Shown here: piece after piece, positions 1 through 64,000 of the stretch
Position numbering within the stretch: position 1 is the first letter of the stretch
How the letters are laid out: each line of letters starts with the position of its first letter
Source: Candidatus Aenigmatarchaeota archaeon
GTDB taxonomy: Archaea > Aenigmatarchaeota > Aenigmatarchaeia > CG10238-14
Reading direction: 5' to 3'
DNA: 64,000 bases
Assembly (NCBI GenBank): GCA_044343545.1
Contig: JAWBZR010000003.1
Coordinates: forward strand, 10,320 to 74,319
The notes under the pieces: generated by a model
What the model was told of the DNA's origin: nothing
Seen by the model: the letters and a program-made list of their open reading frames with translations, nothing else
The model's database searches: none
Position numbers and translations under genes: made by a program

Positions 1-27
1 TCAAGACCTCAAAGATCCACTGCGCAA

Positions 28-375
28 TTGATTGAAATGCAGTCAAAATATGATGCGGCTAAAAAAGCTGTTTTAGGTTTTTATTATACAAAAGTAACTG
101 GTGTGGAAGTTAGTTATGTTACTTTATTAGGTTATAGATTGATAAATGGAAATCCTTTTTACTTCGGGGAATATTATCCTTATGTTGATTGTGACAAGAT
201 GGTGGAGGAATATTTCACCGAACATTTTGCCAATAATTGGGGGTTCGAGCTAAAGGATATATATTTGGGATATAAAAAACCCTCAAGCAATTATCAAACA
301 ATAGAAATTTTAATACCGGTGCCTTCACAAAATAATAGAATAGAAAGAGGATATTTGTATGTCTGGTCAAGCTAG
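28..375 (+). CDS. hypothetical protein (Tyr/Gly-rich)
   Basis: Intact ORF from the track with no recognisable motif. It overlaps the start of the next ORF by 17 nt and may begin upstream of the window. Confidence 0.3.
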   Translation: MIEMQSKYDAAKKAVLGFYYTKVTGVEVSYVTLLGYRLINGNPFYFGEYYPYVDCDKMVEEYFTEHFANNWGFELKDIYLGYKKPSSNYQTIEILIPVPSQNNRIERGYLYVWSS

Positions 376-1585
376 CATCATTATCATAGTAGGCTTGGTG
401 GCAGCTTCTTTGATATTGTGGGTTGTCAACACATACACTCAATATTCAACCAAAACACGAGTTATTACATCCACTGAAGTTGATAAGATTTCGAGTTATA
501 TTGACATTATAAAAAGTTTTAGTAGAAATGCCTTGCAAATTTCCGCGCACAAATCTTTTATGTTTGATGCAAGTAGAGGAAGAACTTTCTATTGTAATGG
601 CCCTTCTCCACCAAGTATAAGAGTTATATTGCATGATGTTGAAATATTAACTAATAGAACATTCAATGAATATTTAAGCAAAGTTAGTTTCGATGATCCA
701 TTACTTGAATTAAACATAACACCATCTACCTGTATAAGTTTTGACATAAATGAGCAACGTTTAAATTCGCATAATTATGATGAAAAATTTAACGCAAGTG
801 AATTTGGAAGTGAAATTAGTATAAAGTATGGCGATAATTTCTTGATAGAAAGTAATGAAATAAAAGATGAAAGTATTGTGAGGAATAGGTTTTGGCTGAT
901 TTACAATGGTTTTAAGAGATGGGCTGAAGAGACACATGCTTTCGATAATATTTGTAATTGCCTTCAAGACCAAAGTATATGCGGATGTGGAAACATTCCA
1001 TGTAATGGTGATTGTAAAAGTTGTATGCCCCTATATTATTGCACAAAAGAAAGTATTATAAAAAGTATCGAAGAACTTGATGCTATATTTTCAAACGAGT
1101 ACATAGAATGTAAAGGTGAAATAGAAAATTGTGTTTTAAACGTTGAAGATAGTAGTTGTAGTGATACTGAAAGTTGCGGGGAATGGGTTAACGATGAATG
1201 TTTCTTCTGTGAATATGATGATGAAGAAAGTTTATGCTCAGATAGTTTATCATATGGTCTGGCAAGAGCGCAAGCAACTACAACAACTGTGACTCAATGG
1301 AGTTGTTTAGTAAGTAAAAAAACTATAAAATACAAGGCAAAAATCAGTTTCGTTTGCATAGATAAAAAATATGCTCTTCCCGTTGAAGCATCGCCAGAGG
1401 AGCAACAATTGAAGTATAAGATTACAGCATATTTTGCTAATGAAGCTTATGGTGTTTGTCCAAGTTATGTAATTACAACAAATCCGCCTCCAAATAATTG
1501 TGGATGTGCGGCTTCTGTTCCTGGACCTCCTGGACCTGGAGATGTTCCCCCTGGTCAACCCTTACCTCCTCCACCAAAAGGTTAA
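359..1585 (+). CDS. secreted/membrane-anchored Cys-rich protein with Pro-rich C-terminus
   Basis: N-terminal hydrophobic segment MSGQASIIIIVGLVAASLILWVV (signal anchor, possibly class III-like). Many Cys clusters (CGCGNIPCNGDCKSC; CSDTESCGEW..CFFC). C-terminus PGPPGPGDVPPGQPLPPPPKG. Confidence 0.45.
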   Translation: MSGQASIIIIVGLVAASLILWVVNTYTQYSTKTRVITSTEVDKISSYIDIIKSFSRNALQISAHKSFMFDASRGRTFYCNGPSPPSIRVILHDVEILTNRTFNEYLSKVSFDDPLLELNITPSTCISFDINEQRLNSHNYDEKFNASEFGSEISIKYGDNFLIESNEIKDESIVRNRFWLIYNGFKRWAEETHAFDNICNCLQDQSICGCGNIPCNGDCKSCMPLYYCTKESIIKSIEELDAIFSNEYIECKGEIENCVLNVEDSSCSDTESCGEWVNDECFFCEYDDEESLCSDSLSYGLARAQATTTTVTQWSCLVSKKTIKYKAKISFVCIDKKYALPVEASPEEQQLKYKITAYFANEAYGVCPSYVITTNPPPNNCGCAASVPGPPGPGDVPPGQPLPPPPKG

Positions 1586-1614
1586 TCTTTTATTAGGTTA
1601 TATAAATATTCAAT

Positions 1615-3714
1615 ATGCTAGTAGGCAAAATTATAGGCAAAACCTCTCCAGAAAGCTATAGTTTTGAAGTTACAGGTATAATTAGAAAAATGGATTTTGT
1701 AGCTACAAGAGACCCAGAAAAAAATTGGGTTTTGGGTAGAATAGATGATATAATACAGCAAGATACGCAAACTATTGCAACAGTTTCAGTAATAGGATAT
1801 GCAGACAAGGATGGAGTAAAGATGCCAAGAATGCCATTCAAGCCTAACACGTATGTTTATAAGGCAGACGACGGTTTGATAAAAAAAGTGTTAGGCTTAA
1901 AAAATTCTGGATTATATGTAGGTCTGCTAGATGGCTCGGAAAAGTTAAAAGTATATCTTGACCCTAAGTTGCTTATGACAAAACATTTAGCTATATTGGC
2001 AAAATCTGGTTTTGGAAAATCTTACCTGGCAGGTATTTTGCTTGAAGAATTCATGGAAAATGAGATTCCTGCAGTGGTTATAGATCCTCACGGTGAATAT
2101 TTAACTTTAAGAAACCCGAACAAAAAACAAGAAGAAATAAAATATATGCCTATGTTTGATGTTGAGCCGAAAGGTTATGCAAAAAATGTCGAAATATATT
2201 GTTTGGATAAAAATTTGACAGAAGGCTCGAGAAGATTGAAACTAAGAGGAAAATTGACGCATCAAGAAATTTTGGACATGCTTCCATTCAAACTATCTCC
2301 TACTCAGCTTAGCATCATTTATACAGCAGTGACGGAATCGGAAAAGCAAGAATATACTATTGATGAGCTTAAAAGGGAAGTTATGAAAAACAAATCTCCG
2401 TCAAAGTGGAGCGTGATTCCTGTATTAGATCTTATAAAATCTACTGGACTTTTTGACATTATTGGTTATGTTACGCCTCAAGACTTGGTTAAAAAAGGAA
2501 AAGTGAGCATAATCAACCTAAAGGGAATAGAGCCGGATATTCAGCAGCTGGTTGTCTACAAGCTTGCTAAGGATTTATTTCATGCAAGAAAGATGAATAG
2601 AATACCCCCTTTTATGTTTATAATAGAGGAAGCACATAATTTTGCTCCAGAAAGAAGTTTTGGCGAAGCGGTCTCGTCTCGTATAATAAGAACAATAGCA
2701 TCTGAAGGTAGAAAGTTTGGTATGGGTCTTTGTGTTATCACCCAAAGACCTGCAAGAATAGATAAAAATGTTTTATCTCAATGTACAACGCAAATATTTT
2801 TGAGGGTAACAAATCCTAATGATTTAAAATCCATAAGTGATTCTGTGGAAGGAATGACAAAAGGTTTAGAATCGCAAATTAAAATATTGCCTGTAGGAAC
2901 TGCATGCATAGTTGGTTTGATAGAGCAACCCTTACTTGTTAATGTAAGAATAAAGAGAAGCGAACATGGTGGTGCTCCTGCATCTTTGACAGAAAAATTC
3001 AAGGAACAAGAAGAGTCTGGCGATACATTATACTTCTATCCAAAATTTTTCGAAGAGGATGTGAAAAAGATTGTTTCAAAAGACATTGAAAGGATAAAAC
3101 TTGTGTATTATCCACTTTATTATCTGAAATGCAAGTTTAGAACAGACGAAGGAGATAAAGTGGACAACATCTTTGTTGACGGTTTTAGTGGAGAACTGGT
3201 TTATTTGAACAAAGGAATTTTGGAAAGAACTGAAGGGTTTAAAAAGCTACTTGATTTGGACACCAAACAGAAAGCTGTTTCAATATTTTTGACAAGTTAT
3301 GGAAGCACGGATTTTAATACCATCAGTAAAAGATTGAAAATAAGAGATGAAGAGTTAATGGAAATATTAGGGACGTTAAAGAAAAAAGGCATAGTATCCA
3401 TGGACGGCTTGTTGTTTAAAAGCAACATAAGGGTGAATTTTGAAGAAATTATTGAAAAACAAATATCCGAAGCGCCTCTATCTTACAAGTATGGTGGCGA
3501 GGTTTTGGAACCAAAAATCAAGAAAGATATCATTCCGAAAGTTTTGGATATATTCAATCCTGATGCTGTGGATAAGAAAACAGCTTTTTATCCTTTTTGG
3601 GTCCTCTCTTTAAGTGACGGGACTATCGAAGTCATAGATGCATTGACTGGAGAAAAAGAAGAATACTTGAAAAGCTTTGGAATATTAGAAAACCTAAAAT
3701 CTATGTTTGATTAA
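1615..3714 (+). CDS. herA: HerA-like (DUF87/FtsK-HerA superfamily) ATPase/helicase with ~250-aa C-terminal extension
   Basis: N-terminal barrel-like region MLVGKIIGKTSPESYSFEV. Walker A: LAILAKSGFGKSY. HerA-typical motifs VIDPHGEY and FIIEEAHNF, plus R-finger-like ITQRPARI. At 699 aa it is longer than canonical HerA (~500 aa). Confidence 0.7.
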   Translation: MLVGKIIGKTSPESYSFEVTGIIRKMDFVATRDPEKNWVLGRIDDIIQQDTQTIATVSVIGYADKDGVKMPRMPFKPNTYVYKADDGLIKKVLGLKNSGLYVGLLDGSEKLKVYLDPKLLMTKHLAILAKSGFGKSYLAGILLEEFMENEIPAVVIDPHGEYLTLRNPNKKQEEIKYMPMFDVEPKGYAKNVEIYCLDKNLTEGSRRLKLRGKLTHQEILDMLPFKLSPTQLSIIYTAVTESEKQEYTIDELKREVMKNKSPSKWSVIPVLDLIKSTGLFDIIGYVTPQDLVKKGKVSIINLKGIEPDIQQLVVYKLAKDLFHARKMNRIPPFMFIIEEAHNFAPERSFGEAVSSRIIRTIASEGRKFGMGLCVITQRPARIDKNVLSQCTTQIFLRVTNPNDLKSISDSVEGMTKGLESQIKILPVGTACIVGLIEQPLLVNVRIKRSEHGGAPASLTEKFKEQEESGDTLYFYPKFFEEDVKKIVSKDIERIKLVYYPLYYLKCKFRTDEGDKVDNIFVDGFSGELVYLNKGILERTEGFKKLLDLDTKQKAVSIFLTSYGSTDFNTISKRLKIRDEELMEILGTLKKKGIVSMDGLLFKSNIRVNFEEIIEKQISEAPLSYKYGGEVLEPKIKKDIIPKVLDIFNPDAVDKKTAFYPFWVLSLSDGTIEVIDALTGEKEEYLKSFGILENLKSMFD

Positions 3715-4006
3715 ATGGTAAAATATGAATCATAAAGATATAATCGATTTTTTGATTATAAAAAGCCAGGAGTTTCTCGAATACTTCAAAGATATCACCA
3801 TCATATTGATCTTTCGCTTTATGAAAACTTGACGTGGGAAAATATAATTTATTCTATAGTAAATTGTAGGATGAATGAATGTATTATATTAACTGAGAGT
3901 TGGGGGAGAAAATTATTTGAAGTTGAAGGTTATGACTTAGACCCGAATACACCTTGGCAAACTCATTGGTTATATGCGCCTGATGTGATGATTAACACGA
4001 CAAATA

Positions 4007-4594
4007 TTGAGGGTAAGAGAAGGTGTAAATTTTAGATTTGTTGATGGTATTAGAAATGCTAACTGGGACTATAATATTCCTCATAGAGGTTTTGGGGTAA
4101 TAGATCCTAGAACACATGTAGAGATACTTTATCCGTTTTTGTATTTAGTAGAAGGATGGAAATTATATGATTTGGCTACGAAAATGATAAAGATCACTTC
4201 AATAGCTGCAGACGTTACCGGCAAAGTGCCCTCTACTTCAGAAATAAAGTATCATACAGTGACTTTAAGAAACATCTCCTCTGATGTGAGAATCCAAACC
4301 TACTCCGATTGCACATGTAACTGGGGTAGATACGGTTTAAGGAGAAGGAGAGAAAGGTATAAAGGTGGTGAAAGATTAATGTGTAGACACGGTGTTGCGC
4401 TTTATCATTATTTGCAAGACAATAAAAAAGTCGATGCTTATTTACCTGTGCCGACAGGCATTCTAAATGTTTGGTTGACGTTAAAGCAAAGAGTAGTTAT
4501 AGGCGTGAGTAAAGTGACGAAAACACAGATGAATGCTTTGTTAGGTATGATAATAGCTTACATGGGTGTAGAAAAAGCTTTTTCTTTGGAATAA
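4007..4594 (+). CDS. hypothetical protein
   Basis: Intact 195-aa ORF downstream of herA with no recognisable motif. It shares a reading frame with a short upstream ORF that is interrupted by stops (see findings). Confidence 0.3.
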   Translation: MRVREGVNFRFVDGIRNANWDYNIPHRGFGVIDPRTHVEILYPFLYLVEGWKLYDLATKMIKITSIAADVTGKVPSTSEIKYHTVTLRNISSDVRIQTYSDCTCNWGRYGLRRRRERYKGGERLMCRHGVALYHYLQDNKKVDAYLPVPTGILNVWLTLKQRVVIGVSKVTKTQMNALLGMIIAYMGVEKAFSLE

Positions 4595-4632
4595 AAATTC
4601 TTTTTGTTTAAACTCTTAAACATCATTAAACT

Positions 4633-4642
4633 TTTATAAAAA
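4633..4642 (+). promoter_or_regulatory. TATA-box-like element upstream of adkA
   Basis: 'ttttataaaa' lies ~30 nt upstream of the adkA ATG at 4672. This spacing is typical of archaeal leaderless transcripts. Confidence 0.3.
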
Positions 4643-4671
4643 CAAAGATACAATTATTTATTCTGAAAGGT

Positions 4672-5268
4672 ATGAGAGTAATAGTTGCTGGTTTGAAGGG
4701 TTGCGGGAAAACAACAGTTTTAAAGTTTGTTTCACAAAAAAGACCTGACATAAAGATATTGAATGCCGGCGATTTCTTTGCCCAAGTCTTTCAAAAATAT
4801 GGACTGAAAAGGGATCAAGGAGATTTGGGTATTCCAAGAGAAAGATATGTGAAGATTCAAAAAGAAATTTTCAAAAACTTGGCAAGAGAAGCGAAAAAAC
4901 ATAAAAATGTTATAATTGATACTCACATTTTTTTGACAAAAAGAGAAGGTTATTACCCTGGCTTGCCTGAATTTGCAATGAAAGAACTCGATCCGGATGT
5001 TATTGTAGTTTTAGAATACGATCCGAAATTGATATTGAAAAGGAGAGAGAAAGATTTGAAAGAGTTAGGTAGAGAGAGAAGCGGTGAATTTAGTGTGGAA
5101 GGCATAGAATGGGAACAACAAGTACAAAGATATTTCGCTTTCGCTTCTGCCGCTTTCACAGCTTCTACAGTTAAAATAATAAAAAGATATGAAAGGGAGA
5201 AAAGAGAATTTGAGCATGCAGAAAAAAATGCAGAAGAAATATTAAAGTTATTTGATGAAAAAACTTGA
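4672..5268 (+). CDS. adkA: archaeal-type adenylate kinase
   Basis: P-loop MRVIVAGLKGCGKTTV. Archaeal AdkA-specific motifs IIDTHIF, GYYPGLP, LDPDVIVVLE and TVKIIKRY match the AdkA architecture. Confidence 0.8.
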   Translation: MRVIVAGLKGCGKTTVLKFVSQKRPDIKILNAGDFFAQVFQKYGLKRDQGDLGIPRERYVKIQKEIFKNLAREAKKHKNVIIDTHIFLTKREGYYPGLPEFAMKELDPDVIVVLEYDPKLILKRREKDLKELGRERSGEFSVEGIEWEQQVQRYFAFASAAFTASTVKIIKRYEREKREFEHAEKNAEEILKLFDEKT

Positions 5269-5381
5269 TTGGTTTTAAATTGTTGATAAAGTTATTTTCC
5301 TGAATATTCTAGGAATATAAGGAAGGTTTTTGAAATAAAAAATTTATAGGATTAAAACATTATTTCTGTTAGAGTAATTTT

Positions 5382-5500
5382 GCTGGAGTAGATCAGCGGT
5401 TAGATCGCCGCGCTCATAAGCTTTTAAGCTTAATGAGCTATGATATGATGATTAGAAAGGTGAACCGCGGAAGTCGGGAGTTCGAATCTCCCCTCCAGCA
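5382..5500 (+). tRNA. tRNA-CAT (elongator Met or Ile2) with ~46-nt intron after position 37
   Basis: Hand-folded cloverleaf. Acceptor gctggag/ctccagc; D stem gatc/gatc; anticodon stem ccgcg/cgcgg; loop ctCATaa; T arm gggag-ttcgaat-ctccc; discriminator A; no encoded CCA. A 46-nt insert (approx 5419-5464) separates the two halves of the anticodon stem at the canonical 37/38 site. G1:C72 argues against initiator tRNA. Confidence 0.8.
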
Positions 5501-5578
5501 CTTTATAAAACCTGTTGAGAAACATTAATCGATTATGGAAGAAAATTAAAAAATTGATTTTCTAAATTATTTTACAAA

Positions 5579-5651
5579 GCCTCAGTAGCTCAGTTGGTAG
5601 AGTACCTGCATGGTAAGCAGGTGGTCGCGGGTTCGATCCCCGCCTGAGGCT
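5579..5651 (+). tRNA. tRNA-Thr (GGT)
   Basis: Acceptor gcctcag/ctgaggc; D arm tagctcagttggtagagt; anticodon stem cctgc/gcagg with loop atGGTaa; T arm gcggg-ttcgatc-cccgc. Confidence 0.85.
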
Positions 5652-5820
5652 AGTCTTCTACCTTTGCTTGGTTTTGAATCAAAAAATTTATTAAATCATC
5701 ATAAGTCTGCAAACCATAAAGATTTCTATATTTATCTAGCAAACTTCTCATTTTTTCAAAAGTTACTTCGCTTATTTCCAAACTTATAGTCTTGTTAACA
5801 GTTTTAGGTTTCATATACAT
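5650..5820 (-). CDS. small hypothetical protein (56 aa), not in ORF track
   Basis: Minus-strand ORF MYMKPKTVNKTISLEISEVTFEKMRSLLDKYRNLYGLQTYDDLINFLIQNQAKVED. Its stop overlaps the 3' end of tRNA-Thr. Possible small RHH-like regulator; speculative. Confidence 0.2.
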   Translation of the reverse strand: MYMKPKTVNKTISLEISEVTFEKMRSLLDKYRNLYGLQTYDDLINFLIQNQAKVED

Positions 5821-5846
5821 TTAAAATTAAAAAAGAAAATTTAAAA

Positions 5847-8051
5847 TTAGCAACCGTGCGGTCCCATGCATCTTTCAGGTTTCTTGTTTCTCTTCTTGCC
5901 AAGCAAAGCAATTAACAGCAATAAAAGTAGCGGTAACAGCAATAAAAGCCATAATAGATTGAATTTGTTTTCAGCTTTTACTCTCATTGTTGAAGTTACC
6001 GAATATTTCGGAGACCCTTGAGCAGTAATTGTGAATTTGTATAAACCACTTGCATCGCATGGAACATTGACATCCACATACACCTTTCTGAATTCACCCG
6101 CGTCAAGCTCGATTGTGCTTGGGTAATTACTCAACCATTTAGCAGGTTCGCCTTCAAAACTTATTGTAAACATATCTTTTGCTTCGCCCACATTCTTGAC
6201 GATAAAGGAGATGTTTGTTTGTTGGCATTGTCTTACAACATATTCACTTTCAGCTCTCACTTGAGGATATCCCATCTTTATTGAAAATTCTCTTTCCAAC
6301 TCATCTGAAGCGTAGGGATTCCAGACGTTTACCTTTACCTTCATTATATCCGTATCTTCCGGAACTCTTATTACGAAGCTTACATCTCTCTCTTCGTTAG
6401 GTTTGAGCATTATTATGCCACCTGACATTGTTTTATTTAATGCATACAATCTTGTCTCTATATTAGGCTCTATATGCATTCCACAATTTCTTACTCTTAC
6501 TTTAAGAGTGGCTGTTTCACCTTCCTTTAACGGTTTTTCTGTCCACAAATCTTTAATTATCAAGCAATGCTCAGGTGTTGTCTTGAAATAGCTACTTTCA
6601 TCTATTATAAATCTTCTCATGGAAGTATCGCTTATTCCATCCAACCAAGCTGTTACTTCTATCGTATGCATTCCTTCTCCATATTTGTCTGCACTAAAGT
6701 AGAATTTGTATTCTTTTGTCTCTATGTGATAAAATCTCAAAGACGATTCTGTTAATACTTTGCCGTCTATCCTTACTTCAACATATACATTTTGTGGCAA
6801 AGAGGGTGCTTCTTTTAATGTGATAGGTACCTTACCTTCAACGAGATCAGAGGAGCGTGGATTTTCTGGATTTAGCCAGATAAATCCTACATCTATATCT
6901 TTTGGTTCAAAACATTTTATCACTCTTATAGCAGAATATCTCGTTTCACTATCTTTTGCACCTTCCACTACCACTTTAATGTCATGAGTTCCATAAGACA
7001 AGTCATAAGCATTATATTCATATTCTATTGAAAATGTTTTTCTTTCTCCAACATCTAATACATGAGTATCCTTGCCTATGTATATGTATCTCCCATCTTC
7101 TTTTATGTAGAATCTTGCCGTAACTTCTGTATCATCCCTACCAGCGACGAGTCTAACTGGGACAGAAATTTCTATGGTCGCGTCTCTTTCCCTGCATATG
7201 GTATATGGTGAAACTTCGATACTTCCCACACTTACATCTTCTGTGTCATAGCAAGATGGGGGGCAAATTGTTGTGGTTGTGCATGGTGGTTGAGGTACTT
7301 GTTTATTTCCAAACTTTACCTCTACTAGCAAGGGTGAATTTATCGTTACATACTGTGGATTTGAAGTAGTTGTTTGCCATCCATCAGGAACGTTTTCTCT
7401 AATGATGTAATAGCCGTAAGGCAAATTTGTCAACAAAGCATAACCGTCTGCATTCGTGTAAACCGTCGTAGTTATGGGGCCTATCACAGTAAAAGCAAAA
7501 CCTTGTAAGGGTTGTTCTCCATAATCCCATTGGCCGTTGCCGTTAGAATCGTAAAACTTGAAAATCTTTAAAGAGCCATATGGTAGTGTAGTTGTGGGTG
7601 GTGGTGTGGGAGTAGGTGGATTGCAATCAGCTGGGCTTTGTCTATCAGAAACCCAGACTATCCAATCTTTAGCTTCTCCTACACTATTCACTACATCTAT
7701 TTGTATAGTTGTGCATGGCTCAACATAGTTGGCAAGCGAAGCTGAAGACAAACCGAATTCGCCATAAATAAAGTTATAGCCTGGCAAATTTATGCACTCG
7801 TAATGAGGAGTGCCAGGTCTCATAGCAATACCTTTGCATTTATACACTGAAACTGTATAGCCTGAAGGTGCATAACAACTTCCTGAATATACATCACAAG
7901 TATTCACGCAATTAGGGTCATTTTCTGTACCTCCACAGACGTTTCTTATCCTTCCACCAAGTATAGGATAGTTTGGATCATATGCCAAGACTAAATTTAA
8001 TAGTAAGAGCAAAATGCTCAATAGTATTATTACTCTCTTCATAATGTTCAC
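5847..8051 (-). CDS. large cell-surface protein (signal peptide, Pro/Thr linker, C-terminal TM anchor + basic tail)
   Basis: N-terminal MNIMKRVIILLSILLLLLNLVLA. Linker PPTPTPPPTTT. C-terminus LLWLLLLLPLLLLLLIALLGKKRNKK (TM + Lys/Arg), the tripartite-like arrangement of sortase-type substrates. Confidence 0.6.
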   Translation of the reverse strand: MNIMKRVIILLSILLLLLNLVLAYDPNYPILGGRIRNVCGGTENDPNCVNTCDVYSGSCYAPSGYTVSVYKCKGIAMRPGTPHYECINLPGYNFIYGEFGLSSASLANYVEPCTTIQIDVVNSVGEAKDWIVWVSDRQSPADCNPPTPTPPPTTTLPYGSLKIFKFYDSNGNGQWDYGEQPLQGFAFTVIGPITTTVYTNADGYALLTNLPYGYYIIRENVPDGWQTTTSNPQYVTINSPLLVEVKFGNKQVPQPPCTTTTICPPSCYDTEDVSVGSIEVSPYTICRERDATIEISVPVRLVAGRDDTEVTARFYIKEDGRYIYIGKDTHVLDVGERKTFSIEYEYNAYDLSYGTHDIKVVVEGAKDSETRYSAIRVIKCFEPKDIDVGFIWLNPENPRSSDLVEGKVPITLKEAPSLPQNVYVEVRIDGKVLTESSLRFYHIETKEYKFYFSADKYGEGMHTIEVTAWLDGISDTSMRRFIIDESSYFKTTPEHCLIIKDLWTEKPLKEGETATLKVRVRNCGMHIEPNIETRLYALNKTMSGGIIMLKPNEERDVSFVIRVPEDTDIMKVKVNVWNPYASDELEREFSIKMGYPQVRAESEYVVRQCQQTNISFIVKNVGEAKDMFTISFEGEPAKWLSNYPSTIELDAGEFRKVYVDVNVPCDASGLYKFTITAQGSPKYSVTSTMRVKAENKFNLLWLLLLLPLLLLLLIALLGKKRNKKPERCMGPHGC

Positions 8052-8113
8052 TATTAAGTGATGGTAAAACTGATATTTAAATATTTCTATTTTATAGTAG
8101 TAAAATTAAAAAA

Positions 8114-8347
8114 TCACTTTATATTCAATGCTTCCTTTAGCTTTTTGACATCATATCCTATTATTACCTTCCCGTCCACTATTGTTACCGGCACGCCCAT
8201 TTGGCCCGTTTTCTCTATCATTTCCATAGCCCCTTCTGGATCCTTGTCAACATTCACTTCCCTAAACTTTATGTTATGTTCTTTTAGAAACTTTTTAGTC
8301 ATCTGACACCAAGGACACCATTCTGCCGAATACAAAACAACTTCCAT
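8114..8347 (-). CDS. glutaredoxin/NrdH-like thiol-disulfide oxidoreductase
   Basis: 77 aa with a CPWC active-site motif near the N-terminus (VLYSAEWCPWCQ) in a thioredoxin-fold pattern. Confidence 0.7.
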   Translation of the reverse strand: MEVVLYSAEWCPWCQMTKKFLKEHNIKFREVNVDKDPEGAMEMIEKTGQMGVPVTIVDGKVIIGYDVKKLKEALNIK

Positions 8348-8415
8348 GCCAAATCACCTCATAAATAGTTTACTTTGTAAACTATTTAAATCTATCTTTC
8401 GAAATTTATATATTT

Positions 8416-8709
8416 ATGGAAAAAATTTGTCCAATAATCGAATCCATAAAAATGATAGGAACTAAGCATAGACTAATAATAATAAGAATGTTAAAAGATG
8501 GGGAAAAAAGTTTTAACGAAATGAAAAAACTATGCAAAATGAGCTCAAAAACGTTGTCCATCAACTTGAAATATCTAGTTGAATGCGAAATAGTAAATAA
8601 AAGAAGTGAAGGGAACAAAAACATTTATTTTTTAACACAAAAAGGGAAAGAAATCACGCCAATTCTTGAAATGATAGGCGAATGGGGAAAAAAGTGGAAA
8701 ATTTGTTAA
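8416..8709 (+). CDS. HxlR-family winged-helix transcriptional regulator
   Basis: 97 aa starting MEKICPIIESIKMIGTKHRLIIIRML..GEKSFNEM, with the conserved N-terminal Cys-Pro typical of HxlR/MarR-like regulators. Divergent to the glutaredoxin gene. Confidence 0.6.
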   Translation: MEKICPIIESIKMIGTKHRLIIIRMLKDGEKSFNEMKKLCKMSSKTLSINLKYLVECEIVNKRSEGNKNIYFLTQKGKEITPILEMIGEWGKKWKIC

Positions 8710-8770
8710 AGTCGACTAAGATTTTAAACAACTCAACACTATTAAAATAATCGGCACGAAGTGAATCTTT

Positions 8771-9901
8771 ATGGAATACTGCTTTATATTAGGAAAAAAT
8801 TGGCTTCTCTCTCTTTCAGAAATAAACAATTATCTAAAAAATAGAAATCTCGATTTTGACATATTAGAGTTCAAAAAGGAATTTGCAATAATCTCTATTG
8901 ATAAACTACCAAAAAATATTATCGACGACCTTGGGGGAACAATAAAAATTTGCCAATACTTATCTGATGATTTAAATTTTTTTGAGAATTTGATTCAAGA
9001 AAAAATAAGGATCGGCATAAGCGTTTATCCTAAAAATAGAAAATTTTATGAAAACATAAAGAAGAGAATAAAAAGTTTGTTAAAGTCTCAAAAAATTAAA
9101 TATACATTTGTAACGCCAAAATATCGTGGAGAAACAAGCCTGAAACACATAGAAGTATTAAAGAAGTTATTGAAAAGAAATGGTAAAGAAATAGTTGTTT
9201 TGTTAAATGATAAGCCAAAATTCTTCCTAACTTTAATGGTTCATGACCCCCGTCAATTCATGATAAGAGATGTTTTGAGACCAAGACAGAGAGTTACATA
9301 TTCCATTCCACCACGGCTCGCAAAAATATTGATAAATCTTGTAGCCAAACCAGGTGATGTACTGCTCGATCCTTTTTGTGGTATTGGGACTATATTACAA
9401 GAAGCGTTGTTAATGAAAATAAAACCTATAGGAATTGATAAAGACGATGAATGCATAAAATATGCAAAGGAAAACATAGAATGGATAAAGAGAAAATATA
9501 TGATCGAAGGTGACGTAAAGTTAATAAACGGTGATGCCACTAGACTATCTGAATTTCTAGGCGAAAAAAGTATAGATTGTATAGCCACCGAACCATATTT
9601 GGGACCGCCATTAAAGAAAAGGCCTACAGTCTTTGAAGCTGAAAAGATTATCAAGGAGCTTGAGGAGCTCTATCTCAATTTCTTTTATGAAGCAAAGAAG
9701 GTTTTAAAACACCAAGGTAAAATGAGTGTTGTTTTTCCTAATTTTTTAACTAACGATGGAAAGGAAATAAAAATAGATATTGAGGATTTGTGCAAGCAAA
9801 GTGGCCTGAAACAAATCGAATTGCTGCGAAATGAAAAAACCATCATAGATGCAGATGAAAAACAAAGGACAAGAAGAGAAGTAGCGCTTTTTGAAAGGTG
9901 A
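8771..9901 (+). CDS. SAM-dependent RNA methyltransferase, Trm11/Trm-G10 (UPF0020)-like
   Basis: Motif I LDPFCGIGTILQEA (hallmark DPFCGxGT of THUMP-associated N2-guanine methyltransferases). Size is appropriate for archaeal Trm-G10. Confidence 0.55.
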   Translation: MEYCFILGKNWLLSLSEINNYLKNRNLDFDILEFKKEFAIISIDKLPKNIIDDLGGTIKICQYLSDDLNFFENLIQEKIRIGISVYPKNRKFYENIKKRIKSLLKSQKIKYTFVTPKYRGETSLKHIEVLKKLLKRNGKEIVVLLNDKPKFFLTLMVHDPRQFMIRDVLRPRQRVTYSIPPRLAKILINLVAKPGDVLLDPFCGIGTILQEALLMKIKPIGIDKDDECIKYAKENIEWIKRKYMIEGDVKLINGDATRLSEFLGEKSIDCIATEPYLGPPLKKRPTVFEAEKIIKELEELYLNFFYEAKKVLKHQGKMSVVFPNFLTNDGKEIKIDIEDLCKQSGLKQIELLRNEKTIIDADEKQRTRREVALFER

Positions 9902-10553
9902 AAAAATGAGGAATATCGATGAAATCATAAAAATATTGAAAAAAGAGACGAAAAAATATATGAAAACTGCCATGAGTCAAATAAAAGAAATAAATGAGAA
10001 TCCTTATATGATATTGATTTCTTGCATCATAAGTCTTAGAACAAGAGATCCTGTGACTATTGAAGCAAGCAAAAAATTATTTTCTCTTGCTAAAACTCCG
10101 GAAGAAATGATAAAAGTTGATGACAAAGAAATAGAAAATGCGATTAGGCCGGCCAATTATTACAAATCAAAGGCAAAAAGAATAAAAGAAATTTCAAGAG
10201 TTTTGGTAGAAAAGTATAACGGAAAGGTTCCAAGCGATTTCGATGAATTAATAAAACTAAAAGGTGTTGGTAGAAAAACGGCAAACATTGTTTTGAGTTA
10301 TGGTTTTAACAAGCATGCGATAGCCGTTGATACCCATGTTCACAGAATTTCTAATAGGCTTGGTTTGGTCAAGACAAGAAAGCCAGAAGAAACAGAAAGG
10401 GAATTGAAAATGATTTTACCAAAAAAATATTGGAAAATATATAATGCTCTTTTGGTCGTGTGGGGGCAAAATGTATGCAAACCAGTAAAACCTATGTGTA
10501 AAGATTGTGCCTTGAAAAATTATTGTGAATATTGGAAAATGAACAAAAACTAA
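9891..10553 (+). CDS. nth: endonuclease III (HhH-GPD DNA glycosylase/AP lyase)
   Basis: HhH-GPD motif LIKLKGVGRKTANIVL. C-terminal 4Fe-4S cluster ligands CKPVKPMCKDCALKNYC. Confidence 0.8.
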   Translation: MKGEKMRNIDEIIKILKKETKKYMKTAMSQIKEINENPYMILISCIISLRTRDPVTIEASKKLFSLAKTPEEMIKVDDKEIENAIRPANYYKSKAKRIKEISRVLVEKYNGKVPSDFDELIKLKGVGRKTANIVLSYGFNKHAIAVDTHVHRISNRLGLVKTRKPEETERELKMILPKKYWKIYNALLVVWGQNVCKPVKPMCKDCALKNYCEYWKMNKN

Positions 10554-11075
10554 TTAAATACTTGGCTCGAAACCTGACTGTATCCAATCTATAATCTTGG
10601 GTTTAAAACAATCATCTATTTTTTTTAATATTTCATTTAGAACTTCTATCTTACTTTTTTCAGAAACGTCTACCTCAAAAAATGTCTTTTTACTTTCCAA
10701 AACCTCGCTGCTAATAATTCCAAGTATTTCAACATCGATGTTTTCTTTAATTTTTGACTGGTTGTTTTTGTATCTTTTTTTAAGCCTTTCAAGCAATATA
10801 TCTGGTCTACATCTTAACACTATAACCAAATCTACATCAAAAAAATGCGAATAGTGAGAATCCAACACATAATTACCTTTCAATTTTTTAACTTCTTTTT
10901 TCAATTTTTTCATATCAATAATTTTTGCTTGCAAGACGTCATCGTAACCATCAAAAGCGTTGATTTTTTCTGCCAGTTCATTTAGATTTATGTATTTCAT
11001 CTTTAGTTTCTTGGCAAGCATTCTAGCTATAGTTGTCTTTCCAACGCCTGGCGTGCCAGTAATTGAAATTTTCAT
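10554..11075 (-). CDS. Fap7/adenylate kinase 6-like NTPase (ribosome biogenesis kinase)
   Basis: Start reassigned to internal ATG at 11075 (MKISITGTPGVGKTT P-loop). The track start at 11186 would overlap rfcS and add a spurious TM. Downstream residues YINLNELAEK..DGYDD and LRCRPDILLERLKKR parallel AK6/Fap7. Confidence 0.6.
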   Translation of the reverse strand: MKISITGTPGVGKTTIARMLAKKLKMKYINLNELAEKINAFDGYDDVLQAKIIDMKKLKKEVKKLKGNYVLDSHYSHFFDVDLVIVLRCRPDILLERLKKRYKNNQSKIKENIDVEILGIISSEVLESKKTFFEVDVSEKSKIEVLNEILKKIDDCFKPKIIDWIQSGFEPSI

Positions 11076-11121
11076 CAAAATTAATTTTGAATTGTTAAAT
11101 ATTAAAAATTGAAATATAATA

Positions 11122-12078
11122 ATGGTTAGTATGGATGTTGTTTGGACCGAAAAGTATAGACCAAAGAGACTTGATGATATCATCAATCAAGCCCACGTTG
11201 TAGAGAGATTAAAAGCTTTTGTTAAAAAGAAAAGTTTACCTCATTGTCTCTTTTCAGGTCCACCAGGAACGGGGAAGACCACGGCTACTTTTGCCTTGGC
11301 ACACGATTTATATGGAGAAAACTGGAAACAAAATTTATTGGAACTTAATGCGAGCGATGAAAGAGGAATAGATGTTATAAGAGGAAAAGTGAAGGATTTC
11401 GCAAAAACAAAACCTATAACAGATGTTCCTTTTAAAATAGTCATGCTAGACGAAGCAGATGCCTTAACAGCAGAAGCACAACATGCATTGAGAAGAACAA
11501 TGGAAGCTTATGCTACGACAACAAGATTTGTTTTGCTTTGCAATTATTCTAGTAAAATAATTGAACCGATACAAAGTAGATGTGCAGTTTTTAGGTTCAA
11601 ACCATTGGGTGAGAGTGATGTCAAAACATTTATCCAAAGAATTGTTACAAATGAAAAATTACAAATAACTGAAGATGGGATTAATGCGATTATAAATCTT
11701 GCTGAAGGTGATTTGAGAAAGGTTGCTAACATACTTCAAGCAGCATCTTCCATAAAAGAAAAAATAACTGAAGATGTTATTTATGATGTGGTTTCTGAAG
11801 CAAAACCAAAAGATGTGAAAGAATTATTAACTTTTGTTTTTAATAGAGATTTCAAAAATTCAAAAAAAATTTTATATAAACTTTTGTATTCTCAAGGTTT
11901 AGCTGCAGAGGATATAATAAAAGAAATGCATAGACAAATATTTGAGATGGAAATTTCTGAAGAAAAAAAATTAGAATCTATAAAACTGTTAGCCGAATAT
12001 GATTTTAGAATTAGCGAAGGTGGAAACGAACTCATACAATTAGAAGCTTTAATAGCTCAAATGATGTTGATAAAGTGA
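11122..12078 (+). CDS. rfcS: replication factor C small subunit
   Basis: RFC box II WTEKYRP; Walker A FSGPPGTGKTT; DEAD box VMLDEADALT; SRC motif QSRCAVFRF. Confidence 0.9.
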   Translation: MVSMDVVWTEKYRPKRLDDIINQAHVVERLKAFVKKKSLPHCLFSGPPGTGKTTATFALAHDLYGENWKQNLLELNASDERGIDVIRGKVKDFAKTKPITDVPFKIVMLDEADALTAEAQHALRRTMEAYATTTRFVLLCNYSSKIIEPIQSRCAVFRFKPLGESDVKTFIQRIVTNEKLQITEDGINAIINLAEGDLRKVANILQAASSIKEKITEDVIYDVVSEAKPKDVKELLTFVFNRDFKNSKKILYKLLYSQGLAAEDIIKEMHRQIFEMEISEEKKLESIKLLAEYDFRISEGGNELIQLEALIAQMMLIK

Positions 12079-12084
12079 ACGGTT

Positions 12085-12729
12085 ATGATGTGGCTTTTTG
12101 AAATATTAAAGAAACGTTCTTGGAAAGTTTACGCATTTATGTTCGGCGTATTTTTGTTTTTCCTTATATTTTCTTACTTTTCATCTCAATATTTAATTGA
12201 AACTGAACCGGAAAAAGTCAAAGAATTTTTGGATCAAATAAGCTCGTCACCATTGATTGTAAAATTCAAAAATCTTCAAAATGAAGGAAAATATGATGAA
12301 ATAGCTTTGTTGATATTCATACATAACTCTCAAATAGCATTAATTAATTACTTTTTTGGTATAGGTTTTGTTTTTTCTGTAATTCTCCAAGCATCGAACG
12401 GATTTCTTTTAGGTTTTCTATTAGGAACATACAACTATTTACATTATCATCCTATTCAAATTCTTGAAATTTTTATTGTGATGATTCTAGAAGTTACGGC
12501 AATAACGGCAATAGCAGTTGAAGGTATGTATTTGACTTATACTTTTATTAGACCGAAAAGAATGTGGAACACGAACAAAAAAATGAAAGCGATTAAAAAA
12601 ACGCTCTCGCAATCTTTGAAAATTATTCTTTTATCGATTTTAATCTTATTAATCTCGGCAATAATAGAAACACTTTTTATATACTATGAAGCATCAAAAA
12701 GTATTGAACCAATAATAATAGGAGTATAG
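12085..12729 (+). CDS. polytopic membrane protein, DUF95/SpoIIM-like
   Basis: 5-6 predicted TM helices. Segment IFIHNSQIALINYFFGIGFVFSVILQASNGFLLGFLLG resembles the HN..NG..G signature of the SpoIIM/DUF95 family. Inserted between rfcS and rfcL. Confidence 0.4.
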   Translation: MMWLFEILKKRSWKVYAFMFGVFLFFLIFSYFSSQYLIETEPEKVKEFLDQISSSPLIVKFKNLQNEGKYDEIALLIFIHNSQIALINYFFGIGFVFSVILQASNGFLLGFLLGTYNYLHYHPIQILEIFIVMILEVTAITAIAVEGMYLTYTFIRPKRMWNTNKKMKAIKKTLSQSLKIILLSILILLISAIIETLFIYYEASKSIEPIIIGV

Positions 12730-12733
12730 ATAT

Positions 12734-13867
12734 ATGTGGGTTCAAAAATATCAACCAAAAAAATTAGATGAAATTGTTGGTCAAGATCTCGCAAAGGAAA
12801 AATTTTTAAAATGGATTGAAAATTGGAAACCTGGAAGTAAGCCTGCCCTTCTATATGGACCTATAGGTGTTGGAAAGACTAGCATGATTTATGCTTACGC
12901 TAAAGAAAAAAACTTGGATGTGATTGAATTAAATGCATCGGATTATAGAACTGCAAAAAAAATTAACGAAGTTATAGGTGCTTCTTTAAAACAAAAATCT
13001 ATATTTAAAAAAGGTAAAATATTTTTGATAGATGAAATAGATGGATTAACATTGGAAGATAAAGGTGGAATTAACGAAATTCTCAAATTAATTAAAGATT
13101 CGCAACATCCAATAGTTTTTATAGCAAACGATGTTTGGAATAAAAAAATTTCGAAAATAAAAGAAATTTGCGTTGAAATTCCTTTTAATTCCATATCTTA
13201 TTGGGACATATTAAAGATTTTAAGAAAAATATGTGAAAGTGAGAAAATAAAACATGATGAAGAGATACTAAAATATATAGCAAAAATATCTTCAGGTGAT
13301 TTGAGGTCAGCTATTAACGATTTGGAAGCCATTTCCTCTGGGAAAAATTCGATAACCATAAAAGATGCTTCCAACATAAGCTTTAGAGAAAGAGAAACAG
13401 AAATTTTTGATGCACTGAAAATTATATTTAAAACTAATAATGTATCGGCTTCGAAAACATCCATACAAAATATTGATAGAGATCTTGAAGAAATTTTTTG
13501 GTGGATAGAAGAAAATATAGCAAATGAATATGAAAAAATAGAAGAAATCGCCTCAGCATATAATATGCTTTCTATTGCCGACATATACCTAAACAGATCA
13601 AAAAGTAAAAGAAATTACAAGCTAATGAAATATTTTATCGATTTTATGACTGCAGGTATCTCTCTATCAAAAAAACAACAATATAAAAAATTTGTAAAAT
13701 ACCAATATCCTACTATGATAAAATTTTTGAGCTTAACAAAAGATTCAAGAAAGGAAGAAAAGGAAAATATACTTGAATTATCTAAAAAATTGCATTGCTC
13801 GACAAGAAAAATAAAGACATATTACCTTCCATTTTTAAAATTTTTATCTCGGGACGATAAAGGATGA
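12734..13867 (+). CDS. rfcL: replication factor C large subunit
   Basis: MWVQKYQPKKLDEIVGQD (RFC box II). Walker A LYGPIGVGKTS. IFLIDEIDG (Walker B). Shortened C-terminal region. Confidence 0.8.
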   Translation: MWVQKYQPKKLDEIVGQDLAKEKFLKWIENWKPGSKPALLYGPIGVGKTSMIYAYAKEKNLDVIELNASDYRTAKKINEVIGASLKQKSIFKKGKIFLIDEIDGLTLEDKGGINEILKLIKDSQHPIVFIANDVWNKKISKIKEICVEIPFNSISYWDILKILRKICESEKIKHDEEILKYIAKISSGDLRSAINDLEAISSGKNSITIKDASNISFRERETEIFDALKIIFKTNNVSASKTSIQNIDRDLEEIFWWIEENIANEYEKIEEIASAYNMLSIADIYLNRSKSKRNYKLMKYFIDFMTAGISLSKKQQYKKFVKYQYPTMIKFLSLTKDSRKEEKENILELSKKLHCSTRKIKTYYLPFLKFLSRDDKG

Positions 13868-14233
13868 TGAAAGACTTACTCTATGAGAGTATAAAGATAT
13901 ATTAAAACTCACTTCGGTTGTTGTGTTATCATATTCAATGAAAATTATATAACCATTCTCCCTCGCTACTTTTTCCGTATAATTTTTGAACTCATATAAA
14001 TTTCGAATCAAATCGTTTGGATTATTTTGTTGAGTAATTTTTACAGTTTTAATAGCATTTTCTCTTACATTATTAAAGAAAAATATTTCGGGTAATGAAG
14101 CATACTTGGATGTATCAACAAAACTATAAGGGTTAATGTATTTGCCTAATATATAGAAAAGGCCTGCAAGTATTACGGCCATTAATATAAAAAACTGTGC
14201 TTTATTGGATATATTGGGCATGAGGTACACCAC
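13844..14233 (-). CDS. hypothetical N-terminally anchored membrane protein
   Basis: N-terminal TM FFILMAVILAGLFYILG; no other motif. Confidence 0.3.
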   Translation of the reverse strand: MVYLMPNISNKAQFFILMAVILAGLFYILGKYINPYSFVDTSKYASLPEIFFFNNVRENAIKTVKITQQNNPNDLIRNLYEFKNYTEKVARENGYIIFIEYDNTTTEVSFNISLYSHRVSLSSSFIVPR

Positions 14234-14492
14234 TAATTATGATTATGTTTTCTTCTGCAATATATTTTTTCTTTATAGCCAAAGAAACTATTCTTTCACC
14301 AACCAAGTTTCCTATATTTGAATTTTCAAGAAGATTTAAAGCTTCATCTTCATTTATTATTTTTCCTCCATAAAATTTTCTACTTATGTGAAACTTTGTA
14401 TCCTCAAAATCAAGAGTTTTTTCTATTAATTCCTCATCACATATCGCAACAACTATTTGATCTTTTACCTTGTAAACTTTCGACCAAAACAT
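14202..14492 (-). CDS. DUF424 (COG2412)-like conserved archaeal protein
   Basis: MFWSKVYKVKDQIVVAICDEELIEK..NLVGERIVSLAIKKKYIAEENIIIISGVPHAQ matches the conserved DUF424 pattern (VAxCDxELLG ... GVPHAQ). Confidence 0.45.
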   Translation of the reverse strand: MFWSKVYKVKDQIVVAICDEELIEKTLDFEDTKFHISRKFYGGKIINEDEALNLLENSNIGNLVGERIVSLAIKKKYIAEENIIIISGVPHAQYIQ

Positions 14493-14533
14493 TAAATAAA
14501 ATTTTGGAAAAAAATATTAAAATTGATTTATGG

Positions 14534-16915
14534 CTATATTGCTGTTACTCGTGTGATTTGACTATATTCATCTTCATCTTTATTTCTATGAATCCTATAA
14601 ATTTCTCCCGTAGCAGCAGCCTCTAAATGAGGATTATGGGTTATTATAAATACTTGACTAACAAATTCTTTTATTCTATCTCTTAAAGCATCGGCCATTT
14701 GTAACACGGATTTTTCATCCAAACTTTCGGTGGGTTCATCAAGTATCAACCAATTAAGATGAGGTACTAACACTATAGAGAATGCTATCCTTAGTGCTAA
14801 GCAAGCCATTCTGCTTTCTCCGCCAGACAAATTTTCTACATCTACCCATTCTCTTTTCTTATTTAACAATTGTAACATATAATTTCCATCTTCGACGGCC
14901 ATCCTTATATCTACATAATCTCCATAAGGATATAATTCTTGCCATATTTCAGACATCTTGTTGTTGACCGATTCGATAAATTCAATCCTTAACTCAGATT
15001 GTGTTTTCTGTAAAGCTTCCTCGAAAGCATTTAAATTTTTAATAGCTTTTTCCAGCTTTAGCATATAATTTTTTTGAGAAATAACTTTTTCAAATTCAAA
15101 TTTTAATTTCTCCAAGAGATTTTTTCTATCATTCAAGCTTTTAACTTTCTCTTCATAAAGAGTTTTTTTCTTTATTAGCATATCTCTTGAGTTTTCATAC
15201 TCTCTTTTCAAATCGTCATAATTTAATTTATTTAGCAAGCTCTCATACTCTATTTTTTTGTTTTCTTCAAAATTTATTTCGCTCATTATTTTTTCGATAT
15301 CCGCTTTCAAGTCTTCAAGTTCTTTCGCTTTTTCAATTAAACTTTGAACTTGCAACATTTTAGCTTTTGCCTGATCTATTTGCTTCTCCAGTCTTTGCAA
15401 ATTATCTTTGCTCGTCGTTAAATTAGAATCTAATTCCAAAAGTATGTTTTCAAAATTTTTTATCTTGCTTTCATTTTCTTCATATTCTTTTAACAACTCT
15501 TCTTTTTTATCTAAATATACCTTCGCTTCTTCCATTTTTTTCGCATCAGACTCTATCTTTTCTATCTCCAACTCTAAATTTTTCTTTTCATTTTTCTTAA
15601 CTTCCAATTCACTTGATATTTTTTGAATTTCTTCTTTTTTATGAATCAATAACTGATGTTTGTTTTCTTTAGATATTAGCGAACCACAAACAGGACATTT
15701 GTTTTCTGTTTTTTCAAGTTGTGAAAATATGTTATCAACATCTTGTTTTTTATATTCTAAAAAAGAAATTTCTGAGTTTAAATCTTCTAACTTTTTTCTT
15801 TTTTCTTTAATAATATCTCTCACATTTTCTCCATAAATGGATAAAAGACTGTTAAAAACATTTATATGTTTCTCTATATTTTTCAATTCTCTCTCAATAT
15901 CAGCATTTCTATTTTTAAGTATTTTGCAATTGTTTTCGTTTTTGATCTTTTCTGAGAAAATTTTTTCATACATACTTTTTTCTTCAACAAATTCTTTTTC
16001 GTATATTTTCAACTCTTCAAAATATGTTTTATTTTTTTCGTTCATTTTTGCTATATCTTCGTTTTCTAACATTTTCATTAATTTCTCTTTCCTTTCAAGT
16101 TTTTCACTCAAAATTTTCTTTAAGCCTTTCAATCTCTCCATCAATCTCTCCAACTCAAATTTTTTTTCTTCAACTTCCTTTAATTTTACCTGTTTTTCTT
16201 CAACAATCAATTTCAATTCTTCTATATTTTTTAAAATGTTGTTAATTTCAATTTCATCAGCACTTATTTTTGCAGACAAATCATCAATTTCTCTTTTTTT
16301 ACCCTCTATATCTTCTTCAGACAGGATTCTTTGCAAACTTGACTTTTCAGCCTCCATTTTTGTTCTCAAATTCACCGTAGCTGATCTTGCTCTCTCAAAA
16401 TCATCTATTCGAAGCAAATTATCTATTTTTTTAGCTCTCTCACTTGGTGAAAGTCTTATGAAATAATCTATATTATTTTGTTCAGAATATATTGCCCTGC
16501 TAAACAATTCATAATCTACTTTTAATATTTTTTCTATAGCTTCAGTGACCCTCCTAGTATTTGGTCCTTCTATCAACTTATATTCTACATTCTCTCTCTT
16601 TCTCAGCTCTGAATATGTCGTGCCTTTATCCCTTTCAATAACTCTATAAACTGAATAGTCTTTACCTTCATAAGAAAATTCTAGTTCAACCCTAGCTTCA
16701 TTTAGCTTTATTGGTTTATTAGTAATCATATCCTCCAAATTTTGCTTTCTCGATTGAACTTTCGGTAAAGTTCCGAATAAAGCAAAAGAAATGGCATCCA
16801 TAATAGAACTTTTACCTGCACCGTTTATGCCAACAATCACATTAGTTCCGTCACTAAACTCAAGAACATTATCTTTATGCATTTTCCAATTAACCAACCT
16901 TATTCTCTTTATCAT
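14534..16915 (-). CDS. rad50: Rad50 DNA double-strand break repair ATPase
   Basis: N-terminal Walker A VGINGAGKSS. Long coiled coil with central CPVCG zinc hook. C-terminal signature LSGGESRMACLALR and Walker B LILDEPTESLD. Confidence 0.9.
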   Translation of the reverse strand: MIKRIRLVNWKMHKDNVLEFSDGTNVIVGINGAGKSSIMDAISFALFGTLPKVQSRKQNLEDMITNKPIKLNEARVELEFSYEGKDYSVYRVIERDKGTTYSELRKRENVEYKLIEGPNTRRVTEAIEKILKVDYELFSRAIYSEQNNIDYFIRLSPSERAKKIDNLLRIDDFERARSATVNLRTKMEAEKSSLQRILSEEDIEGKKREIDDLSAKISADEIEINNILKNIEELKLIVEEKQVKLKEVEEKKFELERLMERLKGLKKILSEKLERKEKLMKMLENEDIAKMNEKNKTYFEELKIYEKEFVEEKSMYEKIFSEKIKNENNCKILKNRNADIERELKNIEKHINVFNSLLSIYGENVRDIIKEKRKKLEDLNSEISFLEYKKQDVDNIFSQLEKTENKCPVCGSLISKENKHQLLIHKKEEIQKISSELEVKKNEKKNLELEIEKIESDAKKMEEAKVYLDKKEELLKEYEENESKIKNFENILLELDSNLTTSKDNLQRLEKQIDQAKAKMLQVQSLIEKAKELEDLKADIEKIMSEINFEENKKIEYESLLNKLNYDDLKREYENSRDMLIKKKTLYEEKVKSLNDRKNLLEKLKFEFEKVISQKNYMLKLEKAIKNLNAFEEALQKTQSELRIEFIESVNNKMSEIWQELYPYGDYVDIRMAVEDGNYMLQLLNKKREWVDVENLSGGESRMACLALRIAFSIVLVPHLNWLILDEPTESLDEKSVLQMADALRDRIKEFVSQVFIITHNPHLEAAATGEIYRIHRNKDEDEYSQITRVTAI

Positions 16916-17535
16916 ATCTTTACACCCAACTTTTTAAGGTCTAACAATAACTGTTTTGGATTCTTATAAACTATGCCATTTATTCCCAACTTGATTGCTG
17001 CCTCTACGTTTTTCTTCTTGTCATCTATGAATATGCATTCTTTCGGTTTTGCATTGATTCTTTCAAGCATCATGATGTAAATTTCTTTATTAGGTTTAGA
17101 TATTCCAACATCGCAAGAATTTATAACTACATCAAAATATTTGTAAAAATCATATTTTTTGTTAATCTCTTCGAGCCATGCATTATTGTTTGTCAAAAGT
17201 CCAAGCTTATAATTTTTTTTAAGATTTTTTATGATGTTTATCACGGGCTCTATAGGCTTGTTTAAGGATATTATTTCTTTTTTTAATTCAGTTTCATCAA
17301 AATCGTAACCCGTTACCTTTTTTATCTTCTTCCAAAACACACTTTCACTTATTTTACCCAAATTAAATTCTTCTACAAGCATCCTTATTTTTTTTCTCTT
17401 TTTAAAATTAAGCAAAAGTGAAAGGATCTTTATCTTTGAAATTTTTGAATTAAACAAAGCTTCTAACAAAAGTTGATTTGTTGTGCCGGGATAAAAACAA
17501 ACACCGCCAAAATCAAATATTATCGCTTTTATCAT
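16912..17535 (-). CDS. HAD-superfamily hydrolase
   Basis: Motif I MIKAIIFDFGGV (DxD nucleophile). Motif III/IV region FIDDKKKNVEAA. Overlaps mre11 (23 nt) and rad50 (4 nt), so it sits inside the mre11-rad50 operon. Confidence 0.7.
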   Translation of the reverse strand: MIKAIIFDFGGVCFYPGTTNQLLLEALFNSKISKIKILSLLLNFKKRKKIRMLVEEFNLGKISESVFWKKIKKVTGYDFDETELKKEIISLNKPIEPVINIIKNLKKNYKLGLLTNNNAWLEEINKKYDFYKYFDVVINSCDVGISKPNKEIYIMMLERINAKPKECIFIDDKKKNVEAAIKLGINGIVYKNPKQLLLDLKKLGVKI

Positions 17536-18730
17536 CCACCAATCCCTCCAAAATAAGTTTCTTAGCTTTCTCTAAATCTCCGCCAGACATGTAACTGTAT
17601 AATTGCAAAAAATCAATTTTATCATCAAAACCTACTTTTCTTATATTTTCTTCCAAAATTTTTATTCCCAATTCTTCAATTGAAATTTTAGATTCTCTCG
17701 CTTCTCTAAGAATTTGAACCTTTTTTTCTAGAAACTCTCCAGTCAACTCTTTAGAATATTTTATTATAAATTCATTAGAATATTCGTCTATTATATTTTT
17801 CATATCCTTATCAACGCTCAAAAGTCTGTTGTATTTAAGTTTTATTTTGAACAGAGGTTTCTTCTGATAGTTTCCTCTATGCTTTTCTATAACTTCCTTT
17901 ATTTGCTCTCCTATACTTCTCTCCTCTTTTATTTCAATTTCTTCATATATGAACTTTCTTTGACCCTTTATAGGTTCAAATTCCACTTTTTCTTCTGGAA
18001 GCAAGAGTTTATAAATGCCCTTTTCAGCCTGCTCCTCTTTTTTAGCTTGCGTGACGATTGTACTACCAGCAAGGATTATTTTCTTATCACCGATTTTTTC
18101 AAACCTCGAAGAATGAATATGACCGTTAATTATGAGATCAAAACCTTCCGGCAAAGAGTCGATTGTGAGAGTGGACGGTTCTGCAGGCGAATATATAAAT
18201 GGCACAATGTTTTGATGAAGCAAGAGTATATTATAGCATCCTTCTTTAGGTTGAGGTGACCATTCTTCTAAAATTTGTGAAGCATATCTTTCTGGCACAC
18301 CAGACATGCCTTGAATTGCCACTTTTATGCCATTTTTTTCGAAAATCAGACCATTCTTGTGTAAGTGATATAGCAATCCTGCTGACTCTAGAAGTTGTAC
18401 AGCATTATATTGTTCCCTTCCGACCCTTTCATGCGTTCCGTGTAGAGCTATGACAGGTATACCTTCGTGTTGTTTGACAACATTCTTTTTAATAGATTCG
18501 AACAATCTTGTCTCGGTTTTAACGGTTGATGGTATTGAAAATATTTGAACGGCCCTTGTTAATATATCTGGCTTTGGAAATCTGTTATCAAATATATCAC
18601 CACACACTATTATTAGGTCGCTATCTAGGCTTTGTTCCATTGCTTGTCTTGCCTGCTCAAAACTATCGTTTTCAAGTGGTGTATTTAGGGCAAAACCCAG
18701 ATGTAAATCAGAAAATATGGAAATTTTCAT
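17513..18730 (-). CDS. mre11: Mre11 nuclease (calcineurin-like phosphoesterase)
   Basis: Phosphoesterase motifs I-IV: ISIFSDLHLG, CGDIFD, GTHE, and GHIH in INGHIHSS. Confidence 0.85.
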   Translation of the reverse strand: MKISIFSDLHLGFALNTPLENDSFEQARQAMEQSLDSDLIIVCGDIFDNRFPKPDILTRAVQIFSIPSTVKTETRLFESIKKNVVKQHEGIPVIALHGTHERVGREQYNAVQLLESAGLLYHLHKNGLIFEKNGIKVAIQGMSGVPERYASQILEEWSPQPKEGCYNILLLHQNIVPFIYSPAEPSTLTIDSLPEGFDLIINGHIHSSRFEKIGDKKIILAGSTIVTQAKKEEQAEKGIYKLLLPEEKVEFEPIKGQRKFIYEEIEIKEERSIGEQIKEVIEKHRGNYQKKPLFKIKLKYNRLLSVDKDMKNIIDEYSNEFIIKYSKELTGEFLEKKVQILREARESKISIEELGIKILEENIRKVGFDDKIDFLQLYSYMSGGDLEKAKKLILEGLVDDKSDNI

Positions 18731-18805
18731 GATTAATTTGTATCAAAATAAAAAGATTAATTTTTGCACTTATTGCTTTTAAAAACAAAAAACCATATAT
18801 TGTTT

Positions 18806-19720
18806 ATGTTAAAAGATTTCTTAAGTATAAATGACATAAAAAGGGAAGAAATTTTGGATTTGTTCAAATTAACAGACAAGGTGAAAAAACATCCATACTC
18901 TGACGTGCTGAAAAATAAAATTTTTTGCTTATATTTTGAAAAACCTTCAATCAAAACAAAAATATCTTTTGAATCTGGAATAAAACAGTTGGGTGGCGAA
19001 GTTGTTTTTATCGAGAAAAATCAAATGCTGAAAGAATTACTTGAAGATTTAATAAGAACTTTGGAAAGATATGTTCATGTAATAGTTGCAAAGGATTTTT
19101 CTCAAAAAGATTTGGAATTAATGTCCAAGATGTCAAAAATAAACATTATTAATGCCTCATCTGACTTGGAAGACCCCTGTCAAGCTTTAGCAGATATTTA
19201 TACAATAAGAGAAAAATTCGGTACATTTAAAGATATAAAATTAGCTTTTTTAGGTAATGGATGTGATAATGTCTTACATTCGCTTCTCTTAGCTGCGACA
19301 AAACTTGGTATACATGTAAATATAGCTTGTCCTGAAGGATTTGAACCTAATAAGGAAGTGTTAGAAAGAGCACAAACTCAAGCAAAAATAAGTGGAAGTA
19401 AGGTTTCGGTGGTGAGAGATCCTCAAAAAGCTGTGAAAGATGCTCACGTAATTTATACTAGTAACCAAGAAGGAAAAACTACAAAAAAACTCTTACCGAA
19501 ATATCGCATTACACAAAAACTTTTGGATAAAGTTGGAAGTGCTCTTTTCATGCACTCTTTACCTGCTTATAGAGGGGAAGAAGTTGATGAAAAAGTTATA
19601 GATGATATTAGGTCGATAGTTTTTGAGCAAGCAGAAAATAGATTGCATGTACAAAAAGCATTGATTCTTAAGATATTGGGTTTGGATAAAATTTATAATT
19701 TAAAATTTTTGATGGATTGA
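18806..19720 (+). CDS. aspartate/ornithine carbamoyltransferase-family protein with substituted catalytic motifs
   Basis: ATCase/OTCase fold landmarks are present (DPCQALADIYTIREKFG; LAFLGNGCDNVLHSLLLAATKLG; HSLPAYRGEEV). However STRTR is SIKTK, HPxQ is DPCQ, HCLP is HSLP and SMG is SNQ. Start moved to internal ATG at 18806. Confidence 0.55.
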   Translation: MLKDFLSINDIKREEILDLFKLTDKVKKHPYSDVLKNKIFCLYFEKPSIKTKISFESGIKQLGGEVVFIEKNQMLKELLEDLIRTLERYVHVIVAKDFSQKDLELMSKMSKINIINASSDLEDPCQALADIYTIREKFGTFKDIKLAFLGNGCDNVLHSLLLAATKLGIHVNIACPEGFEPNKEVLERAQTQAKISGSKVSVVRDPQKAVKDAHVIYTSNQEGKTTKKLLPKYRITQKLLDKVGSALFMHSLPAYRGEEVDEKVIDDIRSIVFEQAENRLHVQKALILKILGLDKIYNLKFLMD

Positions 19721-20725
19721 AATTGGTGTAGCTAGAGTTTCTTCATCCACGTAAAGTTTTTCATCCATCACAACCTCGCCTTCTACTATTGGCTTGGGTT
19801 CTTTCACAGCCTCTATTCTCAAAAAACTTGAACAGTACCAATCTTTTCCACTCTCAAACTGGATATGTTTAAATAAAGGTGTAATTTCTATTGGATACAT
19901 TTCATCTGAGGGATAAATGCTAAACCTTCTCTTTATGTCTGTGATGACGAAACCCATTTCCAGGAGCATTTTTTCAACCTCATACCACTTTTTTCTTGAT
20001 GCTTCAAGAGTTGTCAAGCCAAAATAACCAGAGGCTCCTATACCATTTAAAGCTGAGACTCCACGAGACAAGAAAAGTTTCAATCCTTCCAATGCTTCTA
20101 CAGGGTCTGTAATAAAAACATCAAATTTTCTTTTAAATTCTTTAGGTAATTCTTTTTGAACGTCATAAACAAAAGCTTCCAAATTTAGAGATAGTTTTTT
20201 TGAAACCTGGTTTATAAAATCTATAATTCTTTTATCAACATCTACAACGACTATTTTTTGAGGCAAACCTGTTAATGAAAGAGCTATACTGAGCAGATCA
20301 TCATCGCCTATTATAAATATATTTCCGTGAATATCACCTCTTTGGCTAATAAACTCTACTCTCCTTATCACATCCTCAACTCTCATAGGGTCTTGATCAT
20401 ACTCTTCTTTTCCATTTGGTCTACCTTTTACTATCTTTTTAAATTTTTGAAAAATTTTCTTATAAACACCTCTAATAGCTATTCCGCTTACACAATTCTT
20501 ACAATCTACACTTGTTTTCAAAAAATTTTTTGCAATTTCTCTACCTTTTTTTGTCAAAGAAACCGTGTTTCTATTTATGTCTACAATCCCTTTAGTTTTC
20601 ATCTCTTCCATTTTTTCGATAAATTCTTTTATGGAAGCATCCTGCTTACTTAGAATTGAAAAATAATCAGTTTCTCCCAATAAGATATTCTGTATTATTT
20701 GTGCTTCTATTCTATCCATTATCAT
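19700..20725 (-). CDS. bpsA: BpsA-like aminopropyltransferase (DUF43; branched-chain polyamine synthase family)
   Basis: N-terminal wHTH-like region plus a Rossmann-like catalytic domain with the characteristic GDDDLLS motif (NIFIIGDDDLLSIALS). Adjacent to speH. Confidence 0.55.
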   Translation of the reverse strand: MIMDRIEAQIIQNILLGETDYFSILSKQDASIKEFIEKMEEMKTKGIVDINRNTVSLTKKGREIAKNFLKTSVDCKNCVSGIAIRGVYKKIFQKFKKIVKGRPNGKEEYDQDPMRVEDVIRRVEFISQRGDIHGNIFIIGDDDLLSIALSLTGLPQKIVVVDVDKRIIDFINQVSKKLSLNLEAFVYDVQKELPKEFKRKFDVFITDPVEALEGLKLFLSRGVSALNGIGASGYFGLTTLEASRKKWYEVEKMLLEMGFVITDIKRRFSIYPSDEMYPIEITPLFKHIQFESGKDWYCSSFLRIEAVKEPKPIVEGEVVMDEKLYVDEETLATPISIHQKF

Positions 20726-21066
20726 CCCCTGTCAAGTATATAATGTCGATAAGATTTTGGTTTGAATTTTTTCAAAAACAATTTAAATGCCCTCTCTGCC
20801 TTTTTTTCATCTCCACAGGTGAAAATATCTACATTTACTAATTCATACTCAGGCCATGTATGAATAGATATATGGCTTTCTGCTATTAAAACAATCCCTG
20901 TAACACCTTGTTTGTCAAATTGTTTGAAAATTGCACCGACCTTATTTAATTTTGCAGAATTAACAACATCTTCGATAATCTTTCTAACTTGGGCTTCCTT
21001 GGAAATGATCCCCGGATCCACTCCATAGAGCTCTGCAATTATATGCTTTCCTACTATCATCTTCAT
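20722..21066 (-). CDS. speH: S-adenosylmethionine decarboxylase proenzyme (pyruvoyl-dependent, archaeal SpeH type)
   Basis: MKMIVGKHIIAELYGV..; processing/active-site region IAESHISIHTWPE. The track ORF starts 6 codons upstream on GTG; ATG at 21066 is preferred. Confidence 0.8.
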   Translation of the reverse strand: MKMIVGKHIIAELYGVDPGIISKEAQVRKIIEDVVNSAKLNKVGAIFKQFDKQGVTGIVLIAESHISIHTWPEYELVNVDIFTCGDEKKAERAFKLFLKKFKPKSYRHYILDRG

Positions 21067-21199
21067 CTTGCATCTAAAAATCACTTTAATTTTATCATGA
21101 AAAATTTTAATAAAAATTTTAATTACATATTTTTAAAATTATCTTTTTCAAAATATTAGTTAGACAATATAAAGTATTAAATTTTTATATTGAAAAAGG

Positions 21200-22246
21200 G
21201 TGAGCCTCATAAGGCTTTTGATTGTGGGTTTTGATCCTGGCGAAAAGGCTGGGTTAGCTTTAATAGATACGTTTGGAAGATTGATTCTCTTGACAAGTAA
21301 AAGTTCTGCAAGCCTATCTCATTTTTCTCAGATAATATTAAAATATGGTAAACCGATAATAGTGGCTACGGATAGAAAACCAACACCTAAATCAGTTGAA
21401 AAGCTGGCAAAATCCTTGGGTGCAAAAATCTACACGCCTTCGGAAACATTAACTGTAAAAGAAAAAAATGATATGGTAAAAAGATATGAAATAAACGTAA
21501 AAAATGATCATGAAAGAGATGCTGTTACCGCTGCATTAAAAGCTTACAAGCATTATGTGTCATTGTTTAAAAAAGTAAATATATCTCTTCATTCGTTGGG
21601 ATTGAATAATATATATAGCAATGTAGTCGAAAGTCTCGTGTTCGGCAAAGCAGAAAATTTGGATGAAGCAATTAATAAGGCTTTAAGTTTTAATAAGGAA
21701 GAAGTTAAAGTCGTAAAGCATTCTAGCAAAACCGAAAAGAAGGTTGATGTGGGCAGACTTGAAAAAGATTTGGAAATTTTGAGAAAGTATAATGAAAGGT
21801 TGAAAGAAGAAATAAAAAGGTTGAAAATGAAACCTAAGATAAAAGTTGTTATTCCAAAAAAAGAATTAGATGAAATGAATAAAACTTTGGAATTTATAAA
21901 GGCTTTGAGAAGACTAGAATTGCAAGGTTTCATACCAATAATAGAAGTAAATTTCGAAAATGCAGAAGATATTGATAAGAAAATAGATTTGATGGGTAGG
22001 GTTGTACATTGCGAGGAAAATAACTTGGAGTTTCTCAATAAATATCAAGTAAAAGCCTTGATAAGTTTCAAAGAAATTTCTATAGGAAAGTTGGACTATC
22101 CTGTCATTGTTTTAGATGAAAAAGAACTGAAAGAAAAGGATGGAATAAAGTATATAGAGAAAGAAATTTTGGAAGAAAAATTAAAAGAAGCGAGGAAAAA
22201 AGGGCTGATTGAATGGATAAAAGATTACAAAAAGAGAAGAATTTAA
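21200..22246 (+). CDS. RNase H-fold (RuvC/YqgF-like, DUF460/COG2433-like) protein with C-terminal coiled coil
   Basis: GTG start. N-terminal LLIVGFDPGEKAGLALID (YqgF/RuvC-like first Asp), then IIVATDR and NDHERDAVTAA acidic motifs. C-terminal half is Lys/Glu-rich coiled coil. Confidence 0.45.
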   Translation: MSLIRLLIVGFDPGEKAGLALIDTFGRLILLTSKSSASLSHFSQIILKYGKPIIVATDRKPTPKSVEKLAKSLGAKIYTPSETLTVKEKNDMVKRYEINVKNDHERDAVTAALKAYKHYVSLFKKVNISLHSLGLNNIYSNVVESLVFGKAENLDEAINKALSFNKEEVKVVKHSSKTEKKVDVGRLEKDLEILRKYNERLKEEIKRLKMKPKIKVVIPKKELDEMNKTLEFIKALRRLELQGFIPIIEVNFENAEDIDKKIDLMGRVVHCEENNLEFLNKYQVKALISFKEISIGKLDYPVIVLDEKELKEKDGIKYIEKEILEEKLKEARKKGLIEWIKDYKKRRI

Positions 22247-22731
22247 AGAACGTTTTATGGTTTTTTTTAAAGTTGAATCTTTTCTTAATACCGTTTTATC
22301 TTGTTATATATTTTGATGTAAAATATGAACCCCTACAAATTTTGTTCGCAAGTGCAATAAAAAAGTTCTTGAGTGTTTTTGGTTTTGAAATATTACAAGA
22401 CAGTTTTATTCTCTATCTTGGCCCTGAGAGGTATGCTGTAGACATATCTTTCGATTGTATAGGATGGAAATCTGCTTACTCACTCTTCGCCTTGGTAATT
22501 TCTTCGCCGGGTTTGTGGAAAGAGAAATTTGCCTTTTTATCTAAATGGTTGCCGTTAACATTTTTAATAAATTTTCTTAGAGTCATATTTGCATTGATCG
22601 TTGGTTTTGTCTTTGGGTTTAGAATAATGGCTCCCTTACATGATTACGTACTTCAACCCTTTATGATTGTGTTGGTTTTGTCTTTGTGGATGCTCTATAT
22701 GAATAGGAGAAGATTTATAGAGAAGAAATGA
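22213..22731 (+). CDS. minimal exosortase/archaeosortase-family membrane protein
   Basis: 172 aa, ~5 TM. Conserved-looking Cys motif SFDCIGWKSAYSLFAL (exosortase CxGxRS-like), N..R motif INFLRVIF and His APLHDY in the order seen in the EpsH/ArtA family. Overlaps both neighbours, so it is in an operon. Confidence 0.45.
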   Translation: MDKRLQKEKNLKNVLWFFLKLNLFLIPFYLVIYFDVKYEPLQILFASAIKKFLSVFGFEILQDSFILYLGPERYAVDISFDCIGWKSAYSLFALVISSPGLWKEKFAFLSKWLPLTFLINFLRVIFALIVGFVFGFRIMAPLHDYVLQPFMIVLVLSLWMLYMNRRRFIEKK

Positions 22732-23939
22732 TAATTAATATTAAGATGTCTGCGTCTAGAGAAGAAACAAAAACGAAAATATTGGAATTTGAGAGACGCA
22801 TAGCTGAGTTAGGTTTAGAAATAGAAAAAATAAAAAAAGATTTTAATGATGTTTGGGGCATAGTACCATATGTAAAAGGAAGGGTAGAAGACTTGGAGAT
22901 AAATGTAGATGTAATTATATTGGGCCTCAGCGACTTGAAAGACCAAATATCATCGATCTCGGGAGAACTAAATTCTTTCAAAAAGACTTTTTTCGAAAAT
23001 GTAGAAGAATATAACAATCGATTACAAGCTCTCAAAATGGATTTAAATCGAATTGTGGCGACGATTGAAAATAACAAGCTAAGCAATGAAAGTAATTTAA
23101 AAGCGATGAATGAAGATTTCCAGAAAAGGATAGATGTCTTAAAAGAAGTCATAGATAAATGTTTGGCACAAATAGATTTGATGCAAAAAAACATTGATTC
23201 AATTAATGGTAACGTTAAAGCGTTGCAAAAAGTTATTGAAATGACGGATAATTCTGCTTTGGTAAAACAAATAGATGTTCTAAATAGCAAAATAGTGAAT
23301 TTAAACGTAGCTTTAGAACAAGTAAAAAATTCTATACCTGACAATAGTGGCTTGGCTAGGGATATAAGCATCTTAAATAGCAAGATACAAACCGTTCAAA
23401 TGAACTTGATGGATGTTAAAAATGATCTTGCAGAGAAAGAAAAAAGAATAGCTCTAAATGAAATCGAGATTGAAAAGATAAAAGGTTCCACTAAAACTTC
23501 CATCGAGGAAATTAATGAAAAAATTAAAGAACAGGATGAAAAATTCATAAAGGCAAAAAATTTGGATGTTTTAGCTACCTTCGGTCTTGAAGCAAAAAAA
23601 AGAATTAATGAGATGGAAAAGATGAAAATGGATACAGAGGTAATGTATAAATCAATGCAAAAAATGAGTTATGAGATGAATAAGAGAATGTATGATTTTG
23701 CTTTGTTAAAAAACGAATTCGAAAAGATTAAAAAAGATGTTGAAAATTTGAGAGTTTTAATAGAAAAGCCAAAAGTTGAGCAATATGATATGGGTAAATT
23801 TTTGGAAGAACTGAAAAACAAAATAGCAGTTCCTGATAAAACTTTATTGGAAATAATTGAAAAAATGAAAAAGTTGGAAGAAAGGTTAGCTTTACTTGAA
23901 ATTTCGAGAAAGACAGAAATACCTGCTATTCTTGAATAA
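22728..23939 (+). CDS. long coiled-coil protein (403 aa)
   Basis: Heptad-rich Lys/Glu/Ile sequence throughout with no TM. Last gene of the three-gene operon. Confidence 0.5.
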   Translation: MIINIKMSASREETKTKILEFERRIAELGLEIEKIKKDFNDVWGIVPYVKGRVEDLEINVDVIILGLSDLKDQISSISGELNSFKKTFFENVEEYNNRLQALKMDLNRIVATIENNKLSNESNLKAMNEDFQKRIDVLKEVIDKCLAQIDLMQKNIDSINGNVKALQKVIEMTDNSALVKQIDVLNSKIVNLNVALEQVKNSIPDNSGLARDISILNSKIQTVQMNLMDVKNDLAEKEKRIALNEIEIEKIKGSTKTSIEEINEKIKEQDEKFIKAKNLDVLATFGLEAKKRINEMEKMKMDTEVMYKSMQKMSYEMNKRMYDFALLKNEFEKIKKDVENLRVLIEKPKVEQYDMGKFLEELKNKIAVPDKTLLEIIEKMKKLEERLALLEISRKTEIPAILE

Positions 23940-23950
23940 AGTTAAAAATT

Positions 23951-24382
23951 TTAAAATTTAATTTTTTCCCAATCCTCAATGCCACCATCAACCACATTGA
24001 AAAGAGGTGAAGGTTCTATTTCCTCGTTCATTATTTCTTTAAATTTTTTCTTATCTCTTCTTTCAAGTTTTTTCAACAAATATCGAAATTCATACTTCAA
24101 TTGGCCCCTCTTGACATCTATAACACCTTTCAAATGTGTAATCTGTATTTTTGACCTGTCAAACTTGTAACCTCTTCTTTCAGCTTCTTCTAAAGTATAT
24201 GTTAAAAAAGAATTTATAGCCTTTATCGGCTCAGGGTAAAGTTTGAATCTTTGAAGCTGAGGATGATTTTTATAACCTTTCGTTTTCCCTTCTAAAACTT
24301 TCTTTGCTAACAATCCTTCTCTCCATTGAGCTACTAATCCTTTTGAATCAAGATACTTTGGGTGCAAACTCCATAAACGCAT
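23951..24382 (-). CDS. pyrimidine-dimer DNA glycosylase (T4 endoV-like) family protein
   Basis: N-terminus MRLWSLHPKYLDSKGLVAQWREGLLAKKVL matches the conserved start of the Pyr_excise family as annotated in archaea and bacteria. Confidence 0.5.
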   Translation of the reverse strand: MRLWSLHPKYLDSKGLVAQWREGLLAKKVLEGKTKGYKNHPQLQRFKLYPEPIKAINSFLTYTLEEAERRGYKFDRSKIQITHLKGVIDVKRGQLKYEFRYLLKKLERRDKKKFKEIMNEEIEPSPLFNVVDGGIEDWEKIKF

Positions 24383-24438
24383 ATTAAGTATTTTTAAAAA
24401 AATGTTTTATAAGTTTGAAACTTTTACGTGGGAGCTAT

Positions 24439-25521
24439 TTACGTAGGAATAACAGCCATATTATCAAAATCTTCCCAACGAGGTATATTGAACAAAGTAT
24501 ATACTCCACTTATAGGATCATTTACTATAAATGCTCTTTGTCCATATCTATAAGTCACGCCAGTAACAACCACTGCGTGTTCGCCATATATTAGCTTGAA
24601 AGTTTGACCTGTTTCTGGATCAGTTTCGGTTTCTACCGGGTTTGTGCGTCTGGATAACCAAACTATTACTGGCTTTCCTTGCATTATTGCATCTTCTAAC
24701 ATATCATAGTTTGCACTAACAGCTATTGAAGGAATACCATTATTGGTTAATAATTCGGCTATAGGCTCATTATATACCCCGTATCCTACAGGATTATTAT
24801 ATCCAGGTGGTGGGTTGCAATACGTAGATACATAACCATTTATTTCGCCTCTAAAGCCTCTGTGTGGATTGCAATGTTTGGGAATTTCTCTAACAAATTT
24901 TTCTTCCCAATAATCTGTTGATCCTTTTTTATAATAGGAAGCTATCATTGCAGCTGATGATAACTCGCAACTTAATTTATAATTTTGGCGATCCAGGGGT
25001 ACGTTTAATATTTTTTCCAAAAAAGTTGTTGTTGTTTGGCGAGTTGTTGTTGTTCTTGTGGTTGTTGTTGTTTGGCGAGTTGTTGTTGTTCTTGTGGTTG
25101 TTGTTTGGCGAGTTGTTGTTGTTCTTGTGGTTGTTGTTTGGCGAGTTGTTGTTGTTCTTGTGGTTGTTGTTGTTTGGCGAGTTGTTGTTGTTCTTGTGGT
25201 TGTTGGAGTAGAAGTAATTTGCGGACAATTAACTGTTCTGCAACAATATTCGTTTGGTTTGCATTGATATCTACCTAAACTTCCTATTCTACCTGCGACA
25301 CAACAATCTGATCTACAAGAAGCATAACCAGAACCGTCAAGAAATGTATTACACGGTGGGTCTGTTGTAGCAGAACTATAACGTATTGCTCCAAAATATT
25401 TTTTGAAAAAATCTAACACAGCATTTAAAAATTTTCCTTGAATATTATATTGAACTATAGCCGCAAATATTATTAACAAAACCAAAATTGAAACAAAAAT
25501 TAAAATTTTTTCCATAAACAA
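24439..25521 (-). CDS. secreted protein: signal peptide, Cys-rich module, Thr/Arg tandem repeats, C-terminal papain-like (C39-like) peptidase domain
   Basis: Signal/TM ILIFVSILVLLIIFAAIV. CNTF..CRSDCC..C..CC..C module. (TTTRTTTTRQTTTT)n linker. C-terminal domain with Cys (KLSCELSSAAMIASYY) and later His (GEHAVVVTGV) plus ND, the arrangement of C39-like peptidases. Confidence 0.5.
   Translation of the reverse strand: MFMEKILIFVSILVLLIIFAAIVQYNIQGKFLNAVLDFFKKYFGAIRYSSATTDPPCNTFLDGSGYASCRSDCCVAGRIGSLGRYQCKPNEYCCRTVNCPQITSTPTTTRTTTTRQTTTTTRTTTTRQTTTTRTTTTRQTTTTRTTTTRQTTTTTRTTTTRQTTTTFLEKILNVPLDRQNYKLSCELSSAAMIASYYKKGSTDYWEEKFVREIPKHCNPHRGFRGEINGYVSTYCNPPPGYNNPVGYGVYNEPIAELLTNNGIPSIAVSANYDMLEDAIMQGKPVIVWLSRRTNPVETETDPETGQTFKLIYGEHAVVVTGVTYRYGQRAFIVNDPISGVYTLFNIPRWEDFDNMAVIPT
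25034..25208. repeat. tandem repeat, 33/36-nt period, ~5 copies (encodes TTTRTTTTRQTT linker)
   Basis: Unit ggcgagttgttgttgttcttgtggttgttgtt(gtt) recurs at 25037, 25073, 25106, 25139 and 25175. Confidence 0.8.
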
Positions 25522-25602
25522 TTAATTTTGATTTCTTAAATATAAATATTTTTTTCGGCTAAATAGCTTACACATTTAAACTAATTTTCTAAAATTAAAG
25601 TA

Positions 25603-27645
25603 ATGCAAAGCTTTATTGTTCTTTTAGCAGAAAAACCTCAAGCAGCATTGAAAATAGCACAAGCATTAGCTGAAGGAGAAATTAACAAGAAAAGCGCAAA
25701 CAACGCTTATTGGTTTGAATTCTATAGAAATGGAGTAAAGCATGTCTGCTTACCTGCAGCAGGTCACTTGTTCGTATTGGATTCCAAAAATAAAAAATGG
25801 GATTATCCCATTTTTGAAATGGAGTGGGTTCCACCTCACAAAAAAAAGGTTAAATTTTCCTTAGCATATTACAAGAATCTAAAAAAATTTGAAAACGCAA
25901 AGAATGTCATTATCTGTTGCGATTACGATGTAGAAGGAGAAGTTATAGGATATAATATTTTAAGATTTATTTTTGGCAAAGAAGATGCGAAAAGGATGAA
26001 GTTTTCTACCCTCACAAAAACTGAGCTAATTGAAGCATATGAGAATGCTATGGATCATTTGGATTTTGGCCAAGTCAAAGCAGGTCTAACGAGACATTAC
26101 TTGGATTTTTTATGGGGAATAAACACAACAAGAGCCCTCACCATTTCAATGAAAAAAGCTATGGGTGGCTTTTCCATAGTTTCAACTGGAAGAGTTCAAG
26201 GACCTACTCTCTATTTGCTCACGAAAAGAGAAAGAGAAATAGCTAATTTTGTACCAAAACCATATTGGGAATTGGAATTGGTTGTATTAAAAAATGACAA
26301 AGAGATAATAGCAACATACGAAAAAGGAAAGTTATGGTCGAAAGAAGAAGCTGAAAAAATACTGAATGATTGCAAAGATAAAGATGTTATCGTCGTTGAA
26401 GTTAAAAAAAAGGAAAGTAAATTGATGCCTCCCACACCTTTCGACACGACAAGTTTGCAGACAGAAGCCTATAGATGTTTCGGTTTTTCACCAACACAAA
26501 CCTTAAACATAGCAGAATCTCTTTATACTTCAGGTTTTATTTCTTATCCGCGAACTAGCAGTCAAAAGTTACCTGAAAAGATAGGATATAAAAGCATATT
26601 TCAAGCATTAAAAAATATTAAAGAATTTTCGCTTTATGCGGAAGAAATTTTAAGTAAAAATGTTCTCAAGCCAAGAGAAGGCAAGAAAGATGATCCTGCT
26701 CATCCCGCTATATATCCCACCTCGCAAACACCAAAATTGAATGATCTGAATCAACAAGAAAGAAAGCTTTACGAGCTAATTGTAAGAAGATTTTTTGCTG
26801 TTTTTGCAGATGAAGCCATAAGAAAATTGTTAAAAATAGTTATGGACATAAACGGATACAAATTCGTTGCGAGAGGTTATGAAACTTTAAGTTTGGGATG
26901 GATGAAATATTATCCTTTTGTTGAAGCAAAAAAAGTTGAGTTGCCTGAAGTGAAAAAAGGTGAATTGTTGAAGCAAAAAAAGTTGAGCTTGTTAGAAAAA
27001 CAAACAAAACCGCCAGAGAGATATACTCAAGCTTCGATTTTAAAAGAAATGGAAAAGAATAATTTGGGTACGAAAGCAACGAGAGCCCAAATATTACAAA
27101 CTTTATATGACAGAGGTTATATAGAAGGGAAAAGTATCAAAGTTACTAGTTTTGGAATGGCAGTAATAGAAGCATTGGAAAAATATTGTCCAGAAATCAT
27201 AGATGTAAATCTAACCGCAAAATTCGAAAAGGAAATGGAGCTAATAAGAGAAAAAAAGAAGGAAATGGAAGACGTGATAGAAGAAGCGAAAAATGTTTTG
27301 CAAGTAATATTGAAAGAATTTAAAGAAAATGAAAGAGACATAGGTGGATTTTTGGCAAAAAAATACAATATCATGAGGAAAGAAAAAAATGTTTTAGGCA
27401 AATGTCCCTATTGTGGAAGTGATATATTAGTTATAACATCAAAATCTTCTGGTAAAAGATTTGCCGGATGCTCTAACCATAAAAATGGCTGTAATTTTTC
27501 TTTATCTTTACCCCAGAAAGGTGAGATTTACCATACACAAAAAAAATGTGAAAAATGTGGGATGCCGATGATAACGATAAAATATAAAGGTAAAAAACCT
27601 TTTTCTACGTGCATGAATTATCAATGTAGAAAAAAATCAGCATGA
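25603..27645 (+). CDS. topA: DNA topoisomerase, type IA (TopA / topo III-like) with C-terminal zinc ribbons
   Basis: Toprim start VLLAEKPQAAL. Active-site region GFISYPRTSS (catalytic Tyr). C-terminal CPYCG..C.NHKNGC and CEKCGMPM..C zinc ribbons. Confidence 0.85.
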   Translation: MQSFIVLLAEKPQAALKIAQALAEGEINKKSANNAYWFEFYRNGVKHVCLPAAGHLFVLDSKNKKWDYPIFEMEWVPPHKKKVKFSLAYYKNLKKFENAKNVIICCDYDVEGEVIGYNILRFIFGKEDAKRMKFSTLTKTELIEAYENAMDHLDFGQVKAGLTRHYLDFLWGINTTRALTISMKKAMGGFSIVSTGRVQGPTLYLLTKREREIANFVPKPYWELELVVLKNDKEIIATYEKGKLWSKEEAEKILNDCKDKDVIVVEVKKKESKLMPPTPFDTTSLQTEAYRCFGFSPTQTLNIAESLYTSGFISYPRTSSQKLPEKIGYKSIFQALKNIKEFSLYAEEILSKNVLKPREGKKDDPAHPAIYPTSQTPKLNDLNQQERKLYELIVRRFFAVFADEAIRKLLKIVMDINGYKFVARGYETLSLGWMKYYPFVEAKKVELPEVKKGELLKQKKLSLLEKQTKPPERYTQASILKEMEKNNLGTKATRAQILQTLYDRGYIEGKSIKVTSFGMAVIEALEKYCPEIIDVNLTAKFEKEMELIREKKKEMEDVIEEAKNVLQVILKEFKENERDIGGFLAKKYNIMRKEKNVLGKCPYCGSDILVITSKSSGKRFAGCSNHKNGCNFSLSLPQKGEIYHTQKKCEKCGMPMITIKYKGKKPFSTCMNYQCRKKSA

Positions 27646-28257
27646 GTATTCAATTGCGCCACTGAATGTTGTATTGAAGCAAGTAATGTCATTATTTGAA
27701 AAGATGTAATAAGTTTTTGATGTGTTGGTGTTTTTAAATTTCAAGCAACAAAAACCACCGACATAATCGTTTATGTAGTTTAACTTTAATTGCTCAAAAC
27801 TTGACTGCAAATTGTTTTTATCTCTCTCAGAATTTCGCAAATCATCTTTACACTCGTCATAATCATCCTTAAGTTGACTGTATTTTATTTTTAATTCATC
27901 ATAATTATCTTCACATTTTGTCAAATCCTTCGTGCAAATTGTTAATTTATCATTCAAGTTGTTCCTTTCAGTTTGGCAAGAAGTAAGAGAGGATATTTTT
28001 CCTTGCAAGTTTAAGCTACAAGTTTCCAGATCTGCATTGGATTGCTCCTGGGCTGTTAAGCAATTAGATAATTCTGACTTTAATGTCGTTACATTTGATT
28101 CCAAGATTTTAACATACTTTCCTGTTTTGATGGAAACACCCGTCAAGCCAACGACTAGAAGAATTAAAACGGTAACGAGAACCCAAATGTTTATAAGTGG
28201 ATTTTGTGTATTGTAGCTTCTCCAGTAATTTTTCCATTGACAAATCATCATAATCAC
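27637..28257 (-). CDS. type II membrane protein with coiled-coil and Cys-rich ectodomain
   Basis: N-terminal TM IWVLVTVLILLVVGLTGV. Then a coiled coil with regularly spaced Cys, ending GGFCCLKF...TCF..SC. Confidence 0.35.
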   Translation of the reverse strand: MIMMICQWKNYWRSYNTQNPLINIWVLVTVLILLVVGLTGVSIKTGKYVKILESNVTTLKSELSNCLTAQEQSNADLETCSLNLQGKISSLTSCQTERNNLNDKLTICTKDLTKCEDNYDELKIKYSQLKDDYDECKDDLRNSERDKNNLQSSFEQLKLNYINDYVGGFCCLKFKNTNTSKTYYIFSNNDITCFNTTFSGAIEYSC

Positions 28258-28276
28258 TTTGGTTTTTCTTGTTTAT

Positions 28277-28603
28277 TTATTTTTCTGTCTTGAAACTAAG
28301 TTTCAATTCTGGTATTTTTGGTGGTGTATTCATTATATCCATCGCTGCTTCTATCGCTTTCAAACCTCTTAAAGTGAGGACGTAGGAATTACCTTTTTTC
28401 GTGATAAAACCATTTTCAAGCAGACAGTTTAGATGCTTGTAGACTTCGCTGCTTCCTATCGGTATTCCCATTCTTTCGAACCACTTTGTAATCATTGTAT
28501 AGCCCATCGGCTCGCTCTGTAATATGAAGAGCAATAACAGCCTTTTTCCTGAAGCAAATGTTTGACTTATATCAAAAATATCCTGTATTGTTTTTTCGTT
28601 CAT
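28277..28603 (-). CDS. winged-helix DNA-binding protein
   Basis: 108 aa; LLLFILQSEPMGYTMITKWFERMG..KHLNCLLENGFITKKGNSYVLTLRG reads as a wHTH. Immediately downstream of the pilin-like gene. Confidence 0.4.
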   Translation of the reverse strand: MNEKTIQDIFDISQTFASGKRLLLLFILQSEPMGYTMITKWFERMGIPIGSSEVYKHLNCLLENGFITKKGNSYVLTLRGLKAIEAAMDIMNTPPKIPELKLSFKTEK

Positions 28604-28675
28604 ATAATTACCTTAAAGTAAGTAAAATTTATAACCTTTTAATGAAAAAGAATTTAAAGTTTATTGAAATTTTGG

Positions 28676-29347
28676 CTAAATAGGAACTCCTCTTGAACAA
28701 CGATAACAATCAAAATTGTTTCCACATGGTTCTCGTACACAAATACCAAACCCACAGCTTTTAGAACATTCACCTAATGTTTGAAGACCACAAAAGCTAC
28801 AAGGTACTATAGTTGGAGGTGTCGGTGTTGTAGATGTGATTATAGTAGGTCTAGTGGTTGTTGGTTGAGTTGTTGTGGGTAGGGTGGTTGTTGGTTGAGT
28901 TGTTGTGGGTAGGGTGGTTGTTGGTTGAGTTGTTGTGGGTAGGGTGGTTGTCGGAAGTGTAGTAACTGTATAAGCAACATAAGGAGAATAGTAAAACGTG
29001 AGTGTTTGAGAATAACCTTTGTTAAAAACCATTAATTTATGCATACCTTCACTTAAACTCCAACTTGCTATAACTCTACCAACATTGTTTGGTTGAATAC
29101 TTCCACCATCAATACTAAAACTTACTTGTGTGCCGTCTACAACAATCTTTAAATTATTCGCTAAAATAGGTTCGGTTCCCAAGTTAGAAATAACTATTAT
29201 ATTTCCAGATACTTCCAATATTTGAAATGCATTTTGTGTTTGCCTTTGTGCTATGTTGTTGATAAAAAAATATGCGCTCCCAGCTAAACCTATGGTTATA
29301 ACTACGAGTAAAAGTGTGGCTATGACGCTTGAAATACCTTTTTTCAT
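28676..29347 (-). CDS. archaeal type IV pilin-like protein (class III signal peptide) with Thr/Pro repeats and Cys-rich C-terminal domain
   Basis: MKKGISSVIATLLLVVITIGLAG fits the KG|IS FlaFind-type cleavage motif plus hydrophobic stretch (DUF361-like). (TTLPTTTQPTTT)n. C-terminus CSFCGLQTLGECSKSCGFGICVREPCGNNFDCYRCS. Confidence 0.6.
   Translation of the reverse strand: MKKGISSVIATLLLVVITIGLAGSAYFFINNIAQRQTQNAFQILEVSGNIIVISNLGTEPILANNLKIVVDGTQVSFSIDGGSIQPNNVGRVIASWSLSEGMHKLMVFNKGYSQTLTFYYSPYVAYTVTTLPTTTLPTTTQPTTTLPTTTQPTTTLPTTTQPTTTRPTIITSTTPTPPTIVPCSFCGLQTLGECSKSCGFGICVREPCGNNFDCYRCSRGVPI
28854..28947. repeat. tandem repeat, 30-nt period, 3 copies (TTLPTTTQPT linker)
   Basis: Unit gtggttgttggttgagttgttgtgggtagg begins at 28854, 28884 and 28914. 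Confidence 0.75.
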
Positions 29348-29471
29348 GGTTATTTAATTTTTAATATTATCTTAGTAATATTTAAAAACAACACACAAAA
29401 AATAATGCAACTTTATGGTGATAATTATTTAAAATTAATGTTTAAATATTTGTCAGAAATTAAGTGATTTT

Positions 29472-30557
29472 ATGGCCATAAAAACAGATTCGAAACAAAG
29501 TAGAACCAAAAAAATAGACGAAGAGTTGAAACAGCTTCTTGAGTCAAAATTCAACAAAATAAAAATAATAGGTTGCGGCGGGGCAGGAAATAATACGATC
29601 ACTCGACTTATGGATGCTGGAATAGATGGTGCGGAAACTATCGCTATAAATACTGATGCGCAAGATTTAATTTACTCTGAAGCTCACACAAAAATATTGA
29701 TAGGGAAGACTCTCACTAAGGGTTTGGGTGCTGGTGGGGATCCTCAAGTAGGAATGGAAGCAGCTAAAGAAAGCAAAGAAGAAATAAAAAAAGCTATAGA
29801 AGGAAGTGATATGATTTTCATTACTTGTGGCTTGGGTGGAGGAACCGGTACTGGTTCGGCACCAATAGTAGCTGAGATTGCAAAATCGATGAATATATTG
29901 ACTGTTGCCGTGGTTACTTTACCCTTTAGCATGGAAGGTCAAGTGAGAATGAGAAATGCATTGCAAGGATTAAAACAATTGAGAAATAATGTGGACACGA
30001 TTGTTATCATACCTAATGACAAGCTATTAGATGTTTTGCCAGATGTTTCCCTACATAAAGCTTTTAGGGCGTTGGATGAAATATTGGTAAATGCTGTTAA
30101 AGGTTCTGTTGAGCTCATAACCACACCCGGATTGGTAAACTTGGATTTCGCTGATGTAAAAGCTGTTATGAAAGAAGGGGGATTAGCGATGATTGGCTTA
30201 GGCGAAAGCAACTCGGAATCGAGAGCAATAGAAGCGATAAGCAAAGCAGTCAATTCACCTTTTTTGCCTGTTGATATAGAGGGTGCTAGTGGAGCGCTGA
30301 TAAGCATAACTGGCGGATCTAATATGACTTTGGGTGAAGCAAACGAAATGGTAAAGTTTATTGCTGAAAAATTGGATGAAGATGCTAAGATAATTTGGGG
30401 TGCGAAAATTGATGATTCTTTGAAAGATAAAATAAGAGCGATGGTTATAGTTACTGGAGTAAAAGAAAAAGAAGTTTATGGTCAAGTCAACATGATTCAA
30501 ACTTTGAAAAAGAGTAATAGACTTGAAGAAATTTTGGGAATAAAGTTTGTAGGGTAA
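29472..30557 (+). CDS. ftsZ: cell division GTPase FtsZ
   Basis: GCGGAGNN (T1) and tubulin signature [11 protein letters not shown]7 loop region NLDFADV. Confidence 0.9.
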
Positions 30558-31116
30558 AATTATGACAGAATTAGATTTTGACAAGTTAGAGGCATTTTTA
30601 ATAGCTACTACACGTAGATTTTTAGATTATTTAGAAGAAGATCCTTCAATTAAAAGAATTAGTACACCCTACAGATCACAGAAGAAAAAAAGAGAAGGAG
30701 AGAAATTGCAAGAGAAAATTTAGAAAAATTTTTAAACTCTCCTCACGAAGAGCTTAATAGAATAAAACATTCAAATTTAGGTGTTAATATATTGTATCCA
30801 TCACCAAATATAAAAAGAAGTCCCTCTTCATCTTCTAAGCTTAGGGATGGGAATGGTGGCTACAGCTATCTCCGGAAATCCTTTATATCTGCTTTCCCCT
30901 TTACCGTTTTTATTAATGAGTTATTTTTTTCCCCTACTCTCGTAGTGTACCTGAAGGTTATGAGATAGATGATGATATGGGCAATCATAAAATTCCATCA
31001 GGTATGAGATTGGTGTTTGGAAGGGAAAAACCTTGGTTAACAGGTTATCTCACCCAAATGGCTTTAAACCATTATCTAACTCGTGAAAATCCATACTATG
31101 AAATTCTTACACGCCT

Positions 31117-33438
31117 TTAAATATTTTTAAATCTAGAATGTCTCCAACCTTTACCTACTATATAGCCACTTTTTTTCAGTCGTGGATAATAAAACCATAA
31201 TAATATTGCTAAAAATATCAAGGCCAATGCTATGGCCGTCCATTTGAAAAATGTAGCTACTGTTAAACCTGTAATTTCTCTCTTTTCTTGCAGTGTTGTC
31301 GTAGTAGAAACAGGTGTTGTTGTTATACTCTCCTTGACTTGCAAATACATCGTTTTGGCATAAGTTCTCGTGCCATATTCAGATTTTGAAGGAAATCTAA
31401 AGAAAATTTTGTAAGTGTAAATCTTTGCATTTTCAGGTATATGAATTTGCATCCTCATAATCTTTTCTTGTTTTGGCTGCAAAACATCGATTTCCTTTGG
31501 CTCGAACGCATACCATCTAACATCGAAGCCTTCACTATCAACTAAAGGATAGATATCATAAATTGGATAATCTAATGGATTGTAGAATTTTATTTCGATT
31601 GAAACTTTTTCGCCTTGTAAGAGCTCCACTTTGCTTGGCAGAGTGATGTTAATATCACCTTGCTCTCTAAAAATTAATGTGGTTGTCGTTCCTTCGCCAA
31701 CCCTCCCTCTCGAATATTCGTAAGCTAGCTCGTAAGAAATCACATACGATTTCGATAACTGATTATTATTTTCATTCCTTTCAAACACACTATTTTGTTG
31801 ATCGACTATTGCTTTGATTTCATGATGTCCTTTGGGTAAATTTTGAATCTCTAAATTTACTACATATTGCTGGTTTGCATCGAGAGATGGAATGTTTTTA
31901 CTCTCAAGCAGCGTTGAATCAAACAAAACAACAAGATTAAAGTTTCTTGCAATGCCACTTCCTATGTTTTTGGCCGTGATCCTTACGTTTAGTTTTCCTC
32001 CTTCAGTTGGCTCATCCAAAAAATTTATTGATTCTATTGTTAAATCTGGCAAACCTATCAAAAAACCTCTATCATATATATAATCATAATTACCATCTGC
32101 GTCTATGTCTATAGCATACACCCCATATTCTTTCATAAACACATTAGTTATCATTCCTCTACTAGGATCCCAATATTTTTCATAAATTCCATCCTTACCC
32201 AAATCTACCAAAAATTGTCTTGAATTATCGCCATACACGTTTATTGGCAACAAATTATAATCTCCGATGAATGGTTGTGTGGGGAGGATGTACTCGTTAT
32301 TTAATAACCAATTTACGGAATTCTTGAACATCAACTCAACATCGTCTGTCCAATAGATCGGCTCCGCTATGCCAAAAAAAACTATCCTTGCTGAAGTGAT
32401 ATTATTATTTAACAACAAAGTTCCTGGCTCTGCGTAAGCTATAACAGCATAGTTGCTTGAGCTGGTTAAAGAAGCTGCGACAGATAAAGGTGAGCGAAAC
32501 AGCTCCACGTTTAAAACTGGTTGATTGTTAATTATATGCGCTCTTACCCTTGCATTTAATTGATAACCGTGAAGCATTGTTGAATTATCCACTATAGTTA
32601 TGTAAGTGGGGTTGCTCGAAAAAACACTACCAATAGCTCCTGGATGGACCCAACCAAAATCATCTGGATACACAGAATCTATGACCAAAGTGGGTTTACT
32701 ATTAACAGGCAAAGAAGCGACAAAACTGTCCAGATGCTCGCTTGCATACACATTCGAAGGTCTTCCTGCTATTATTATTGCTGAAAAAGAATTAAAGTCA
32801 TAATTTTTATAATTAGAGTTGTCTATTAGCATTACATCATGATGCATGTCTTTCAATATTCTATGAATTCTGTATTCGTGCACATAATCTAAATCGGTTG
32901 AGTTTTTCACTATTAAAGCAATGTTTGCTGCTTGAGTTAGAGGTAAAAACATCAAAAGAAGCATCAAAATCTTACCTTTTTTTGTACGCATAAACATCAA
33001 GATGGCTAAAAGGATCAAGGGCAATAAAAGAAAGTAGTAAGGTGGATTGCTTGATTTTTTTTCACCTGAAGCTATTATTATTATTTCTGACTGCAAGGCA
33101 ACCGGAATTTCACCTTCTTTTGTGTAGGTGACTACCACGCCTCCCTCGTATATTCCAGGTTTATCAACAATTAAAGTAAAGTTTTCTTGTCTCAATTCTC
33201 CCGGTTTTAATTCAATCTTTTTCGAAATGCGAATTTTGTCTGTAATATTTCCTATGGGAGTAAAGCTCACGTTGACGGTTTCGTTGTTATTATTTTTCAC
33301 TTCTATGAAACCATGCCAACTGTTGGTTTGCGTTAAATTTATTCTTGCAATCATCCTTGGCGGTCTTACATAAACTTCTAAAGCGTAAACAAAAGATATG
33401 CTTAAAAGTAGTAATAGGAGGATTAATTTCCATCTCAT
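31117..33438 (-). CDS. large secreted/surface protein, apparently two signal-peptide-bearing modules fused in frame
   Basis: Start moved to MRWKLILLLLLLSISFVYA (signal peptide). Residues ~135-160 of this CDS (165-190 of the track ORF) look like a C-terminal TM + basic tail (YYFLLLPLILLAILMFMRTKKGK). A second signal-peptide-like segment ILMLLLMFLPLTQA follows. C-terminus is Thr-rich + TM (FFKWTAIALALIFLAILLWFYY) + basic tail. Confidence 0.5.
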   Translation of the reverse strand: MRWKLILLLLLLSISFVYALEVYVRPPRMIARINLTQTNSWHGFIEVKNNNNETVNVSFTPIGNITDKIRISKKIELKPGELRQENFTLIVDKPGIYEGGVVVTYTKEGEIPVALQSEIIIIASGEKKSSNPPYYFLLLPLILLAILMFMRTKKGKILMLLLMFLPLTQAANIALIVKNSTDLDYVHEYRIHRILKDMHHDVMLIDNSNYKNYDFNSFSAIIIAGRPSNVYASEHLDSFVASLPVNSKPTLVIDSVYPDDFGWVHPGAIGSVFSSNPTYITIVDNSTMLHGYQLNARVRAHIINNQPVLNVELFRSPLSVAASLTSSSNYAVIAYAEPGTLLLNNNITSARIVFFGIAEPIYWTDDVELMFKNSVNWLLNNEYILPTQPFIGDYNLLPINVYGDNSRQFLVDLGKDGIYEKYWDPSRGMITNVFMKEYGVYAIDIDADGNYDYIYDRGFLIGLPDLTIESINFLDEPTEGGKLNVRITAKNIGSGIARNFNLVVLFDSTLLESKNIPSLDANQQYVVNLEIQNLPKGHHEIKAIVDQQNSVFERNENNNQLSKSYVISYELAYEYSRGRVGEGTTTTLIFREQGDINITLPSKVELLQGEKVSIEIKFYNPLDYPIYDIYPLVDSEGFDVRWYAFEPKEIDVLQPKQEKIMRMQIHIPENAKIYTYKIFFRFPSKSEYGTRTYAKTMYLQVKESITTTPVSTTTTLQEKREITGLTVATFFKWTAIALALIFLAILLWFYYPRLKKSGYIVGKGWRHSRFKNI

Positions 33439-33540
33439 ATTCTTCACAACTGATGTATAGTAAAAAATTAAAGTATTTAAAATTTGATTTAACGCTATTC
33501 GATAGAAAAATTTTTTCATTAACATTTGCATATTTCATAC

Positions 33541-34002
33541 ATGGACGTGTTTTTAAGATTGTTAGATGTCTTGCTGGAAGCAAAAGTAGAATTTACTATA
33601 ATGTCTCATGAACCTGTAACTACTTCAGAAGAAGCTGCAAAAGTGAGAGGAACTACTCTTGAAAGTGGTGCTAAAGCAATAATAGCAAAGACAGACAGAT
33701 TTTTTATGCTTGTCTTGCCTTCCAACTTGAAAGTGGATTCAAAGAAAATTAAAAAGATTTTTGAAACCAAGAATTTTAGATTTGCCACGGAAGAAGAATT
33801 ATATAAGCTGACATCATGCAAAAAAGGCGCTGTTCCTCCGTTTGGTTTTCTTTTTGGTTTGGACACTATTGTTGATGAAGAATTGTTGAAACAAAAGGAA
33901 ATAAATTTTAATGCTGGAAGAAATGACAAATCAATTAACATGAAACTAGAAGATTATCTGAAAATTGTAAAACCAAAAATAGAAAAATTCAGCCAAGATT
34001 AA
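33541..34002 (+). CDS. YbaK/ProX-family aminoacyl-tRNA deacylase
   Basis: Conserved ESGAKAIIAK ... CKKGAVPPFGF (GxVxPFG hallmark of YbaK/ProX). Start moved to internal ATG MDVFL. Confidence 0.7.
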   Translation: MDVFLRLLDVLLEAKVEFTIMSHEPVTTSEEAAKVRGTTLESGAKAIIAKTDRFFMLVLPSNLKVDSKKIKKIFETKNFRFATEEELYKLTSCKKGAVPPFGFLFGLDTIVDEELLKQKEINFNAGRNDKSINMKLEDYLKIVKPKIEKFSQD

Positions 34003-35465
34003 CGTTTTTTATTGCTCATTGCCCTTTCTCTTATTTCCTTTATGACTTTCTTTCTTATTTTTTCGTCTATGTCTCTTTTCGGCTTCACAGGCAGCTCGAC
34101 TTGCTTTTCATCTTCTGGTTCTTTAATTTTTATCTCGACGAAATCTTCCGCATAATCTTTTTCTTCTTCAGGAAATGCGTATACCGAGCCTTTTGATTTT
34201 TTCTTTTCGCTTATTAGAGGTAAAGCTGCAAGTGATACTAGCAACACTATAGGTATCGCAGCAAGATACCAATAATTGCTTGCAAGTTGCCCTGCTCTTG
34301 CAAAGAATCCTGTAGATTCTTGTTTTTGTTGAATAGTTGTAGTTGTTGTTGCTAAAGTTGTTATGACTTTTTCTGTTACAGCCAAAGTCATTGATTTTTC
34401 ATAATTCACTCCAGTTTTTGCAACTAGCTTGAATACATATGATTCTGGTTTAGTGTTTTCTGGAACTTTAATAGTAACTGTAAGGTTTACAGTTTCGCCT
34501 TTTCTTATTGTTTGCACGGATGATGGTGTTATGGTAAACCAATTTACATCCAATCCGGCAACTTGAAAATCGACATTATTCAAATCTTTAGCTGCATAAA
34601 AACTTCCCTTGATGGTTTTTTCTCCTCCTGTTTGGACTTGAATGAACGATGGAAAATCATAAAAACCTGTAGACTTTCCTGAGCTACTGCTACTGCTACT
34701 AGACCATCCACTGCCACTACTGCTACTGCTCGAACCTGAAGTACCGCTTGAAGGTGTATTTTGAATAATTTCCACGGTTGTTGTAGTTGTTGTTAACACT
34801 AAGGTTGTTGTAGTTGTAGTTGCTACAGTCCTGCAATAACCTGTAGTTGGTGAACCAACCCATTCACAACCAGGTATTAAATTACATGTGGCAAAACTCC
34901 TTCCATTACAATTGGAAGTTTGCTGGAGAGTTGTGGTGGTTGTTAATTGAGTTGTTGTAGGAGATGTTGAAACATATGTAGTTGAAGTAGTTGTCGTAGG
35001 AGATGAAGACGAGCCCGTACAGTAGCCTGATATGCCTATGGATATCCAAATACAACCGGCTGCTCTACAGGCTGAAGAAGTTGTATAACTTGAGCAATCT
35101 CCTCCCTGCTGAAGAGTGGTGGTAGTGGTTGTGCTATAAGATCCTGAAGTTGCATAAACATAACATTGCAAGCTTGCAGAAATATTTGTTACAGCATCTG
35201 CATAGGTGACAAGCACTTGCGCCGCCATATTTGATGGCGCTCTAAATTCTACAAGTTGAGACGCACCGGGAGCTAATTGAAAATTATTTGGAGAAGCTGA
35301 AATAGGCGTTCCTAAAGTGTTTATAAAAACTCTTACTGGCACGAAATCTCTGTTGTAAAACCTGTAGTTGCCGGGAGATTCTGGAGTACCGCAAGATACA
35401 GTAACTGCTAAAACTGGATGTAGCATTGCCAAAATCACGAAAATTAATGAAAAATACTTTTTCAT
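33999..35465 (-). CDS. Thr-rich surface protein with 'AVTVSCG' N-domain, two 4-Cys modules and C-terminal TM (family B, copy 0)
   Basis: Signal MKKYFSLIFVILAMLHPVLA|VTVSCGTPESP. Modules DCSSYTTSSACRAAGCIWISIGISGYC and CNGRSFATCNLIPGCEWVGSPTTGYC. Poly-Thr/Ser linkers. TM AAIPIVLLVSLAALPLI + KKKSKG tail. Confidence 0.55.
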   Translation of the reverse strand: MKKYFSLIFVILAMLHPVLAVTVSCGTPESPGNYRFYNRDFVPVRVFINTLGTPISASPNNFQLAPGASQLVEFRAPSNMAAQVLVTYADAVTNISASLQCYVYATSGSYSTTTTTTLQQGGDCSSYTTSSACRAAGCIWISIGISGYCTGSSSSPTTTTSTTYVSTSPTTTQLTTTTTLQQTSNCNGRSFATCNLIPGCEWVGSPTTGYCRTVATTTTTTLVLTTTTTTVEIIQNTPSSGTSGSSSSSSGSGWSSSSSSSSGKSTGFYDFPSFIQVQTGGEKTIKGSFYAAKDLNNVDFQVAGLDVNWFTITPSSVQTIRKGETVNLTVTIKVPENTKPESYVFKLVAKTGVNYEKSMTLAVTEKVITTLATTTTTIQQKQESTGFFARAGQLASNYWYLAAIPIVLLVSLAALPLISEKKKSKGSVYAFPEEEKDYAEDFVEIKIKEPEDEKQVELPVKPKRDIDEKIRKKVIKEIRERAMSNKKR

Positions 35466-35541
35466 TTTCTCACCACTGATTTATCACTTTAAAGAAATAA
35501 GGATTTATATTTTATTTGAAAATTTTATAGAAATTTTTTTT

Positions 35542-35994
35542 CTATTTTAACCAACAATACCAATCTGCCTGCTTAAAGTCTTTCGGCCTATCGAACCCTT
35601 TTATGTAAGGTTTTATATCTATGACAGGTGTTTTGTCTATTGCATCCAGACCTTTAACATACAATACATTTTTTTGCACTTTTTGCAGCCTTACCAATCT
35701 TAGCCCAATCTTATTTGGCCTATATTGACTTCTTGAAGCAAATACACCTACTTTTGGTAGCTCTTTTACTGTTATTGGTCCGGGATATGTTTCTATTTCT
35801 ATTTTTTTGGCTTTGTGAAGATAATATATTACAAATATATGAGAAAATTTTTCTATACCTTTCAGGCCCGATTCATATTTTTTGTTAATCACTATCTTTG
35901 ATATGGTTTTTGTTGCCAACCCTTTTTCGCAAGCTTCCCATGCTTGCTGAGGTGTTTTATAGCTTGAAGAAACGTAACCTATTGGAGTTTTCAT
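35542..35994 (-). CDS. trmO: TsaA/YaeB-family tRNA (m6t6A37) methyltransferase TrmO-like protein
   Basis: N-terminal MKTPIGYVSSSYKTPQQA. RPNKIGLRLVRL and GLDAIDKTPVIDIKPY match the TrmO/UPF0066 signature (RPNPIGLS..; DGTPVLDIKPY). Confidence 0.7.
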   Translation of the reverse strand: MKTPIGYVSSSYKTPQQAWEACEKGLATKTISKIVINKKYESGLKGIEKFSHIFVIYYLHKAKKIEIETYPGPITVKELPKVGVFASRSQYRPNKIGLRLVRLQKVQKNVLYVKGLDAIDKTPVIDIKPYIKGFDRPKDFKQADWYCWLK

Positions 35995-36061
35995 AAAAAC
36001 AATATTTTAGTAAAAAATAAAAAAATAAAAAGGCCAAGAGAGTTACAAAGTTCTAGCAACT

Positions 36062-37108
36062 TTAGATTGCTTTACCAAATACCATTATTTGGCCCTGTGT
36101 GAAGGTACCAATGCATGGCATTGGATACGTTAACTTGAATTCTACTTCTGCCAATCCACCGTTTGTTAATATGTTATCTGCTGGTGATGGTGATAATCCA
36201 TTGCCTCTGAATGTCAATGGACTACCTCCATAGCATGTGTTTTCAGTCCAGCTAATTACACATTGTGCGTTTTGATTGTATTCTGTCATTTGTCTCCAGC
36301 CATCTTCTCCTTGCCATTGAGAGCCAGACCAACCTCTGTATTTCATGTATGTCTCAACATCTATCTTGTTTGTATCTGGACATTTTGATGCACCGTTCGG
36401 ATCATACAAATCTGTAGCGGCTATATACATCCACATGTTAACGCCGCCTTCTGCTGTGTTTCTTACTTGTAGTCTATTCAAAGAGTGCACTGTTCTTTCT
36501 TCTGGTGTATCAGCTCCATATGGTAGAGGTTCAAATCTTATTGGTTGTCCGTCATTTGTGGACACAGATAGAGACAATACTGGATTGAAATACCATGTCT
36601 CTACGTGTGTTCCGTCTGTTGGCACATTAGCAGAGTTGTAGGCTGTTAGCTTGACTTCGGTATAGCCATACCATTGTGGCTCTACCGTTATCAAGCATTC
36701 AAATGCTTTATCTGTTTCAAGATTTACCTCGCCCATGCCGTTGCATGTCATGTTTTTTGGCAAGCTAACTGGGTTGCACACTACTTCTGGGTTACCTCCA
36801 ACTCTTGCCTTTAGCCAACCAATATCCAATGCACCATTAGGATCCCTTACTATGGCAAAAAGTTGAATTTGCTCGCCTGTAAAGGCATAAGAGCTTACTC
36901 TGTAGTCAAATGGGTTTATGCTTGCACCGGATCCTAAAGATGCATTTGCTCCTATTGTTATATTTCTGTCATATACGCAGATTCTTGGTGTTTGGTCGCC
37001 AGGGCCTGCGCTTGCTCCCACGCCGCCGACTGCTACATCAGCAGCTACTAGGGAAACTACCATAGTTGCTAGAACCAAAGATACTACCAATGCTGCTAAA
37101 TATTTCAT
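36062..37108 (-). CDS. secreted protein, family A copy 1 (paralog of 39721-40761); visibly higher G+C than surroundings
   Basis: Sec signal MKYLAALVVSLVLATMVVSLVAA. Shares with the 39721 ORF the blocks CNGMGEVNLETDKAFECLITVEPQWY / PIRFEPLPYG / NTAEGGVNMWMYIA / C-terminal YPMPCIGTFTQGQIMVFGKAI. Confidence 0.55.
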   Translation of the reverse strand: MKYLAALVVSLVLATMVVSLVAADVAVGGVGASAGPGDQTPRICVYDRNITIGANASLGSGASINPFDYRVSSYAFTGEQIQLFAIVRDPNGALDIGWLKARVGGNPEVVCNPVSLPKNMTCNGMGEVNLETDKAFECLITVEPQWYGYTEVKLTAYNSANVPTDGTHVETWYFNPVLSLSVSTNDGQPIRFEPLPYGADTPEERTVHSLNRLQVRNTAEGGVNMWMYIAATDLYDPNGASKCPDTNKIDVETYMKYRGWSGSQWQGEDGWRQMTEYNQNAQCVISWTENTCYGGSPLTFRGNGLSPSPADNILTNGGLAEVEFKLTYPMPCIGTFTQGQIMVFGKAI

Positions 37109-37321
37109 CTTTGGTTCACCCCTAATAAGAAATAGATGAGATATTAATTATTTAAACTTAATTCGACATAAAATTTAAGATTTTAGCTTATAAATAATAA
37201 AAAACTCATTTCTTAAACAAATAAGCATTTTTAACACTTTTTATTAAATTTATTTCTATTTTTTTTGAGTTTTTTTATATTATATATGAAAAATCTGTAA
37301 CCACTTTACAGTTGCTATTAA

Positions 37322-37978
37322 TTATTGACATTTCGATACAAACGTGGAAAATATGCAAAATCCTAGTATTGATCTGCCTAGGCACTTTCTCTCACATACA
37401 TTGCTGCAACATTCGCTGTTACTTTGACAAAATTGTCCTTTTATTAAACAAGATTGAATTTGTTGTGTGGTTGTTGTTACAGTCGTTAAAGTTGTTTGTG
37501 CCATATAATCCTTGTTAACACATCTTCCCATTACCATATCGCCTATCCATTTACAGTCATGGCTGGAGACGCATAGAGAAAAAGATCTTTTATTGCAAGA
37601 AGATATCGTGGTTGTAGAAAACTGGGTAGTTTCGGTTGTTGTAAATACAGTTGTTTGAGTTGCAATCTCTTCTGACTCATTTGTTATTTTATAGGCTCTA
37701 AACAAACTTGCACCAAATACAATATCTCCAGGTAAAACCCTAAAACCAAATGAGCTACCAACATCGTTTGCATACTTACATACCCCAGGAGTACAAGTCA
37801 TTACCAAACGAGGTGGTGTTATATTTCTACTCATAGAGTCTACTTCTTCATATAGCTCACATCTTTCAGCATCATTAGGGCAAACAAAGTATGGATGAGA
37901 TGTGTAAGCTGAATATATTTCTGTCTTTTTTGCAAACACTAGTGGTATTAGCAATATTAAAATCAATAATTTTTTCAT
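37322..37978 (-). CDS. Thr-rich secreted protein with 4-Cys module (family B, copy 1)
   Basis: Signal MKKLLILILLIPLVFA. Module SSCNKRSFSLCVSSHDCKWIGDMVMGRC plus a second module CLIKGQFCQSNSECCSNVCERKC. Poly-Thr linkers. Confidence 0.5.
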   Translation of the reverse strand: MKKLLILILLIPLVFAKKTEIYSAYTSHPYFVCPNDAERCELYEEVDSMSRNITPPRLVMTCTPGVCKYANDVGSSFGFRVLPGDIVFGASLFRAYKITNESEEIATQTTVFTTTETTQFSTTTISSCNKRSFSLCVSSHDCKWIGDMVMGRCVNKDYMAQTTLTTVTTTTQQIQSCLIKGQFCQSNSECCSNVCERKCLGRSILGFCIFSTFVSKCQ

Positions 37979-38033
37979 AGTCTTTTATTGGATGATGAGA
38001 TTTTTAATGAGATAAGGAATTAAAATAGAAAAT

Positions 38034-38429
38034 TCAGATATTTTTGTTTACAAATTTTTTTGCTTCTTTTATAAAATACTCTGCCTCCTTGATCAAAAGC
38101 TCTACTTCATCCTTCTCTATTACAACATTTAGATAATAGTCAGCACTTTCTCTTAATTCAAAAGATTTTCTTAATATTTTACCCATTTTTTTATCTGCTT
38201 TTTTTTCTTTAACTATTTTTGAGCCAAACTCGGAAATTAACCCTGCGTGTGTTTTGGCATCATATCCGATTGCATTGAGCATAGCTTTGGCAGCATAAAA
38301 CAAAGAGTAATATATTCTATTTGCAGCATCCTCTATTAAATCTTTGCTTAAGAGCAATTTCGCAGCTGACAGCCTTTTTTCTGCCTTCTCAATTTCTCCT
38401 TTTATTATATCTTTTGTAATTTCATTCAT
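38034..38429 (-). CDS. HEPN-domain protein (toxin component of HEPN/MNT pair)
   Basis: All-helical, 131 aa; AKAMLNAIGYDAKTHAGLISEFG and LRESADYY resemble PF05168 HEPN. Overlaps the upstream MNT gene by 8 nt. Confidence 0.55.
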   Translation of the reverse strand: MNEITKDIIKGEIEKAEKRLSAAKLLLSKDLIEDAANRIYYSLFYAAKAMLNAIGYDAKTHAGLISEFGSKIVKEKKADKKMGKILRKSFELRESADYYLNVVIEKDEVELLIKEAEYFIKEAKKFVNKNI

Positions 38430-38721
38430 TGTAAATCACCCTGCCTTTGATTATTTCAAGCACAAAAGGATCTTTTTTATTTATCTTTTTGTAAAAATCA
38501 TCTTTGGTAAAAAATTTTAGAGAAACAACTTTACCATACTTGAATAATATCTTATCAGCAATTTTTTCAGCCTTTTGCTTAATTTTTTTATTATTAGAAA
38601 TTATTGCTAAATCTATATCCGAATCAAGCCTATAGTTGCCCCTGGCAACAGAACCGAACAATATTATAGTTGCCTTTAATCCTTCAAACTCTTTTATTAT
38701 GTTTTTATGATATTTTAGCAT
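38422..38721 (-). CDS. minimal nucleotidyltransferase (MNT antitoxin component)
   Basis: ILFGSVARGNYRLDSDIDLAII is the GSxxxG..DxD Pol-beta-type NTase motif. Confidence 0.7.
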   Translation of the reverse strand: MLKYHKNIIKEFEGLKATIILFGSVARGNYRLDSDIDLAIISNNKKIKQKAEKIADKILFKYGKVVSLKFFTKDDFYKKINKKDPFVLEIIKGRVIYNE

Positions 38722-38745
38722 AATTATATTTTTTTACTTTAATAA

Positions 38746-39597
38746 TTAAAAAACACATATCGTCTTCCATTCCAAGCAAACAAGTCTTAACCATCTATTA
38801 CAAACAGTAGAGCAAATTGTTGTGGTTGTTGTTGGGGTTGTAACAGTTGTGGTTGAAGTGGTTGTGGTTGTGTTTTGAGTTGTAACAGTTGTGCTTGAAG
38901 TTGAAATGCATTTACCAAATCTTATATCACCTGTCCATCTACAATTTGAATTTAACTGACATTGCCAAAAATTCAAAGACTGACAAATATTTGTTGGTGT
39001 AGTGATTGTTGTTGGCGTTATATTTGTGTTTTGAGTTGTTGACGTCATTGTTGTTGTCGTGGTTGTTGTCTGTGAATTTTCTGGAACCGTAGTTGTTGTT
39101 CCATAAATACTTGCACAATAACCTGTAAACATATTGCCTATCCATTTGCAACCTGGCAAAGTGGCACAGTTATAAAATGATCTTCCGTTGCAATCATATA
39201 CCACTTGAGGTGTCGTTGTTGTGGTTGTAGTAGTTGTCATCACTGGAGTAAAACTTCCTTCTGGCAAAGCATAATATTTGCATTCTAAAGAAGAAGAAAA
39301 ACCATTTCTTGTATCTGTCACAAAAACAAACAAAGTAGCAACCGTTCCAGAATATGATCTAAAAGATATTACTTTGCTTTCATTCGGCTCTAAATAAAAA
39401 AGATTTGTTGGATATATGTTGATCAAAGAAAATTTATTATCGATATAAACCTTAACAGTAAAATTTTCTGGATTAGTAAAAATATAATCACCTGTAAAAA
39501 CATTATTTGGCATATATGGTCTGCCGCATGAAACAGTAACTGCAAAAACATCTTTGATTAAAAAAAGCATAAAAATAATTATCAGAATTTTTTTCAT
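38746..39597 (-). CDS. Thr-rich secreted protein with 'AVTVSCG' N-domain and two 4-Cys modules (family B, copy 2)
   Basis: Signal MKKILIIIFMLFLIKDVFA|VTVSCGRPYMP (paralogous to the 33999 ORF N-domain, incl. SLECKYYA vs SLQCYVYA). Modules CNGRSFYNCATLPGCKWIGNMFTGYC and CQSLNFWQCQLNSNCRWTGDIRFGKC. Confidence 0.5.
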   Translation of the reverse strand: MKKILIIIFMLFLIKDVFAVTVSCGRPYMPNNVFTGDYIFTNPENFTVKVYIDNKFSLINIYPTNLFYLEPNESKVISFRSYSGTVATLFVFVTDTRNGFSSSLECKYYALPEGSFTPVMTTTTTTTTTPQVVYDCNGRSFYNCATLPGCKWIGNMFTGYCASIYGTTTTVPENSQTTTTTTTMTSTTQNTNITPTTITTPTNICQSLNFWQCQLNSNCRWTGDIRFGKCISTSSTTVTTQNTTTTTSTTTVTTPTTTTTICSTVCNRWLRLVCLEWKTICVF

Positions 39598-39720
39598 TTA
39601 ACACACCTCTTAATGTATTTTAAAATAAAATTAAACTATTTAAACAGAGATAATGTTACCCAAAAGTGGATTTGATTTAAGCTATAAAAAATAAAAAAAA
39701 TGGAAAAAAAATAGCAAAAC

Positions 39721-40761
39721 TTAAACTGGTCTTGCTATTATTAAAATACTGCCTTGATCAAATGTTCCTATGCATGGACTTGGATAATGTATCTTGAAGT
39801 AAATGTTTGCTGTTCCTTGGTTTGTCAAAATGTTTTGCATTGGTGCATCTGTTGGTACAGGCATGCCATCAAAGCAGTTGAACAAGCTGCAGCCTTTATT
39901 TGGATCATATTTTCTCATCCAAAGCCATGGTGTTTGTAAAGTTCCTGAAACAGCTCTATATGCTATACCTGTATCAGGATCTTCATCTTCGACTTGAGTA
40001 TTTCCTATCGGTTCAACATCTCTATGCCATTCTAAAACATTTGTTGTTGGGCAAATGCTTACACTGCCGGTTGATGTCAACCCTGGACCTTCACCTGCTA
40101 TCCATACCCACAAGTTAACACCTGCTTCTGCTGTATTTTTCAAAATGATATAGTTCTCGCTATCTGCCCAATCTCCTGGATTAGCTGGTTTGAATCTTAT
40201 TGGTTGATTGTCGCTTGTTGTCAATCTCATAGATATTTGAGGATTGAAATCCCAAACTTCCTCATGCGTGCTGTTAACAAAAGACATTCCTGAAACATCT
40301 AGAACAGATATCTTCACTTTGCTATTCAAATACCAAGATGGTTGTACTGTTAAAATGCATTGATAAGATCTATCTGTAGCTGGATTAAAGTTACCTAAAC
40401 CGTCACAGTTAGGTATATTTGTGATTTGAGTGCAAATAACACCTGTTGGGTCTGGCCCAAAAACTTTAACACTACCGATGTTTATCCATCCATTTGGATC
40501 TCTGACTGTTACATTGAATTTAATTTGCTCCCCTGTAAATGCATATTGGCCTGTTCTTAGATTTAAAATATTTATTCCGTCAACTACCACTTCTCTATTT
40601 TTCACGCATATTTGTTTCGGTGCAATAGCTGGACCTGCTGTAATGTTCACTGAACTTAGAACTGTTTGATAGTTTTGTGCATGCAAAAGTGGCAATAGTA
40701 GCTCTACTGCTACTAATAATAAAATTATTTTATATGATTTTTTCAATTTATCACCCCGCAA
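39721..40761 (-). CDS. secreted protein, family A copy 2
   Basis: Sec signal KSYKIILLLVAVELLLPLLHA. Conserved blocks CDGLGNFNPATDRSYQCILTVQPSWY / PIRFKPANPG / NTAEAGVNLWVWIA / C-terminal YPSPCIGTFDQGSILIIARPV. Confidence 0.55.
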   Translation of the reverse strand: MRGDKLKKSYKIILLLVAVELLLPLLHAQNYQTVLSSVNITAGPAIAPKQICVKNREVVVDGINILNLRTGQYAFTGEQIKFNVTVRDPNGWINIGSVKVFGPDPTGVICTQITNIPNCDGLGNFNPATDRSYQCILTVQPSWYLNSKVKISVLDVSGMSFVNSTHEEVWDFNPQISMRLTTSDNQPIRFKPANPGDWADSENYIILKNTAEAGVNLWVWIAGEGPGLTSTGSVSICPTTNVLEWHRDVEPIGNTQVEDEDPDTGIAYRAVSGTLQTPWLWMRKYDPNKGCSLFNCFDGMPVPTDAPMQNILTNQGTANIYFKIHYPSPCIGTFDQGSILIIARPV

Positions 40762-41135
40762 TATGAATTCAAGTAATTTATTTTAGAAAAAAGATTTTTA
40801 TTTTAGTATAATGCCACAATGAAGTAAATCTAATATAAAATAGAAAATTAACTTATTAAAAAGGAAAAATTATTTTCTAAAATCTATTAATTGTGAATTT
40901 TTTGAAAAAAAAAATTAAATTCGTTTATTTTCTCTTAGTTTCATTGCATTGATTAAAATTTCCAGGTCGATCTCTTCCTTACATTTAGGACAAGTCACTT
41001 TCCAAAAAACATCTAATTGTTTGTTATGCATACAAATTATCTTTACTTTTTATTTAAGAAAAATTTTTGTATTTTATACAATATATTATAATTTTTACTA
41101 TGAAATGGTTTTTAGCTTTTATAAGAAATAGAAAA

Positions 41136-43115
41136 TTAAATTCTATTTTGAACCAACCAATTTACCAACTTATTAAAAAGCAAGTTGCCTGCATCGTTCA
41201 AATCTTTTGGTGTGCTTGAAGCGAACCAACCAACATACGCATAATTGTTTGCGACGAACAAAGTGGATGATTGATGATTTCCAGAGTCGGCCAAGTCGGT
41301 GACGGAGGAAGCTAAATTGTAATCTTGTACGACATTGAATTTTGGTTTATTCATGATATTTACAAATCCAGATAAACCTTGAGTTATTTGGTGAGTTTTA
41401 GTTATGTATAAAGATTCGGATCTGACAAATCCCACATATCCTTTCGTATATCCAAATCTCCAACCTGCATTAACATAAGGTTGATCTGCTATTTCCAAGA
41501 ATGGAATGCCCGACTTGTGTGCAGAAAATGCTGGATGAGATCCATCTATCTTGCAAGCTCTTAGCTCATCGCTGCAAGCTATGAGTTTGTAATTTCTTAT
41601 TTCGCTTCCCCAAGACCAATAACCTTTAGCGTCAACAGTCCAACCTCTCTCTTCAAGCCACCTTATCGTATCTTTTTCTATTCCGTGATTGCATTCGTCT
41701 GTTCTGCAAATGAATGCTATATCTCTATAAACAGGTAAATCTATTTTGAAAAACCACGATACCTCAGGTAATTCGTTTCCATTTAGATCTTTACACCTTG
41801 CATAAACTACATAAGTATTGTTGGGTAATTCGAAATCAATTTGGTATTCATGCAATGGAAGATTGTATGGGAATTCGAAATCCATTGACTCGTAAGGTTT
41901 TCTGACATTCAAGGAAAATTTGCACACCGTCTTTTCATCAGTTAATATTCTTATCAAAGGTTTTCTTGTATTCACGTTACCTATAGGAGAATATTCTAAG
42001 ATTTTTGGTAATTTAACTTCACTCTCTATTGATTCTGAAGTTAACCATTCCAATATTCTATTAAATATTGTCGCACCACTATCTGTCAAACCTTCGCTTC
42101 CTATTTCGTTAAACCAACCAACATACGCATAATTGTTTGCGACGAACAAAGTGGATGATTGATGATTTCCAGAGTCGGCCAAGTCGGTGACGGAGGAAGA
42201 TAATAAATCATCCGGAATTACATTGAACTTGCTTCCTATCAACACGTCCACGGAACCTGAAAATCCACTGGTTATTTGATGATTTTTAGTTATGTAGAGT
42301 TCTTCATTGTTTGTCAATCCCACATATCCTTTCGTATATCCAAATCTCCAACCTGCATTAACATAAGGTTGATCTGCTATTTCCAAGAATGGAATGCCCG
42401 ACTTGTGTGCAGAAAATGCTGGATGAGATCCATCTATCTTGCAAGCTCTTAGCTCATCGCTGCAAGCTATGAGTTTGTAATTTCTTATTTCGCTTCCCCA
42501 AGACCAATAACCTTTAGCGTCAACAGTCCAACCATTCTCTGCCAAGAATGATATCATAGATTTTTCTATTCCGTGATTGCATTCGTCTGTTCTGCAAATG
42601 AATGCTACCTTACCTAATTTTTCTCTAATTTTAAAAGTTGTGTTAGCATAATATCCCTTGTTTTCAGAAAACAAAATTACTCTTGCTTCATAGTTGCCAA
42701 ATTGCAAATCTTCAAAGGACCATAATATTTCCAATTCAACATGTTTAGTGATATCGTATCCGTAATATCCATAACCGTATCCGTAATCTAAATTTTCACG
42801 CTTCAATTCCACTGAAACAAATCTTTTATCTTGCTGCGAACATTCACTATGAAATCCTTCATCTAAACTTGAAAGAATGCACAAACTAGTTATATTATTG
42901 TGCTCTTCTAAACCTCTTATTTCAATCGAGATATTTTCTATTAAATTCCATTCGTCTATGTTTTCTATTTTCACGTTGAGCTTGACTAAACTACCCTTGA
43001 AGTAAGTTTTCTTATCAGTAAAAATTTGAATGTTAAAGGCCGTTGTGCTTTCTGAGAATATTATAAGTAGAATTAAAATCGAAGTTGAAAGAATAGGTAA
43101 AAATTTTTCATTCAA
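41136..43115 (-). CDS. secreted protein with two copies of a ~200-aa Cys-containing domain (recent internal duplication)
   Basis: Signal ILSTSILILLIIFSESTTA. Domain FICRTDECNHGIEK..GWTVDAKGYWSWGSEIRNYKLIACSDELRACKIDGSHPAFSAHKSGIPFLEIADQPYVNAGWRFGYTKGYVG occurs twice, nearly identical. Confidence 0.55.
   Translation of the reverse strand: MNEKFLPILSTSILILLIIFSESTTAFNIQIFTDKKTYFKGSLVKLNVKIENIDEWNLIENISIEIRGLEEHNNITSLCILSSLDEGFHSECSQQDKRFVSVELKRENLDYGYGYGYYGYDITKHVELEILWSFEDLQFGNYEARVILFSENKGYYANTTFKIREKLGKVAFICRTDECNHGIEKSMISFLAENGWTVDAKGYWSWGSEIRNYKLIACSDELRACKIDGSHPAFSAHKSGIPFLEIADQPYVNAGWRFGYTKGYVGLTNNEELYITKNHQITSGFSGSVDVLIGSKFNVIPDDLLSSSVTDLADSGNHQSSTLFVANNYAYVGWFNEIGSEGLTDSGATIFNRILEWLTSESIESEVKLPKILEYSPIGNVNTRKPLIRILTDEKTVCKFSLNVRKPYESMDFEFPYNLPLHEYQIDFELPNNTYVVYARCKDLNGNELPEVSWFFKIDLPVYRDIAFICRTDECNHGIEKDTIRWLEERGWTVDAKGYWSWGSEIRNYKLIACSDELRACKIDGSHPAFSAHKSGIPFLEIADQPYVNAGWRFGYTKGYVGFVRSESLYITKTHQITQGLSGFVNIMNKPKFNVVQDYNLASSVTDLADSGNHQSSTLFVANNYAYVGWFASSTPKDLNDAGNLLFNKLVNWLVQNRI
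41225..41716. repeat. direct repeat copy 1 (intragenic, ~490 bp)
   Basis: Blocks 41225-41311 and 41431-41645 are identical to 42113-42199 and 42319-42533 (offset 888). Intervening blocks are diverged. Confidence 0.8.
42113..42604. repeat. direct repeat copy 2 (intragenic, ~490 bp)
   Basis: See copy 1; mosaic identical/diverged pattern. Confidence 0.8.
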
Positions 43116-43314
43116 ACGATCATCACCTCTATTTTAATAATGAAAAATTATTAAAATAAATATGATTATAAAACTACTGAAAAATGAGAATTTTAAACTA
43201 AATAAAAATATAAAAATTTTTTCTACAAAAAATAAGTTTTTGCCATTCGAAAAATATCATTCGCTTCGTTTTTTTGCAAAAAATCTCGTAATTTTTTCAA
43301 TAATCATTTAAGTG

Positions 43315-44616
43315 TCAACTGAATGAATATACATAAATGTTCTCGTGTACTTGACTTAACGTGCAATTACCTCTCGTGTAAACTATAGTTATGTTGTTTT
43401 GTTTCAAAAAGTTTATGTTGGTACAATTTTTATTTATAAAATCTTCTGCTTTTCTTACTTTATCTAGTTCCGACTCTACAGGACCGAAAGGCATAACTGC
43501 ATACACAGGTTTTTCAGCAACAAAAGCAAATGCTCTTGCCTTCCATGGATCTAATATTGCTTTCCCTTGTAGATTATATCTTATCCACAAAAAACTCTCG
43601 TAATCGTGATCATCAATTATCTTGTAATGTTGCTGCTTCGATATTGCATTAACAGATAAAACTAAAATAATTGCTAATAACATAGTCATTAATTTTTTTC
43701 CAAACTTTGCTATACTGTAAGAAGCTACTATATTCATGAAAAGTATGAGGGGTATGTATATTCTTATGTATGGAATTAGCAATGTTTGACCAAACCTTGC
43801 ATGTAAAACTATCAAAAATATTAAAAACATACTTGTGTACGCGATATCTTTATGCTTTGTTTTAAGAATAAAATAGAAACCTATAACAAAAAACACTGTT
43901 TGTATATAACCATATATTTGTGGAAGTTGTCTTAAACTTATCCAAAAATCGAACTTTATTGCATTTATACCTTTATTTAATTCATTGTAATAGTTTGGTA
44001 AAGATAGCAATATTGCTAAAACTACAAAAAGTATGAGTTGTTTGTTTTTTGCCATCAAAAAATTGAAAAACAGATAAATCATCAAAACCATAGCTGATGG
44101 TGGATGAGCTAAAAGGAGGAAAAGAAGCGAAGAAAACAGTATTGTCATTTTACCTTCTTTTGTTGCTCTTATTGATAGAGGAATGAATATTAAACTCAAA
44201 TTAACAGGCATAAGATAAACTGGTCCTCCCATAGTAGCGTTGCTCGGAATCAAAGCTGTTAAAACACTTGCTATTAATGCCTCCTTTTTTCCGAACAATC
44301 TTGTAGTGCATGCATAAACAGATAAAACTGAGATCGCATGAAAAATGGCTGGTAATATTATCCATTGTGTGGCTTCTAAATTTAATGCTTGAAAAGAAGC
44401 TAAAAGATAATGCCAAACAGGCTCCATACTCAGCTTGAAAGGTTTGTTATCAAACCAATTTATTGGTGAAAAATACAAAATCATCTTTGCTTCTGCTATG
44501 TGAAACCATTCATCAACATGAAAAGGATAGGGGTAATTTATATGCGGATAGTAAGTAAGTGAAAAAGCTAATAGAATTGAAAAAAACAAAATAACACTTT
44601 CTTTTGATGATTTCAT
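43315..44616 (-). CDS. polytopic membrane protein, GT-C-fold glycosyltransferase-like (PMT_2/ArnT-like)
   Basis: ~11 TM helices. First extracytoplasmic loop HVDEWFH resembles the DE(x) catalytic loop of GT-C mannosyl/arabinosyl transferases. Confidence 0.4.
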   Translation of the reverse strand: MKSSKESVILFFSILLAFSLTYYPHINYPYPFHVDEWFHIAEAKMILYFSPINWFDNKPFKLSMEPVWHYLLASFQALNLEATQWIILPAIFHAISVLSVYACTTRLFGKKEALIASVLTALIPSNATMGGPVYLMPVNLSLIFIPLSIRATKEGKMTILFSSLLFLLLAHPPSAMVLMIYLFFNFLMAKNKQLILFVVLAILLSLPNYYNELNKGINAIKFDFWISLRQLPQIYGYIQTVFFVIGFYFILKTKHKDIAYTSMFLIFLIVLHARFGQTLLIPYIRIYIPLILFMNIVASYSIAKFGKKLMTMLLAIILVLSVNAISKQQHYKIIDDHDYESFLWIRYNLQGKAILDPWKARAFAFVAEKPVYAVMPFGPVESELDKVRKAEDFINKNCTNINFLKQNNITIVYTRGNCTLSQVHENIYVYSFS

Positions 44617-44905
44617 AAAGTCTGATTATGTATTTAATGAAAAGTTTTATAAAATTTTGTTAAAATCATATGACATATACCAATTCGGGTTTTATTCTAC
44701 TTAAGATGTAAAAAGCATAGAAAGCTATTGTGGTTACAATTGGATTTTTAGTTATATAAATTGTTTGAGTTGAATAACCATAACGAGTTATACCTAAAAC
44801 TTTCCTTCCATATAGTTCTCCAAGAGATATTTCATTGGGACCTATAAACATAAACTGCGGAAAATTTACCATATTTTTTAATATAAAATTTAATATATTT
44901 AATTT

Positions 44906-46219
44906 TTAAGGGTTAATTTGAAAAAGATACAGAGGAACTCCTCTCCTCGCATGCTCAATTGAAAAAGGAGTTCCTAACATCATAGCTTCTTCAGGAGTTA
45001 ATCTTCGTACCGAAACACTGTAACCACCAATCTTTCTTATAGCTGTAGGTAATTCACATTCAAAAAGAATTATACTAAAATTTTTATAATCAGGATAATT
45101 TATGAGCAAACCGTTTAATGGCAGACCTCTTGCAGTTATTCCCAGAACAGCATCAGTAGCTTCTATTGCATCATTAACATAGTCAGGTAATATTCCTGCA
45201 GCATAACCTCCAAGTACGGAACTAGTATTAAGTACATATACCTTTGAATAATCTGCTGCTACAACACGTTCAGACAATAAACTTGATAAACCACTTCCGC
45301 TGGGATTTACTGAGAATAATAGTATATTTCTTGGGAGCACTTCACCATTATGAAAAGGTCGTCTTAATAATACATAATTACCTTCACCGTATATTGCCGC
45401 CGCATGAGGTTGTTGTCTTAACATTCTTAACACATCTGGGTTGGGTTCCAAACCATAATAGAATAATTTTGGTGGTTTTTTAATTCCTGCCAACTCAAAT
45501 AATGGTCCTACTTTCATTGAATATCCTGGGCCTACATTCACTATAACATCAGAACCATCAAGTGCTGTTAATAATAATCTTTCAACCTCATCTATCTCTA
45601 CCTGACTTATTTCTAAATGACTATATCTATATAAATATCTTCCACTTGAAAAGAATACATCATCACCTAATCGAAGTATACCTTTTCCTCTTGCTACAGC
45701 ATTTAATATATCTGTAGGGTCTGGATACATTGTTGCTAGACTGATGCCTATAAAAACTCCATCAAAAATTGTCACAGGTCTTCCTGATGATGTTGTTCCA
45801 ACGAAAGCGTTTCTTAAATCTAATAATGGCACAGGTAAAAGTCCGTAAAGAAATTCACACAATTTTATTTCATCTTCTTCAATTTCTCGTAGATATCTAC
45901 TTTTTAAATCACCAACAAAACAACCTCTTCCTTCCATCTCTTGAAGTATTCTATATGTTTCTGTTGAAGTTAAGAGTGATTCCCGTAAAGTTTCAAGACC
46001 TTTTGGGCTGCAACCGTTACTAATAACTGAAAAATTATACATTCCCATTAAATGAGCAGCATCAAGAGGATATTGTTGCTCAAATTGTGCGGCCAATCTT
46101 TCACATACTGTTGCTTGTGGAGGTAATGGCGTTGGTGGCGGTGTTGGTGTTTCTGCACAAGCAATCCCTGCTGCAACTAAAGATGCTAATGAAAACATTA
46201 TTATCCCTCTGTTTCTCAT
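44906..46219 (-). CDS. secreted hypothetical protein, compositionally atypical (Ala/Gly/Leu/Arg-rich; higher G+C)
   Basis: Signal MRNRGIIMFSLASLVAAGIACA then PTPPPTPLPP. No recognised motif. Confidence 0.4.
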   Translation of the reverse strand: MRNRGIIMFSLASLVAAGIACAETPTPPPTPLPPQATVCERLAAQFEQQYPLDAAHLMGMYNFSVISNGCSPKGLETLRESLLTSTETYRILQEMEGRGCFVGDLKSRYLREIEEDEIKLCEFLYGLLPVPLLDLRNAFVGTTSSGRPVTIFDGVFIGISLATMYPDPTDILNAVARGKGILRLGDDVFFSSGRYLYRYSHLEISQVEIDEVERLLLTALDGSDVIVNVGPGYSMKVGPLFELAGIKKPPKLFYYGLEPNPDVLRMLRQQPHAAAIYGEGNYVLLRRPFHNGEVLPRNILLFSVNPSGSGLSSLLSERVVAADYSKVYVLNTSSVLGGYAAGILPDYVNDAIEATDAVLGITARGLPLNGLLINYPDYKNFSIILFECELPTAIRKIGGYSVSVRRLTPEEAMMLGTPFSIEHARRGVPLYLFQINP

Positions 46220-46286
46220 AGCTTTTATAAAAAAAATAAAATTTTTTAAACTTTTCGTTTATTTTTAATTAGATAATTCAAACTAG

Positions 46287-46640
46287 TTACTCTTTGGAAT
46301 TTTTACTTTCTCTTATGTATTCTACACTTAAACACGTTACACCTACAACAAAAAGCCAATAAACATATATAGCTAGCTGATTGGCTAGAGATTCATTTTT
46401 TAAAAAAACCAAAACTATCGAGGCTATTATGAGCATTAACAAAGCATATCCTATAGGTATTCTGCCGTCCCATTTAAAATAAATAAATATTGGGATAAGT
46501 ACTACAAAAGATAAAAACGTTTTTAAGTCTTCGCCTTTGAAGACAAAGTGAGACAAAAAGATAGAAATTATAACAAGCAAGTAGGGTATATTTAACAATA
46601 TGTGATGTTTTATATCCTTTTTTCCATACTTGTATGACAT
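46287..46640 (-). CDS. small membrane protein (3 TM)
   Basis: Hydrophobic segments only. Confidence 0.3.
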   Translation of the reverse strand: MSYKYGKKDIKHHILLNIPYLLVIISIFLSHFVFKGEDLKTFLSFVVLIPIFIYFKWDGRIPIGYALLMLIIASIVLVFLKNESLANQLAIYVYWLFVVGVTCLSVEYIRESKNSKE

Positions 46641-46896
46641 TTTATCTACAATACTTTAAGAAGTTGATACAGTTATTTATAGTTGATTGATTAATGAGTT
46701 CTAGTCTTCATATTATAGATGTATAATCATCTCTTCATCATTAACATATCTAATTTTAACAAATCTAAAATGTTGTATTGGAAGATTATATTTTCCCATC
46801 AACTCTTAAAGACACTGTCTTCCTCTTCGAATATAGTTATACTGAGGATTTGTATGAAAAAATTAATATTTAAAAACATTATAGAATAAGATAATT

Positions 46897-47793
46897 ATGA
46901 AAAGCAAAATAATTTTGTTCCTTTTTTTGCTTTTTACTTTGAAAATTGCTTATGCGGCTGACAAGAATGTTTATACTAGCATTTATTTACTTAATCTTGG
47001 AAAGTTTGATATATCAACAGGCTCATTCACTGCTGACTTTTATCTCAATTTTGATTGTGAAAACGAATGCCCGCAAATAGATTTTGAATTTATGAATGGC
47101 AGAGCAAACAGTTTAGATAAATTAATTGACACGCCAAAATCAAAAACATACAGAATACAAGCTAATCTTGTTAGCCATATAGATTTGAAAAAATTTCCGT
47201 TTGATAATCAAACATTAAAGATAATAATAGAGGATAAAACCAAAACTATAGATGAACTTGTATTTGTGGCAAAAAATGAATATAGTGGTATTGATCCTTC
47301 CATTGTTTTCATAGGTTGGGAAATGGGTCAATGGAAAGCTTATTCAACAGAGCATTATTATGATGTGTATAACGAAACTTATTCGCAATATGTATTTGAA
47401 ATACCTATTTACAGAATAACAATAAATGCTGTTTTCAAAACATTTTTGCCAATAATATTCATTATATTGATAATGCTTTCCAGTTTTGTATTAGACCCGG
47501 ATAAGATAACTACAAGATTGGGAATGGTCGGCTCTGCTTTAGTTGCATCTGTAATGTATCATGTCTCTATAGCAAATCAAATACCACCTGTAAGCTATTT
47601 AACATTTGTGGACAAATTCATGATTTTGACTTATTTTATAACACTATTGAGTTTTGGATTTAACGTGTTTTTGCTCGAGCTAAATGAAGAAAAAAAGAAA
47701 AAGCTTGTAAATAAATTGCACAAATATACAGAATTTACTATGTTTATAGTTGTTCCGATTCTTTATGTTTTGTTATTCCTGCTGTTTTTGTGA
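46897..47793 (+). CDS. pentameric ligand-gated ion channel (Cys-loop/pLGIC superfamily) homolog
   Basis: Signal peptide + ~170-aa extracellular domain + 4 TM. Pre-M1 YRITINAVFKTFLPIIFIILIML. M2 TRLGMVGSALVASVMYHVSI. M2-M3 loop NQIPPVSYLTFVDKFMILTYF (cf. GABA-A LPKVSYVKAIDIWM). M3, loop and M4 follow in canonical order. Confidence 0.6.
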   Translation: MKSKIILFLFLLFTLKIAYAADKNVYTSIYLLNLGKFDISTGSFTADFYLNFDCENECPQIDFEFMNGRANSLDKLIDTPKSKTYRIQANLVSHIDLKKFPFDNQTLKIIIEDKTKTIDELVFVAKNEYSGIDPSIVFIGWEMGQWKAYSTEHYYDVYNETYSQYVFEIPIYRITINAVFKTFLPIIFIILIMLSSFVLDPDKITTRLGMVGSALVASVMYHVSIANQIPPVSYLTFVDKFMILTYFITLLSFGFNVFLLELNEEKKKKLVNKLHKYTEFTMFIVVPILYVLLFLLFL

Positions 47794-47816
47794 AAATTAA
47801 ATGAAACAACAAAATT

Positions 47817-48395
47817 TTAATCATCCAAATTAAATGTTTTTAGAAATCTTTTCTTCACAAATTTTGGATATTTTTTTATGTATTCTTTCATTCTTTTCTT
47901 GTCAATTTTTAGTTTAGAAATTATTTTCTTATCAAGTGGTTGCTTGAAATAAATTAAATCTATTAGTGTTTTTTCTTTGTCTGAAACTGGAATAAGAAAA
48001 TTGTCGTAGTTGATTAGCTCGTATCCGAAAAAATATTTTTTGTTTATTCTTCTCACTATGACATTTGTGCCAAAAACCTCTCTCTTCCCACTTCTTATTT
48101 TTTTAGGTGTTACTATTATTGTGTTTGTTTCTTGCTCCCAAAGATTATGTATGCTTAAAGCAGCTTGCAAACCTATATAAGATGGTCTTATGGCAAACAC
48201 AATTAATGTAGGATCATCGTATAAAGTGTAAAATCCTTTTTCAATTCTTTTGATTTTGTCTTTTTTCAACAAATAATTTAACAAGACATTTGCATAATTT
48301 TCGTTTCTTGTCAAGAGTATTATATCTCTAGTACTCACCACAGGATTTTTCTTGAATAAATCCATTATTCGTGACAAATATTTTATTTTGCCCAT
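47817..48395 (-). CDS. AbiEi-like (COG5340) antitoxin/transcriptional regulator
   Basis: N-terminal wHTH-like KYLSRIMDLFKKNPVVSTRDIILLT plus a C-terminal domain. Overlaps the upstream AbiEii-like gene by 13 nt. Confidence 0.45.
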   Translation of the reverse strand: MGKIKYLSRIMDLFKKNPVVSTRDIILLTRNENYANVLLNYLLKKDKIKRIEKGFYTLYDDPTLIVFAIRPSYIGLQAALSIHNLWEQETNTIIVTPKKIRSGKREVFGTNVIVRRINKKYFFGYELINYDNFLIPVSDKEKTLIDLIYFKQPLDKKIISKLKIDKKRMKEYIKKYPKFVKKRFLKTFNLDD

Positions 48396-49039
48396 ATTTC
48401 TATCGCCTTTATTAAATCTTCCAGCTTTGGAACGGCACCTGAAATTATCAAAGTAGGTAAATTCTTTTCGTCTAACGGTGGTTTGAAATTTTTTAAAAGG
48501 TTGTTTATCAATTTTGAAATTTCTTTTTTTTCTTTTACGTAATTTAGCAAAAAGTATATATCGTAAAGATCTCTTACTTTTTGTCTTTTTTCATATGCCT
48601 TTATTTTTTCCTTAATTATTTCTTCTGGAGTTAAAGTGTAAACAATAATAAATGTTCCGTCAGATAATTCAAACTCTTTTGAAACATAGTTTTTTATGTT
48701 TTCAAAAACAACTTCGAATCTAATTATTGCATTGTTGTAGGCAAATGCTGAATATATGGAATTTTCTGTTTCTTTGAATTTTTGCGTTTGGAAGCCAATC
48801 TTTTCTAGATTTTCCCTGAATTTTTTTAATTGAGTTGAATTTTTTAGTTTTTTCGGTAAATATACATCTATATCTTCTGAAAATCTATTGCCAGAATAAC
48901 ACCTCCATATTGCTGTGCCGCCGTGTATGATAGGAGTAGTTAATGTTTTGTACATCTCAATTACCAATAAATCTTGGGCTAAAGCTATGTCTTTATGATG
49001 CTTTTTTTTGAGTTTTTTTTCTATTGGAAGTATGACCAT
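48383..49039 (-). CDS. AbiEii/DUF1814-family nucleotidyltransferase (type IV TA toxin)
   Basis: IHGGTAIWRCYSGNRFSEDIDVYLP matches the GGTAL...R.SEDIDF signature of AbiEii. Confidence 0.6.
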   Translation of the reverse strand: MVILPIEKKLKKKHHKDIALAQDLLVIEMYKTLTTPIIHGGTAIWRCYSGNRFSEDIDVYLPKKLKNSTQLKKFRENLEKIGFQTQKFKETENSIYSAFAYNNAIIRFEVVFENIKNYVSKEFELSDGTFIIVYTLTPEEIIKEKIKAYEKRQKVRDLYDIYFLLNYVKEKKEISKLINNLLKNFKPPLDEKNLPTLIISGAVPKLEDLIKAIEIWAK

Positions 49040-49463
49040 AAATATAAATTAACCATACTTATATATAAATATAATTTTGGTTGATTTAATCTAAAATTTT
49101 ATAAAATAATTTTAGAGTTTTTGGACTCCAAAACCTTAAATTAAAATACAGTTAAATTTTAATCATACCAAAATTAAATTGTTTTATTAGATTTTAATTT
49201 TTTGAATGTTTTTACATTTCATTTTTTTGGCTTGTAAGTGTATTTCTGCTTTTTTATTTTAACTTTTACTTGGTAGAATTTGTCGTTGAAGAAACATATT
49301 AAAAAATTTTATAATTTTTTAAGAATTTCCAACATTCCTTTATATCTTTTTATTATTCTAGAAATTTCCTTATCTATTTCATTTAAAGGCACTTTCATCG
49401 TATCTATTCTATCATCAGGATATATTATTTATAATGGTACCTCTATTACAGATTCTAACTATT

Positions 49464-50606
49464 TTATAATGCTTTCTGTTTTTTATAAAATTCATGTTTT
49501 TTATATGAAATAAATTTTTTAAAATTATGAATGCCGTCATCATTACTTGTAATATTTTTAGATTTAAAAAATTTCATAGTTTTTCTTAATTTTGTTAACT
49601 CAAATAATTTAATAAATCCACCTTTTTTAAGAGATTGGTACCAAATTTTAACTTTAAAATTTGTATCATAAAACATCCAAAATTGTAATAAAAAATTATA
49701 TATTATATAATCAAATATCCACATCAACTTATCTTTTATTAATAAATTTTTATTACAAAAAATTTTTTTTGCTATATAAATATTCGATAAAAAACTGATA
49801 ATAAAAGTGAAAAATATCATACCAAGTTTTTTATCAAGTTTTGAACAAAATTTGAAAAAAATCCTAAACATTTTTACATGTTTTTCAGAAAAATATAAAG
49901 GATTACCATCTATTTTATATACTTTATTGCCATAATTTAAAATTAATAGTAATTTGTAACCAAACTGATAAGAATCTATAAATGTTTGATTAATTACATT
50001 TTTTAATCTTTTTTTAAGATAATAATTTGAATTATGAAATATAATAACTTTATTTAAGTGCTGCGGTTTTTCTTTAGTAAAGTAATGCCAATGTATTATA
50101 CCTATTGGAGTTACATAATTTTTATTGAAAAATCTTATTAATATAGATTGAAATCTTTTTGACGGATAATCTTCTTTTCTTACTATTGTAAATACATTAG
50201 ATTTAAATGATTTATTTTTGCTTAAATTGTATAAACTTTTATCATTTATATTTTCATCATCTTCTATAATAAATATCCATCTATATTTACATAAAGAAAA
50301 TCCTATATAATAAAAAAATACAGACGTCCCTAAAGGAGGAAAATTAAATATTCTTATTTTATTTTCTTTTTCTAAATGTTTTTTTATTTCATAATAAAAT
50401 TCTAATTTGCTATTATCTAAAATTATTATTTCATCAAAATATTTTTTTAATTTTTTAGCTAATTTTATTACATTTTCCGGTTTATTCATCGAAATAATAA
50501 TTGCAGATACTTTATTCATAAAGATACCTCGATATACTTTCATTATATAAACTTTTAACTTCATCTGATGACAAACTTTTATTATAAATTCTAATTTCAC
50601 CGACAA
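49464..50606 (-). CDS. glycosyltransferase family 2-like protein (start uncertain)
   Basis: VSAIIISMNKPENV..FDEIIILDNS resembles the GT2 N-terminal Rossmann segment. Extremely AT-rich. Likely true start at internal MNKVSAII. Confidence 0.4.
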   Translation of the reverse strand: MSVKLEFIIKVCHQMKLKVYIMKVYRGIFMNKVSAIIISMNKPENVIKLAKKLKKYFDEIIILDNSKLEFYYEIKKHLEKENKIRIFNFPPLGTSVFFYYIGFSLCKYRWIFIIEDDENINDKSLYNLSKNKSFKSNVFTIVRKEDYPSKRFQSILIRFFNKNYVTPIGIIHWHYFTKEKPQHLNKVIIFHNSNYYLKKRLKNVINQTFIDSYQFGYKLLLILNYGNKVYKIDGNPLYFSEKHVKMFRIFFKFCSKLDKKLGMIFFTFIISFLSNIYIAKKIFCNKNLLIKDKLMWIFDYIIYNFLLQFWMFYDTNFKVKIWYQSLKKGGFIKLFELTKLRKTMKFFKSKNITSNDDGIHNFKKFISYKKHEFYKKQKAL

Positions 50607-52878
50607 TTATTTTTCCAAAATAACCAACCGGCTCTTTTGCAATAGTAATAGGATCTTTAAGATTTATTACATCATAAAAATACATATATTCATTATTTAA
50701 TTCACCATCAACATAAATTTTTAAAAATGTTTTATTTTTAGAAATAGTAAACATATGCCAAGAATTTTCAATTCTAGAAGGTGAAGTATTAAAATCAAAA
50801 ATATGCCAAACATAACTTGAATTTTGCAAATGAAAACTTATTCTAGTATAATTATTATTAATTTGTAAACTCCATTCTCTATCTTTTCTTATTATGTTTT
50901 GAATTTTGTTATGTGTTGTACCATTGAGTTTTAGCCAAATAGATATTGTAAATGTTTCACCTGTTTCTAAAGAATCAGAATGTGGAATATATATATATGA
51001 ATTATTGCCGTTTAAATATAAAATGCAACTATTAAGTTTTGTTTTTAACCACACGCCATTATTTATTTTTCCATTATTTCCATAACCCGAATAATCATAA
51101 ATCATATCACCGGAACATTCGTCTATTTTCCAAAAACCTAATAAGTTGTCATGATTTTCAGTATATAGATTTACTTTGTATATAGTAATATTTTCTAATT
51201 TTAAAACCGGTGTGAAATATTTAAAAGATGTATTAATATATGTTTTTATTGTGTCATAATAAAATTGATTAACCAAAATATAATTATTTTCAAATATTAT
51301 AAAGCTAATATTGTTTTTTTCAAAAATTTCTCTTGGAAAATTTTGATTATTAAGATTTTCAAGAATTTTATGATATACATCCGATTTTGGAATATTAATT
51401 TTAGTATCATATAAATTGGAAATATAAAGAGGAATGTTGCTCATAAATGATTGTCGCCAATCAACAATACCATAAACTGGAATCCAAATATAATTTTGAT
51501 TTGGATTTTGCTTTATAAATTCAAAAACACTATCATAATATTGTGGTATACTCACTGGATTTAAAAGCTTAGAATATATTTTTGTTTGAACATAGAAATA
51601 GTAACAAACTGGCGGTAATATAATTACTAATGATAAAATGAGTATAAAAATAGGATATTTTTTTGTATAATAAATTAATAATATGGAAACTAAAATAAAA
51701 CCAAAAGAAAAAACTATATTTAAATTAGCAAGAGCATTTATAAATGGGGAAAAGATAATATTAGGTAAGATTTTAGAAATATTTAATAATATTTTAGAAA
51801 TAAAATTAGAATTATGAAACCCGTTCATAAAAAACATAAAAATAATTATCGTCAAAAAAATACCTAAAGAAATTTCATACAACCAATTATTGTTTTTATT
51901 TAAAAAAATAATAGTTGACCAAAATACAAATGCAAATGGAAGGTAAACTAAAAAATTTGAAGGAAAAACAATTTGTTCTTTGTATATTATACTATATTTT
52001 GTATTTATTTCTTCTTCTTTAAATGAGAATGTTAATATGTTGATAAAAGGCTGGCCCCAATAATCAATTTTAGATTTTGTAAATTTTATCATTTCTTGAG
52101 TTGGATTAATATAAGTAAAGTATATAATATCAAAAAAAATATAACAACTAGATATAATAATTGGGAGGAAGAACAATAAAAAATATTTAAAATTTTTTTT
52201 GTAAATAACTATATTTAAATAGAGAAAAAATACGAAAGTATATGCCAGAATAAAAAATGGTGGATTTGCTACCAAAAAAAATCCCACAAAGCCAAGTAAA
52301 ATATTTTCGAAAATCAATTTTTTTATGTCAAAATTATTAATAAGTTTAAAATAAATATTGATCATAAGAGAAAAAAATATCGGCGCAAAAATATACGGTA
52401 TTTGAAATTGAGGCAAAAAATAATTCTTAATAAGACCTGCATTTGTATATATATTAAAAGCGTAAAACAAAGAAAGTAGATATATTATTATATTAACAAA
52501 ATTAGATTTATTTTTTGAAAATATCAAATTACTTATTTTATTTAAAGACAATATGGAAGAGCAAAAAGATAAATAATGATAAATTATAATTGATAGTTTC
52601 CATGATAAAATTTTATTTCTTAAAAAAAGAAATATTATTTCAACAATAATATAAGATGGGAAGAACCAAAAACCAAAAGGTGATTTAGACATTCTTAAAA
52701 ATTCAGAAAAAGAGATAGCTGCCGATCCATTATCTACAAAACCGCTATATCCTTCTTTTAATAAGTATCTACATATTAATAAAGAAAATAAAATTGGAAT
52801 GAAAAAATAAAACAATAATGTTTTTAAAATTTTTTTAAAATTTAACTTTTTACAATTTGTTTCCATTGGAATTGTCAC
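50512..52878 (-). CDS. large polytopic membrane protein with C-terminal LamG/concanavalin-A-like jelly-roll domain
   Basis: ~14 TM helices, then WKIDECSGDMIYDYSGYGNNGKINNGVWL..FTISIWLKL..GEIRIYNKSLSSDEVKSLY (Laminin_G_3-type pattern). Overlaps neighbouring GT genes. Confidence 0.5.
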   Translation of the reverse strand: MTIPMETNCKKLNFKKILKTLLFYFFIPILFSLLICRYLLKEGYSGFVDNGSAAISFSEFLRMSKSPFGFWFFPSYIIVEIIFLFLRNKILSWKLSIIIYHYLSFCSSILSLNKISNLIFSKNKSNFVNIIIYLLSLFYAFNIYTNAGLIKNYFLPQFQIPYIFAPIFFSLMINIYFKLINNFDIKKLIFENILLGFVGFFLVANPPFFILAYTFVFFLYLNIVIYKKNFKYFLLFFLPIIISSCYIFFDIIYFTYINPTQEMIKFTKSKIDYWGQPFINILTFSFKEEEINTKYSIIYKEQIVFPSNFLVYLPFAFVFWSTIIFLNKNNNWLYEISLGIFLTIIIFMFFMNGFHNSNFISKILLNISKILPNIIFSPFINALANLNIVFSFGFILVSILLIYYTKKYPIFILILSLVIILPPVCYYFYVQTKIYSKLLNPVSIPQYYDSVFEFIKQNPNQNYIWIPVYGIVDWRQSFMSNIPLYISNLYDTKINIPKSDVYHKILENLNNQNFPREIFEKNNISFIIFENNYILVNQFYYDTIKTYINTSFKYFTPVLKLENITIYKVNLYTENHDNLLGFWKIDECSGDMIYDYSGYGNNGKINNGVWLKTKLNSCILYLNGNNSYIYIPHSDSLETGETFTISIWLKLNGTTHNKIQNIIRKDREWSLQINNNYTRISFHLQNSSYVWHIFDFNTSPSRIENSWHMFTISKNKTFLKIYVDGELNNEYMYFYDVINLKDPITIAKEPVGYFGKIIVGEIRIYNKSLSSDEVKSLYNESISRYLYE

Positions 52879-53794
52879 CTTTTTTAATTTTTAAAAGTAA
52901 ATTAAATGCATCTATAGTTCCAGAAAAATATGCTTTTATTAATATCAACTTTTTTTTTAAACTAAAATCAGATTTAAGTAAAATATTTATAATATAGAAT
53001 AACAAAATTATCCAATTAAAAATTGAAACAAAAATAATAAATTCGTATAAATTCGAATATTTAAAATGAAAAATTATTCTGTTTCTAGCAGTAAAATATG
53101 TTCTACTATATGTTTCAAAACCTGTAAATTTTGTTCTTTTAGCATTATGCCAAATTTTAGCGTCTGTATTACAAAAAATTCTAAATTTTGATTGTTTAAC
53201 TCTTTGACAAAAATCTGCTTCATCATAATGGATAGGGAATTCTTTATGATTTAATAATCCAACTTTATAAAAAACTTTCCTTCTTACCATAAAAGCATTT
53301 GGAAAATCGTCAGATGGTATTAATTTTTTTATTTTACCATTATCTATTTTATCTTTGTAGATAAAAAGTGTTGAAGATGTTACCATATTTCTTCTTATAC
53401 CAGCACACCAAATTCTTTTTGGATCAGAAAGATAATACATAGTTGGCCCTAATACTCCTATCATATTATCTTTTTCCATTGTTTTAACAAGTTCAAAAAT
53501 ACAATTCTTATCTATTACATTATCATCATCTATTAAAAAAACATAATCACCTACTGAATTTTTAATACCAATATTTCTAGAATTTGCCAAAAGAAGATTT
53601 TTTTTATTTCTAATAATTTTTACAGATGGATACTTTTTTCTTATTAAATCATATGTTCCATCAGTAGAGGCATCATCTATGACAATTATTTCTAATTTAT
53701 TTTTAGGATAATTACTATTTAATATTGATTCAATTAATGATAGTAGTTCGTTCTTACGGTTATAAGTCGGGATTACTACGGACACTTTTTTCAT
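52850..53794 (-). CDS. glycosyltransferase family 2
   Basis: VSVVIPTYNRKNEL; VIDDASTDGT; DxD FLIDDDN; C-terminal TM helices. Confidence 0.75.
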   Translation of the reverse strand: MKKVSVVIPTYNRKNELLSLIESILNSNYPKNKLEIIVIDDASTDGTYDLIRKKYPSVKIIRNKKNLLLANSRNIGIKNSVGDYVFLIDDDNVIDKNCIFELVKTMEKDNMIGVLGPTMYYLSDPKRIWCAGIRRNMVTSSTLFIYKDKIDNGKIKKLIPSDDFPNAFMVRRKVFYKVGLLNHKEFPIHYDEADFCQRVKQSKFRIFCNTDAKIWHNAKRTKFTGFETYSRTYFTARNRIIFHFKYSNLYEFIIFVSIFNWIILLFYIINILLKSDFSLKKKLILIKAYFSGTIDAFNLLLKIKKGDNSNGNKL

Positions 53795-54612
53795 AATTTC
53801 ACCTTACTCGCTAAAGAACCAAAGACAACGGAAAAATATTCCATTAACTTAAAAAAAATTAAACTACTAGCTAATATAGGCTTTGAATAAAATTTTTTAT
53901 TTTTTAAAAATATCGAAAATCTATAAAAAATACTTGTCTGCTTTTTTGCATAATCACCAAATTTATTTTTATAAACCGACAATGTTTTTCCATAATAGAA
54001 TTTCTTTTTCATCCACTTCAAAAAAGAAAAATTATATTCATTATGAATTATTTCACTGGAAATTCTGTAATTCACTTTATATCCTAACTTTTCTATTTTC
54101 TGTGGCAAAGTGTTTTCTTCAAAAAAAACAACACTTTCATCAAAACCATTGACTTTAATAACTAAATCTTTAGGAAAGAACCTTGCAGATTCTATAGGAG
54201 TATTAGCATAAAAACTTCTTTCAAAATCTCTTACTCTAACCCAGTATGATCTGCCTATAGATCTTTCTGGAATTATTATACCACCTATTTTTTCTTTTGA
54301 ACATAAATCAACACAATCTTTAATTACATTTTTTGTTAATTCCATATCAGAATCTATAAAAAGCAAATATTCACCTTTTGCTTTTTTAGCCCCAAAATTC
54401 TTCTGCTCACTCCTTTCAGATGCTTTGATCTGAAAAACTTTTCTAGTATATTTTCTAGCAATCTCCACAGTTCTATCCTTTGAAAACTTGTCTACAACGA
54501 TTATCTCAATATTCTTGTAGCTTTGATTCTTAACAGACTCTAAACATCTTTCTAAAGTCTTTTCAGAGTTAAAAGTTGGTATAATAACCGAAACTAGAGA
54601 ATCATTAAACAT
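53791..54612 (-). CDS. glycosyltransferase family 2
   Basis: VSVIIPTFNSEKTLERCL; IIVVDKFSKDRT; FIDSDM (DxD). Confidence 0.75.
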   Translation of the reverse strand: MFNDSLVSVIIPTFNSEKTLERCLESVKNQSYKNIEIIVVDKFSKDRTVEIARKYTRKVFQIKASERSEQKNFGAKKAKGEYLLFIDSDMELTKNVIKDCVDLCSKEKIGGIIIPERSIGRSYWVRVRDFERSFYANTPIESARFFPKDLVIKVNGFDESVVFFEENTLPQKIEKLGYKVNYRISSEIIHNEYNFSFLKWMKKKFYYGKTLSVYKNKFGDYAKKQTSIFYRFSIFLKNKKFYSKPILASSLIFFKLMEYFSVVFGSLASKVKL

Positions 54613-54989
54613 AATTTAATAATGAAAGAAAAAAAACATTAATAAATTTCGTAAAAACTTCAATAAGAAAAAATTAAATACTTAAAATGAAAGCTGGAAA
54701 TAAGGGAGAGAATGATGGAGAGGAGAGGGTATAGAGAAGGTTATCCGTATGGTTGTTTAGGTATTTGTACAAGCATACTTTTTTTGTGTTCCTGCCTATC
54801 TTGTGCAATTTATATTGTTTCATTATACTACCTGAACAATTTAACACAAATCAAAGAGGTATATGAAAATCTATTGAGGTTGGTTTTCCATTAATTAAAA
54901 TTTTATAAACTAAAACTAGCCTTCACGTAAATTCTAAATAAATATTCTGAATTGAAAGAAAGGCTGAGAAACAAAACATTGCAATTAAG

Positions 54990-55062
54990 CGCCCTGGGCC
55001 GGACTCGAACCGGCGACCTTTTGGTTAACAGCCAACTGCTCTACCTGCTGAGCTACCAGGGC
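54990..55062 (-). tRNA. tRNA-Asn (GTT)
   Basis: Reverse complement folds as acceptor gccctgg/ccagggc, D arm tagctcagcaggtagagc, anticodon loop ctGTTaa, T arm gccgg-ttcgagt-ccggc, discriminator G. Immediately downstream of gatB. Confidence 0.85.
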
Positions 55063-55094
55063 ACAAACAATTCATAATTATTCAACTATAATTT

Positions 55095-56486
55095 TTATAT
55101 TTTCCTCAATAAAATTTCCCTAATTTTCTTTGGGTCAGCTTGTTTATTTGTCTTTGCCAACACAACTCCTATGAGAAATTCTATTACCTTTGTCTTTCCT
55201 GCCTTGTACTCTTCCACCACCTTGCTATTTTCCTTCACGGTTTTTTCAACTATCTCTTCCAAAGTAGCATCATCTATCTTCTTCAACTTACCTTCAACAA
55301 TCTTTCTCGGAGAAATTCCAGTATCGACATATTCTTTTATGAGCTCCTTTGCATATCTTTCAGTAATAATTTTTTTATCTATCAATTCGAGAAACTCTAC
55401 AAATTCTGTTGGTTTGACTTTTGACTCTCTTATGCTTATGTTATGCCAATTCAAGCTTTTCAACAAGTAAGTGATTATCCATTTTGCCGCTTCAGGTGGC
55501 TTGTTATATATCTTGCAGCAATCTTCGAAAAAGTCAGCCAAATATTTATCCGTGTAAACTATCACCTTTGCCTGATATTCGCTCAAGCCATAATCAGAAA
55601 TAAACCTTTTAACTCTATCATTTGGCAATTCAGGCATGACGGCTTTTATTTGCTCTATCCACTCGTCTGTTATCTCTATCTTCGGCAAGTCCGGATCAAA
55701 AATATAACCATAATCTTCTTCATACTCTTTCTTTCTCAAACTCTTAGTAATTCTTCTCTCAGCATCATAATGCCTTGTTTCTCTTTCTATCTTGACATTC
55801 ATCCTCAACAATCCTTTCTGCCTCACTATTTCATAGTTTAAAGCCTTTTCGACGTCGGCAAACCCACTAACATTTTTTATTTCTATTCTTTCCCCACCCT
55901 CCAAGGAGATATTTGCATCGACTCTTAGAGATGCCTCACGAGAAGCATCATAAACACCTAAATGTTCTAAAATAGAAGAAAGTTTCTCCAAAAATTCTCT
56001 AACCTGCTTCGGTGACGTAAAGTCAGGCTCGGTGACGATTTCTAAGAGTGGCACGCCAGCTCTATTATAATCAACTAAAACATACTTTGCGGTGGTGATA
56101 TCGCCACCCACATGCAAAAGTTTGGCCGGATCTTCCTCCAAGTGAATTCTTCTTATCCTTACCTTTCCTTCCTCTGTCTCTAAAAAACCATCAACAGCCA
56201 AGGGTATCTCGTATTGCGTTATTTGATAATTTTTTGCCATGTCAGGATAAAAATAGGACTTTCTCGAAAAAAAGATAGTTTTGTTTATTTTACAATTTAA
56301 AGCCAAAGCAACCATTATACCATAATCCAAGGCTTTCTTATTAATTTTTGGCTTCGAACCAGGAAAACCTAAACAAATGGGGCAAACATTTTTATTGGGT
56401 TCCGCAACTTCGATGCCATCGCTACAAAAAAGTTTTGTTTTCGTCGAAAGCTGGCAATGAATTTCCAAACCAATCATCACTTTCAT
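55095..56486 (-). CDS. gatB: aspartyl/glutamyl-tRNA(Asn/Gln) amidotransferase subunit B
   Basis: N-terminus MKVMIGLEIHCQL and GatB catalytic core; C-terminal YqeY-like tail. Confidence 0.9.
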   Translation of the reverse strand: MKVMIGLEIHCQLSTKTKLFCSDGIEVAEPNKNVCPICLGFPGSKPKINKKALDYGIMVALALNCKINKTIFFSRKSYFYPDMAKNYQITQYEIPLAVDGFLETEEGKVRIRRIHLEEDPAKLLHVGGDITTAKYVLVDYNRAGVPLLEIVTEPDFTSPKQVREFLEKLSSILEHLGVYDASREASLRVDANISLEGGERIEIKNVSGFADVEKALNYEIVRQKGLLRMNVKIERETRHYDAERRITKSLRKKEYEEDYGYIFDPDLPKIEITDEWIEQIKAVMPELPNDRVKRFISDYGLSEYQAKVIVYTDKYLADFFEDCCKIYNKPPEAAKWIITYLLKSLNWHNISIRESKVKPTEFVEFLELIDKKIITERYAKELIKEYVDTGISPRKIVEGKLKKIDDATLEEIVEKTVKENSKVVEEYKAGKTKVIEFLIGVVLAKTNKQADPKKIREILLRKI

Positions 56487-57859
56487 TCTATCGCCCCTGC
56501 CACCGTTATCAACTTACCTTCTTGAAAGTGATCTGCCATTAAATGTATACCAGCCGGCAAGCCGTTAACAAAACCTGCAGGTAAAGATATCATAGGTATG
56601 CCTGCCATATTGGGAGCGATGGTTAAAACATCCATCATATAATTTTCTATTGGTTTCAGTTTTTCTATTTCATCAAACCTTAAAGGTAAAACAGGCATAG
56701 ATGGAGCTGCCAAGATATCAAATTTCTTGAATGCTTGCTTAAATTCTTGAATTATTTTTGTCCTTATTTTCAAAGCTTTCAAATAATAAGCATCTCTGTA
56801 ACCTGCCATTCTTGCATATGTACCCAAAATGATTCTTCTTTTAGCCTCTTCGCCGAAGTTCTTGCTCCTCACTTTGGAAAAAAATTCTTCAAAGTTACCT
56901 TTTATTTCTTCCGTAGCACCATACCTCATTCCACAATATTTTGCTAAATTAGTCGAAGCCTCGCTAACAGCGATTAGATAATAAGCAGGTATTGCATATT
57001 TTGTCATAGGTAAAGAAATCTCTTCATAATGAGCTCCTAAAGATTCTAACTGCTTTATTTTTTGCCACACAAGCTTTGCTATCCTTTCATCCACACCCTC
57101 GCTAAAATATTCTTTCGGTACACCAATCTTCATCCCCTTAACATCCTTGTCTAAGTATTTTGTAAAATCTTCCTCAGGCAAATCTTGACTTGTGGAATCT
57201 AAAGGATCGTAACCGGCAATTATTGAAAGCATAAATGCGACATCAAAAACTTCCTTTGCTATCACGCCTATTTTATCCATGCTATTAGCATAATCTATCA
57301 AACCAAAACGGGAAACCCTGCCATAGGTTGGAGTTAAACCTACGGTTCCAGTGAAAGCTGCCGGTGCTGTAATGCTTCCTCCAGTTGATTCAGCTATGGC
57401 TATATGAGGAAAATCGGCTGCCGCAGCTATACAACCAGCACCACCACTGCTACCTCCACAACTTCTCTCGACGTCAAAAGGATTTTTTGGTATAACATAC
57501 GCACAATTTGTACAAAAAGTGCCAAAACCAAACTCGTCTTGAGCTGTCTTGCCCAATATAAAACCTCCTTCTTTTTTTATTTTAGCTATGCAAGTGGCAT
57601 CAAAAGGTGGTATGTAACCTTCCAATATTTTGGAGCCAGCAGTAGTTTGTAGATCTTTAGTACATATACAATCTTTAACTGAAATTGGTAAACCGAACAA
57701 TCTCTTGCCAAAATTGCCCTCTATTTTTTTGTTTATTGTTATAAAAGGCTTGTATTTTTCCTGTATTTTTTCAGTTTTTTCCAAAACTTTTGAAAGAAAA
57801 TCCAATATATCTATATCACCTGCTTCGGCTCTTTCTAAAAATTCTCTCACGCTTTTCAT
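56483..57859 (-). CDS. gatA: aspartyl/glutamyl-tRNA(Asn/Gln) amidotransferase subunit A (amidase signature)
   Basis: Amidase signature GGSSGGAGCIAAAAD. Overlaps gatB by 4 nt. Confidence 0.9.
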   Translation of the reverse strand: MKSVREFLERAEAGDIDILDFLSKVLEKTEKIQEKYKPFITINKKIEGNFGKRLFGLPISVKDCICTKDLQTTAGSKILEGYIPPFDATCIAKIKKEGGFILGKTAQDEFGFGTFCTNCAYVIPKNPFDVERSCGGSSGGAGCIAAAADFPHIAIAESTGGSITAPAAFTGTVGLTPTYGRVSRFGLIDYANSMDKIGVIAKEVFDVAFMLSIIAGYDPLDSTSQDLPEEDFTKYLDKDVKGMKIGVPKEYFSEGVDERIAKLVWQKIKQLESLGAHYEEISLPMTKYAIPAYYLIAVSEASTNLAKYCGMRYGATEEIKGNFEEFFSKVRSKNFGEEAKRRIILGTYARMAGYRDAYYLKALKIRTKIIQEFKQAFKKFDILAAPSMPVLPLRFDEIEKLKPIENYMMDVLTIAPNMAGIPMISLPAGFVNGLPAGIHLMADHFQEGKLITVAGAIE

Positions 57860-57865
57860 GAGGCA

Positions 57866-58165
57866 TCACACGATTTTCGGTCCTTTAAAGTATCCGTTCT
57901 CTTTATGAATTGTGTTTGACAAAGGATCCCACTTGAAATCCTTTTGTTCATCTTCTCTCCACTGATTTTTAATTTCAATAGGATGAAAAGATGGTTCGAC
58001 ATCGCGTGTATCAACCTCATCAATCTCTTTAAATACTTGTAATATCTCTTCAAGTTGTTTTAGATACTTTTTCTTTTCATCCTCCGTTAATTCAAGCTTG
58101 GCAACCATACAAACATGCTCTACGAGCTTTTCATCCATTTTCCAATAATCGGTCATTTTTATCAC
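57866..58165 (-). CDS. gatC: aspartyl/glutamyl-tRNA(Asn/Gln) amidotransferase subunit C
   Basis: ~95 aa; EHVCMVAKLELTEDEKKKYLKQLEEIL is the typical GatC helix. Overlaps the aspS stop. Confidence 0.7.
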   Translation of the reverse strand: MIKMTDYWKMDEKLVEHVCMVAKLELTEDEKKKYLKQLEEILQVFKEIDEVDTRDVEPSFHPIEIKNQWREDEQKDFKWDPLSNTIHKENGYFKGPKIV

Positions 58166-59445
58166 GGTAACAATCTTTCAGGCGTTCTTGGAAAGAGGAC
58201 AGCTTCCCTGACATTTTTTATGTCAAGCATTTGCATTGTTAACCTTTCCAAACCCACGGCAAATCCGCCTAAAGTAGGAGCGCCGTACTTGAAAAACTTG
58301 ACGAACCATTCGATTGAATCAAAATTCATCTTTTTTTCTTTAACTTGCTCTACAAGCTTTTCATACCTATGCTCTCTCTGTCCTCCAGAGCTCAATTCAA
58401 CACCCTTGTAAATCATATCAACGCTTCTTGCCCATATTGGTTCGTCATCTACCCGCATAACATAAAATGGTTTTACAGCAAAGGGAAACCTGTTGACAAA
58501 AAAGAAATCTGATTTGTACTTTTCCTTCACATACTTCCATAATATAATTTCTGACTCTCTGTCATAATCTTCTCCTATCTCGTATTTCTTACCAAATTCT
58601 GCCAATATATCGTAAACTTTCGGGAATTCTAAAACAGGGAAAGGCAACTTGGGTACCTGCAACTCGACCTCTAATAATTTTAATTCCTTTTCGCAGTCTT
58701 CGCGGACCTTTTTGAAAGCTGCTTCCATTAATTCTTGCTCGACCTTCATAACATCATACTCATCCTTTATGAATGCCAACTCAACTGCACACGCTCTGTG
58801 CTCGCATAAATGTCGAGTGGTATGGCTTAATTCCGCTCTCCAACTTGGGCCTAAATCAAAAAGTTTTTCTATCCCACCCAGTATAGTAAGCTCTCTATGC
58901 AATTGTGGGTCTTGCCTCAAAAATGCTTCTTTATCGAAGTAAGCTACTGGAAATACTTCTGAACCTCCTTCGGAAGCCGCACCCATTAGGCAAGGTGTAA
59001 AAACTTGCAAGAAGCCGTTTTTAGTAAGATATTCTGTCATTCCTTCGACAATCTTTGATTGAATTTTGAATATAGCTTTATTCTTGGGATGCCTCAAGTC
59101 TAAACTTCTCCAATCGAGCCTTGTTTCAAGCTCAGCTTTAGTTTTGCCGGAAGGATCTAAAGGTAAGGGGGTGTGAGCTACGCTTACAATTTCTATATTC
59201 TTGGGAAATATTTCGAAACCTTGAGGTGCTTTTTCATTTTCTATCCTCTCACCCTCAACTATTATGCATGATTGTCTCGTTAATTTTTCGACCTTTTCAA
59301 TTATATCTGGTGTAGCCAAGCTTTTATTGACAGTTACTTGGATGTAGCCGTCATAAGTATTCAATTTTAAAAATTTTATTCCTCCCAAATCTCTTATCTC
59401 GTCTACAAAACCTCTCACCAGCATTGAATGCACCTCGAAAAGCAA
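58162..59445 (-). CDS. aspS: aspartyl-tRNA synthetase, archaeal type (likely non-discriminating)
   Basis: N-terminal OB fold. Class II motif 2 region FRAELSHTTRHLCE. Motif 3 GGFAVGLERLTMQML. ~427 aa, as for archaeal AspRS. Confidence 0.85.
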   Translation of the reverse strand: MLFEVHSMLVRGFVDEIRDLGGIKFLKLNTYDGYIQVTVNKSLATPDIIEKVEKLTRQSCIIVEGERIENEKAPQGFEIFPKNIEIVSVAHTPLPLDPSGKTKAELETRLDWRSLDLRHPKNKAIFKIQSKIVEGMTEYLTKNGFLQVFTPCLMGAASEGGSEVFPVAYFDKEAFLRQDPQLHRELTILGGIEKLFDLGPSWRAELSHTTRHLCEHRACAVELAFIKDEYDVMKVEQELMEAAFKKVREDCEKELKLLEVELQVPKLPFPVLEFPKVYDILAEFGKKYEIGEDYDRESEIILWKYVKEKYKSDFFFVNRFPFAVKPFYVMRVDDEPIWARSVDMIYKGVELSSGGQREHRYEKLVEQVKEKKMNFDSIEWFVKFFKYGAPTLGGFAVGLERLTMQMLDIKNVREAVLFPRTPERLLP

Positions 59446-59537
59446 GAATGAGTGGATTCAAAAATTAAAACATTCGCCCTGCATCTTTACACCTTAAAAA
59501 ATAAAATGATTTGAATGTATTTAAAGCCAATGGTGAA

Positions 59538-60122
59538 TTAATCTGGATTTCTTCCTTGCGGAGTATTGTCTTTTTCGCTTATTATCCAACCTATTAACAC
59601 TACAGTAAGAATAACTAGTATTGCCAAAGCTACATCTTCACCACTAATTCTAAGGTTTGGAGGAATAACATTTGCAAAAAGCAAAACGCCTCCACTTGAA
59701 ATAAACATCGCTATCGCAATTAAACCTGCCACAGCTAATAGAATTTTTAATGTTTTTTCTTGAAGTGAAATTGGAGTAAAATTAAAAATGGAAGAGGATA
59801 GTATCATTGAGATTAGCATAATAGCAACCATTATTGTTACAAGAGCTACAGATGATTGAGTAAAAAAATTGGCGAAAAACCTGCTTATTGGTATTGCTGC
59901 AGGGGAAAAGATAGTAACATACATTGCTGCTACGAATGCAACCATTGCAGTTATCCTGTTAGCTGTTTTATCCTCCTGTCCTTGCGTTACTACCTTAAAT
60001 ATTCCTATCTTTCTTAGTATGCCGTAAAACAAGGCGAAAGTTAAAAGAAAGGGAAGATATACTTCAAAAACCCCTTGACTTTGCAAGGCTTTTATAAAAG
60101 TGGGAAACACAGGTTGTGGCAT
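59538..60122 (-). CDS. hypothetical polytopic membrane protein
   Basis: 5-6 TM helices; no motif recognised. Confidence 0.35.
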   Translation of the reverse strand: MPQPVFPTFIKALQSQGVFEVYLPFLLTFALFYGILRKIGIFKVVTQGQEDKTANRITAMVAFVAAMYVTIFSPAAIPISRFFANFFTQSSVALVTIMVAIMLISMILSSSIFNFTPISLQEKTLKILLAVAGLIAIAMFISSGGVLLFANVIPPNLRISGEDVALAILVILTVVLIGWIISEKDNTPQGRNPD

Positions 60123-60265
60123 TAAATTTAAATTTGAAGTTTTTAGTTAATAAAACTTTCAAGTTGTTAAAAAGTTTTTGGGACTTTTAATTAAATTCTG
60201 CTCAACATCAAGGAGTTTGAAGTGTGGAGAATAAAATATTAAAATTTTAGTGTATATAATTTTTT

Positions 60266-61135
60266 ATGATGGTTTATAGACAAAATATTCAAAATCAAAA
60301 TAATAAAAGACGATTTTCAATAAAAAGCCTCTTGATTGTAAGTGTATTAGTTCTGGCTTCTATTTGTGTTGGTGTTGGGTATTCTAATAATCTTAGAAGT
60401 GTGAGTTTATTTCGACCGACACCGACGGCGACTTATACGGCTACACCGACGGCGACTTATACGGCTACACCGACGGCGACTTATACGGCTACACCGACGG
60501 CGACTTATACGGCTACACCTAGACCGACGAATACACCGACGGCGACGGCCACACGAAAACCAATTCCTACACCAACTCCAGATCCTTGTGCTGGTGCAAC
60601 AGAACCCGGTGCAAGAAAAAATTTTACATATAATCAAATAGTACCTTGCCTTGACACACCTCAAAAAATAGCTGCATTTCTAAACAACAATATAACTTAT
60701 GAGCCTGATGATGTAAACAATTATCTGCCAGCAGAAGAGGTATATAACAAAGGTAAAGATGATTGTGACGGTTTTGCTATTTTTGCAGCATGTACAGCAG
60801 CAATGAATGGGTATGAAGCATACCATGTAGGTATAGAAGTAGAAACAAGTTGGGGTCATAATATAGCTATAGTTGGATATAAAGGAAGGTATTATGTTAT
60901 AGATAATTCTACTCTTTTGGGTCCATTTTCAACACCCGAAGAGGGTATTGTAGTTGTAGTTAGAAATATAGCAAGCTACGAGCCATACGGATACCCTTTT
61001 ACAGAATATGCCAACCTTCTTCGAAACAGAAGAGAAATACATGTAATATATTTCCCTCCTTGTATTTATCAAAAATATATAGATATTTCTCATATTCCCG
61101 GCCAAACATCTGAAACAATTCAAATACCACCATAG
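60266..61135 (+). CDS. secreted protein with (TATYTATP)n repeat linker and C-terminal papain/transglutaminase-like cysteine peptidase domain
   Basis: Signal SLLIVSVLVLASICVGVGYS. Repeats TATYTATP x4 + PTP-rich segment. C-domain Cys GKDDCDGFAIFAACTAA, His SWGHNIAIVGY, Asp VIDNS. Confidence 0.5.
   Translation: MMVYRQNIQNQNNKRRFSIKSLLIVSVLVLASICVGVGYSNNLRSVSLFRPTPTATYTATPTATYTATPTATYTATPTATYTATPRPTNTPTATATRKPIPTPTPDPCAGATEPGARKNFTYNQIVPCLDTPQKIAAFLNNNITYEPDDVNNYLPAEEVYNKGKDDCDGFAIFAACTAAMNGYEAYHVGIEVETSWGHNIAIVGYKGRYYVIDNSTLLGPFSTPEEGIVVVVRNIASYEPYGYPFTEYANLLRNRREIHVIYFPPCIYQKYIDISHIPGQTSETIQIPP
60421..60516. repeat. tandem repeat, 24-nt period, 4 perfect copies
   Basis: accgacggcgacttatacggctac x4, followed by degenerate copies to ~60550. 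Confidence 0.8.
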
Positions 61136-62826
61136 CAAAAAATAAAACAACCGATCACATAAAATGTAATTATAAAATCTGATGCAAAGCAATTTACCGA
61201 AAATCCACCATCACTATTCTGAAAGTTTTTTAACCATTCAACTAATTCTTTCTTTTTATCGATTTCCTTGTTCAACATCCAAAGAGAATACAACGCATAA
61301 AAAGTTGCTTGAATGTTAGAATTTTCATCGGGTGCGTATCCAAAACCACCGTCAGCATTTTGACAGGATAAAATCCACTTTGCGCACTTTTCTTTAATTT
61401 CCTTTATGAAATTTTCTCTTCTCGTTTTTTCTAAACCGAAAAATCTTTCTAAAAGATATACAATTCTTACAGCTAAGAAAGTAGTATACATGAAAGATCT
61501 TTTTGGATCTCCAAACCCGCCATCATCATTAAAAAACTTTAAAACTCTGTAAAGAATTTGCTCTGAAATTAACCAATTCAATAGTTCTTCTTGTTCTATT
61601 TTTTCTTTCATAATGTAAAAACATTCCAATGTTTCTTTAAAGGTTCTAAGTAAATCGATACAAGATGTTTCTTTCGTTAAATATTCTTTAAGTTTATTTT
61701 TCAATCTTAAAAACAGCAGCTTTTTCCAGGTTTTTTTCAACTTGAAATTCGAAAACTTGAAAACTTCCAGAGAGCTTCTGGTATAATGTTCCATGTGTGT
61801 TTCAAAACCAGGTAAATGTCCCCACGAATAATTCGTTGATGATTGTAACAGCCAATTCAAGTATCTTTTCACACCTACATTGTTTATTTTACCTAAAAGA
61901 TATAAAGTGTGAAAACCTTTGTTGTTTTTAAAAATATACTTTTCATTTGAGTGATAAAAACCACCTTGAGGTATTTCAAGAATTTTAACCATTTCTAAAA
62001 CTTTCTCAGATATTTTTTTCAATTTTCCTATCTTTTTGAAAATTTTAACTATAAAGTAGACGTCATTTAGCTCATATTGTTGAATGTTTTCCTCTATTAT
62101 TTTTATTTGATCGTCTAACCAATCAGGCAAATCTATATTTTCAATTAATATTGATCTTAATTCTAAAAAATAAAATACCTCTTCAAAATTATTTTTTTTA
62201 ATTGAATTTTCCATAAAATTGAGAAAATCTATTACACTTTTATTAAAATTTACATTACCTCTCAATATTTTATAACATTTTACATAATTAAAAAAAGTTT
62301 TAATATCAGAAAAAATGTTGTTTGATTCCATATATTTTATAGCTCCTTCTACATCTATAGGTTTTGAATCTAACAGATCTAGAATTTGAATAACTTGAAA
62401 GGTATCTATCAAATTAGATCGACTATTTCCGATAGAACCAAAACCACCATCTTTATTTTGCAAACTTTGGTAAAATTTTATCATTTTTTCTTTATATTTC
62501 GGTTCTTTACCTATGATTTTCATCATTTGAAGGCCATAAAAAGTTCTATCCGTCCAAGGCATTTCTCCTGGAAGCTCGGCAAAACCCCAAGAACCTTCCT
62601 GCAAGCTTTCTATAAATCTTTTTGTATTTTCAGAAATCTCGTAACCACAATCATTCAAAACAGAAACACAAAGATATGTTGTATATATCATTGGTGAGGG
62701 AACACTAAAACATCCTTCAGTTAATTGTGAGTTTATTATAAAATTTGCTACCTTTTCAGTATCGATTATCTCATTCAACCTTTTCACAATCACTTTATCA
62801 AATTTGAATAGTGGTTCATTCAACAT
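61120..62826 (-). CDS. prenyltransferase/squalene-oxidase-repeat (alpha/alpha-toroid) protein
   Basis: Five QxxDGGFG-type repeats (QEGSWGFAEL; QNKDGGFGSIG; QGGFYH; QNADGGFGYAPDE; QNSDGGFSV), each followed by an aromatic, as in PF00432/PF13243. Confidence 0.5.
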   Translation of the reverse strand: MLNEPLFKFDKVIVKRLNEIIDTEKVANFIINSQLTEGCFSVPSPMIYTTYLCVSVLNDCGYEISENTKRFIESLQEGSWGFAELPGEMPWTDRTFYGLQMMKIIGKEPKYKEKMIKFYQSLQNKDGGFGSIGNSRSNLIDTFQVIQILDLLDSKPIDVEGAIKYMESNNIFSDIKTFFNYVKCYKILRGNVNFNKSVIDFLNFMENSIKKNNFEEVFYFLELRSILIENIDLPDWLDDQIKIIEENIQQYELNDVYFIVKIFKKIGKLKKISEKVLEMVKILEIPQGGFYHSNEKYIFKNNKGFHTLYLLGKINNVGVKRYLNWLLQSSTNYSWGHLPGFETHMEHYTRSSLEVFKFSNFKLKKTWKKLLFLRLKNKLKEYLTKETSCIDLLRTFKETLECFYIMKEKIEQEELLNWLISEQILYRVLKFFNDDGGFGDPKRSFMYTTFLAVRIVYLLERFFGLEKTRRENFIKEIKEKCAKWILSCQNADGGFGYAPDENSNIQATFYALYSLWMLNKEIDKKKELVEWLKNFQNSDGGFSVNCFASDFIITFYVIGCFIFCYGGI

Positions 62827-62874
62827 TGTTTACTTTAATAAAATTTCAGAAATTTTAAGTTTTATCAAAATGTT

Positions 62875-63090
62875 TTAAACATCCTTTACCATAGATAAAA
62901 CATAATTATAAAATTCGTCTTTAAGTTTTTCGACATCCATTTCTTCTTTCGGAATTAAAACGGCATATATCTTTTCATCTGAGCCGTCAACCAATATCCA
63001 ACATAAATGAATATAATCGTTAGCTGCCAATATTACATGTTCTTTTTTGAAAAACTTTGTATCAAACTCTAATACTATTCTATCTTTCAC
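62875..63090 (-). CDS. hypothetical protein
   Basis: 71-aa ORF with no motif; forms a small operon with 63087-63422. Confidence 0.25.
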   Translation of the reverse strand: MKDRIVLEFDTKFFKKEHVILAANDYIHLCWILVDGSDEKIYAVLIPKEEMDVEKLKDEFYNYVLSMVKDV

Positions 63091-63422
63091 ACTCCTTCAC
63101 CTTGAGATTTTAACGCTCTTTCTATTATCGTCTTTCTCAAATCAGCAGTTTTCCAACCTCTAATAGCAGCAGCCGCGTAGCTAATTAACTCGTTATTAAA
63201 CTCTCTTCCAACCTTTTCCAAATCAACCTTACCTTCTTTCGGCTTTAACTTAACAATCACTTCCTCCTCAGGTTCACCTTCTATCTTAACATAATACTTG
63301 TCCAAAAAAACATAAATGGCAGAATAAATGACATCCAAGTTATAAAATTTTGGATTAATTAAAACCTGAACAAAATTCTCGTCTTCGTTAACAACCAAGT
63401 TATCTAAAACTTTTTTCCCCAT
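63087..63422 (-). CDS. hypothetical protein
   Basis: 111-aa ORF with no motif. Confidence 0.3.
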   Translation of the reverse strand: MGKKVLDNLVVNEDENFVQVLINPKFYNLDVIYSAIYVFLDKYYVKIEGEPEEEVIVKLKPKEGKVDLEKVGREFNNELISYAAAAIRGWKTADLRKTIIERALKSQGEGV

Positions 63423-63466
63423 ACCACAAGCACTAATTTATATTTTTAGTTTAAATAAATTTATTT

Positions 63467-64000
63467 ATGTTCGTTGCCATTACGTTGATATTGATATTCG
63501 GTTTGCTCACATCGTATGCTGACATAAAGCAAGGAAAAATAAAAAATTCTATAATAGTTGCGATGCTGATCTCCTCAATAATAATAAATGCATTTATATT
63601 GAAAATTACGGGAGAAGTGGCGGTAAAATATATTATCAACCTCTTTGCTTCCTTAATTTTCAGTTTTGTGCTTTGGTACTTGAATTTTTGGACAGCTGGC
63701 GATGCAAAACTTTTTTTCGCATACTCAGCTCTCTTACCACTTTCCATTTACAAGTTCGGTATTTTTGAGTTTTTTCCTTCCTTCACACTAATAATAAATT
63801 CTTTCACTCCGATAGCCGTTTATATTTTCATAATTTCTTTAAAAAATTTTAACAGAAATTTATTTTTAAAAGAATTCAAAGAAAGTTTTTCTCCAAAAAA
63901 TATATTGAGTGTTTTGATGACTATTTCAGGCGTGCTGATGGCTATAAAGCTACTTTTTTCAATTTTAAAATATCAACCAAATTTCCTAACAAACACAATT
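63467..64000 (+). CDS. class III signal peptidase (A24-family prepilin/preflagellin peptidase, PibD/FlaK-like), 3'-truncated by window end
   Basis: Open frame from ATG ~63467 to the window end (not in ORF track). Polytopic. First Asp in LLTSYADIKQGKIKN; second catalytic motif NFWTAGDAKLFFAY (GxGDxKL-like). Confidence 0.5.
   Translation, partial: MFVAITLILIFGLLTSYADIKQGKIKNSIIVAMLISSIIINAFILKITGEVAVKYIINLFASLIFSFVLWYLNFWTAGDAKLFFAYSALLPLSIYKFGIFEFFPSFTLIINSFTPIAVYIFIISLKNFNRNLFLKEFKESFSPKNILSVLMTISGVLMAIKLLFSILKYQPNFLTNTI

Follow-up and report, generated by a model that had tools for sequence, protein, structure and literature searches.

The window, a stretch of 64,000 nucleotides from a Candidatus Aenigmatarchaeota archaeon, contains three minus-strand open reading frames (B0, B1 and B2) whose products each start with a signal-peptide-like hydrophobic N-terminus and carry one or two copies of a small four-Cys module. 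The genes, their relevant neighbours and the modules are located as follows.

33999..35465, minus strand: B0, 488 aa (open reading frame and translation)
34833..34910, minus strand: B0 module copy 2, aa 186-211, CNGRSFATCNLIPGCEWVGSPTTGYC (regular expression; 52.3 bits)
35019..35096, minus strand: B0 module copy 1, aa 124-149, CSSYTTSSACRAAGCIWISIGISGYC (regular expression; 32.7 bits; C-x8-C-x4-C variant)
36062..37108, minus strand: neighbour A2, 348 aa, secreted, Cys-containing, lineage-specific (syntenic context, no module)
37322..37978, minus strand: B1, 218 aa (open reading frame and translation)
37328..37450, minus strand: C-terminal Cys-rich segment of B1, aa 177-217, CLIKGQFCQSNSECCSNVCERKC... 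(weak UPF0506 match)
37520..37597, minus strand: B1 module, aa 128-153, CNKRSFSLCVSSHDCKWIGDMVMGRC (regular expression; 53.2 bits)
38746..39597, minus strand: B2, 283 aa (open reading frame and translation)
38755..38814, minus strand: C-terminal 20-aa four-Cys mini-module of B2, CSTVCNRWLRLVCLEWKTIC (second, distinct module type)
38908..38985, minus strand: B2 module copy 2, aa 205-230, CQSLNFWQCQLNSNCRWTGDIRFGKC (regular expression; 55.2 bits; conserved 'LNFWQCQ' subtype)
39115..39192, minus strand: B2 module copy 1, aa 136-161, CNGRSFYNCATLPGCKWIGNMFTGYC (regular expression; 57.8 bits)
39721..40761, minus strand: neighbour A1, 346 aa, A2 paralogue, directly upstream of B2 (open reading frame, identity to A2)

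An initial annotation of this DNA had proposed five or more copies of the module in three proteins. The three proteins and five peptides were found on the minus strand where it had placed them, and a regular expression applied to all six reading frames of the window recovered exactly these five copies and nothing else. With the same expression, neither 200 nucleotide shuffles of the window nor 20,000 residue shuffles each of B0, B1 and B2 gave any match. All five copies are 26 residues long, a tighter definition than the conserved but looser Cys spacing first described, and follow the pattern C-x7-C-x5-C-x-W-x-G-x4-G-x-C with the sole exception of B0 copy 1. In that copy Cys2 is moved by one residue, a variant kept in orthologues on L001, L003, L004, L006 and L023, and Ser replaces Gly after W-x, so the Trp-x-Gly said to follow the third Cys each time is present in four copies. 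Thr/Ser-rich runs border every copy, as had been stated of poly-Thr flanks.

The three carriers differ in architecture. B0 consists of a signal peptide, an Ig-like N-domain homologous to that of B2, a module, a Thr linker, a second module, a Thr/Ser/Gly linker, a second Ig-like domain (weak NPCBM_assoc/FixG_C Ig-like matches at aa 297-393), a further Thr linker, a C-terminal transmembrane helix (aa 398-418) and a charged cytoplasmic tail. In B1, a signal peptide and a Cys-containing N-domain are followed by a Thr linker, a single module, another Thr linker and a C-terminal knottin-like Cys-rich segment, and orthologues with this layout occur on L001, L006, L007, L008, L023 and L026. The C-terminal segment, which has ICK/knottin-like Cys spacing, is a mini-module other than the 26-residue one; protein P0038 bears the same type of segment, with weak conotoxin/UPF0506 matches. 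B2 has a signal peptide, an Ig-like N-domain (aa 20-118; weak PapD/MSP-like Foldseek matches), two modules each followed by a Thr linker, and the 20-aa mini-module at its C-terminus. This last unit is predicted to form a β-hairpin (pLDDT about 72), has a mean pairwise identity of 0.74 among orthologues, and is of a type found in tandem repeats in P0011 and P0012. Fifteen homologues of B2 were found, and all those with a name are Candidatus Aenigmatarchaeota.

The interspersed A2 is 34% identical to A1, has no match in Pfam, NCBIfam or PDB searches, and has 87 homologues, nearly all from Aenigmatarchaeota. Gene order around A2 is kept on L001; synteny with A-type proteins, though conserved, is no proof of interaction. 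A neighbouring 433-aa membrane protein may be a candidate O-glycosyltransferase: its sole match was a weak one to archaeo_STT3, and Pfam and PDB gave nothing.

Distribution and mobility of the module

The initial annotation had suggested a search with a profile of the module. Searched exhaustively with such a profile, 1.84 billion proteins gave only 32 matches, and a cluster look-up showed the protein matches to be all metagenomic. When 185,579 species genomes were scanned with a hand-made degenerate DNA pattern of the module, matches were confined to Candidatus Aenigmatarchaeota MAGs. In total, 84 unique archaeal copies were collected, nearly all of exactly 26 residues. Cys1 is present in every one (84/84), and Cys3, the Trp and the last Gly are each present in 82/84, as is the C-x-W motif.

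Conservation of the module matches that of a folded domain: among B2 orthologues, module identity is 0.64-0.65 compared with 0.61 for the folded N-domain, and the linker between the two modules ranges from 35 to 64 aa. The two B2 copies are distinct, position-specific subtypes, each kept across orthologues. The same three genes are syntenic in another genome (L001), with identical module counts. Elsewhere the module is fused to an Ig-like 'VTVSCG' domain, a GYGYGYG domain, a right-handed β-helix (P0030) or a transglutaminase core (P0037; L018), and all carriers have signal-peptide-like N-termini. Its position varies from directly behind the signal peptide (P0024, L018) through internal sites to the final residues of the protein. 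It lies at the C-terminal end after a long flexible linker in P0013-17, P0026-30, L017, L019, L022 and L025; in P0026-30 and the four L-numbered carriers this copy stands behind poly-Thr, with the β-helix among the partners.

Thus, the module is independently mobile, conserved across orthologues and present in unrelated architectures, which bears out the initial view of a real module. That it is displayed outside the cell also agrees with its context, namely the signal peptides, the Thr-rich linkers and the C-terminal transmembrane anchor of B0. We conclude that the module is a genuine, mobile, conserved domain nearly confined to the Aenigmatarchaeota lineage.

Predicted fold and state of the cysteines

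AlphaFold prediction, also suggested at the outset, returned a short helix and a β-hairpin. With a 27-sequence module alignment, AF2 placed a helix at residues 10-15 and strands at residues 19-22 and 29-32 (pLDDT 84.3), and the same helix and strands appeared in the modules of the full-length B2 model, in which pLDDT was about 90 for the N-domain, 67-86 for the modules and below 50 for the linkers. Foldseek comparison of the 34-residue module model with the PDB gave noise only. In our reading, the 26-residue module is extracellular and folds autonomously, with a short helix packed on a β-hairpin as its predicted shape. The invariant Trp is probably part of the core and not of a binding surface. 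Because of the signal peptides, the extracytoplasmic context and the invariant, even-numbered Cys, we infer that the module is most probably locked by two disulfides, which would pair Cys1 with Cys3 and Cys2 with Cys4. The register of the four Cys against PSI, given below, also favours two such disulfides.

A very small domain with four invariant Cys is also the signature of many zinc modules, and the Cys could instead bind metal in a Zn- or Fe-binding knuckle. We regard this as highly improbable, given that the Cys spacings are x7, x5 and x10, with no CxxC/CxxH knuckle pair in any copy, that no zinc-finger family matched consistently across module copies, and that the module lies behind signal peptides on Thr-rich stalks, in an extracytoplasmic place. 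In addition, adjacent domains of the carriers have conserved Cys pairs of their own (C24 and C106 in the neighbouring N-domain), which is typical of secreted disulfide proteins. Zinc ribbons and knuckles, for which two CxxC(H) knuckles are required, were rejected as a family for the module on the same absence of CxxC.

Resemblance to the PSI domain

The initial annotation recognised no named Cys-rich domain in the module, and indeed no Pfam or NCBIfam model matches it. PDB sequence searches with the module gave no significant match, and a narrow module profile met only an irrelevant partial match to ATP synthase subunit p18. Trefoil, toxin and gallidermin families were rejected as chance matches of single members among 27 isolated modules. 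EGF-like and knottin/ICK domains have six Cys in characteristic spacing, with a CC doublet for ICK; both were rejected for the four-Cys module, which had no consistent Pfam match. Literature on PSI domains in archaea and prokaryotes, and on Aenigmarchaeota surface and cysteine proteins, yielded no description of it. The module is absent from domain databases and unannotated. The claim of novelty stands as far as database models go, but it had not considered that in profile-profile comparison the module resembles the PSI core, weakly but specifically. This suggests that it is a pared-down form of a fold type already known, and so not unprecedented.

The PSI fold comprises one or more short helices and a two-stranded antiparallel sheet, knotted by C1-C4 and C3-C6, and these internal disulfides are seen in the integrin β3 and Sema4D PSI structures. 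One explanation for the resemblance is that the module truly belongs to the PSI superfamily, in a highly reduced form, and shares ancestry with the PSI domains of eukaryotic plexins, semaphorins and integrins. In support of this, the only match of a broad module profile (A4) among 177,635 PDB sequences was the PSI domain of Semaphorin-1A (E=0.28), and hhalign of A4 against a Pfam-validated PSI alignment gave P=6e-4 over 29 columns with the four module Cys on PSI Cys 1, 3, 4 and 6, although the probability was just 28%. Column shuffles reached the A4-PSI score in 0/300 and 1/300 cases (A4 beats 599/600), and a CBM1 control stayed at null level (score 7.6, P=0.19). In this alignment the module C-x-W falls on PSI 'C-g-W', the Trp lying two residues past the hairpin-opening Cys, and the predicted helix and hairpin would fit the PSI core. 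P0044, a remote match of the archaeal profile, is made up of 13 tandem four-Cys repeats; Pfam PSI touches it at E=2.2e-4, and its repeats align with the archaeal modules at an hhalign probability of 79%. Against PSI itself, however, these repeats reach only P=0.0055. In the PDB, P0044 had only a weak midkine match.

Several results argue against common ancestry. B0, B1 and B2 have no match to Pfam PSI (PF01437/PF17205) at E<=1, nor do the 27 isolated modules at E<=10, so that none attains a Pfam gathering threshold for PSI. With a PSI HMM derived from alignment A5, the archaeal proteins score no more than 5 bits, which is noise level. The narrow archaeal profile (A3) aligns with PSI over 8 columns only (P=0.018, probability 2.6%). 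With four Cys, the module does not fit the eight-Cys PSI pattern C-x5-6-C-x2-C-x6-8-C-x-W-C-...-C-...-C-...-C, and the CxxC, the Cys after the Trp and the two C-terminal Cys of PSI, and with them its C-terminal half, are absent in all 84 copies. Convergence is plausible for so short a Cys/Trp motif. We conclude that the sequence profiles of the module faintly resemble those of PSI, in a weak but specific way that is too weak for filing it as a PSI domain, and that shared ancestry is unlikely; that reading is compatible with either of the functions considered below, attachment or passive spacing.

In general character the two are alike, as PSI is also a small extracellular Cys-rich unit near Ig-like domains in surface receptors, with a conserved 'C-x-W' that opens a β-hairpin and is preceded by a short Cys-bearing helix, an arrangement predicted for the module as well. 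PSI, however, has about 50 residues and eight Cys compared with about 26 and four, and the hairpin of the module, with its conserved W-x-G...G-x-C, is two residues longer. Moreover, the module is archaeal and flanked by poly-Thr, whereas PSI is eukaryotic and packed against neighbouring domains.

Proposed function and comparison with known systems

On balance, the explanation that we favour is a disulfide-stabilised, lineage-restricted extracellular module that serves as a mobile building block with an attachment or targeting role. Candidatus Aenigmatarchaeota, which are DPANN archaea, deploy it in proteins that are secreted or lie at the surface. Copies stand alone or follow one another in tandem, and very often a copy forms the very terminus of its protein; they hang on disordered Thr-rich linkers that are probably O-glycosylated. 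Its most likely job would be to bind a protein or glycan on the cell's own or a host envelope, and such binding would tether the carrier domains (Ig-like domains, β-helix, transglutaminase-like core) to that envelope.

Alternatively, the module may be a passive, rigid disulfide 'knob' without ligand that punctuates and stiffens a glycosylated stalk or keeps Ig-like domains at a set distance, like the PSI and EGF modules in the legs of plexins and integrins. B0 and its orthologues hold two modules in a stalk between distal and proximal Ig-like domains, followed by the membrane anchor, a layout that recalls the PSI-IPT alternation of plexins. The weak PSI-like profile similarity points the same way, as does the conservation of Trp and Gly, residues required for a very small hydrophobic core and for tight turns. 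Yet many carriers end in a module after a long flexible linker and others begin with one, and there is nothing to space at a free end; the position-specific B2 subtypes kept across orthologues also suggest specific surfaces. Since a module placed at the tip of a flexible linker is better explained by binding than by spacing, we consider the passive role possible but doubtful, and prefer attachment or targeting. Within B0 itself, where the modules lie in the stalk between two Ig-like domains, a spacer fits as well as binding does. The probable core position of the invariant Trp likewise speaks against a binding role.

Attachment to other cells is the presumed way of life of DPANN archaea, Aenigmatarchaeota among them. 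To our knowledge, little has been established about the means by which they attach, and most of their surface proteins carry the label 'hypothetical'. The module now offers a compact domain that is easy to search for, comes with at least two companion mini-modules and can serve as a marker for a whole group of secreted and surface proteins in Aenigmatarchaeota. A Pfam-style family could be made straight from the 84 copies. Should the faint link to PSI hold, a receptor module that is classic for metazoans would extend to archaea and bacteria; should it fail, the module would still be a clean case of convergence on a small disulfide module carried by a mucin-like stalk, here in a thermophilic archaeon. 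A bolder proposal, which we judge improbable, is that the module represents a minimal PSI domain of archaea, related by descent to the PSI core, and that episymbiotic Aenigmatarchaeota use it on glycosylated stalks for host attachment. PSI is thought of as a eukaryotic cell-surface invention, and this proposal, if true, would trace PSI modules to a prokaryotic root and give molecular access to the adhesion between DPANN archaea and their hosts.

In archaeal surface glycoproteins, clusters rich in Thr are considered likely sites of O-glycosylation, for which the pathway in archaea is not known (PMC6098224). The carriers share such clusters with the stalk of haloarchaeal S-layer glycoproteins, where they adjoin the membrane anchor; in the carriers, by contrast, the Thr runs are far more numerous and separate folded mini-domains, and the linkers are presumed to be glycosylated.

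By analogy, tethering through the module would resemble that by CBM1, dockerin or SLH modules elsewhere. Like the proposed role of the module, dockerin and SLH-type anchors are small terminal units that, by way of a linker, tether diverse catalytic or binding domains to a cell-surface scaffold, whereas the module lacks Ca-binding EF-hand-like repeats and SLH motifs and has no sequence relation to them. A dockerin was seen beside remote module-like repeats only in P0039, a bacterial-looking match. CBM1 (PF00734) is likewise a four-Cys mini-domain of about 30 residues with two disulfides, an analogy in architecture only. Its disulfides pair C1-C3 and C2-C4, the same pairing as that proposed here, and in secreted enzymes it occupies the very N- or C-terminal end, set off by an O-glycosylated linker rich in Ser and Thr. 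Membership of the module in CBM1 was rejected because there was no Pfam match and the hhalign score was at the null level given above. The two also differ in that CBM1 is fungal and an all-β wedge with a flat three-aromatic face, whereas the module is archaeal, with a predicted helix and hairpin and one invariant Trp. The terminal place behind a linker that module and CBM1 have in common shows a similar way of working, not family membership.

Recurrence, conservation and distribution of the module

The initial annotation had described a novel four-Cys module recurring between poly-Thr linkers, and all five of the peptides that it quoted were located in three secreted ORFs, termed B0, B1 and B2. 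A regular expression for the motif, applied to the six frames of the 64-kb window, gave exactly five matches, which are the five quoted copies, whereas the window shuffled 200 times at the nucleotide level gave no matches and 20,000 residue shuffles per protein, in which Cys, Trp and Gly content was kept, gave none. Thus, by these controls, the recurrence is real.

Module-carrying ORFs and module copies (motif matches) in the window
33999-35465, minus strand: B0, ORF of 488 aa
35019-35096, minus strand: B0 module copy
34833-34910, minus strand: B0 module copy
37322-37978, minus strand: B1, ORF of 218 aa
37520-37597, minus strand: B1 module copy
38746-39597, minus strand: B2, ORF of 283 aa
39115-39192, minus strand: B2 module copy
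38908-38985, minus strand: B2 module copy

The conserved Cys spacing proved stricter than first described, with the pattern C-x7-C-x5-C-x-W-x-G-x4-G-x-C and a length of 26 residues in every window copy; the sole deviant from this spacing is B0 copy 1, in which the second Cys is moved by one position. Thr/Ser-rich runs were found on the borders of all five copies, in agreement with the poly-Thr flanks originally reported.

The conservation of its copies marks the module as a real domain. The 15 homologues of B2 contained 33 motif instances, including the five window copies, and all 33 were exactly 26 residues long. Pooling of proteins and related loci yielded 84 unique archaeal copies, in which Cys1 was present in 84/84 and Cys3, the Trp and the last Gly in 82/84 each (consensus C-[SN]-G-K-[SN]-[FY]-x2-C-x3-[PS]-[NG]-C-[KE]-W-[VI]-G-D-x-[RK]-x-G-[YKH]-C). 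Across nine B2 orthologues, mean pairwise identity was 0.64 and 0.65 for the two modules, on a par with the 0.61 of the folded N-domain, and the linker between the modules varied in length from 35 to 64 residues. Copies 1 and 2 of B2 are distinct, position-specific subtypes.

No match over the module was found in Pfam or NCBIfam, whether B0, B1 and B2, the isolated modules or the remote matches were searched, so that no existing Cys-rich domain in these databases speaks against its being new, in keeping with the initial annotation, which did not recognise it as any named Cys knot. An exhaustive HMMER search with a profile of 27 module sequences against 1.84 billion representative proteins returned only 32 proteins at E<=1e-3 (13 at E<=1e-10), most of them belonging to the same archaeal type of poly-Thr protein. 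The tail of this search held a few proteins that are not archaeal-looking and carry looser copies of the four-Cys/Trp pattern: P0034, P0035, P0041, P0042, P0043, P0039 (which also contains a dockerin) and P0044 (with 13 repeats in tandem). At the DNA level, a degenerate pattern for the module that had zero matches in window shuffles identified 8 stretches in 185,579 species-representative genomes, all within five Candidatus Aenigmatarchaeota MAGs, and none in 2.9 million viral contigs; among 241 million metagenome records it matched 16 stretches, all on low-GC contigs (29-38%) encoding the same protein types. We conclude that the module is an undescribed, lineage-restricted domain family.

Gene neighbourhood and companion elements

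The window is archaeal. It contains an intron-containing tRNA (Rfam) and encodes FtsZ, a type IA topoisomerase (Pfam Topoisom_bac/Toprim), a Rad50-like ATPase and a branched-chain polyamine synthase. The Rfam tRNA match covers 119 nt (5382-5500, plus strand), the intron being presumed, and was not reported by ARAGORN. Close homologues of B2 and of A2, a neighbouring protein of 348 aa, carry annotations as proteins of Candidatus Aenigmatarchaeota MAGs, and one of them is 100% identical to the window protein.

The gene order on the minus strand is a 659-aa ORF, A1 (346 aa), B2, an MNT/HEPN toxin-antitoxin pair, B1, A2, TrmO and B0. In L001, a second Aenigmatarchaeota genome, a 780-kb contig has the same order without the toxin-antitoxin pair, and its module counts are identical to those in the window. 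The HEPN/minimal nucleotidyltransferase pair (38034-38721, minus strand) is inserted between B2 and B1 and is absent there in L001. A1 (39721-40761, minus strand) and A2 (36062-37108, minus strand) are paralogous (34% identical), secreted, Cys-containing proteins of ∼347 aa that flank the module genes, in an order kept in another genome. A search with A2 gave 87 homologues, almost all from Aenigmatarchaeota, with orthologues up to 84% identical, and the A2-type protein had no match in Pfam, NCBIfam or PDB. These conserved, lineage-specific proteins are candidate components of the envelope or S-layer and candidate partners of the module. The 659-aa ORF (41136-43115, minus strand) lacks the module; part of it is duplicated internally, the direct DNA repeats lying 888 nt apart and being 90-96% identical, and it has an N-terminal 'GYGYGYG' domain resembling, by eye only, the one in P0013-P0016, which carry three modules each.

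Two more mini-modules are found in proteins that carry the 26-residue module. At the B2 C-terminus (38755-38814, minus strand, aa262-281) lies a distinct 20-residue unit with four Cys, C-x3-C-x2-W-[LF]-R-x2-C-x2-W-x3-C, which AF2 models as a β-hairpin (pLDDT ∼72); no other part of the B2 orthologues is as well conserved (identity 0.74). P0011 and P0012 have this unit in tandem on poly-Thr, where it replaces the 26-residue module. The C-terminal Cys-rich segment of B1 (37328-37450, minus strand, aa177-217), conserved in B1 orthologues, has its Cys spaced in a knottin/ICK-like manner (C-x6-C-x5-CC-x3-C-x3-C...) and matches UPF0506 weakly, and P0038, with weak conotoxin-family matches, opens with a similar unit. 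This segment is possibly an archaeal knottin.

Elsewhere in the window, a 433-aa multi-pass membrane protein (43315-44616, minus strand), with only a weak archaeo_STT3 match, may be a GT-C glycosyltransferase. Its neighbours in this very GC-poor island (21-24%) include three family-2 glycosyltransferases and a LamG-domain protein (49464-54612, minus strand), and these glycosyltransferases together with the 433-aa protein could be glycosylation machinery for the Thr-rich proteins. Also present are an AbiEi/AbiEii-type toxin-antitoxin pair (47817-49039, minus strand) and a 298-aa protein (46897-47793, plus strand) with a signal peptide, C-terminal TM helices and a sub-threshold match to the neurotransmitter-gated ion-channel ligand-binding domain; this protein may be a homologue of pentameric ligand-gated channels. 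A further protein (28676-29347, minus strand) resembles archaeal type IV pilins (Pilin_N) and has a C-terminal Cys-rich stretch, CSFCGLQTLGECSKSCGFGICVREPC.

Predicted fold and resemblance to PSI domains

AF2 applied to the module alignment (pLDDT 84.3) predicted a short helix at residues 10-15, carrying Cys2, and a hairpin (strands 19-22 and 29-32) carrying Cys3, the Trp and Cys4; the same elements appeared in both copies in the full-length B2 model. The motif resembles the core of the plexin-semaphorin-integrin (PSI) domain, '...C..C....pgCgWC....grC'. A narrow archaeal module profile found nothing relevant among PDB sequences, and a broader profile including remote copies (A4) gave, among 177,635 distinct PDB sequences at E<=10, a single match, the Semaphorin-1A PSI domain (E=0.28), in the expected register. 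For hhalign, nine PSI sequences were aligned, all nine of which exceeded the Pfam gathering threshold for PSI or PSI_integrin. A4 aligned to them over 29 columns (P=6e-4, probability 28%), placing the four module Cys on PSI Cys1, 3, 4 and 6, and this score was reached by 0/300 and 1/300 column-shuffled profiles. As a control, a Pfam-validated CBM1 alignment was at null level (score 7.6, P=0.19).

P0044 has a sub-threshold Pfam PSI match (E=2.2e-4, 21.9 bits versus a gathering score of 23.1), and the repeats of this protein align with a probability of 79% to the archaeal profile and with P=0.0055 to PSI. The narrow archaeal profile aligned to PSI over 8 columns only (P=0.018), and archaeal module proteins scored at noise level with the PSI HMM. 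Unlike PSI, the archaeal module lacks half of the cysteines and the C-terminal half of the domain. The solved structures of PSI domains from integrins and semaphorins have two internal disulfides, Cys1-Cys4 and Cys3-Cys6; the register therefore predicts Cys1-Cys3 and Cys2-Cys4 pairs in the module. Our verdict is that the module looks and works like a stripped PSI core, with membership in the PSI family not established. A distant link is possible, and we consider it improbable that the module is a genuine archaeal ancestor or relative of PSI serving DPANN-host adhesion.

Partner domains and proposed role

The module is mobile and was found beside partner domains of several unrelated kinds: an Ig-like 'VTVSCG' N-domain (AF2 pLDDT ∼90, weak PapD/MSP-like Foldseek matches), a 'GYGYGYG' domain, a right-handed β-helix (P0030) and a transglutaminase core (P0037 and locus L018). 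It stands just after the signal peptide, in internal tandem or at the final residues of the protein. Signal-peptide-like N-termini, together with a TM helix with a charged tail in B0, show an extracytoplasmic context for the carriers, and the Thr-rich linkers are disordered in the AF2 model of B2 (pLDDT <50). The two predicted disulfides would hold together a helix-plus-hairpin mini-fold whose core is the invariant Trp, and the Thr runs would be O-glycosylated; Thr-rich clusters of surface glycoproteins in archaea are regarded as likely sites of O-glycosylation, the pathway of which is not known (PMC6098224).

Because proteins whose domains are otherwise unrelated so often carry the module at the free end of a long, flexible linker, we favour a role in attachment or targeting, with a putative ligand that would belong to the host or to the envelope of the archaeon itself. 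The main rival is that the module is a purely structural spacer, which fits the internal copies in B0 and has precedent in the PSI and EGF modules of receptor legs but does not fit the terminal copies. Metal binding is unlikely given the extracellular location of the module and its lack of CxxC knuckles. For the proposed role in attachment or targeting, the analogues are CBM1, dockerin and SLH modules, and small disulfide modules carried on mucin-like stalks are, as a general design, already well known.

Follow-up and report, generated by a model that had tools for sequence, protein, structure and literature searches.

Recurrent segment-restricted gene conversion between two tandem glutamine amidotransferase-like modules of a putative secreted protein from Aenigmatarchaeota

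A gene for a putative surface protein in the window, by which we mean the whole 64-kb stretch of aenigmatarchaeal DNA that was analysed, encodes two tandem modules in which five segments with opposite phylogenetic histories alternate within one fold. We consider it highly probable that this mosaic reflects recurrent gene conversion, restricted to certain segments, between two anciently duplicated modules that resemble glutamine amidotransferases (GATases) in predicted fold. The modules were duplicated before the lineages diverged; conversion took place recently in this genome, and independent events are seen in six or more lineages of an uncultivated archaeal phylum with reduced genomes.

The coding sequence and its domains are arranged as follows.

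41136..43115 (-): coding sequence of 659 aa from the list of open reading frames, with a TTG start and the stop codon at 41136-41138
43038..43115 (-): N-terminal hydrophobic helix, aa 1-26, with an AF2 helix at aa 5-21
42615..43037 (-): N-terminal all-beta domain, aa 27-167, from AF2 secondary structure
42027..42611 (-): module A, aa 169-363, class I GATase-like fold, limits from phmmer and hmmsearch
41724..42026 (-): Ig-like beta-sandwich linker, aa 364-464, with AF2 strands across aa 372-458
41139..41723 (-): module B, aa 465-659, class I GATase-like fold, limits from phmmer and hmmsearch together with AF2

The order is thus signal peptide, beta-sandwich, module A, Ig-like linker and module B, and the full-length AF2 model (pLDDT 84, pTM 0.51) consists of four separate domains. 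The TTG start agrees with the NCBI start of a near-identical protein (P0003). The N-terminal helix is probably a Sec signal peptide, with cleavage expected at its end (..STTA/FN), where the orthologs carry an equivalent ..NA/FN motif. The first-pass annotation had described a secreted protein; the helix makes this plausible, and it is from the helix that we infer it. The all-beta domain that follows has no match in Pfam, and its GYGYGY loop (aa 109-121) is disordered, with AF2 pLDDT below 50. The protein has no C-terminal membrane anchor.

Two copies of a 195-aa unit, modules A and B, are spaced start to start by exactly 888 bp (296 codons) within the coding sequence at 41136-43115 on the reverse strand, which bears out the earlier description of a domain of about 200 aa duplicated at precisely this offset. 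The Ig-like linker lies outside the repeat and is conserved in orthologs. No further copy of the repeat was found elsewhere in the 64-kb window. We divide each module into S1 (the N-terminal strand and helix), S2 (beta2 to alpha4), S3 (a beta-hairpin region), S4 and S5 (the C-terminal helix), and the segments that match or differ between the two copies are listed below.

42561..42607 (-): 47-bp converted block, module A copy, within S1, AFICRTDECNHGIEK
41673..41719 (-): 47-bp converted block, module B copy, an exact match to 42561..42607
42316..42533 (-): 218-bp converted block, module A copy, segment S2, aa 195-266
41428..41645 (-): 218-bp converted block, module B copy, an exact match to 42316..42533
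42200..42315 (-): module-A-specific S3, aa 267-305, with its orthologs in A modules from other genomes
41312..41427 (-): module-B-specific S3, with its orthologs in B modules from other genomes
42112..42199 (-): 88-bp converted block, module A copy, segment S4, aa 306-334
41224..41311 (-): 88-bp converted block, module B copy, an exact match to 42112..42199

The two longer blocks are each slightly longer than the 87 and 215 bp first reported. A third block, described earlier as near-identical, is present and is in fact exact over 47 bp; this tract is specific to the lineage, being inexact in two relatives (P0001 and P0002). The intervening segments differ as strongly as had been claimed, with 45-56% identity: the S3 counterparts (42200-42315 and 41312-41427, 116 bp) are 56% identical in DNA, a 27-bp segment outside the blocks 52% and the 85-bp tail 45%. 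Beyond the upstream limit of homology between A and B, identity falls to 24%. When the 114 mismatch positions were redistributed at random 200,000 times across the 585-base alignment, not one of the observed lengths of the longest, second and third runs (218, 88 and 47 bp) was ever attained, and the longest run in any shuffle was 68 bp.

Identity within the blocks extends to synonymous sites. Between modules A and B of the window there are no synonymous differences at 46 sites in S2 or at 21 sites in S4, and pS is 0.79 in S3 and 0.70 in S5; across genomes the within-genome values for S3 and S5 range from 0.54 to 0.84. Between genomes, pS in S2 itself is 0.63-0.82. Fragments that are identical through synonymous sites and longer than expected by chance are what GENECONV-type analyses take as conversion, and concerted evolution is marked by paralogs of one genome that resemble each other more than orthologs from different genomes do. 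Both are found here. S2 of A and B is 100, 100, 93, 86, 89 and 72% identical within genomes and 72-75% identical between them, and each S2 without exception lies closest to the paralog in its own genome.

Bootstrapped neighbour-joining trees on p-distance place the segments of one module in conflicting histories. In the S2 tree A and B of the same genome pair with bootstrap values of 89-100% in six lineages. The tree of S1, S3 and S5 instead groups an A clade from four genomes (98%) and a B clade from three (93%), with same-genome pairs at only 0-1%. Independent assemblies (L002, L003, L004, L012/L013, L016 and L018) carry this mosaic at matching positions but in different sequence. One of these (L002, encoding P0001), from a different assembly and with about 71% DNA identity, shows runs of 224 and 86 bp without a mismatch at these positions; in L003, L004 and L012 the tracts are older and partly decayed. 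The suggestion in the first-pass annotation that conversion is ongoing is upheld by the lack of synonymous differences in the blocks, by the conflict between the segment trees and by the recurrence of the mosaic in orthologs.

The two-module architecture, including the Ig-like linker, is older than the split of at least four lineages. Three relatives (P0008, P0011 and P0012) and about 25 others have two modules without homogenization, with S2 of A and B only 22-52% identical, so the architecture is old and independent of how the repeat is assembled. The same two-module protein (P0007) was also recovered in two independent metagenome assemblies.

We propose that non-reciprocal homologous recombination between modules A and B has repeatedly overwritten the module core (S2) and also S4, and that S1, S3 and S5 have escaped conversion and stayed module-specific. 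Tracts may end where identity drops to about 50%, either because strand exchange stalled there or because variants converted in S1, S3 or S5 were selected against. A reciprocal event within these blocks would remove exactly 888 bp and thereby leave one-module hybrids with the head of A and the tail of B. The recombination pathway at the repeat is one that we infer from sequence. Conversion of this kind is of a known type, and the case is a clean one rather than one without precedent.

The ends of the tracts nearly coincide between lineages. On a common coordinate the S2 tract spans 79-296 in the window, 79-302 in P0001, 103-263 in P0002 and about 95-300 in P0004 and P0007. An earlier claim held that selection maintains two distinct but homogenized binding modules. 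In support of distinctness, the A- and B-specific segments are kept across species under purifying selection, with pN of 0.19-0.29 against pS of 0.6-0.77 between orthologs (pN/pS about 0.3). However, a neutral block to strand exchange at about 50% divergence accounts for stable boundaries equally well. Moreover, P0015 is homogenized across S1-S4, nearly the whole module, so that the boundaries are not universal and two distinct modules are not obligatory. We take the claim as partly supported; its word binding would draw on the predicted non-catalytic GATase-like fold. The system offers a natural test case for selection against a divergence barrier as the cause of conversion-tract boundaries.

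The alternative also put forward at first, a very recent partial re-duplication in which pieces of one module were freshly copied to a second site, would suit a 218-bp exact identity taken by itself. It does not suit the perfect 888-bp register, with synonymously saturated segments (pS 0.7-0.8) lying between the blocks, nor the orthology of the A- and B-specific segments across at least four genomes, and three separate in-register insertions in several lineages are not credible. The segment trees, with their A and B clades for S1, S3 and S5, reject it; given an architecture already in place before four or more lineages split, and unconverted segments that are saturated at synonymous sites, we regard re-duplication as extremely improbable. 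There is virtually no chance, in our judgement, that purifying selection at the nucleotide level on an embedded RNA or regulatory element preserved the blocks without recombination, an explanation to which the identity itself is the one thing that points: synonymous sites in these blocks are free to vary from one lineage to another (pS 0.63-0.82), and no Rfam family was matched in the repeat region. Targeted hypermutation of the variable segments, in the style of the template and variable repeats of a diversity-generating retroelement, might be suggested by a locus that combines identical with variable stretches, and such elements are known from DPANN archaea. Nevertheless, the mismatches have no excess of adenine (37 A, 28 G, 25 T and 22 C) and include all twelve substitution types, orthologs conserve the supposedly variable segments, on which purifying selection acts, and both repeat copies are coding modules of one protein. 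No reverse-transcriptase domain was present in the ten neighbouring open reading frames that were scanned, and this origin too has a negligible probability.

It is very improbable that the assembler created the identical blocks in the window by copying or merging, and that the true gene has one module, or two uniformly diverged ones. Near-identical strains have been assembled with one module; L001, for example, lacks exactly 888 bp and is otherwise a 99.93% match. Two metagenome contigs (L016 and L017) start exactly at the left edge of the homogenized block, and merging of variants by an assembler might remove a few true differences inside the blocks, so the 100% identity of the blocks could be slightly inflated. 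Against this, the occurrence of the same mosaic, with other sequence, in independent assemblies of several lineages means that the blocks are not copy artefacts. Some relatives keep scattered mismatches within the blocks, from which it follows that assemblers can and do resolve differences between the copies, and two modules are found also where S2 identity is 22-52% and confusion of repeats is impossible. The refuting scenario that accompanied the original observation, an identical block artefactually copied, is very unlikely in view of the mosaic across assemblies. The real assembly problem at this locus is the opposite one: collapse to a single module, and contigs that break at the edge of a block.

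Gene conversion is not at stake in the related question of whether the one-module genes are real deletion alleles. Hybrids with the head of A and the tail of B occur in four lineages (P0003/L001, P0005/L005, P0087 and P0010/L006). Each corresponds to its two-module relative from which exactly one repeat period has been taken out, and the junction falls in a homogenized block; in L001 the breakpoint of the 888-bp deletion lies within the 88-bp S4 block at 42112..42199. We lean towards the view that these hybrids arose by repeat collapse in silico. Short reads and k-mers are shorter than the blocks (218-224 bp), the two versions of S3 would form a bubble of equal length between shared nodes that assemblers may pop, and there are contigs that end precisely where a block does. 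The coverage of the L006 contig is only 1.5, and L007, being 100% identical to it, is not independent. Conversely, recombination in vivo between direct repeats of 88-224 bp is expected to yield the same products, four lineages carry hybrids, and P0010 is without a close two-module counterpart. L005 is moreover a distinct strain (97.7% identity) in which the hybrid lies in the middle of a 39.7-kb contig. That the hybrids are true recombinants, the blocks acting as a recombination substrate that toggles a surface protein between the two-module form and one-module hybrids joined in S2 or S4, is rather unlikely. Both forms would then exist in natural populations of at least four Aenigmatarchaeota lineages, a polymorphism resembling phase variation in a protein that might serve in host contact or glycan binding. 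For users of public databases the locus is a practical concern: the 363-aa hybrid version of the gene in several genome bins is probably a collapsed one, and contigs break at the block edge.

The AF2 model of the module (pLDDT 95.5, pTM 0.92) was compared with the PDB using Foldseek. PabA (6qur, E 1.1e-7, TM 0.64) was matched together with 2a9v, 1qdl_B, 1gpm_A and others; PabA, TrpG, GuaA and HisH are found at E values of 1e-7 to 1e-4 with TM about 0.64. The GIFT domain of IFT52 (5fms_A, TM 0.67, E 1.8e-5), Wbp1 (6c26_B, E 1.8e-4) and OST48 (6s7t_G, E 5.3e-4) were matched also, and the GIFT domains do not surpass the catalytic GATases in quality of match. Scans of Pfam and NCBIfam up to E 1 gave no GATase family and no family for the module; hmmscan against Pfam at the same limit returned just a sub-threshold 23-residue Aq_1974-like match and no family of GIFT proteins. 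The module profile had no match among PDB sequences, and with hhalign it gave no signal against E. coli PabA, so homology to GATases is visible by fold alone.

A catalytic class I GATase has a Cys-His-Glu triad whose nucleophilic Cys stands at the elbow between strand beta4 and helix alpha4; the module shows no cysteine at its predicted elbow and matches no GATase profile. From the model, the nucleophile elbow would correspond to module residues 79-84 (ADQPYV), between a strand at 75-78 and a helix at 85-89. In this mapping, made by topology rather than by superposition of residues, none of the elbow positions is invariant among 21 modules and none of them holds a Cys or Ser. The cysteines that are invariant in the module are at positions 6, 11, 50 and 57. 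The models point to a previously undescribed family with a class I GATase-like fold and without the canonical catalytic cysteine, which would add an extracellular domain family of this fold to those described. Our models allow the tentative suggestion, which we hold to be somewhat less than even in likelihood, that the modules are non-catalytic extracellular binding domains of GIFT-like fold, possibly for glycans.

The gene neighbourhood is only partly consistent with a binding function, as glycan-synthesis genes are found in some neighbourhoods only: they are close to P0001, P0002, P0005, P0004 and P0011 but absent from the surroundings of P0007 and P0013. In several lineages the nearby genes include a Polysacc_synt flippase or glycosyltransferases. 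The adjacent 433-aa membrane protein has a weak STT3-like match (18 bits) and no match in Pfam or to PDB sequences, so that its assignment as GT-C is not established. Foldseek with the full-length model placed OST48 first (6s7t_G, E 2.5e-8). In OST48/Wbp1 two luminal domains are present, for which binding of sugar or lipid-linked oligosaccharide has been proposed (PMC7226087). The present protein shares with GIFT-type proteins (IFT52, OST48/Wbp1 and GldG) a GATase-type fold and, presumably, a non-cytoplasmic location. It differs from the GATase and GIFT families in that it matches no Pfam or NCBIfam family and no PDB chain at the sequence level, lacks a conserved Cys at the nucleophile elbow, has four invariant cysteines of its own and lacks a C-terminal membrane anchor; overall it superposes poorly on OST48 (TM 0.21-0.31). 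We think it very improbable at best that the tandem pair beside the weakly STT3-like protein is an archaeal counterpart of OST48/Wbp1.

Mosaic gene conversion among archaeal chaperonin paralogs, with phylogenetic signals that conflict along the alignment, was reportedly described by Archibald and Roger in 2002. The chaperonins are separate genes for subunits of a hetero-oligomer, in contrast to tandem modules in one polypeptide. Domain-restricted gene conversion is also known from mtrA-1/mtrA-2 of methanogens (Wang et al. 2015, PMC4632066). There, as here, one region (the MtrA domain) of an ancient archaeal tandem duplication has long been homogenized and another kept different. In mtrA the part that escaped conversion is a transmembrane domain that is non-homologous and was acquired through fusion, whereas in the present protein five converted and unconverted segments alternate within one fold and the unconverted ones are still homologous, though module-specific. 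Recurrent concerted evolution of prokaryotic paralogs is rare, with 26 genes documented (Wang & Chen 2018, PMC6053082). Those cases resemble ours in that paralogs are closer within genomes than orthologs are between them, in many lineages, after an ancient duplication and by gene conversion; they differ in involving two genes rather than two domains of one gene, and members of core pathways or complexes rather than an uncharacterized surface protein. The host here is a DPANN archaeon, and the word "DPANN" does not occur in the text of PMC6053082. Our observations point to homologous recombination that is active in DPANN archaea and shapes surface proteins.

A scan of GTDB genomes, which did not pick up the genome of the window itself, gave only four loci, three from Aenigmatarchaeota and one from Micrarchaeota, and a word-indexed search with the module profile gave seven proteins, with little new besides P0087. 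An exhaustive HMMER search recovered 77 module clusters at 50% identity, many of them two-module and some located inside proteins of more than 2,000 aa.

The repeat lies in direct orientation inside a single ORF (41136-43115, reverse strand; TTG start, 659 residues), and its two copies start exactly 888 bp apart. Comparison base by base at this offset gave three exact blocks.

Exact blocks at offset 888 (reverse strand)
41224-41311 = 42112-42199, 88 bp
41428-41645 = 42316-42533, 218 bp
41673-41719 = 42561-42607, 47 bp

Identity between and beside the blocks is 56% (116 bp), 52% (27 bp) and 45% (85 bp), and outside the repeat it falls to 24%. When the 114 mismatch positions were shuffled 200,000 times across the 585 aligned bases, none of the shuffles gave 218, 88 or 47 bp as the longest, second or third run, the longest run seen being 68 bp. 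The first-pass annotation's description of the repeat is correct, since no shuffle reproduced the observed runs; its 888 bp offset and substantially different intervening segments are borne out, and some sizes need adjustment. The blocks put at 87 and 215 bp are 88 and 218 bp long, the third, called near-identical, is exact over 47 bp, and the repeat, given as ~490 bp, is real and longer, with protein-level homology covering 195 residues (585 bp).

The GC content of the window is ~31%, which together with a tRNA that most likely contains an intron suggests an archaeal source. A contig from a metagenome-assembled genome (MAG) of 'Candidatus Aenigmatarchaeota archaeon' (GCA_044343435.1) is 99.93% identical to it over 4.2 kb, with 3 SNPs. 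The close homologs all come from Aenigmatarchaeota MAGs or metagenomes, and one relative occurs in a Micrarchaeota MAG. The full-length AF2 model (pLDDT 84) gave the following layout, in which the relative arrangement of the domains is undefined because the pTM is low (0.51).

Predicted layout of the 659-residue protein
Residues 5-21, hydrophobic N-terminal helix, probably a signal peptide
Residues 28-164, beta-sandwich
Residues 168-360, module A
Residues 372-458, Ig-like linker
Residues 464-656, module B

The N-terminal domain includes a low-complexity GYGYGY loop (window 42750-42790, residues 109-121) that is predicted to be disordered (pLDDT <50) and whose count of GY units differs between closely related strains (homologs P0002 and P0087).

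For comparison of the modules within and between genomes each was divided into five segments.

Segments, by residues of module A
S1, 169-194
S2, 195-266, includes the 218-bp block
S3, 267-305
S4, 306-334, includes the 88-bp block
S5, 335-363

Modules A and B of the window do not differ at any of the 46 synonymous sites of S2 or the 21 of S4; in S3 and S5 the proportion of synonymous differences (pS) is 0.79 and 0.70, respectively, values that are essentially saturated. Between orthologs (window, P0001, P0002 and P0004) S2 has a pS of 0.63-0.82; there is therefore no nucleotide-level constraint on the blocks, and selection at that level is excluded as their cause. The blocks are identical because one copy recently overwrote the other. 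Retroelement-type mutagenesis of the variable segments was also excluded. The mosaic recurs in the orthologs. P0001 (locus L002), from a different hot-spring MAG and ~71% identical to the window in DNA, matches itself exactly over 224 and 86 bp at the 888-bp offset, at homologous positions but with its own sequence. P0002 (L003) has runs of 101 and 59 bp, and P0004 (L004) and P0007 (L012) carry older tracts with mismatches scattered within them.

For every module the nearest neighbour in S2 is its same-genome partner, whereas in S1, S3 and S5 most modules lie closest to their ortholog in another genome. Neighbour-joining trees (p-distance, 300 bootstrap replicates) are correspondingly opposed: with S2 the same-genome A/B pairs are supported at 89-100%, and with S1+S3+S5 they receive only 0-1%, a clade of four A modules being supported at 98% and one of three B modules at 93%. 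A set of 35 two-module proteins from the wider family puts the A-versus-B baseline in S2 at 22-52% identity, compared with 100% in the window, P0001 and P0015, 93% in P0002, 89% in P0007, 86% in P0004 and 73% in P0006, the seven homogenised lineages. Together the segment trees and this baseline show that the module duplication is ancient and that conversion is recurrent and lineage-specific. Gene conversion, one of two origins offered in the first-pass annotation, is thus supported by the zero pS of the blocks, the opposed trees and the ortholog mosaics. The other, a very recent partial re-duplication, is rejected, the unconverted S3 and S5 being saturated and the duplication ancient.

On a common coordinate (module nucleotides 1-585) the tract ends nearly coincide across lineages. 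Those of S2 lie at 79-296 in the window, 79-302 in P0001, ~95-300 in P0004 and P0007, and 103-263 in P0002; those of S4 lie at 413-500 in the window and 416-501 in P0001. Selection and a divergence barrier are both possible causes. Modules A and B may each need their own S1, S3 and S5, and these segments are conserved between orthologs, the proportion of nonsynonymous differences in S3 being 0.19-0.29 against a pS of 0.6-0.77. It is also possible that the pattern reinforces itself, segments that are ~50% identical no longer supporting strand exchange while identical ones keep converting. P0015 is homogenised over S1-S4, and the boundaries are therefore not absolute. In the predicted fold S2 forms the core from beta2 to alpha4 and S4 three strands; S1 is the first strand and helix, S3 the hairpin region and S5 the C-terminal helix. 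Selection for two distinct modules, as originally suggested, is plausible but unproven.

Mis-assembly, in which an identical block is copied artefactually, had been named as the explanation that would undo the observation. It is very unlikely: the mosaic is found again in other lineages and in assemblies made independently, two metagenomes yielded P0007 in identical form, and the two-module architecture also occurs with modules that have diverged too far for an assembler to mistake one for the other. As a minor caveat, merging of variants by the assembler could mask a small number of real differences within the blocks of the window. The locus in fact troubles assemblers in the opposite direction. 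One-module versions of 355-364 residues, each a two-module gene minus one repeat period and joining an A head to a B tail, occur in public MAGs (L001, GCA_044343435.1; L005, GCA_038999535.1; L006 and L007, GCA_018920365.1 and GCA_038999715.1) and in one metagenome contig (P0087). P0003 (L001) lacks exactly 888 bp of the window gene, the breakpoint lying anywhere inside the 88-bp block, and there are 3 SNPs across 4.2 kb. P0005 (L005), from a strain 97.7% identical, is the P0001 gene minus 888 bp with its breakpoint in the 224-bp block, and the P0002 and P0004 lineages have equivalent A-head/B-tail hybrids in P0087 and P0010, respectively. L016 (1-130) and L017 (1-60), two JGI metagenome contigs belonging to the P0002 lineage, start at the same base (GTAAAGGCTACTGG...), the exact left edge of the homogenised S2 block, as is characteristic of contigs that break where a repeat was not resolved. 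A real crossover between direct repeats is possible and would be expected to give the same products as collapse. We lean towards collapse, the assembler having skipped the repeat loop; the hybrids are probably collapsed assemblies that now propagate as protein records.

That gene conversion drives concerted evolution is well established, and conversion among archaeal chaperonin paralogs is reportedly one precedent. The locus agrees with such evolution in every respect that could be tested. Long-lasting recurrent cases in prokaryotes are reported to be rare, being documented for 26 genes (PMC6053082), and mtrA-1/mtrA-2 is an archaeal example of domain-restricted conversion (PMC4632066). Unlike these cases, the present one is intragenic, alternates five segments within one fold and occurs in a DPANN lineage.

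Searches of Pfam, NCBIfam and the PDB sequences gave no match to the module. An exhaustive HMMER search gave 77 clusters at 50% identity, many of them two-module, and some members carry a single C-terminal module within proteins of >2,000 residues; the family itself is undescribed. The AF2 model of the repeated domain, built from a 21-sequence module alignment, has a pLDDT of 95.5 and a pTM of 0.92, and Foldseek assigned it to the class I glutamine amidotransferase (GATase) fold, with matches to PabA (6qur, E 1.1e-7, TM 0.64), TrpG, GuaA and HisH. The non-catalytic IFT52 GIFT domain (TM 0.67) and OST48/Wbp1 are about as close, and OST48 is the top match of the full-length model (E 2.5e-8), with poor global superposition. 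The invariant residues are C6, C11, C50, C57, E16, W38, H69, E77 and Y92. No conserved Cys or Ser was found at the nucleophile elbow (between strand 75-78 and helix 85-89, a position mapped by topology and not by residue-level superposition), which leads us to read the module as a presumably non-catalytic member of the fold. The four cysteines (window 41139-42611), invariant across the 21 aligned modules, occupy the ends of beta1 and beta3 and the loops after these strands, the distance from the first to the second being variable. Two disulfides or a metal site could result from them. Sugar binding has been proposed for GIFT domains, and recruitment of lipid-linked oligosaccharide for Wbp1/OST48 (PMC7226087).

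The neighbourhood of the gene contains the following features.

Features flanking the gene
38034-38721, reverse strand, toxin-antitoxin-like pair, nucleotidyltransferase/HEPN (via L005 orthologs matching NTP_transf_2 and HEPN)
38746-39597, reverse strand, secreted protein without family match, downstream
39721-40761, reverse strand, secreted protein without family match, downstream
43315-44616, reverse strand, 433-residue multi-pass membrane protein, directly upstream
46897-47793, forward strand, 298-residue membrane protein, matching below threshold (E 5e-4) the ligand-binding domain of pentameric ligand-gated ion channels
47817-49039, reverse strand, toxin-antitoxin-like pair, AbiEii (E 1.8e-16) and AbiEi-like

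The 433-residue protein adjoins the gene in the window, L001, L002, L003 and L005. It has no Pfam or PDB match, its sole match being a weak one to an archaeal STT3 oligosaccharyltransferase model (E 5.9e-4, 18 bits); an 'HVDEW' motif early in the protein, after the first helix, recalls GT-C enzymes. P0001, P0002 and P0005 each have a Polysacc_synt flippase as neighbour, P0004 has one no more than 5 kb away, and four glycosyltransferases lie beside P0011, but no glycan-synthesis-type gene adjoins P0007 or P0013. This context is suggestive of a glycan role but inconsistent, and a glycan-related binding role, our best guess for the module, is offered tentatively; the binding part of the earlier interpretation is likewise plausible but unproven.

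L003 and L005 keep the order of both downstream secreted proteins, one of which has long poly-threonine tracts between Cys-containing repeats (CxxLxxCxW.G); this suggests a conserved surface-protein cluster around the gene, with the toxin-antitoxin-like pairs on both sides of it. In L004 a neighbour of P0004 weakly matches the membrane domain of pentameric ligand-gated ion channels. Elsewhere, window positions 48001-54000 have a GC content of 21-24%, against ~31-35% in the remainder, and several large ORFs (one of 788 residues at 50512-52878); this stretch may be a foreign or fast-evolving island. At 5382-5500 on the forward strand a 119-nt tRNA match in Rfam, absent from the ARAGORN output (bacterial settings), is most likely an intron-containing archaeal tRNA.

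Follow-up and report, generated by a model that had tools for sequence, protein, structure and literature searches.

[quoted passage not shown] In Cys-loop receptors of the metazoan type, a disulfide-bonded pair of cysteines, 13 residues apart, surrounds the loop between strands β6 and β7. ELIC of Dickeya, which possesses a full-size ectodomain and a Glu at position -1' of the pore helix, opens in response to primary amines and GABA, and thereby shows that a prokaryotic pLGIC can have an organic amine as its agonist. GLIC of Gloeobacter violaceus (PDB 3EAM, 2XQ3) is gated by protons, sTeLIC of a Tevnia symbiont (PDB 6FL9, 9EX6) is activated by alkaline pH, and DeCLIC is modulated by Ca2+.

Archaeal pLGICs have been catalogued in Methanosarcina and in a clade of Euryarchaeota and Thaumarchaeota, as Cys-less Pro-loop receptors whose patchy distribution was read as the result of gene loss and lateral transfer (Jaiteh et al. 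2016, PMC4795631). This inventory covers Euryarchaeota and Thaumarchaeota, with Lokiarchaeota mentioned, and contains no DPANN lineage. Within the literature searched (papers available without subscription), it is the only study that ties pLGICs to an archaeal phylum, and no published report joining pLGICs with DPANN was found. The product of the gene described here, which lies in a 64-kb stretch of Aenigmatarchaeota DNA (the window), is probably a functional subunit of a compact pLGIC of prokaryotic type.

Gene layout

A sequence-only reading of the window had proposed a pLGIC homologue encoded by a 298-aa ORF with a signal peptide and four transmembrane (TM) segments in the pLGIC order. The ORF listing of the window contains this ATG-started ORF, and all motifs quoted for it were found in its translation, these being FDCENECPQ (aa 52-60), the pre-M1 string YRITINAVFKTFLPIIF (aa 172-188), the M2 string TRLGMVGSALVASVMYHVS (aa 206-224) and the M2-M3 string IPPVSYLTFVDKFM (aa 229-242). 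The gene and its flank comprise:

46641..46896, no strand: divergent intergenic region, presumed promoter (read from the sequence)
46897..47793, + strand: complete CDS (298 aa plus stop) of a probable compact pLGIC / Pro-loop receptor subunit (ORF, homology, AF2, Foldseek, dN/dS)
46897..46959, + strand: signal peptide, aa 1-21, MKSKIILFLFLLFTLKIAYA, with putative cleavage before AD (hydrophobic segment 3-23)

The A/T-rich, TATA-like stretch TTAATATTTAAAAA, located approximately 27 nt upstream of the channel ATG, would fit an archaeal transcript without a leader, but is no evidence for one in a region of 29% GC. Residues 1-21 are hydrophobic and signal-like, ending in AYA followed by AD; they form a separate helix (2-14) in the AF2 model, and are poorly conserved across the orthologue family (majority frequency of 0.42). 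The mature ectodomain encompasses approximately 152 aa (22-173), the earlier figure of approximately 170 aa being too long because the signal peptide was counted in. Kyte-Doolittle analysis and AF2 both support the four TM segments, corresponding to C-terminal helices at 175-196, 201-228, 237-264 and 268-297. No paralogue of the channel was found within the window by tblastn, and a homomer is therefore assumed.

Homology and superfamily membership

The resemblance of the ORF to pLGICs is far beyond chance. A phmmer search against the PDB returned a GLIC-GABAAR chimera (1.6e-13), sTeLIC (3.2e-13) and GLIC (approximately 4e-11), the family profile matched GLIC and the GLIC-GABAAR chimera in the PDB at E = 1e-24 to 7.8e-26, and hhalign to GLIC gave a probability of 98.6%. 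NCBIfam LGIC_1 matched at 8.8e-18, the NCBIfam matches lying far under their curated cut-offs. The Pfam comparison proposed with the sequence-only reading remained below gathering for both Neur_chan_LBD (PF02931; 20.0 versus 26 bits) and Neur_chan_memb (PF02932; 15.3 versus 28.1), so that the protein is recognised through the more sensitive tests; a gathering score is a detection threshold and no biological feature, and precomputed PF02931 or PF02932 matches exist for approximately 40% of the orthologues listed. The AF2 monomer model (pLDDT 88.6, pTM 0.77) consists of a β-domain followed by four helices, and Foldseek aligned it to GLIC chains with a TM score of 0.81-0.82 (E = 6e-21); among 1108 matches at E <= 1e-3, the best 50 are all pLGIC chains with GLIC at the top. 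The sequence-only reading was to be dropped if a significant Pfam Neur_chan match and the pLGIC fold were both missing: the former is sub-threshold, the latter is present in the predicted subunit. Superfamily membership is thus borne out by sequence, profile and predicted fold.

All seven of the superfamily-conserved residues are present (F100-P101-x-D103, W141, R173, P185, P230), according to the signature residues and Pro-loop motif defined in Table 1 of Jaiteh et al. 2016 (PMC4795631), in which [F/Y]-P-x-D forms the tip of the β6-β7 loop and its Pro is 100% conserved in the superfamily. The assignment to the "Cys-loop superfamily" holds for the pLGIC superfamily as a whole and fails for Cys-loop receptors sensu stricto: the Pro-loop is flanked by H94 and K108, and since flanking cysteines are absent, the protein is a Pro-loop receptor. 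Its only cysteines, C54 and C58, reside in the β2-β3 region. The DPANN channel is a recognisable member of a well-known superfamily, and archaeal pLGICs, though none from DPANN, were already catalogued; it represents an undescribed branch of a known family and no new kind of system.

Ectodomain and putative ligand site

The features of the extracellular part are:

46960..47415, + strand: extracellular β-sandwich domain, aa 22-173 (AF2 strands)
47056..47070, + strand: C54-x3-C58 pair in place of a long β2-β3 loop (family residue spectra)
47194..47205, + strand: Pro-loop F100-P101-F102-D103, equivalent to GLIC Y119-P120-F121-D122 (hhalign)
47344..47391, + strand: β9-β10 hairpin (loop C), aa 150-165, putative ligand site (residue spectra, 76 orthologues)

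AF2 places strands at 24-38, 43-53, 63-65, 68-78, 82-92, 104-113, 122-125, 141-155 and 160-173. The subunit fold is common to GLIC (TM 0.81), as are the lack of an N-terminal helix and of Cys-loop cysteines, the very short M3-M4 loop, and the Y/FPFD, β9 Trp, pre-M1 Arg, M1 Pro and M2-M3 Pro residues, yet identity is only about 19%. The stretch between the Tyr of β1 and the Pro of the Pro-loop measures 72 residues versus 98 in GLIC, making the ectodomain approximately 25 residues shorter, and a CxxxC motif replaces the β2-β3 loop. Of the 76 family members, all have C54 and 75 have C58, and the pair is predicted to staple the membrane-distal end of the ectodomain through a disulfide. Each residue of the FPFD Pro-loop is at least 97% conserved among the 76 orthologues, with P101 and D103 invariant in alignment A1, as is W141, the equivalent of GLIC W160 (hhalign).

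Within loop C, which is rich in Tyr and His and differs in this from GLIC, H153, Y155, Y158 and S163 are invariant and E160 and Y162 near-invariant across the 76 orthologues; the signature H-x-Y-x-x-[FY]-x-E-x-[YF]-S-[RQ]-Y is also found in distant relatives (27-49% identity). A ligand-binding role of this loop is suggested by homology. For each of the six canonical ligand-binding loops there are aligned residues that do not vary across the orthologues (76/76), the putative assignments being E64/F65 (loop A region), E112/D113/K114 (loop B), H153/Y155/Y158/Y162/S163 (loop C), D47/F48/Y49 (loop D), Y85/R86 (loop E) and D133 (loop F), of which those for loops A and D are approximate because the hhalign alignment to GLIC contains gaps of 16+4+3 residues in the β2-β5 region. 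As every canonical binding loop contains invariant aromatic or charged residues, gating by a small organic agonist, rather than purely by pH, appears to be favoured.

Transmembrane domain and pore

The membrane part comprises:

47413..47484, + strand: pre-M1 Arg173 (GLIC R192) and M1 helix, aa 175-196, with kink Pro185 (GLIC P204) (hhalign, AF2, conservation)
47497..47580, + strand: pore helix M2, aa 201-228 (register and residue spectra)
47581..47604, + strand: M2-M3 linker I229-P230-P231-V232-S233-Y234-L235-T236, with P230 equivalent to GLIC P247 (hhalign)
47605..47787, + strand: M3, aa 237-264; very short cytoplasmic M3-M4 turn, 265-267; M4, 268-297 (AF2; sTeLIC alignment through M4)

In alignment A1, R173, the Arg of a presumed salt bridge, is at least 90% conserved, and P185 and P230 are invariant. 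No other segment of the protein is conserved as highly as the M2-M3 linker (majority frequency of 0.93). Setting R207 as 0' and P230 as 23', the register used for GLIC and GABA-A, places D202 at -5', T205 at -2', T206 at -1', G209 at 2', S213 at 6', V216 at 9', M220 at 13', H222 at 15', V223 at 16' and N227 at 20'. With respect to the residues compared in M2, a basic 0' (79% in the superfamily) is represented by R207 in 76/76 orthologues, whereas 9' Leu (75%; common there, non-defining) is replaced by Val (64) or Ile (8) among the 76, which have an invariant Leu at 8'; this departure from Leu counts against the channel reading. The pore-lining positions 6', 13' and 20' are invariant or nearly so in this set, and the pore would contain a hydrophobic gate (9' V/I, 13' M, 16' V/I) together with polar rings (6' S, 20' N).

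When the transmembrane domain (TMD) alone was compared with the PDB, sTeLIC was the best match (E = 1.7e-5), followed by GABA-A α, pH-gated chloride channels, DeCLIC (6v4a) and GluCl; no nicotinic or 5-HT3 receptors are among the best 60 TMD matches listed. The large N-terminal domain of DeCLIC is missing in the DPANN channel. An M2-M3 linker of similar sequence (LPRLGYIT versus IPPVSYLT) and an uncharged -2' are shared with sTeLIC, from which the DPANN channel differs by low overall identity and by its CxxxC-containing, shortened ectodomain, that of sTeLIC being full-length and without CxxxC. The TMD sequence is also similar to that of the anionic Cys-loop receptors (GABA-A α/β/ρ, GlyR, GluCl, pHCl); the pre-M2 D(-5'), small uncharged -2'/-1' and R(0'), along with the xPxVSY linker, resemble GABA-A/GlyR, in part as judged from the chimera alignment. 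In contrast to those receptors, the DPANN channel has a prokaryotic host and lacks the Cys-loop disulfide, the long M3-M4 cytoplasmic domain, the N-terminal helix and the -2' Pro. It differs from GLIC in having neither the -2' Glu nor the 11' His, and in possessing Arg instead of Asn at 0'.

The pre-M2 segment, D(-5')-K-I-T-T-R(0'), is devoid of the -1'/-2' Glu of classical cation-selective members, and the channel may possibly be anionic or weakly selective. The lack of a Glu at -1' speaks against a classical cation channel, an argument that is weak because sTeLIC has none there either (pre-M2 T-K-R versus T-T-R here), and ion selectivity was judged not callable from sequence.

Distribution and selection

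Among species-representative genomes, at least 168 carry a close orthologue, and almost all of these are assigned by label to Woese-, Pace- or Nanoarchaeota (DPANN), although some of the MAG taxon labels of the contigs are clearly wrong. The earlier statement that pLGICs are rare in archaea is consequently incorrect for the DPANN lineage. Pairwise identity among orthologues has a median of 60% and a minimum of 49%, and an identical protein is encoded by the Aenigmatarchaeota MAG GCA_044343435.1. The DPANN clade is thus dense and tight when compared to the archaeal pLGICs catalogued previously, from which it is set apart by the taxa listed.

A wider search yielded 146 clusters (50% identity) at E <= 1e-30, and relatives detectable in all number roughly 3,300. 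The recovered labels are Chloroflexota, SAR202, Dehalococcoidia, "bacterium" and Woese-/Nanoarchaeota, most clusters being unlabelled. Relatives at 27-49% identity, some of which are from Chloroflexota, SAR202 and Dehalococcoidia, are also compact, and the form C-x-x-P-C is common among them. The compact 'CxxxC' subfamily, as defined in this analysis, combines a short β1-to-Pro-loop distance (approximately 72 aa versus 98 in GLIC), CxxxC after β2, the above loop C signature and an M2 of the form ...F-H...P-P; the window protein and most of the listed representatives at 27-49% identity display these features.

When ORFs within ±6 kb were clustered for 80 orthologue loci and the window, no conserved neighbours emerged: the top shared neighbour family is present in 6/81 loci, and none includes the window, so that genomic context points to no pathway. 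An AbiEi/AbiEii toxin-antitoxin pair directly downstream was considered as a partner and rejected; it is shared with orthologue locus L001 only, and its dS is approximately 7-fold below that of the channel gene, which indicates an independent, recently exchanged module. Apparent second copies at loci L002 and L038 proved to be single genes, each split into two ORFs.

The channel gene is under strong purifying selection, with an overall dN/dS of 0.049 versus its closest orthologue (TMD 0.01, ectodomain 0.044, signal peptide 0.59), M2 and the M2-M3 linker being the segments kept most strongly. The presence of one orthologue at a median identity of 60% under such selection in at least 168 genome-reduced archaeal species speaks for a role that is important and conserved, and for one ligand retained throughout.

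Alternative explanations

The organic-agonist inference is weakened by the fact that GLIC and sTeLIC, the closest solved prokaryotic relatives, are pH-gated. Without any organic agonist, a channel of the same fold and assembly may accordingly respond to protons (as GLIC does to acid) or hydroxide (as sTeLIC does at alkaline pH) and so monitor the pH of its surroundings; invariant titratable residues for this would be available in H153, E64, E112, D113, D133 and H222 (M2 15'). We consider such a sensor rather unlikely, though well worth keeping in mind, given that the GLIC proton-sensor positions are not conserved (E35 corresponds to G42, and H235 at 11' to S218) and that the Tyr-rich loop C and invariant residues of loops B, D and E resemble an agonist pocket, neither point being decisive. 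There is very little room for reading the ORF as a remnant, either decaying or serving no longer as a channel, such as a surface protein which has kept the fold and does not conduct. The split orthologues in the two other Aenigmatarchaeota MAGs (L002, L038) and the sub-threshold Pfam scores speak for it, but the split may reflect assembly frameshifts, the gene in the window is uninterrupted, M2 and the M2-M3 linker are the parts under the strongest selection, every gating-interface residue is present, and the pore-lining positions are retained.

As regards provenance, a non-archaeal gene on a contaminating bacterial or mis-binned contig could explain the relatives at 30-45% identity in Chloroflexota and the single orthologue-bearing contig labelled Alphaproteobacteria. 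This is extremely unlikely, as the gene is located in the middle of a window that encodes the small and large RFC subunits, Rad50/Mre11/HerA, DUF460, GatA/B and a 119-nt intron-type tRNA, and the locus is syntenic with an independent Aenigmatarchaeota MAG; archaeal, mostly DPANN, labels are attached to nearly all of the 80 orthologue loci listed, and the "Alphaproteobacteria" contig has a GC content of 33.6%. The window GatB matches the GatB of an Aenigmatarchaeota MAG at 100% identity, and the archaeal genome assumed by the sequence-only reading is thereby upheld. How the gene reached this genome is evenly balanced between descent within the Aenigmatarchaeota lineage and lateral acquisition from Nanoarchaeota (Pace-/Woesearchaeales), the compact subfamily being common to DPANN and Chloroflexota. 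The window and L001 sequences nest within Pace-/Woesearchaeota and are basal in 0/100 NJ bootstraps, identity to Pacearchaeota orthologues is 68-71% versus 59-67% for the housekeeping GatB beyond the closest Aenigmatarchaeota relatives, gene neighbourhoods are wholly unconserved, and relatives exist in Chloroflexota, SAR202 and Dehalococcoidia. However, the NJ tree is rough and rooted on the very long GLIC branch, its taxon labels are those of MAGs, the strong constraint (dN/dS 0.05) could also yield high identity, no viral carriage of the channel gene was found, and the gene GC content (29.3%) is near that of the window (31.7%).

Proposed function

For the favoured agonist-gated channel, removal of the signal peptide would leave a protein of approximately 277 aa in the cytoplasmic membrane, with a β-sandwich of approximately 152 aa outside and with M1-M4 as membrane-spanning helices. 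Homology suggests a ring of five copies whose pore would be lined by M2. An agonist would bind at the subunit interface (loops A-F), and binding would be coupled to the pore through the FPFD Pro-loop, pre-M1 Arg173, Asp38 of the β1-β2 loop and the M2-M3 linker (IPPVSY).

A single protein with a single pocket makes the role of prokaryotic pLGICs experimentally approachable, and the compact ectodomain with its CxxxC staple, marking a distinct subfamily common to DPANN and Chloroflexota, could serve as a minimal model channel. A bolder proposal, which we regard as improbable, is that the compact channel is a lineage-wide DPANN chemoreceptor, in which one invariant aromatic/charged pocket binds a specific extracellular metabolite (e.g. 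a host or community amine, polyamine or amino acid), binding changes membrane potential or ion content, and the gene has spread laterally among DPANN and to or from Chloroflexota. If true, cells that possess hardly any other signalling machinery would have a direct sensor, whose great usefulness would account for the lateral spread, and the mature protein would be among the smallest natural pLGICs. Sensing of a host by the channel is speculation. A BpsA gene in the window hints at a thermophilic host, in which case the channel could represent a thermostable minimal model for structural work.

An archaeal gene of the pentameric ligand-gated ion channel family

[quoted passage not shown]

Channel gene and protein, with GLIC equivalents from hhalign
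46897..47793, + strand: channel ORF, ATG start, 298 aa
aa 52-60: FDCENECPQ
aa 172-188: pre-M1 segment, YRITINAVFKTFLPIIF
aa 206-224: M2, TRLGMVGSALVASVMYHVS
aa 229-242: M2-M3 linker, IPPVSYLTFVDKFM
F100-P101-F102-D103: GLIC Y119-P120-F121-D122
W141: GLIC W160
R173: GLIC R192
P185: GLIC P204
P230: GLIC P247

The proposed signal peptide corresponds to a hydrophobic signal-like stretch at aa 1-21 (its end being AYA followed by AD), and because of this segment the mature ectodomain measures ~152 aa instead of the ~170 aa put forward earlier. A confident AlphaFold2 model (pLDDT 88.6, pTM 0.77; family alignment as input) consists of a β-strand domain (residues 24-173) followed by four helices (175-196, 201-228, 237-264 and 268-297), matching the four TM segments expected.

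In the Pfam check, both domains scored below cut-off (Neur_chan_LBD, 20.0 bits, E = 5e-4, versus 26; Neur_chan_memb, 15.3 bits, E = 0.024, versus 28.1), and Pfam by itself would not call the protein a pLGIC. The NCBIfam models LGIC_1 (E = 8.8e-18) and TIGR00860 (E = 2e-13) also scored far under their curated full-length cut-offs. A phmmer search of all PDB chains retrieved a GLIC-GABAAR α1 chimera (1.6e-13), sTeLIC, the alkaline-pH activated pLGIC of a Tevnia symbiont (3.2e-13), and GLIC, the proton-gated channel of Gloeobacter violaceus (~4e-11), in alignments spanning residues 85-297, while a 45-member family profile reached the chimera at 7.8e-26 and GLIC at ~1e-24. Comparison of the family with GLIC by hhalign (using a sequence identical to PDB 2XQ3) gave 98.6% probability over 229 columns, β1-β2 included. 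As judged by these sensitive sequence tests, pLGIC membership is unambiguous. Foldseek returned 1108 PDB matches at E <= 1e-3, the best 50 of which are all pLGIC chains, headed by GLIC chains at TM 0.81-0.82. The sensitive sequence and profile searches and the model agree on a pLGIC homologue in an archaeal genome, and the gene encodes a genuine, functional-looking member of a compact subfamily.

The most conserved pLGIC residues tabulated by Jaiteh et al. 2016 (PMC4795631, Table 1) are in register with GLIC at 7/7 positions, and are kept at >= 90-97% across the family. Among 76 orthologues, the basic M2 0' residue (R207) occurs in 76/76, and 9' is Val/Ile rather than Leu. The Cys-loop label does not hold in its strict sense: no cysteines flank the β6-β7 loop in the window protein, which is therefore a Pro-loop receptor.

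A compact ectodomain shared beyond DPANN

From β1 to the Pro-loop the protein comprises 72 residues, compared to 98 in GLIC, making the ectodomain ~25 residues shorter; most of the missing residues fall in the β2-β3 loop (hhalign gaps of 16+4+3 residues). The place of this loop is occupied by a C54-x3-C58 pair (of 76 orthologues, all have C54 and 75 have C58), whose predicted disulfide would staple the ectodomain at its membrane-distal end. Relatives at 27-49% identity, outside the tight DPANN clade, repeat the compact layout, usually with C-x-x-P-C, and also have the loop-C signature H-x-Y-x-x-[FY]-x-E-x-[YF]-S-[RQ]-Y and the M2 "F-H...P-P" motif. Only a few members of this shell carry names, namely Chloroflexota, SAR202, Dehalococcoidia, an unclassified "bacterium" and other Woese-/Nanoarchaeota; the common layout and motifs therefore define a compact pLGIC subfamily that DPANN archaea have in common with Chloroflexota.

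Selection, putative ligand site and pore

Relative to the closest orthologue, dN/dS is 0.049 for the whole gene, 0.01 for the TMD, 0.044 for the ectodomain and 0.59 for the signal peptide; selection is strongly purifying. Conservation is highest in M2 and the M2-M3 linker. Mapping of the orthologues onto GLIC by alignment, which is approximate across β2-β5, places invariant residues in 6/6 canonical binding loops.

Putative binding loops, from the GLIC alignment
Loop D: D47/F48/Y49
Loop A region: E64/F65
Loop E: Y85/R86 (R86 aligns with GLIC R105)
Loop B: E112/D113/K114
Loop F: G131/D133
Loop C: H153/Y155/Y158/Y162/S163

Considering that this aromatic-plus-charged putative pocket is kept clade-wide, a single conserved small-molecule agonist is suggested for the clade. 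The rival to such an agonist is gating purely by pH, in line with the nearest solved relatives, which are pH-gated.

With the register set by R207 = 0' and P230 = 23', the pore positions read -2' T, -1' T, 2' G/A/T, 6' S, 9' V/I, 13' M, 16' V/I and 20' N, with Asp at -5' and -7'. The predicted pore is without Glu at -1'/-2'; because sTeLIC likewise lacks it, this absence is a weak argument on ion selectivity. Matches to the TMD only favoured sTeLIC, then anionic receptors, with no nicotinic or 5-HT3 receptors among the 60 matches listed.

Distribution and origin

A large protein database contains 534 relatives at E <= 1e-3, the best 120 of which are all ~300 aa and 59-91% identical to the window protein, their named sources being Aenigm-, Pace-, Woese- or Nanoarchaeota. 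At least 168 orthologue-encoding loci were found in GTDB r232 (one genome per species), a lower bound because only two exact peptide patterns were scanned, and of the 80 loci listed almost every one bears a DPANN lineage label. Any two of 81 species-level sequences share at least 49% identity, the median being 60% (GLIC is 19% identical to the window protein). The entire clade is represented by a single sequence (P0025) in a library of 50%-identity clusters, where the clusters beyond it number 146 at E <= 1e-30, 944 at <= 1e-10 and 3337 at <= 1e-3. At some loci (L037 on DASPMU010000038.1, L022, L040, L050, L058, L066-L068 and L079) the labels look doubtful: several read "uncultured Methanosarcinales archaeon" and one, at only 33.6% GC, reads "Alphaproteobacteria bacterium"; these are probably DPANN contigs that were mis-binned or given a generic label.

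Jaiteh et al. 2016 had already recorded archaeal pLGICs from Methanosarcina, other Euryarchaeota and Thaumarchaeota; in the open-access library searched, theirs is the only paper to mention "pentameric ligand-gated" together with any "-archaeota", and no paper there mentions DPANN alongside Cys-loop receptors or ligand-gated ion channels. Orthologues are annotated "hypothetical protein" at NCBI, one UniRef entry having an automatic Neur_chan name. The compact DPANN channel is a new member of a well-known superfamily, and the notable point is its density and conservation in these archaea rather than a new mechanism.

Neighbour joining (NJ) with GLIC as the root gave a rough tree in which the window sequence and its closest orthologue (L001, from an Aenigmatarchaeota MAG) nest inside Pace-/Woesearchaeota sequences and are basal in 0/100 bootstraps. 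Against Pacearchaeota orthologues the channel shows 68-71% identity, compared with only 59-67% for GatB beyond the closest Aenigmatarchaeota relatives. These results hint at transfer among DPANN lineages, and the NJ method, the long GLIC branch and the MAG labels allow no stronger reading.

Genomic context

The window is archaeal, encoding RFC small and large subunits, Rad50, Mre11, HerA, DUF460, GatA/GatB, AsnRS/AspRS and a branched-chain polyamine synthase.

Features of the window
1615-3714, 11122-13867, 14534-18730: genes for DNA repair and replication, namely HerA (DUF87), RFC small and large, Rad50-like SMC ATPase (793 aa), Mre11-like phosphoesterase
5382-5500, + strand: 119-nt tRNA (Rfam, all 71 model positions matched)
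5578-5652: tRNA-Thr, adjoining
5847-8051 and 31117-33531, both - strand: two large secreted/surface proteins with CARDB domains (734 and 804 aa)
19700-20725, - strand: branched-chain polyamine synthase (BpsA_C, E = 9e-85)
44906-46219, - strand: 437-aa ORF, N-terminal signal-like segment, Pro/Thr-rich linker
47817-49039, - strand: AbiEi-like antitoxin (192 aa) and AbiEii nucleotidyltransferase toxin (218 aa), directly downstream of and convergent to the channel gene
48000-54600: low-GC island (21-24% versus ~32% for the window)
50512-52878, within the island: 788-aa multi-pass membrane protein, C-terminal LamG/ConA-like domain

The window GatB matches a "Candidatus Aenigmatarchaeota" protein at NCBI with 100% identity, and contig JAWCDN010000011.1 of GCA_044343435.1 encodes the exact channel protein, for which no Pfam family is recorded. 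Synteny at this locus extends to L001, an independent Aenigmatarchaeota MAG (channel 91%, neighbours 74-94% identical). The 119-nt tRNA, detected by Rfam and missed by ARAGORN in bacterial mode, is for that reason presumably an intron-containing archaeal tRNA. Branched-chain polyamine synthase is typical of (hyper)thermophiles; its gene implies that this cell makes branched polyamines and hints at a hot environment.

No channel paralogue was found within the 64-kb window, no viral contig carries the gene, and the best-shared flanking family occurs in only 6/81 loci. L001 has the AbiEi/AbiEii pair at the corresponding position, and the dS of this pair, only 0.14-0.16 versus 1.1 for the channel gene, suggests recent exchange between the two lineages. 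The low-GC island, with three family-2 glycosyltransferases, is probably a surface-glycan cluster gained by horizontal transfer. The 437-aa ORF, which has no Pfam match and no counterpart at the syntenic L001 position (a 361-aa ORF lies there instead), looks like an insertion or replacement specific to the lineage, beside the channel gene.

Two Aenigmatarchaeota MAGs have the orthologue split into consecutive ORFs (L002 5983-6876, 106+175 aa; L038 3714-4625, 108+193 aa), reflecting either frameshift or assembly error or else pseudogenisation. One Pacearchaeota MAG (JAWCQE01, JZ-2_201901_bins_146) has two full-length copies on different contigs (L003 and L017, 71% and 72% identical to the window protein); paralogues, and possibly heteromeric channels, may therefore exist in some genomes. 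The two CARDB proteins, one of them also with SdrD-B/SpaA-like domains, may be adhesins that matter for an episymbiotic lifestyle.
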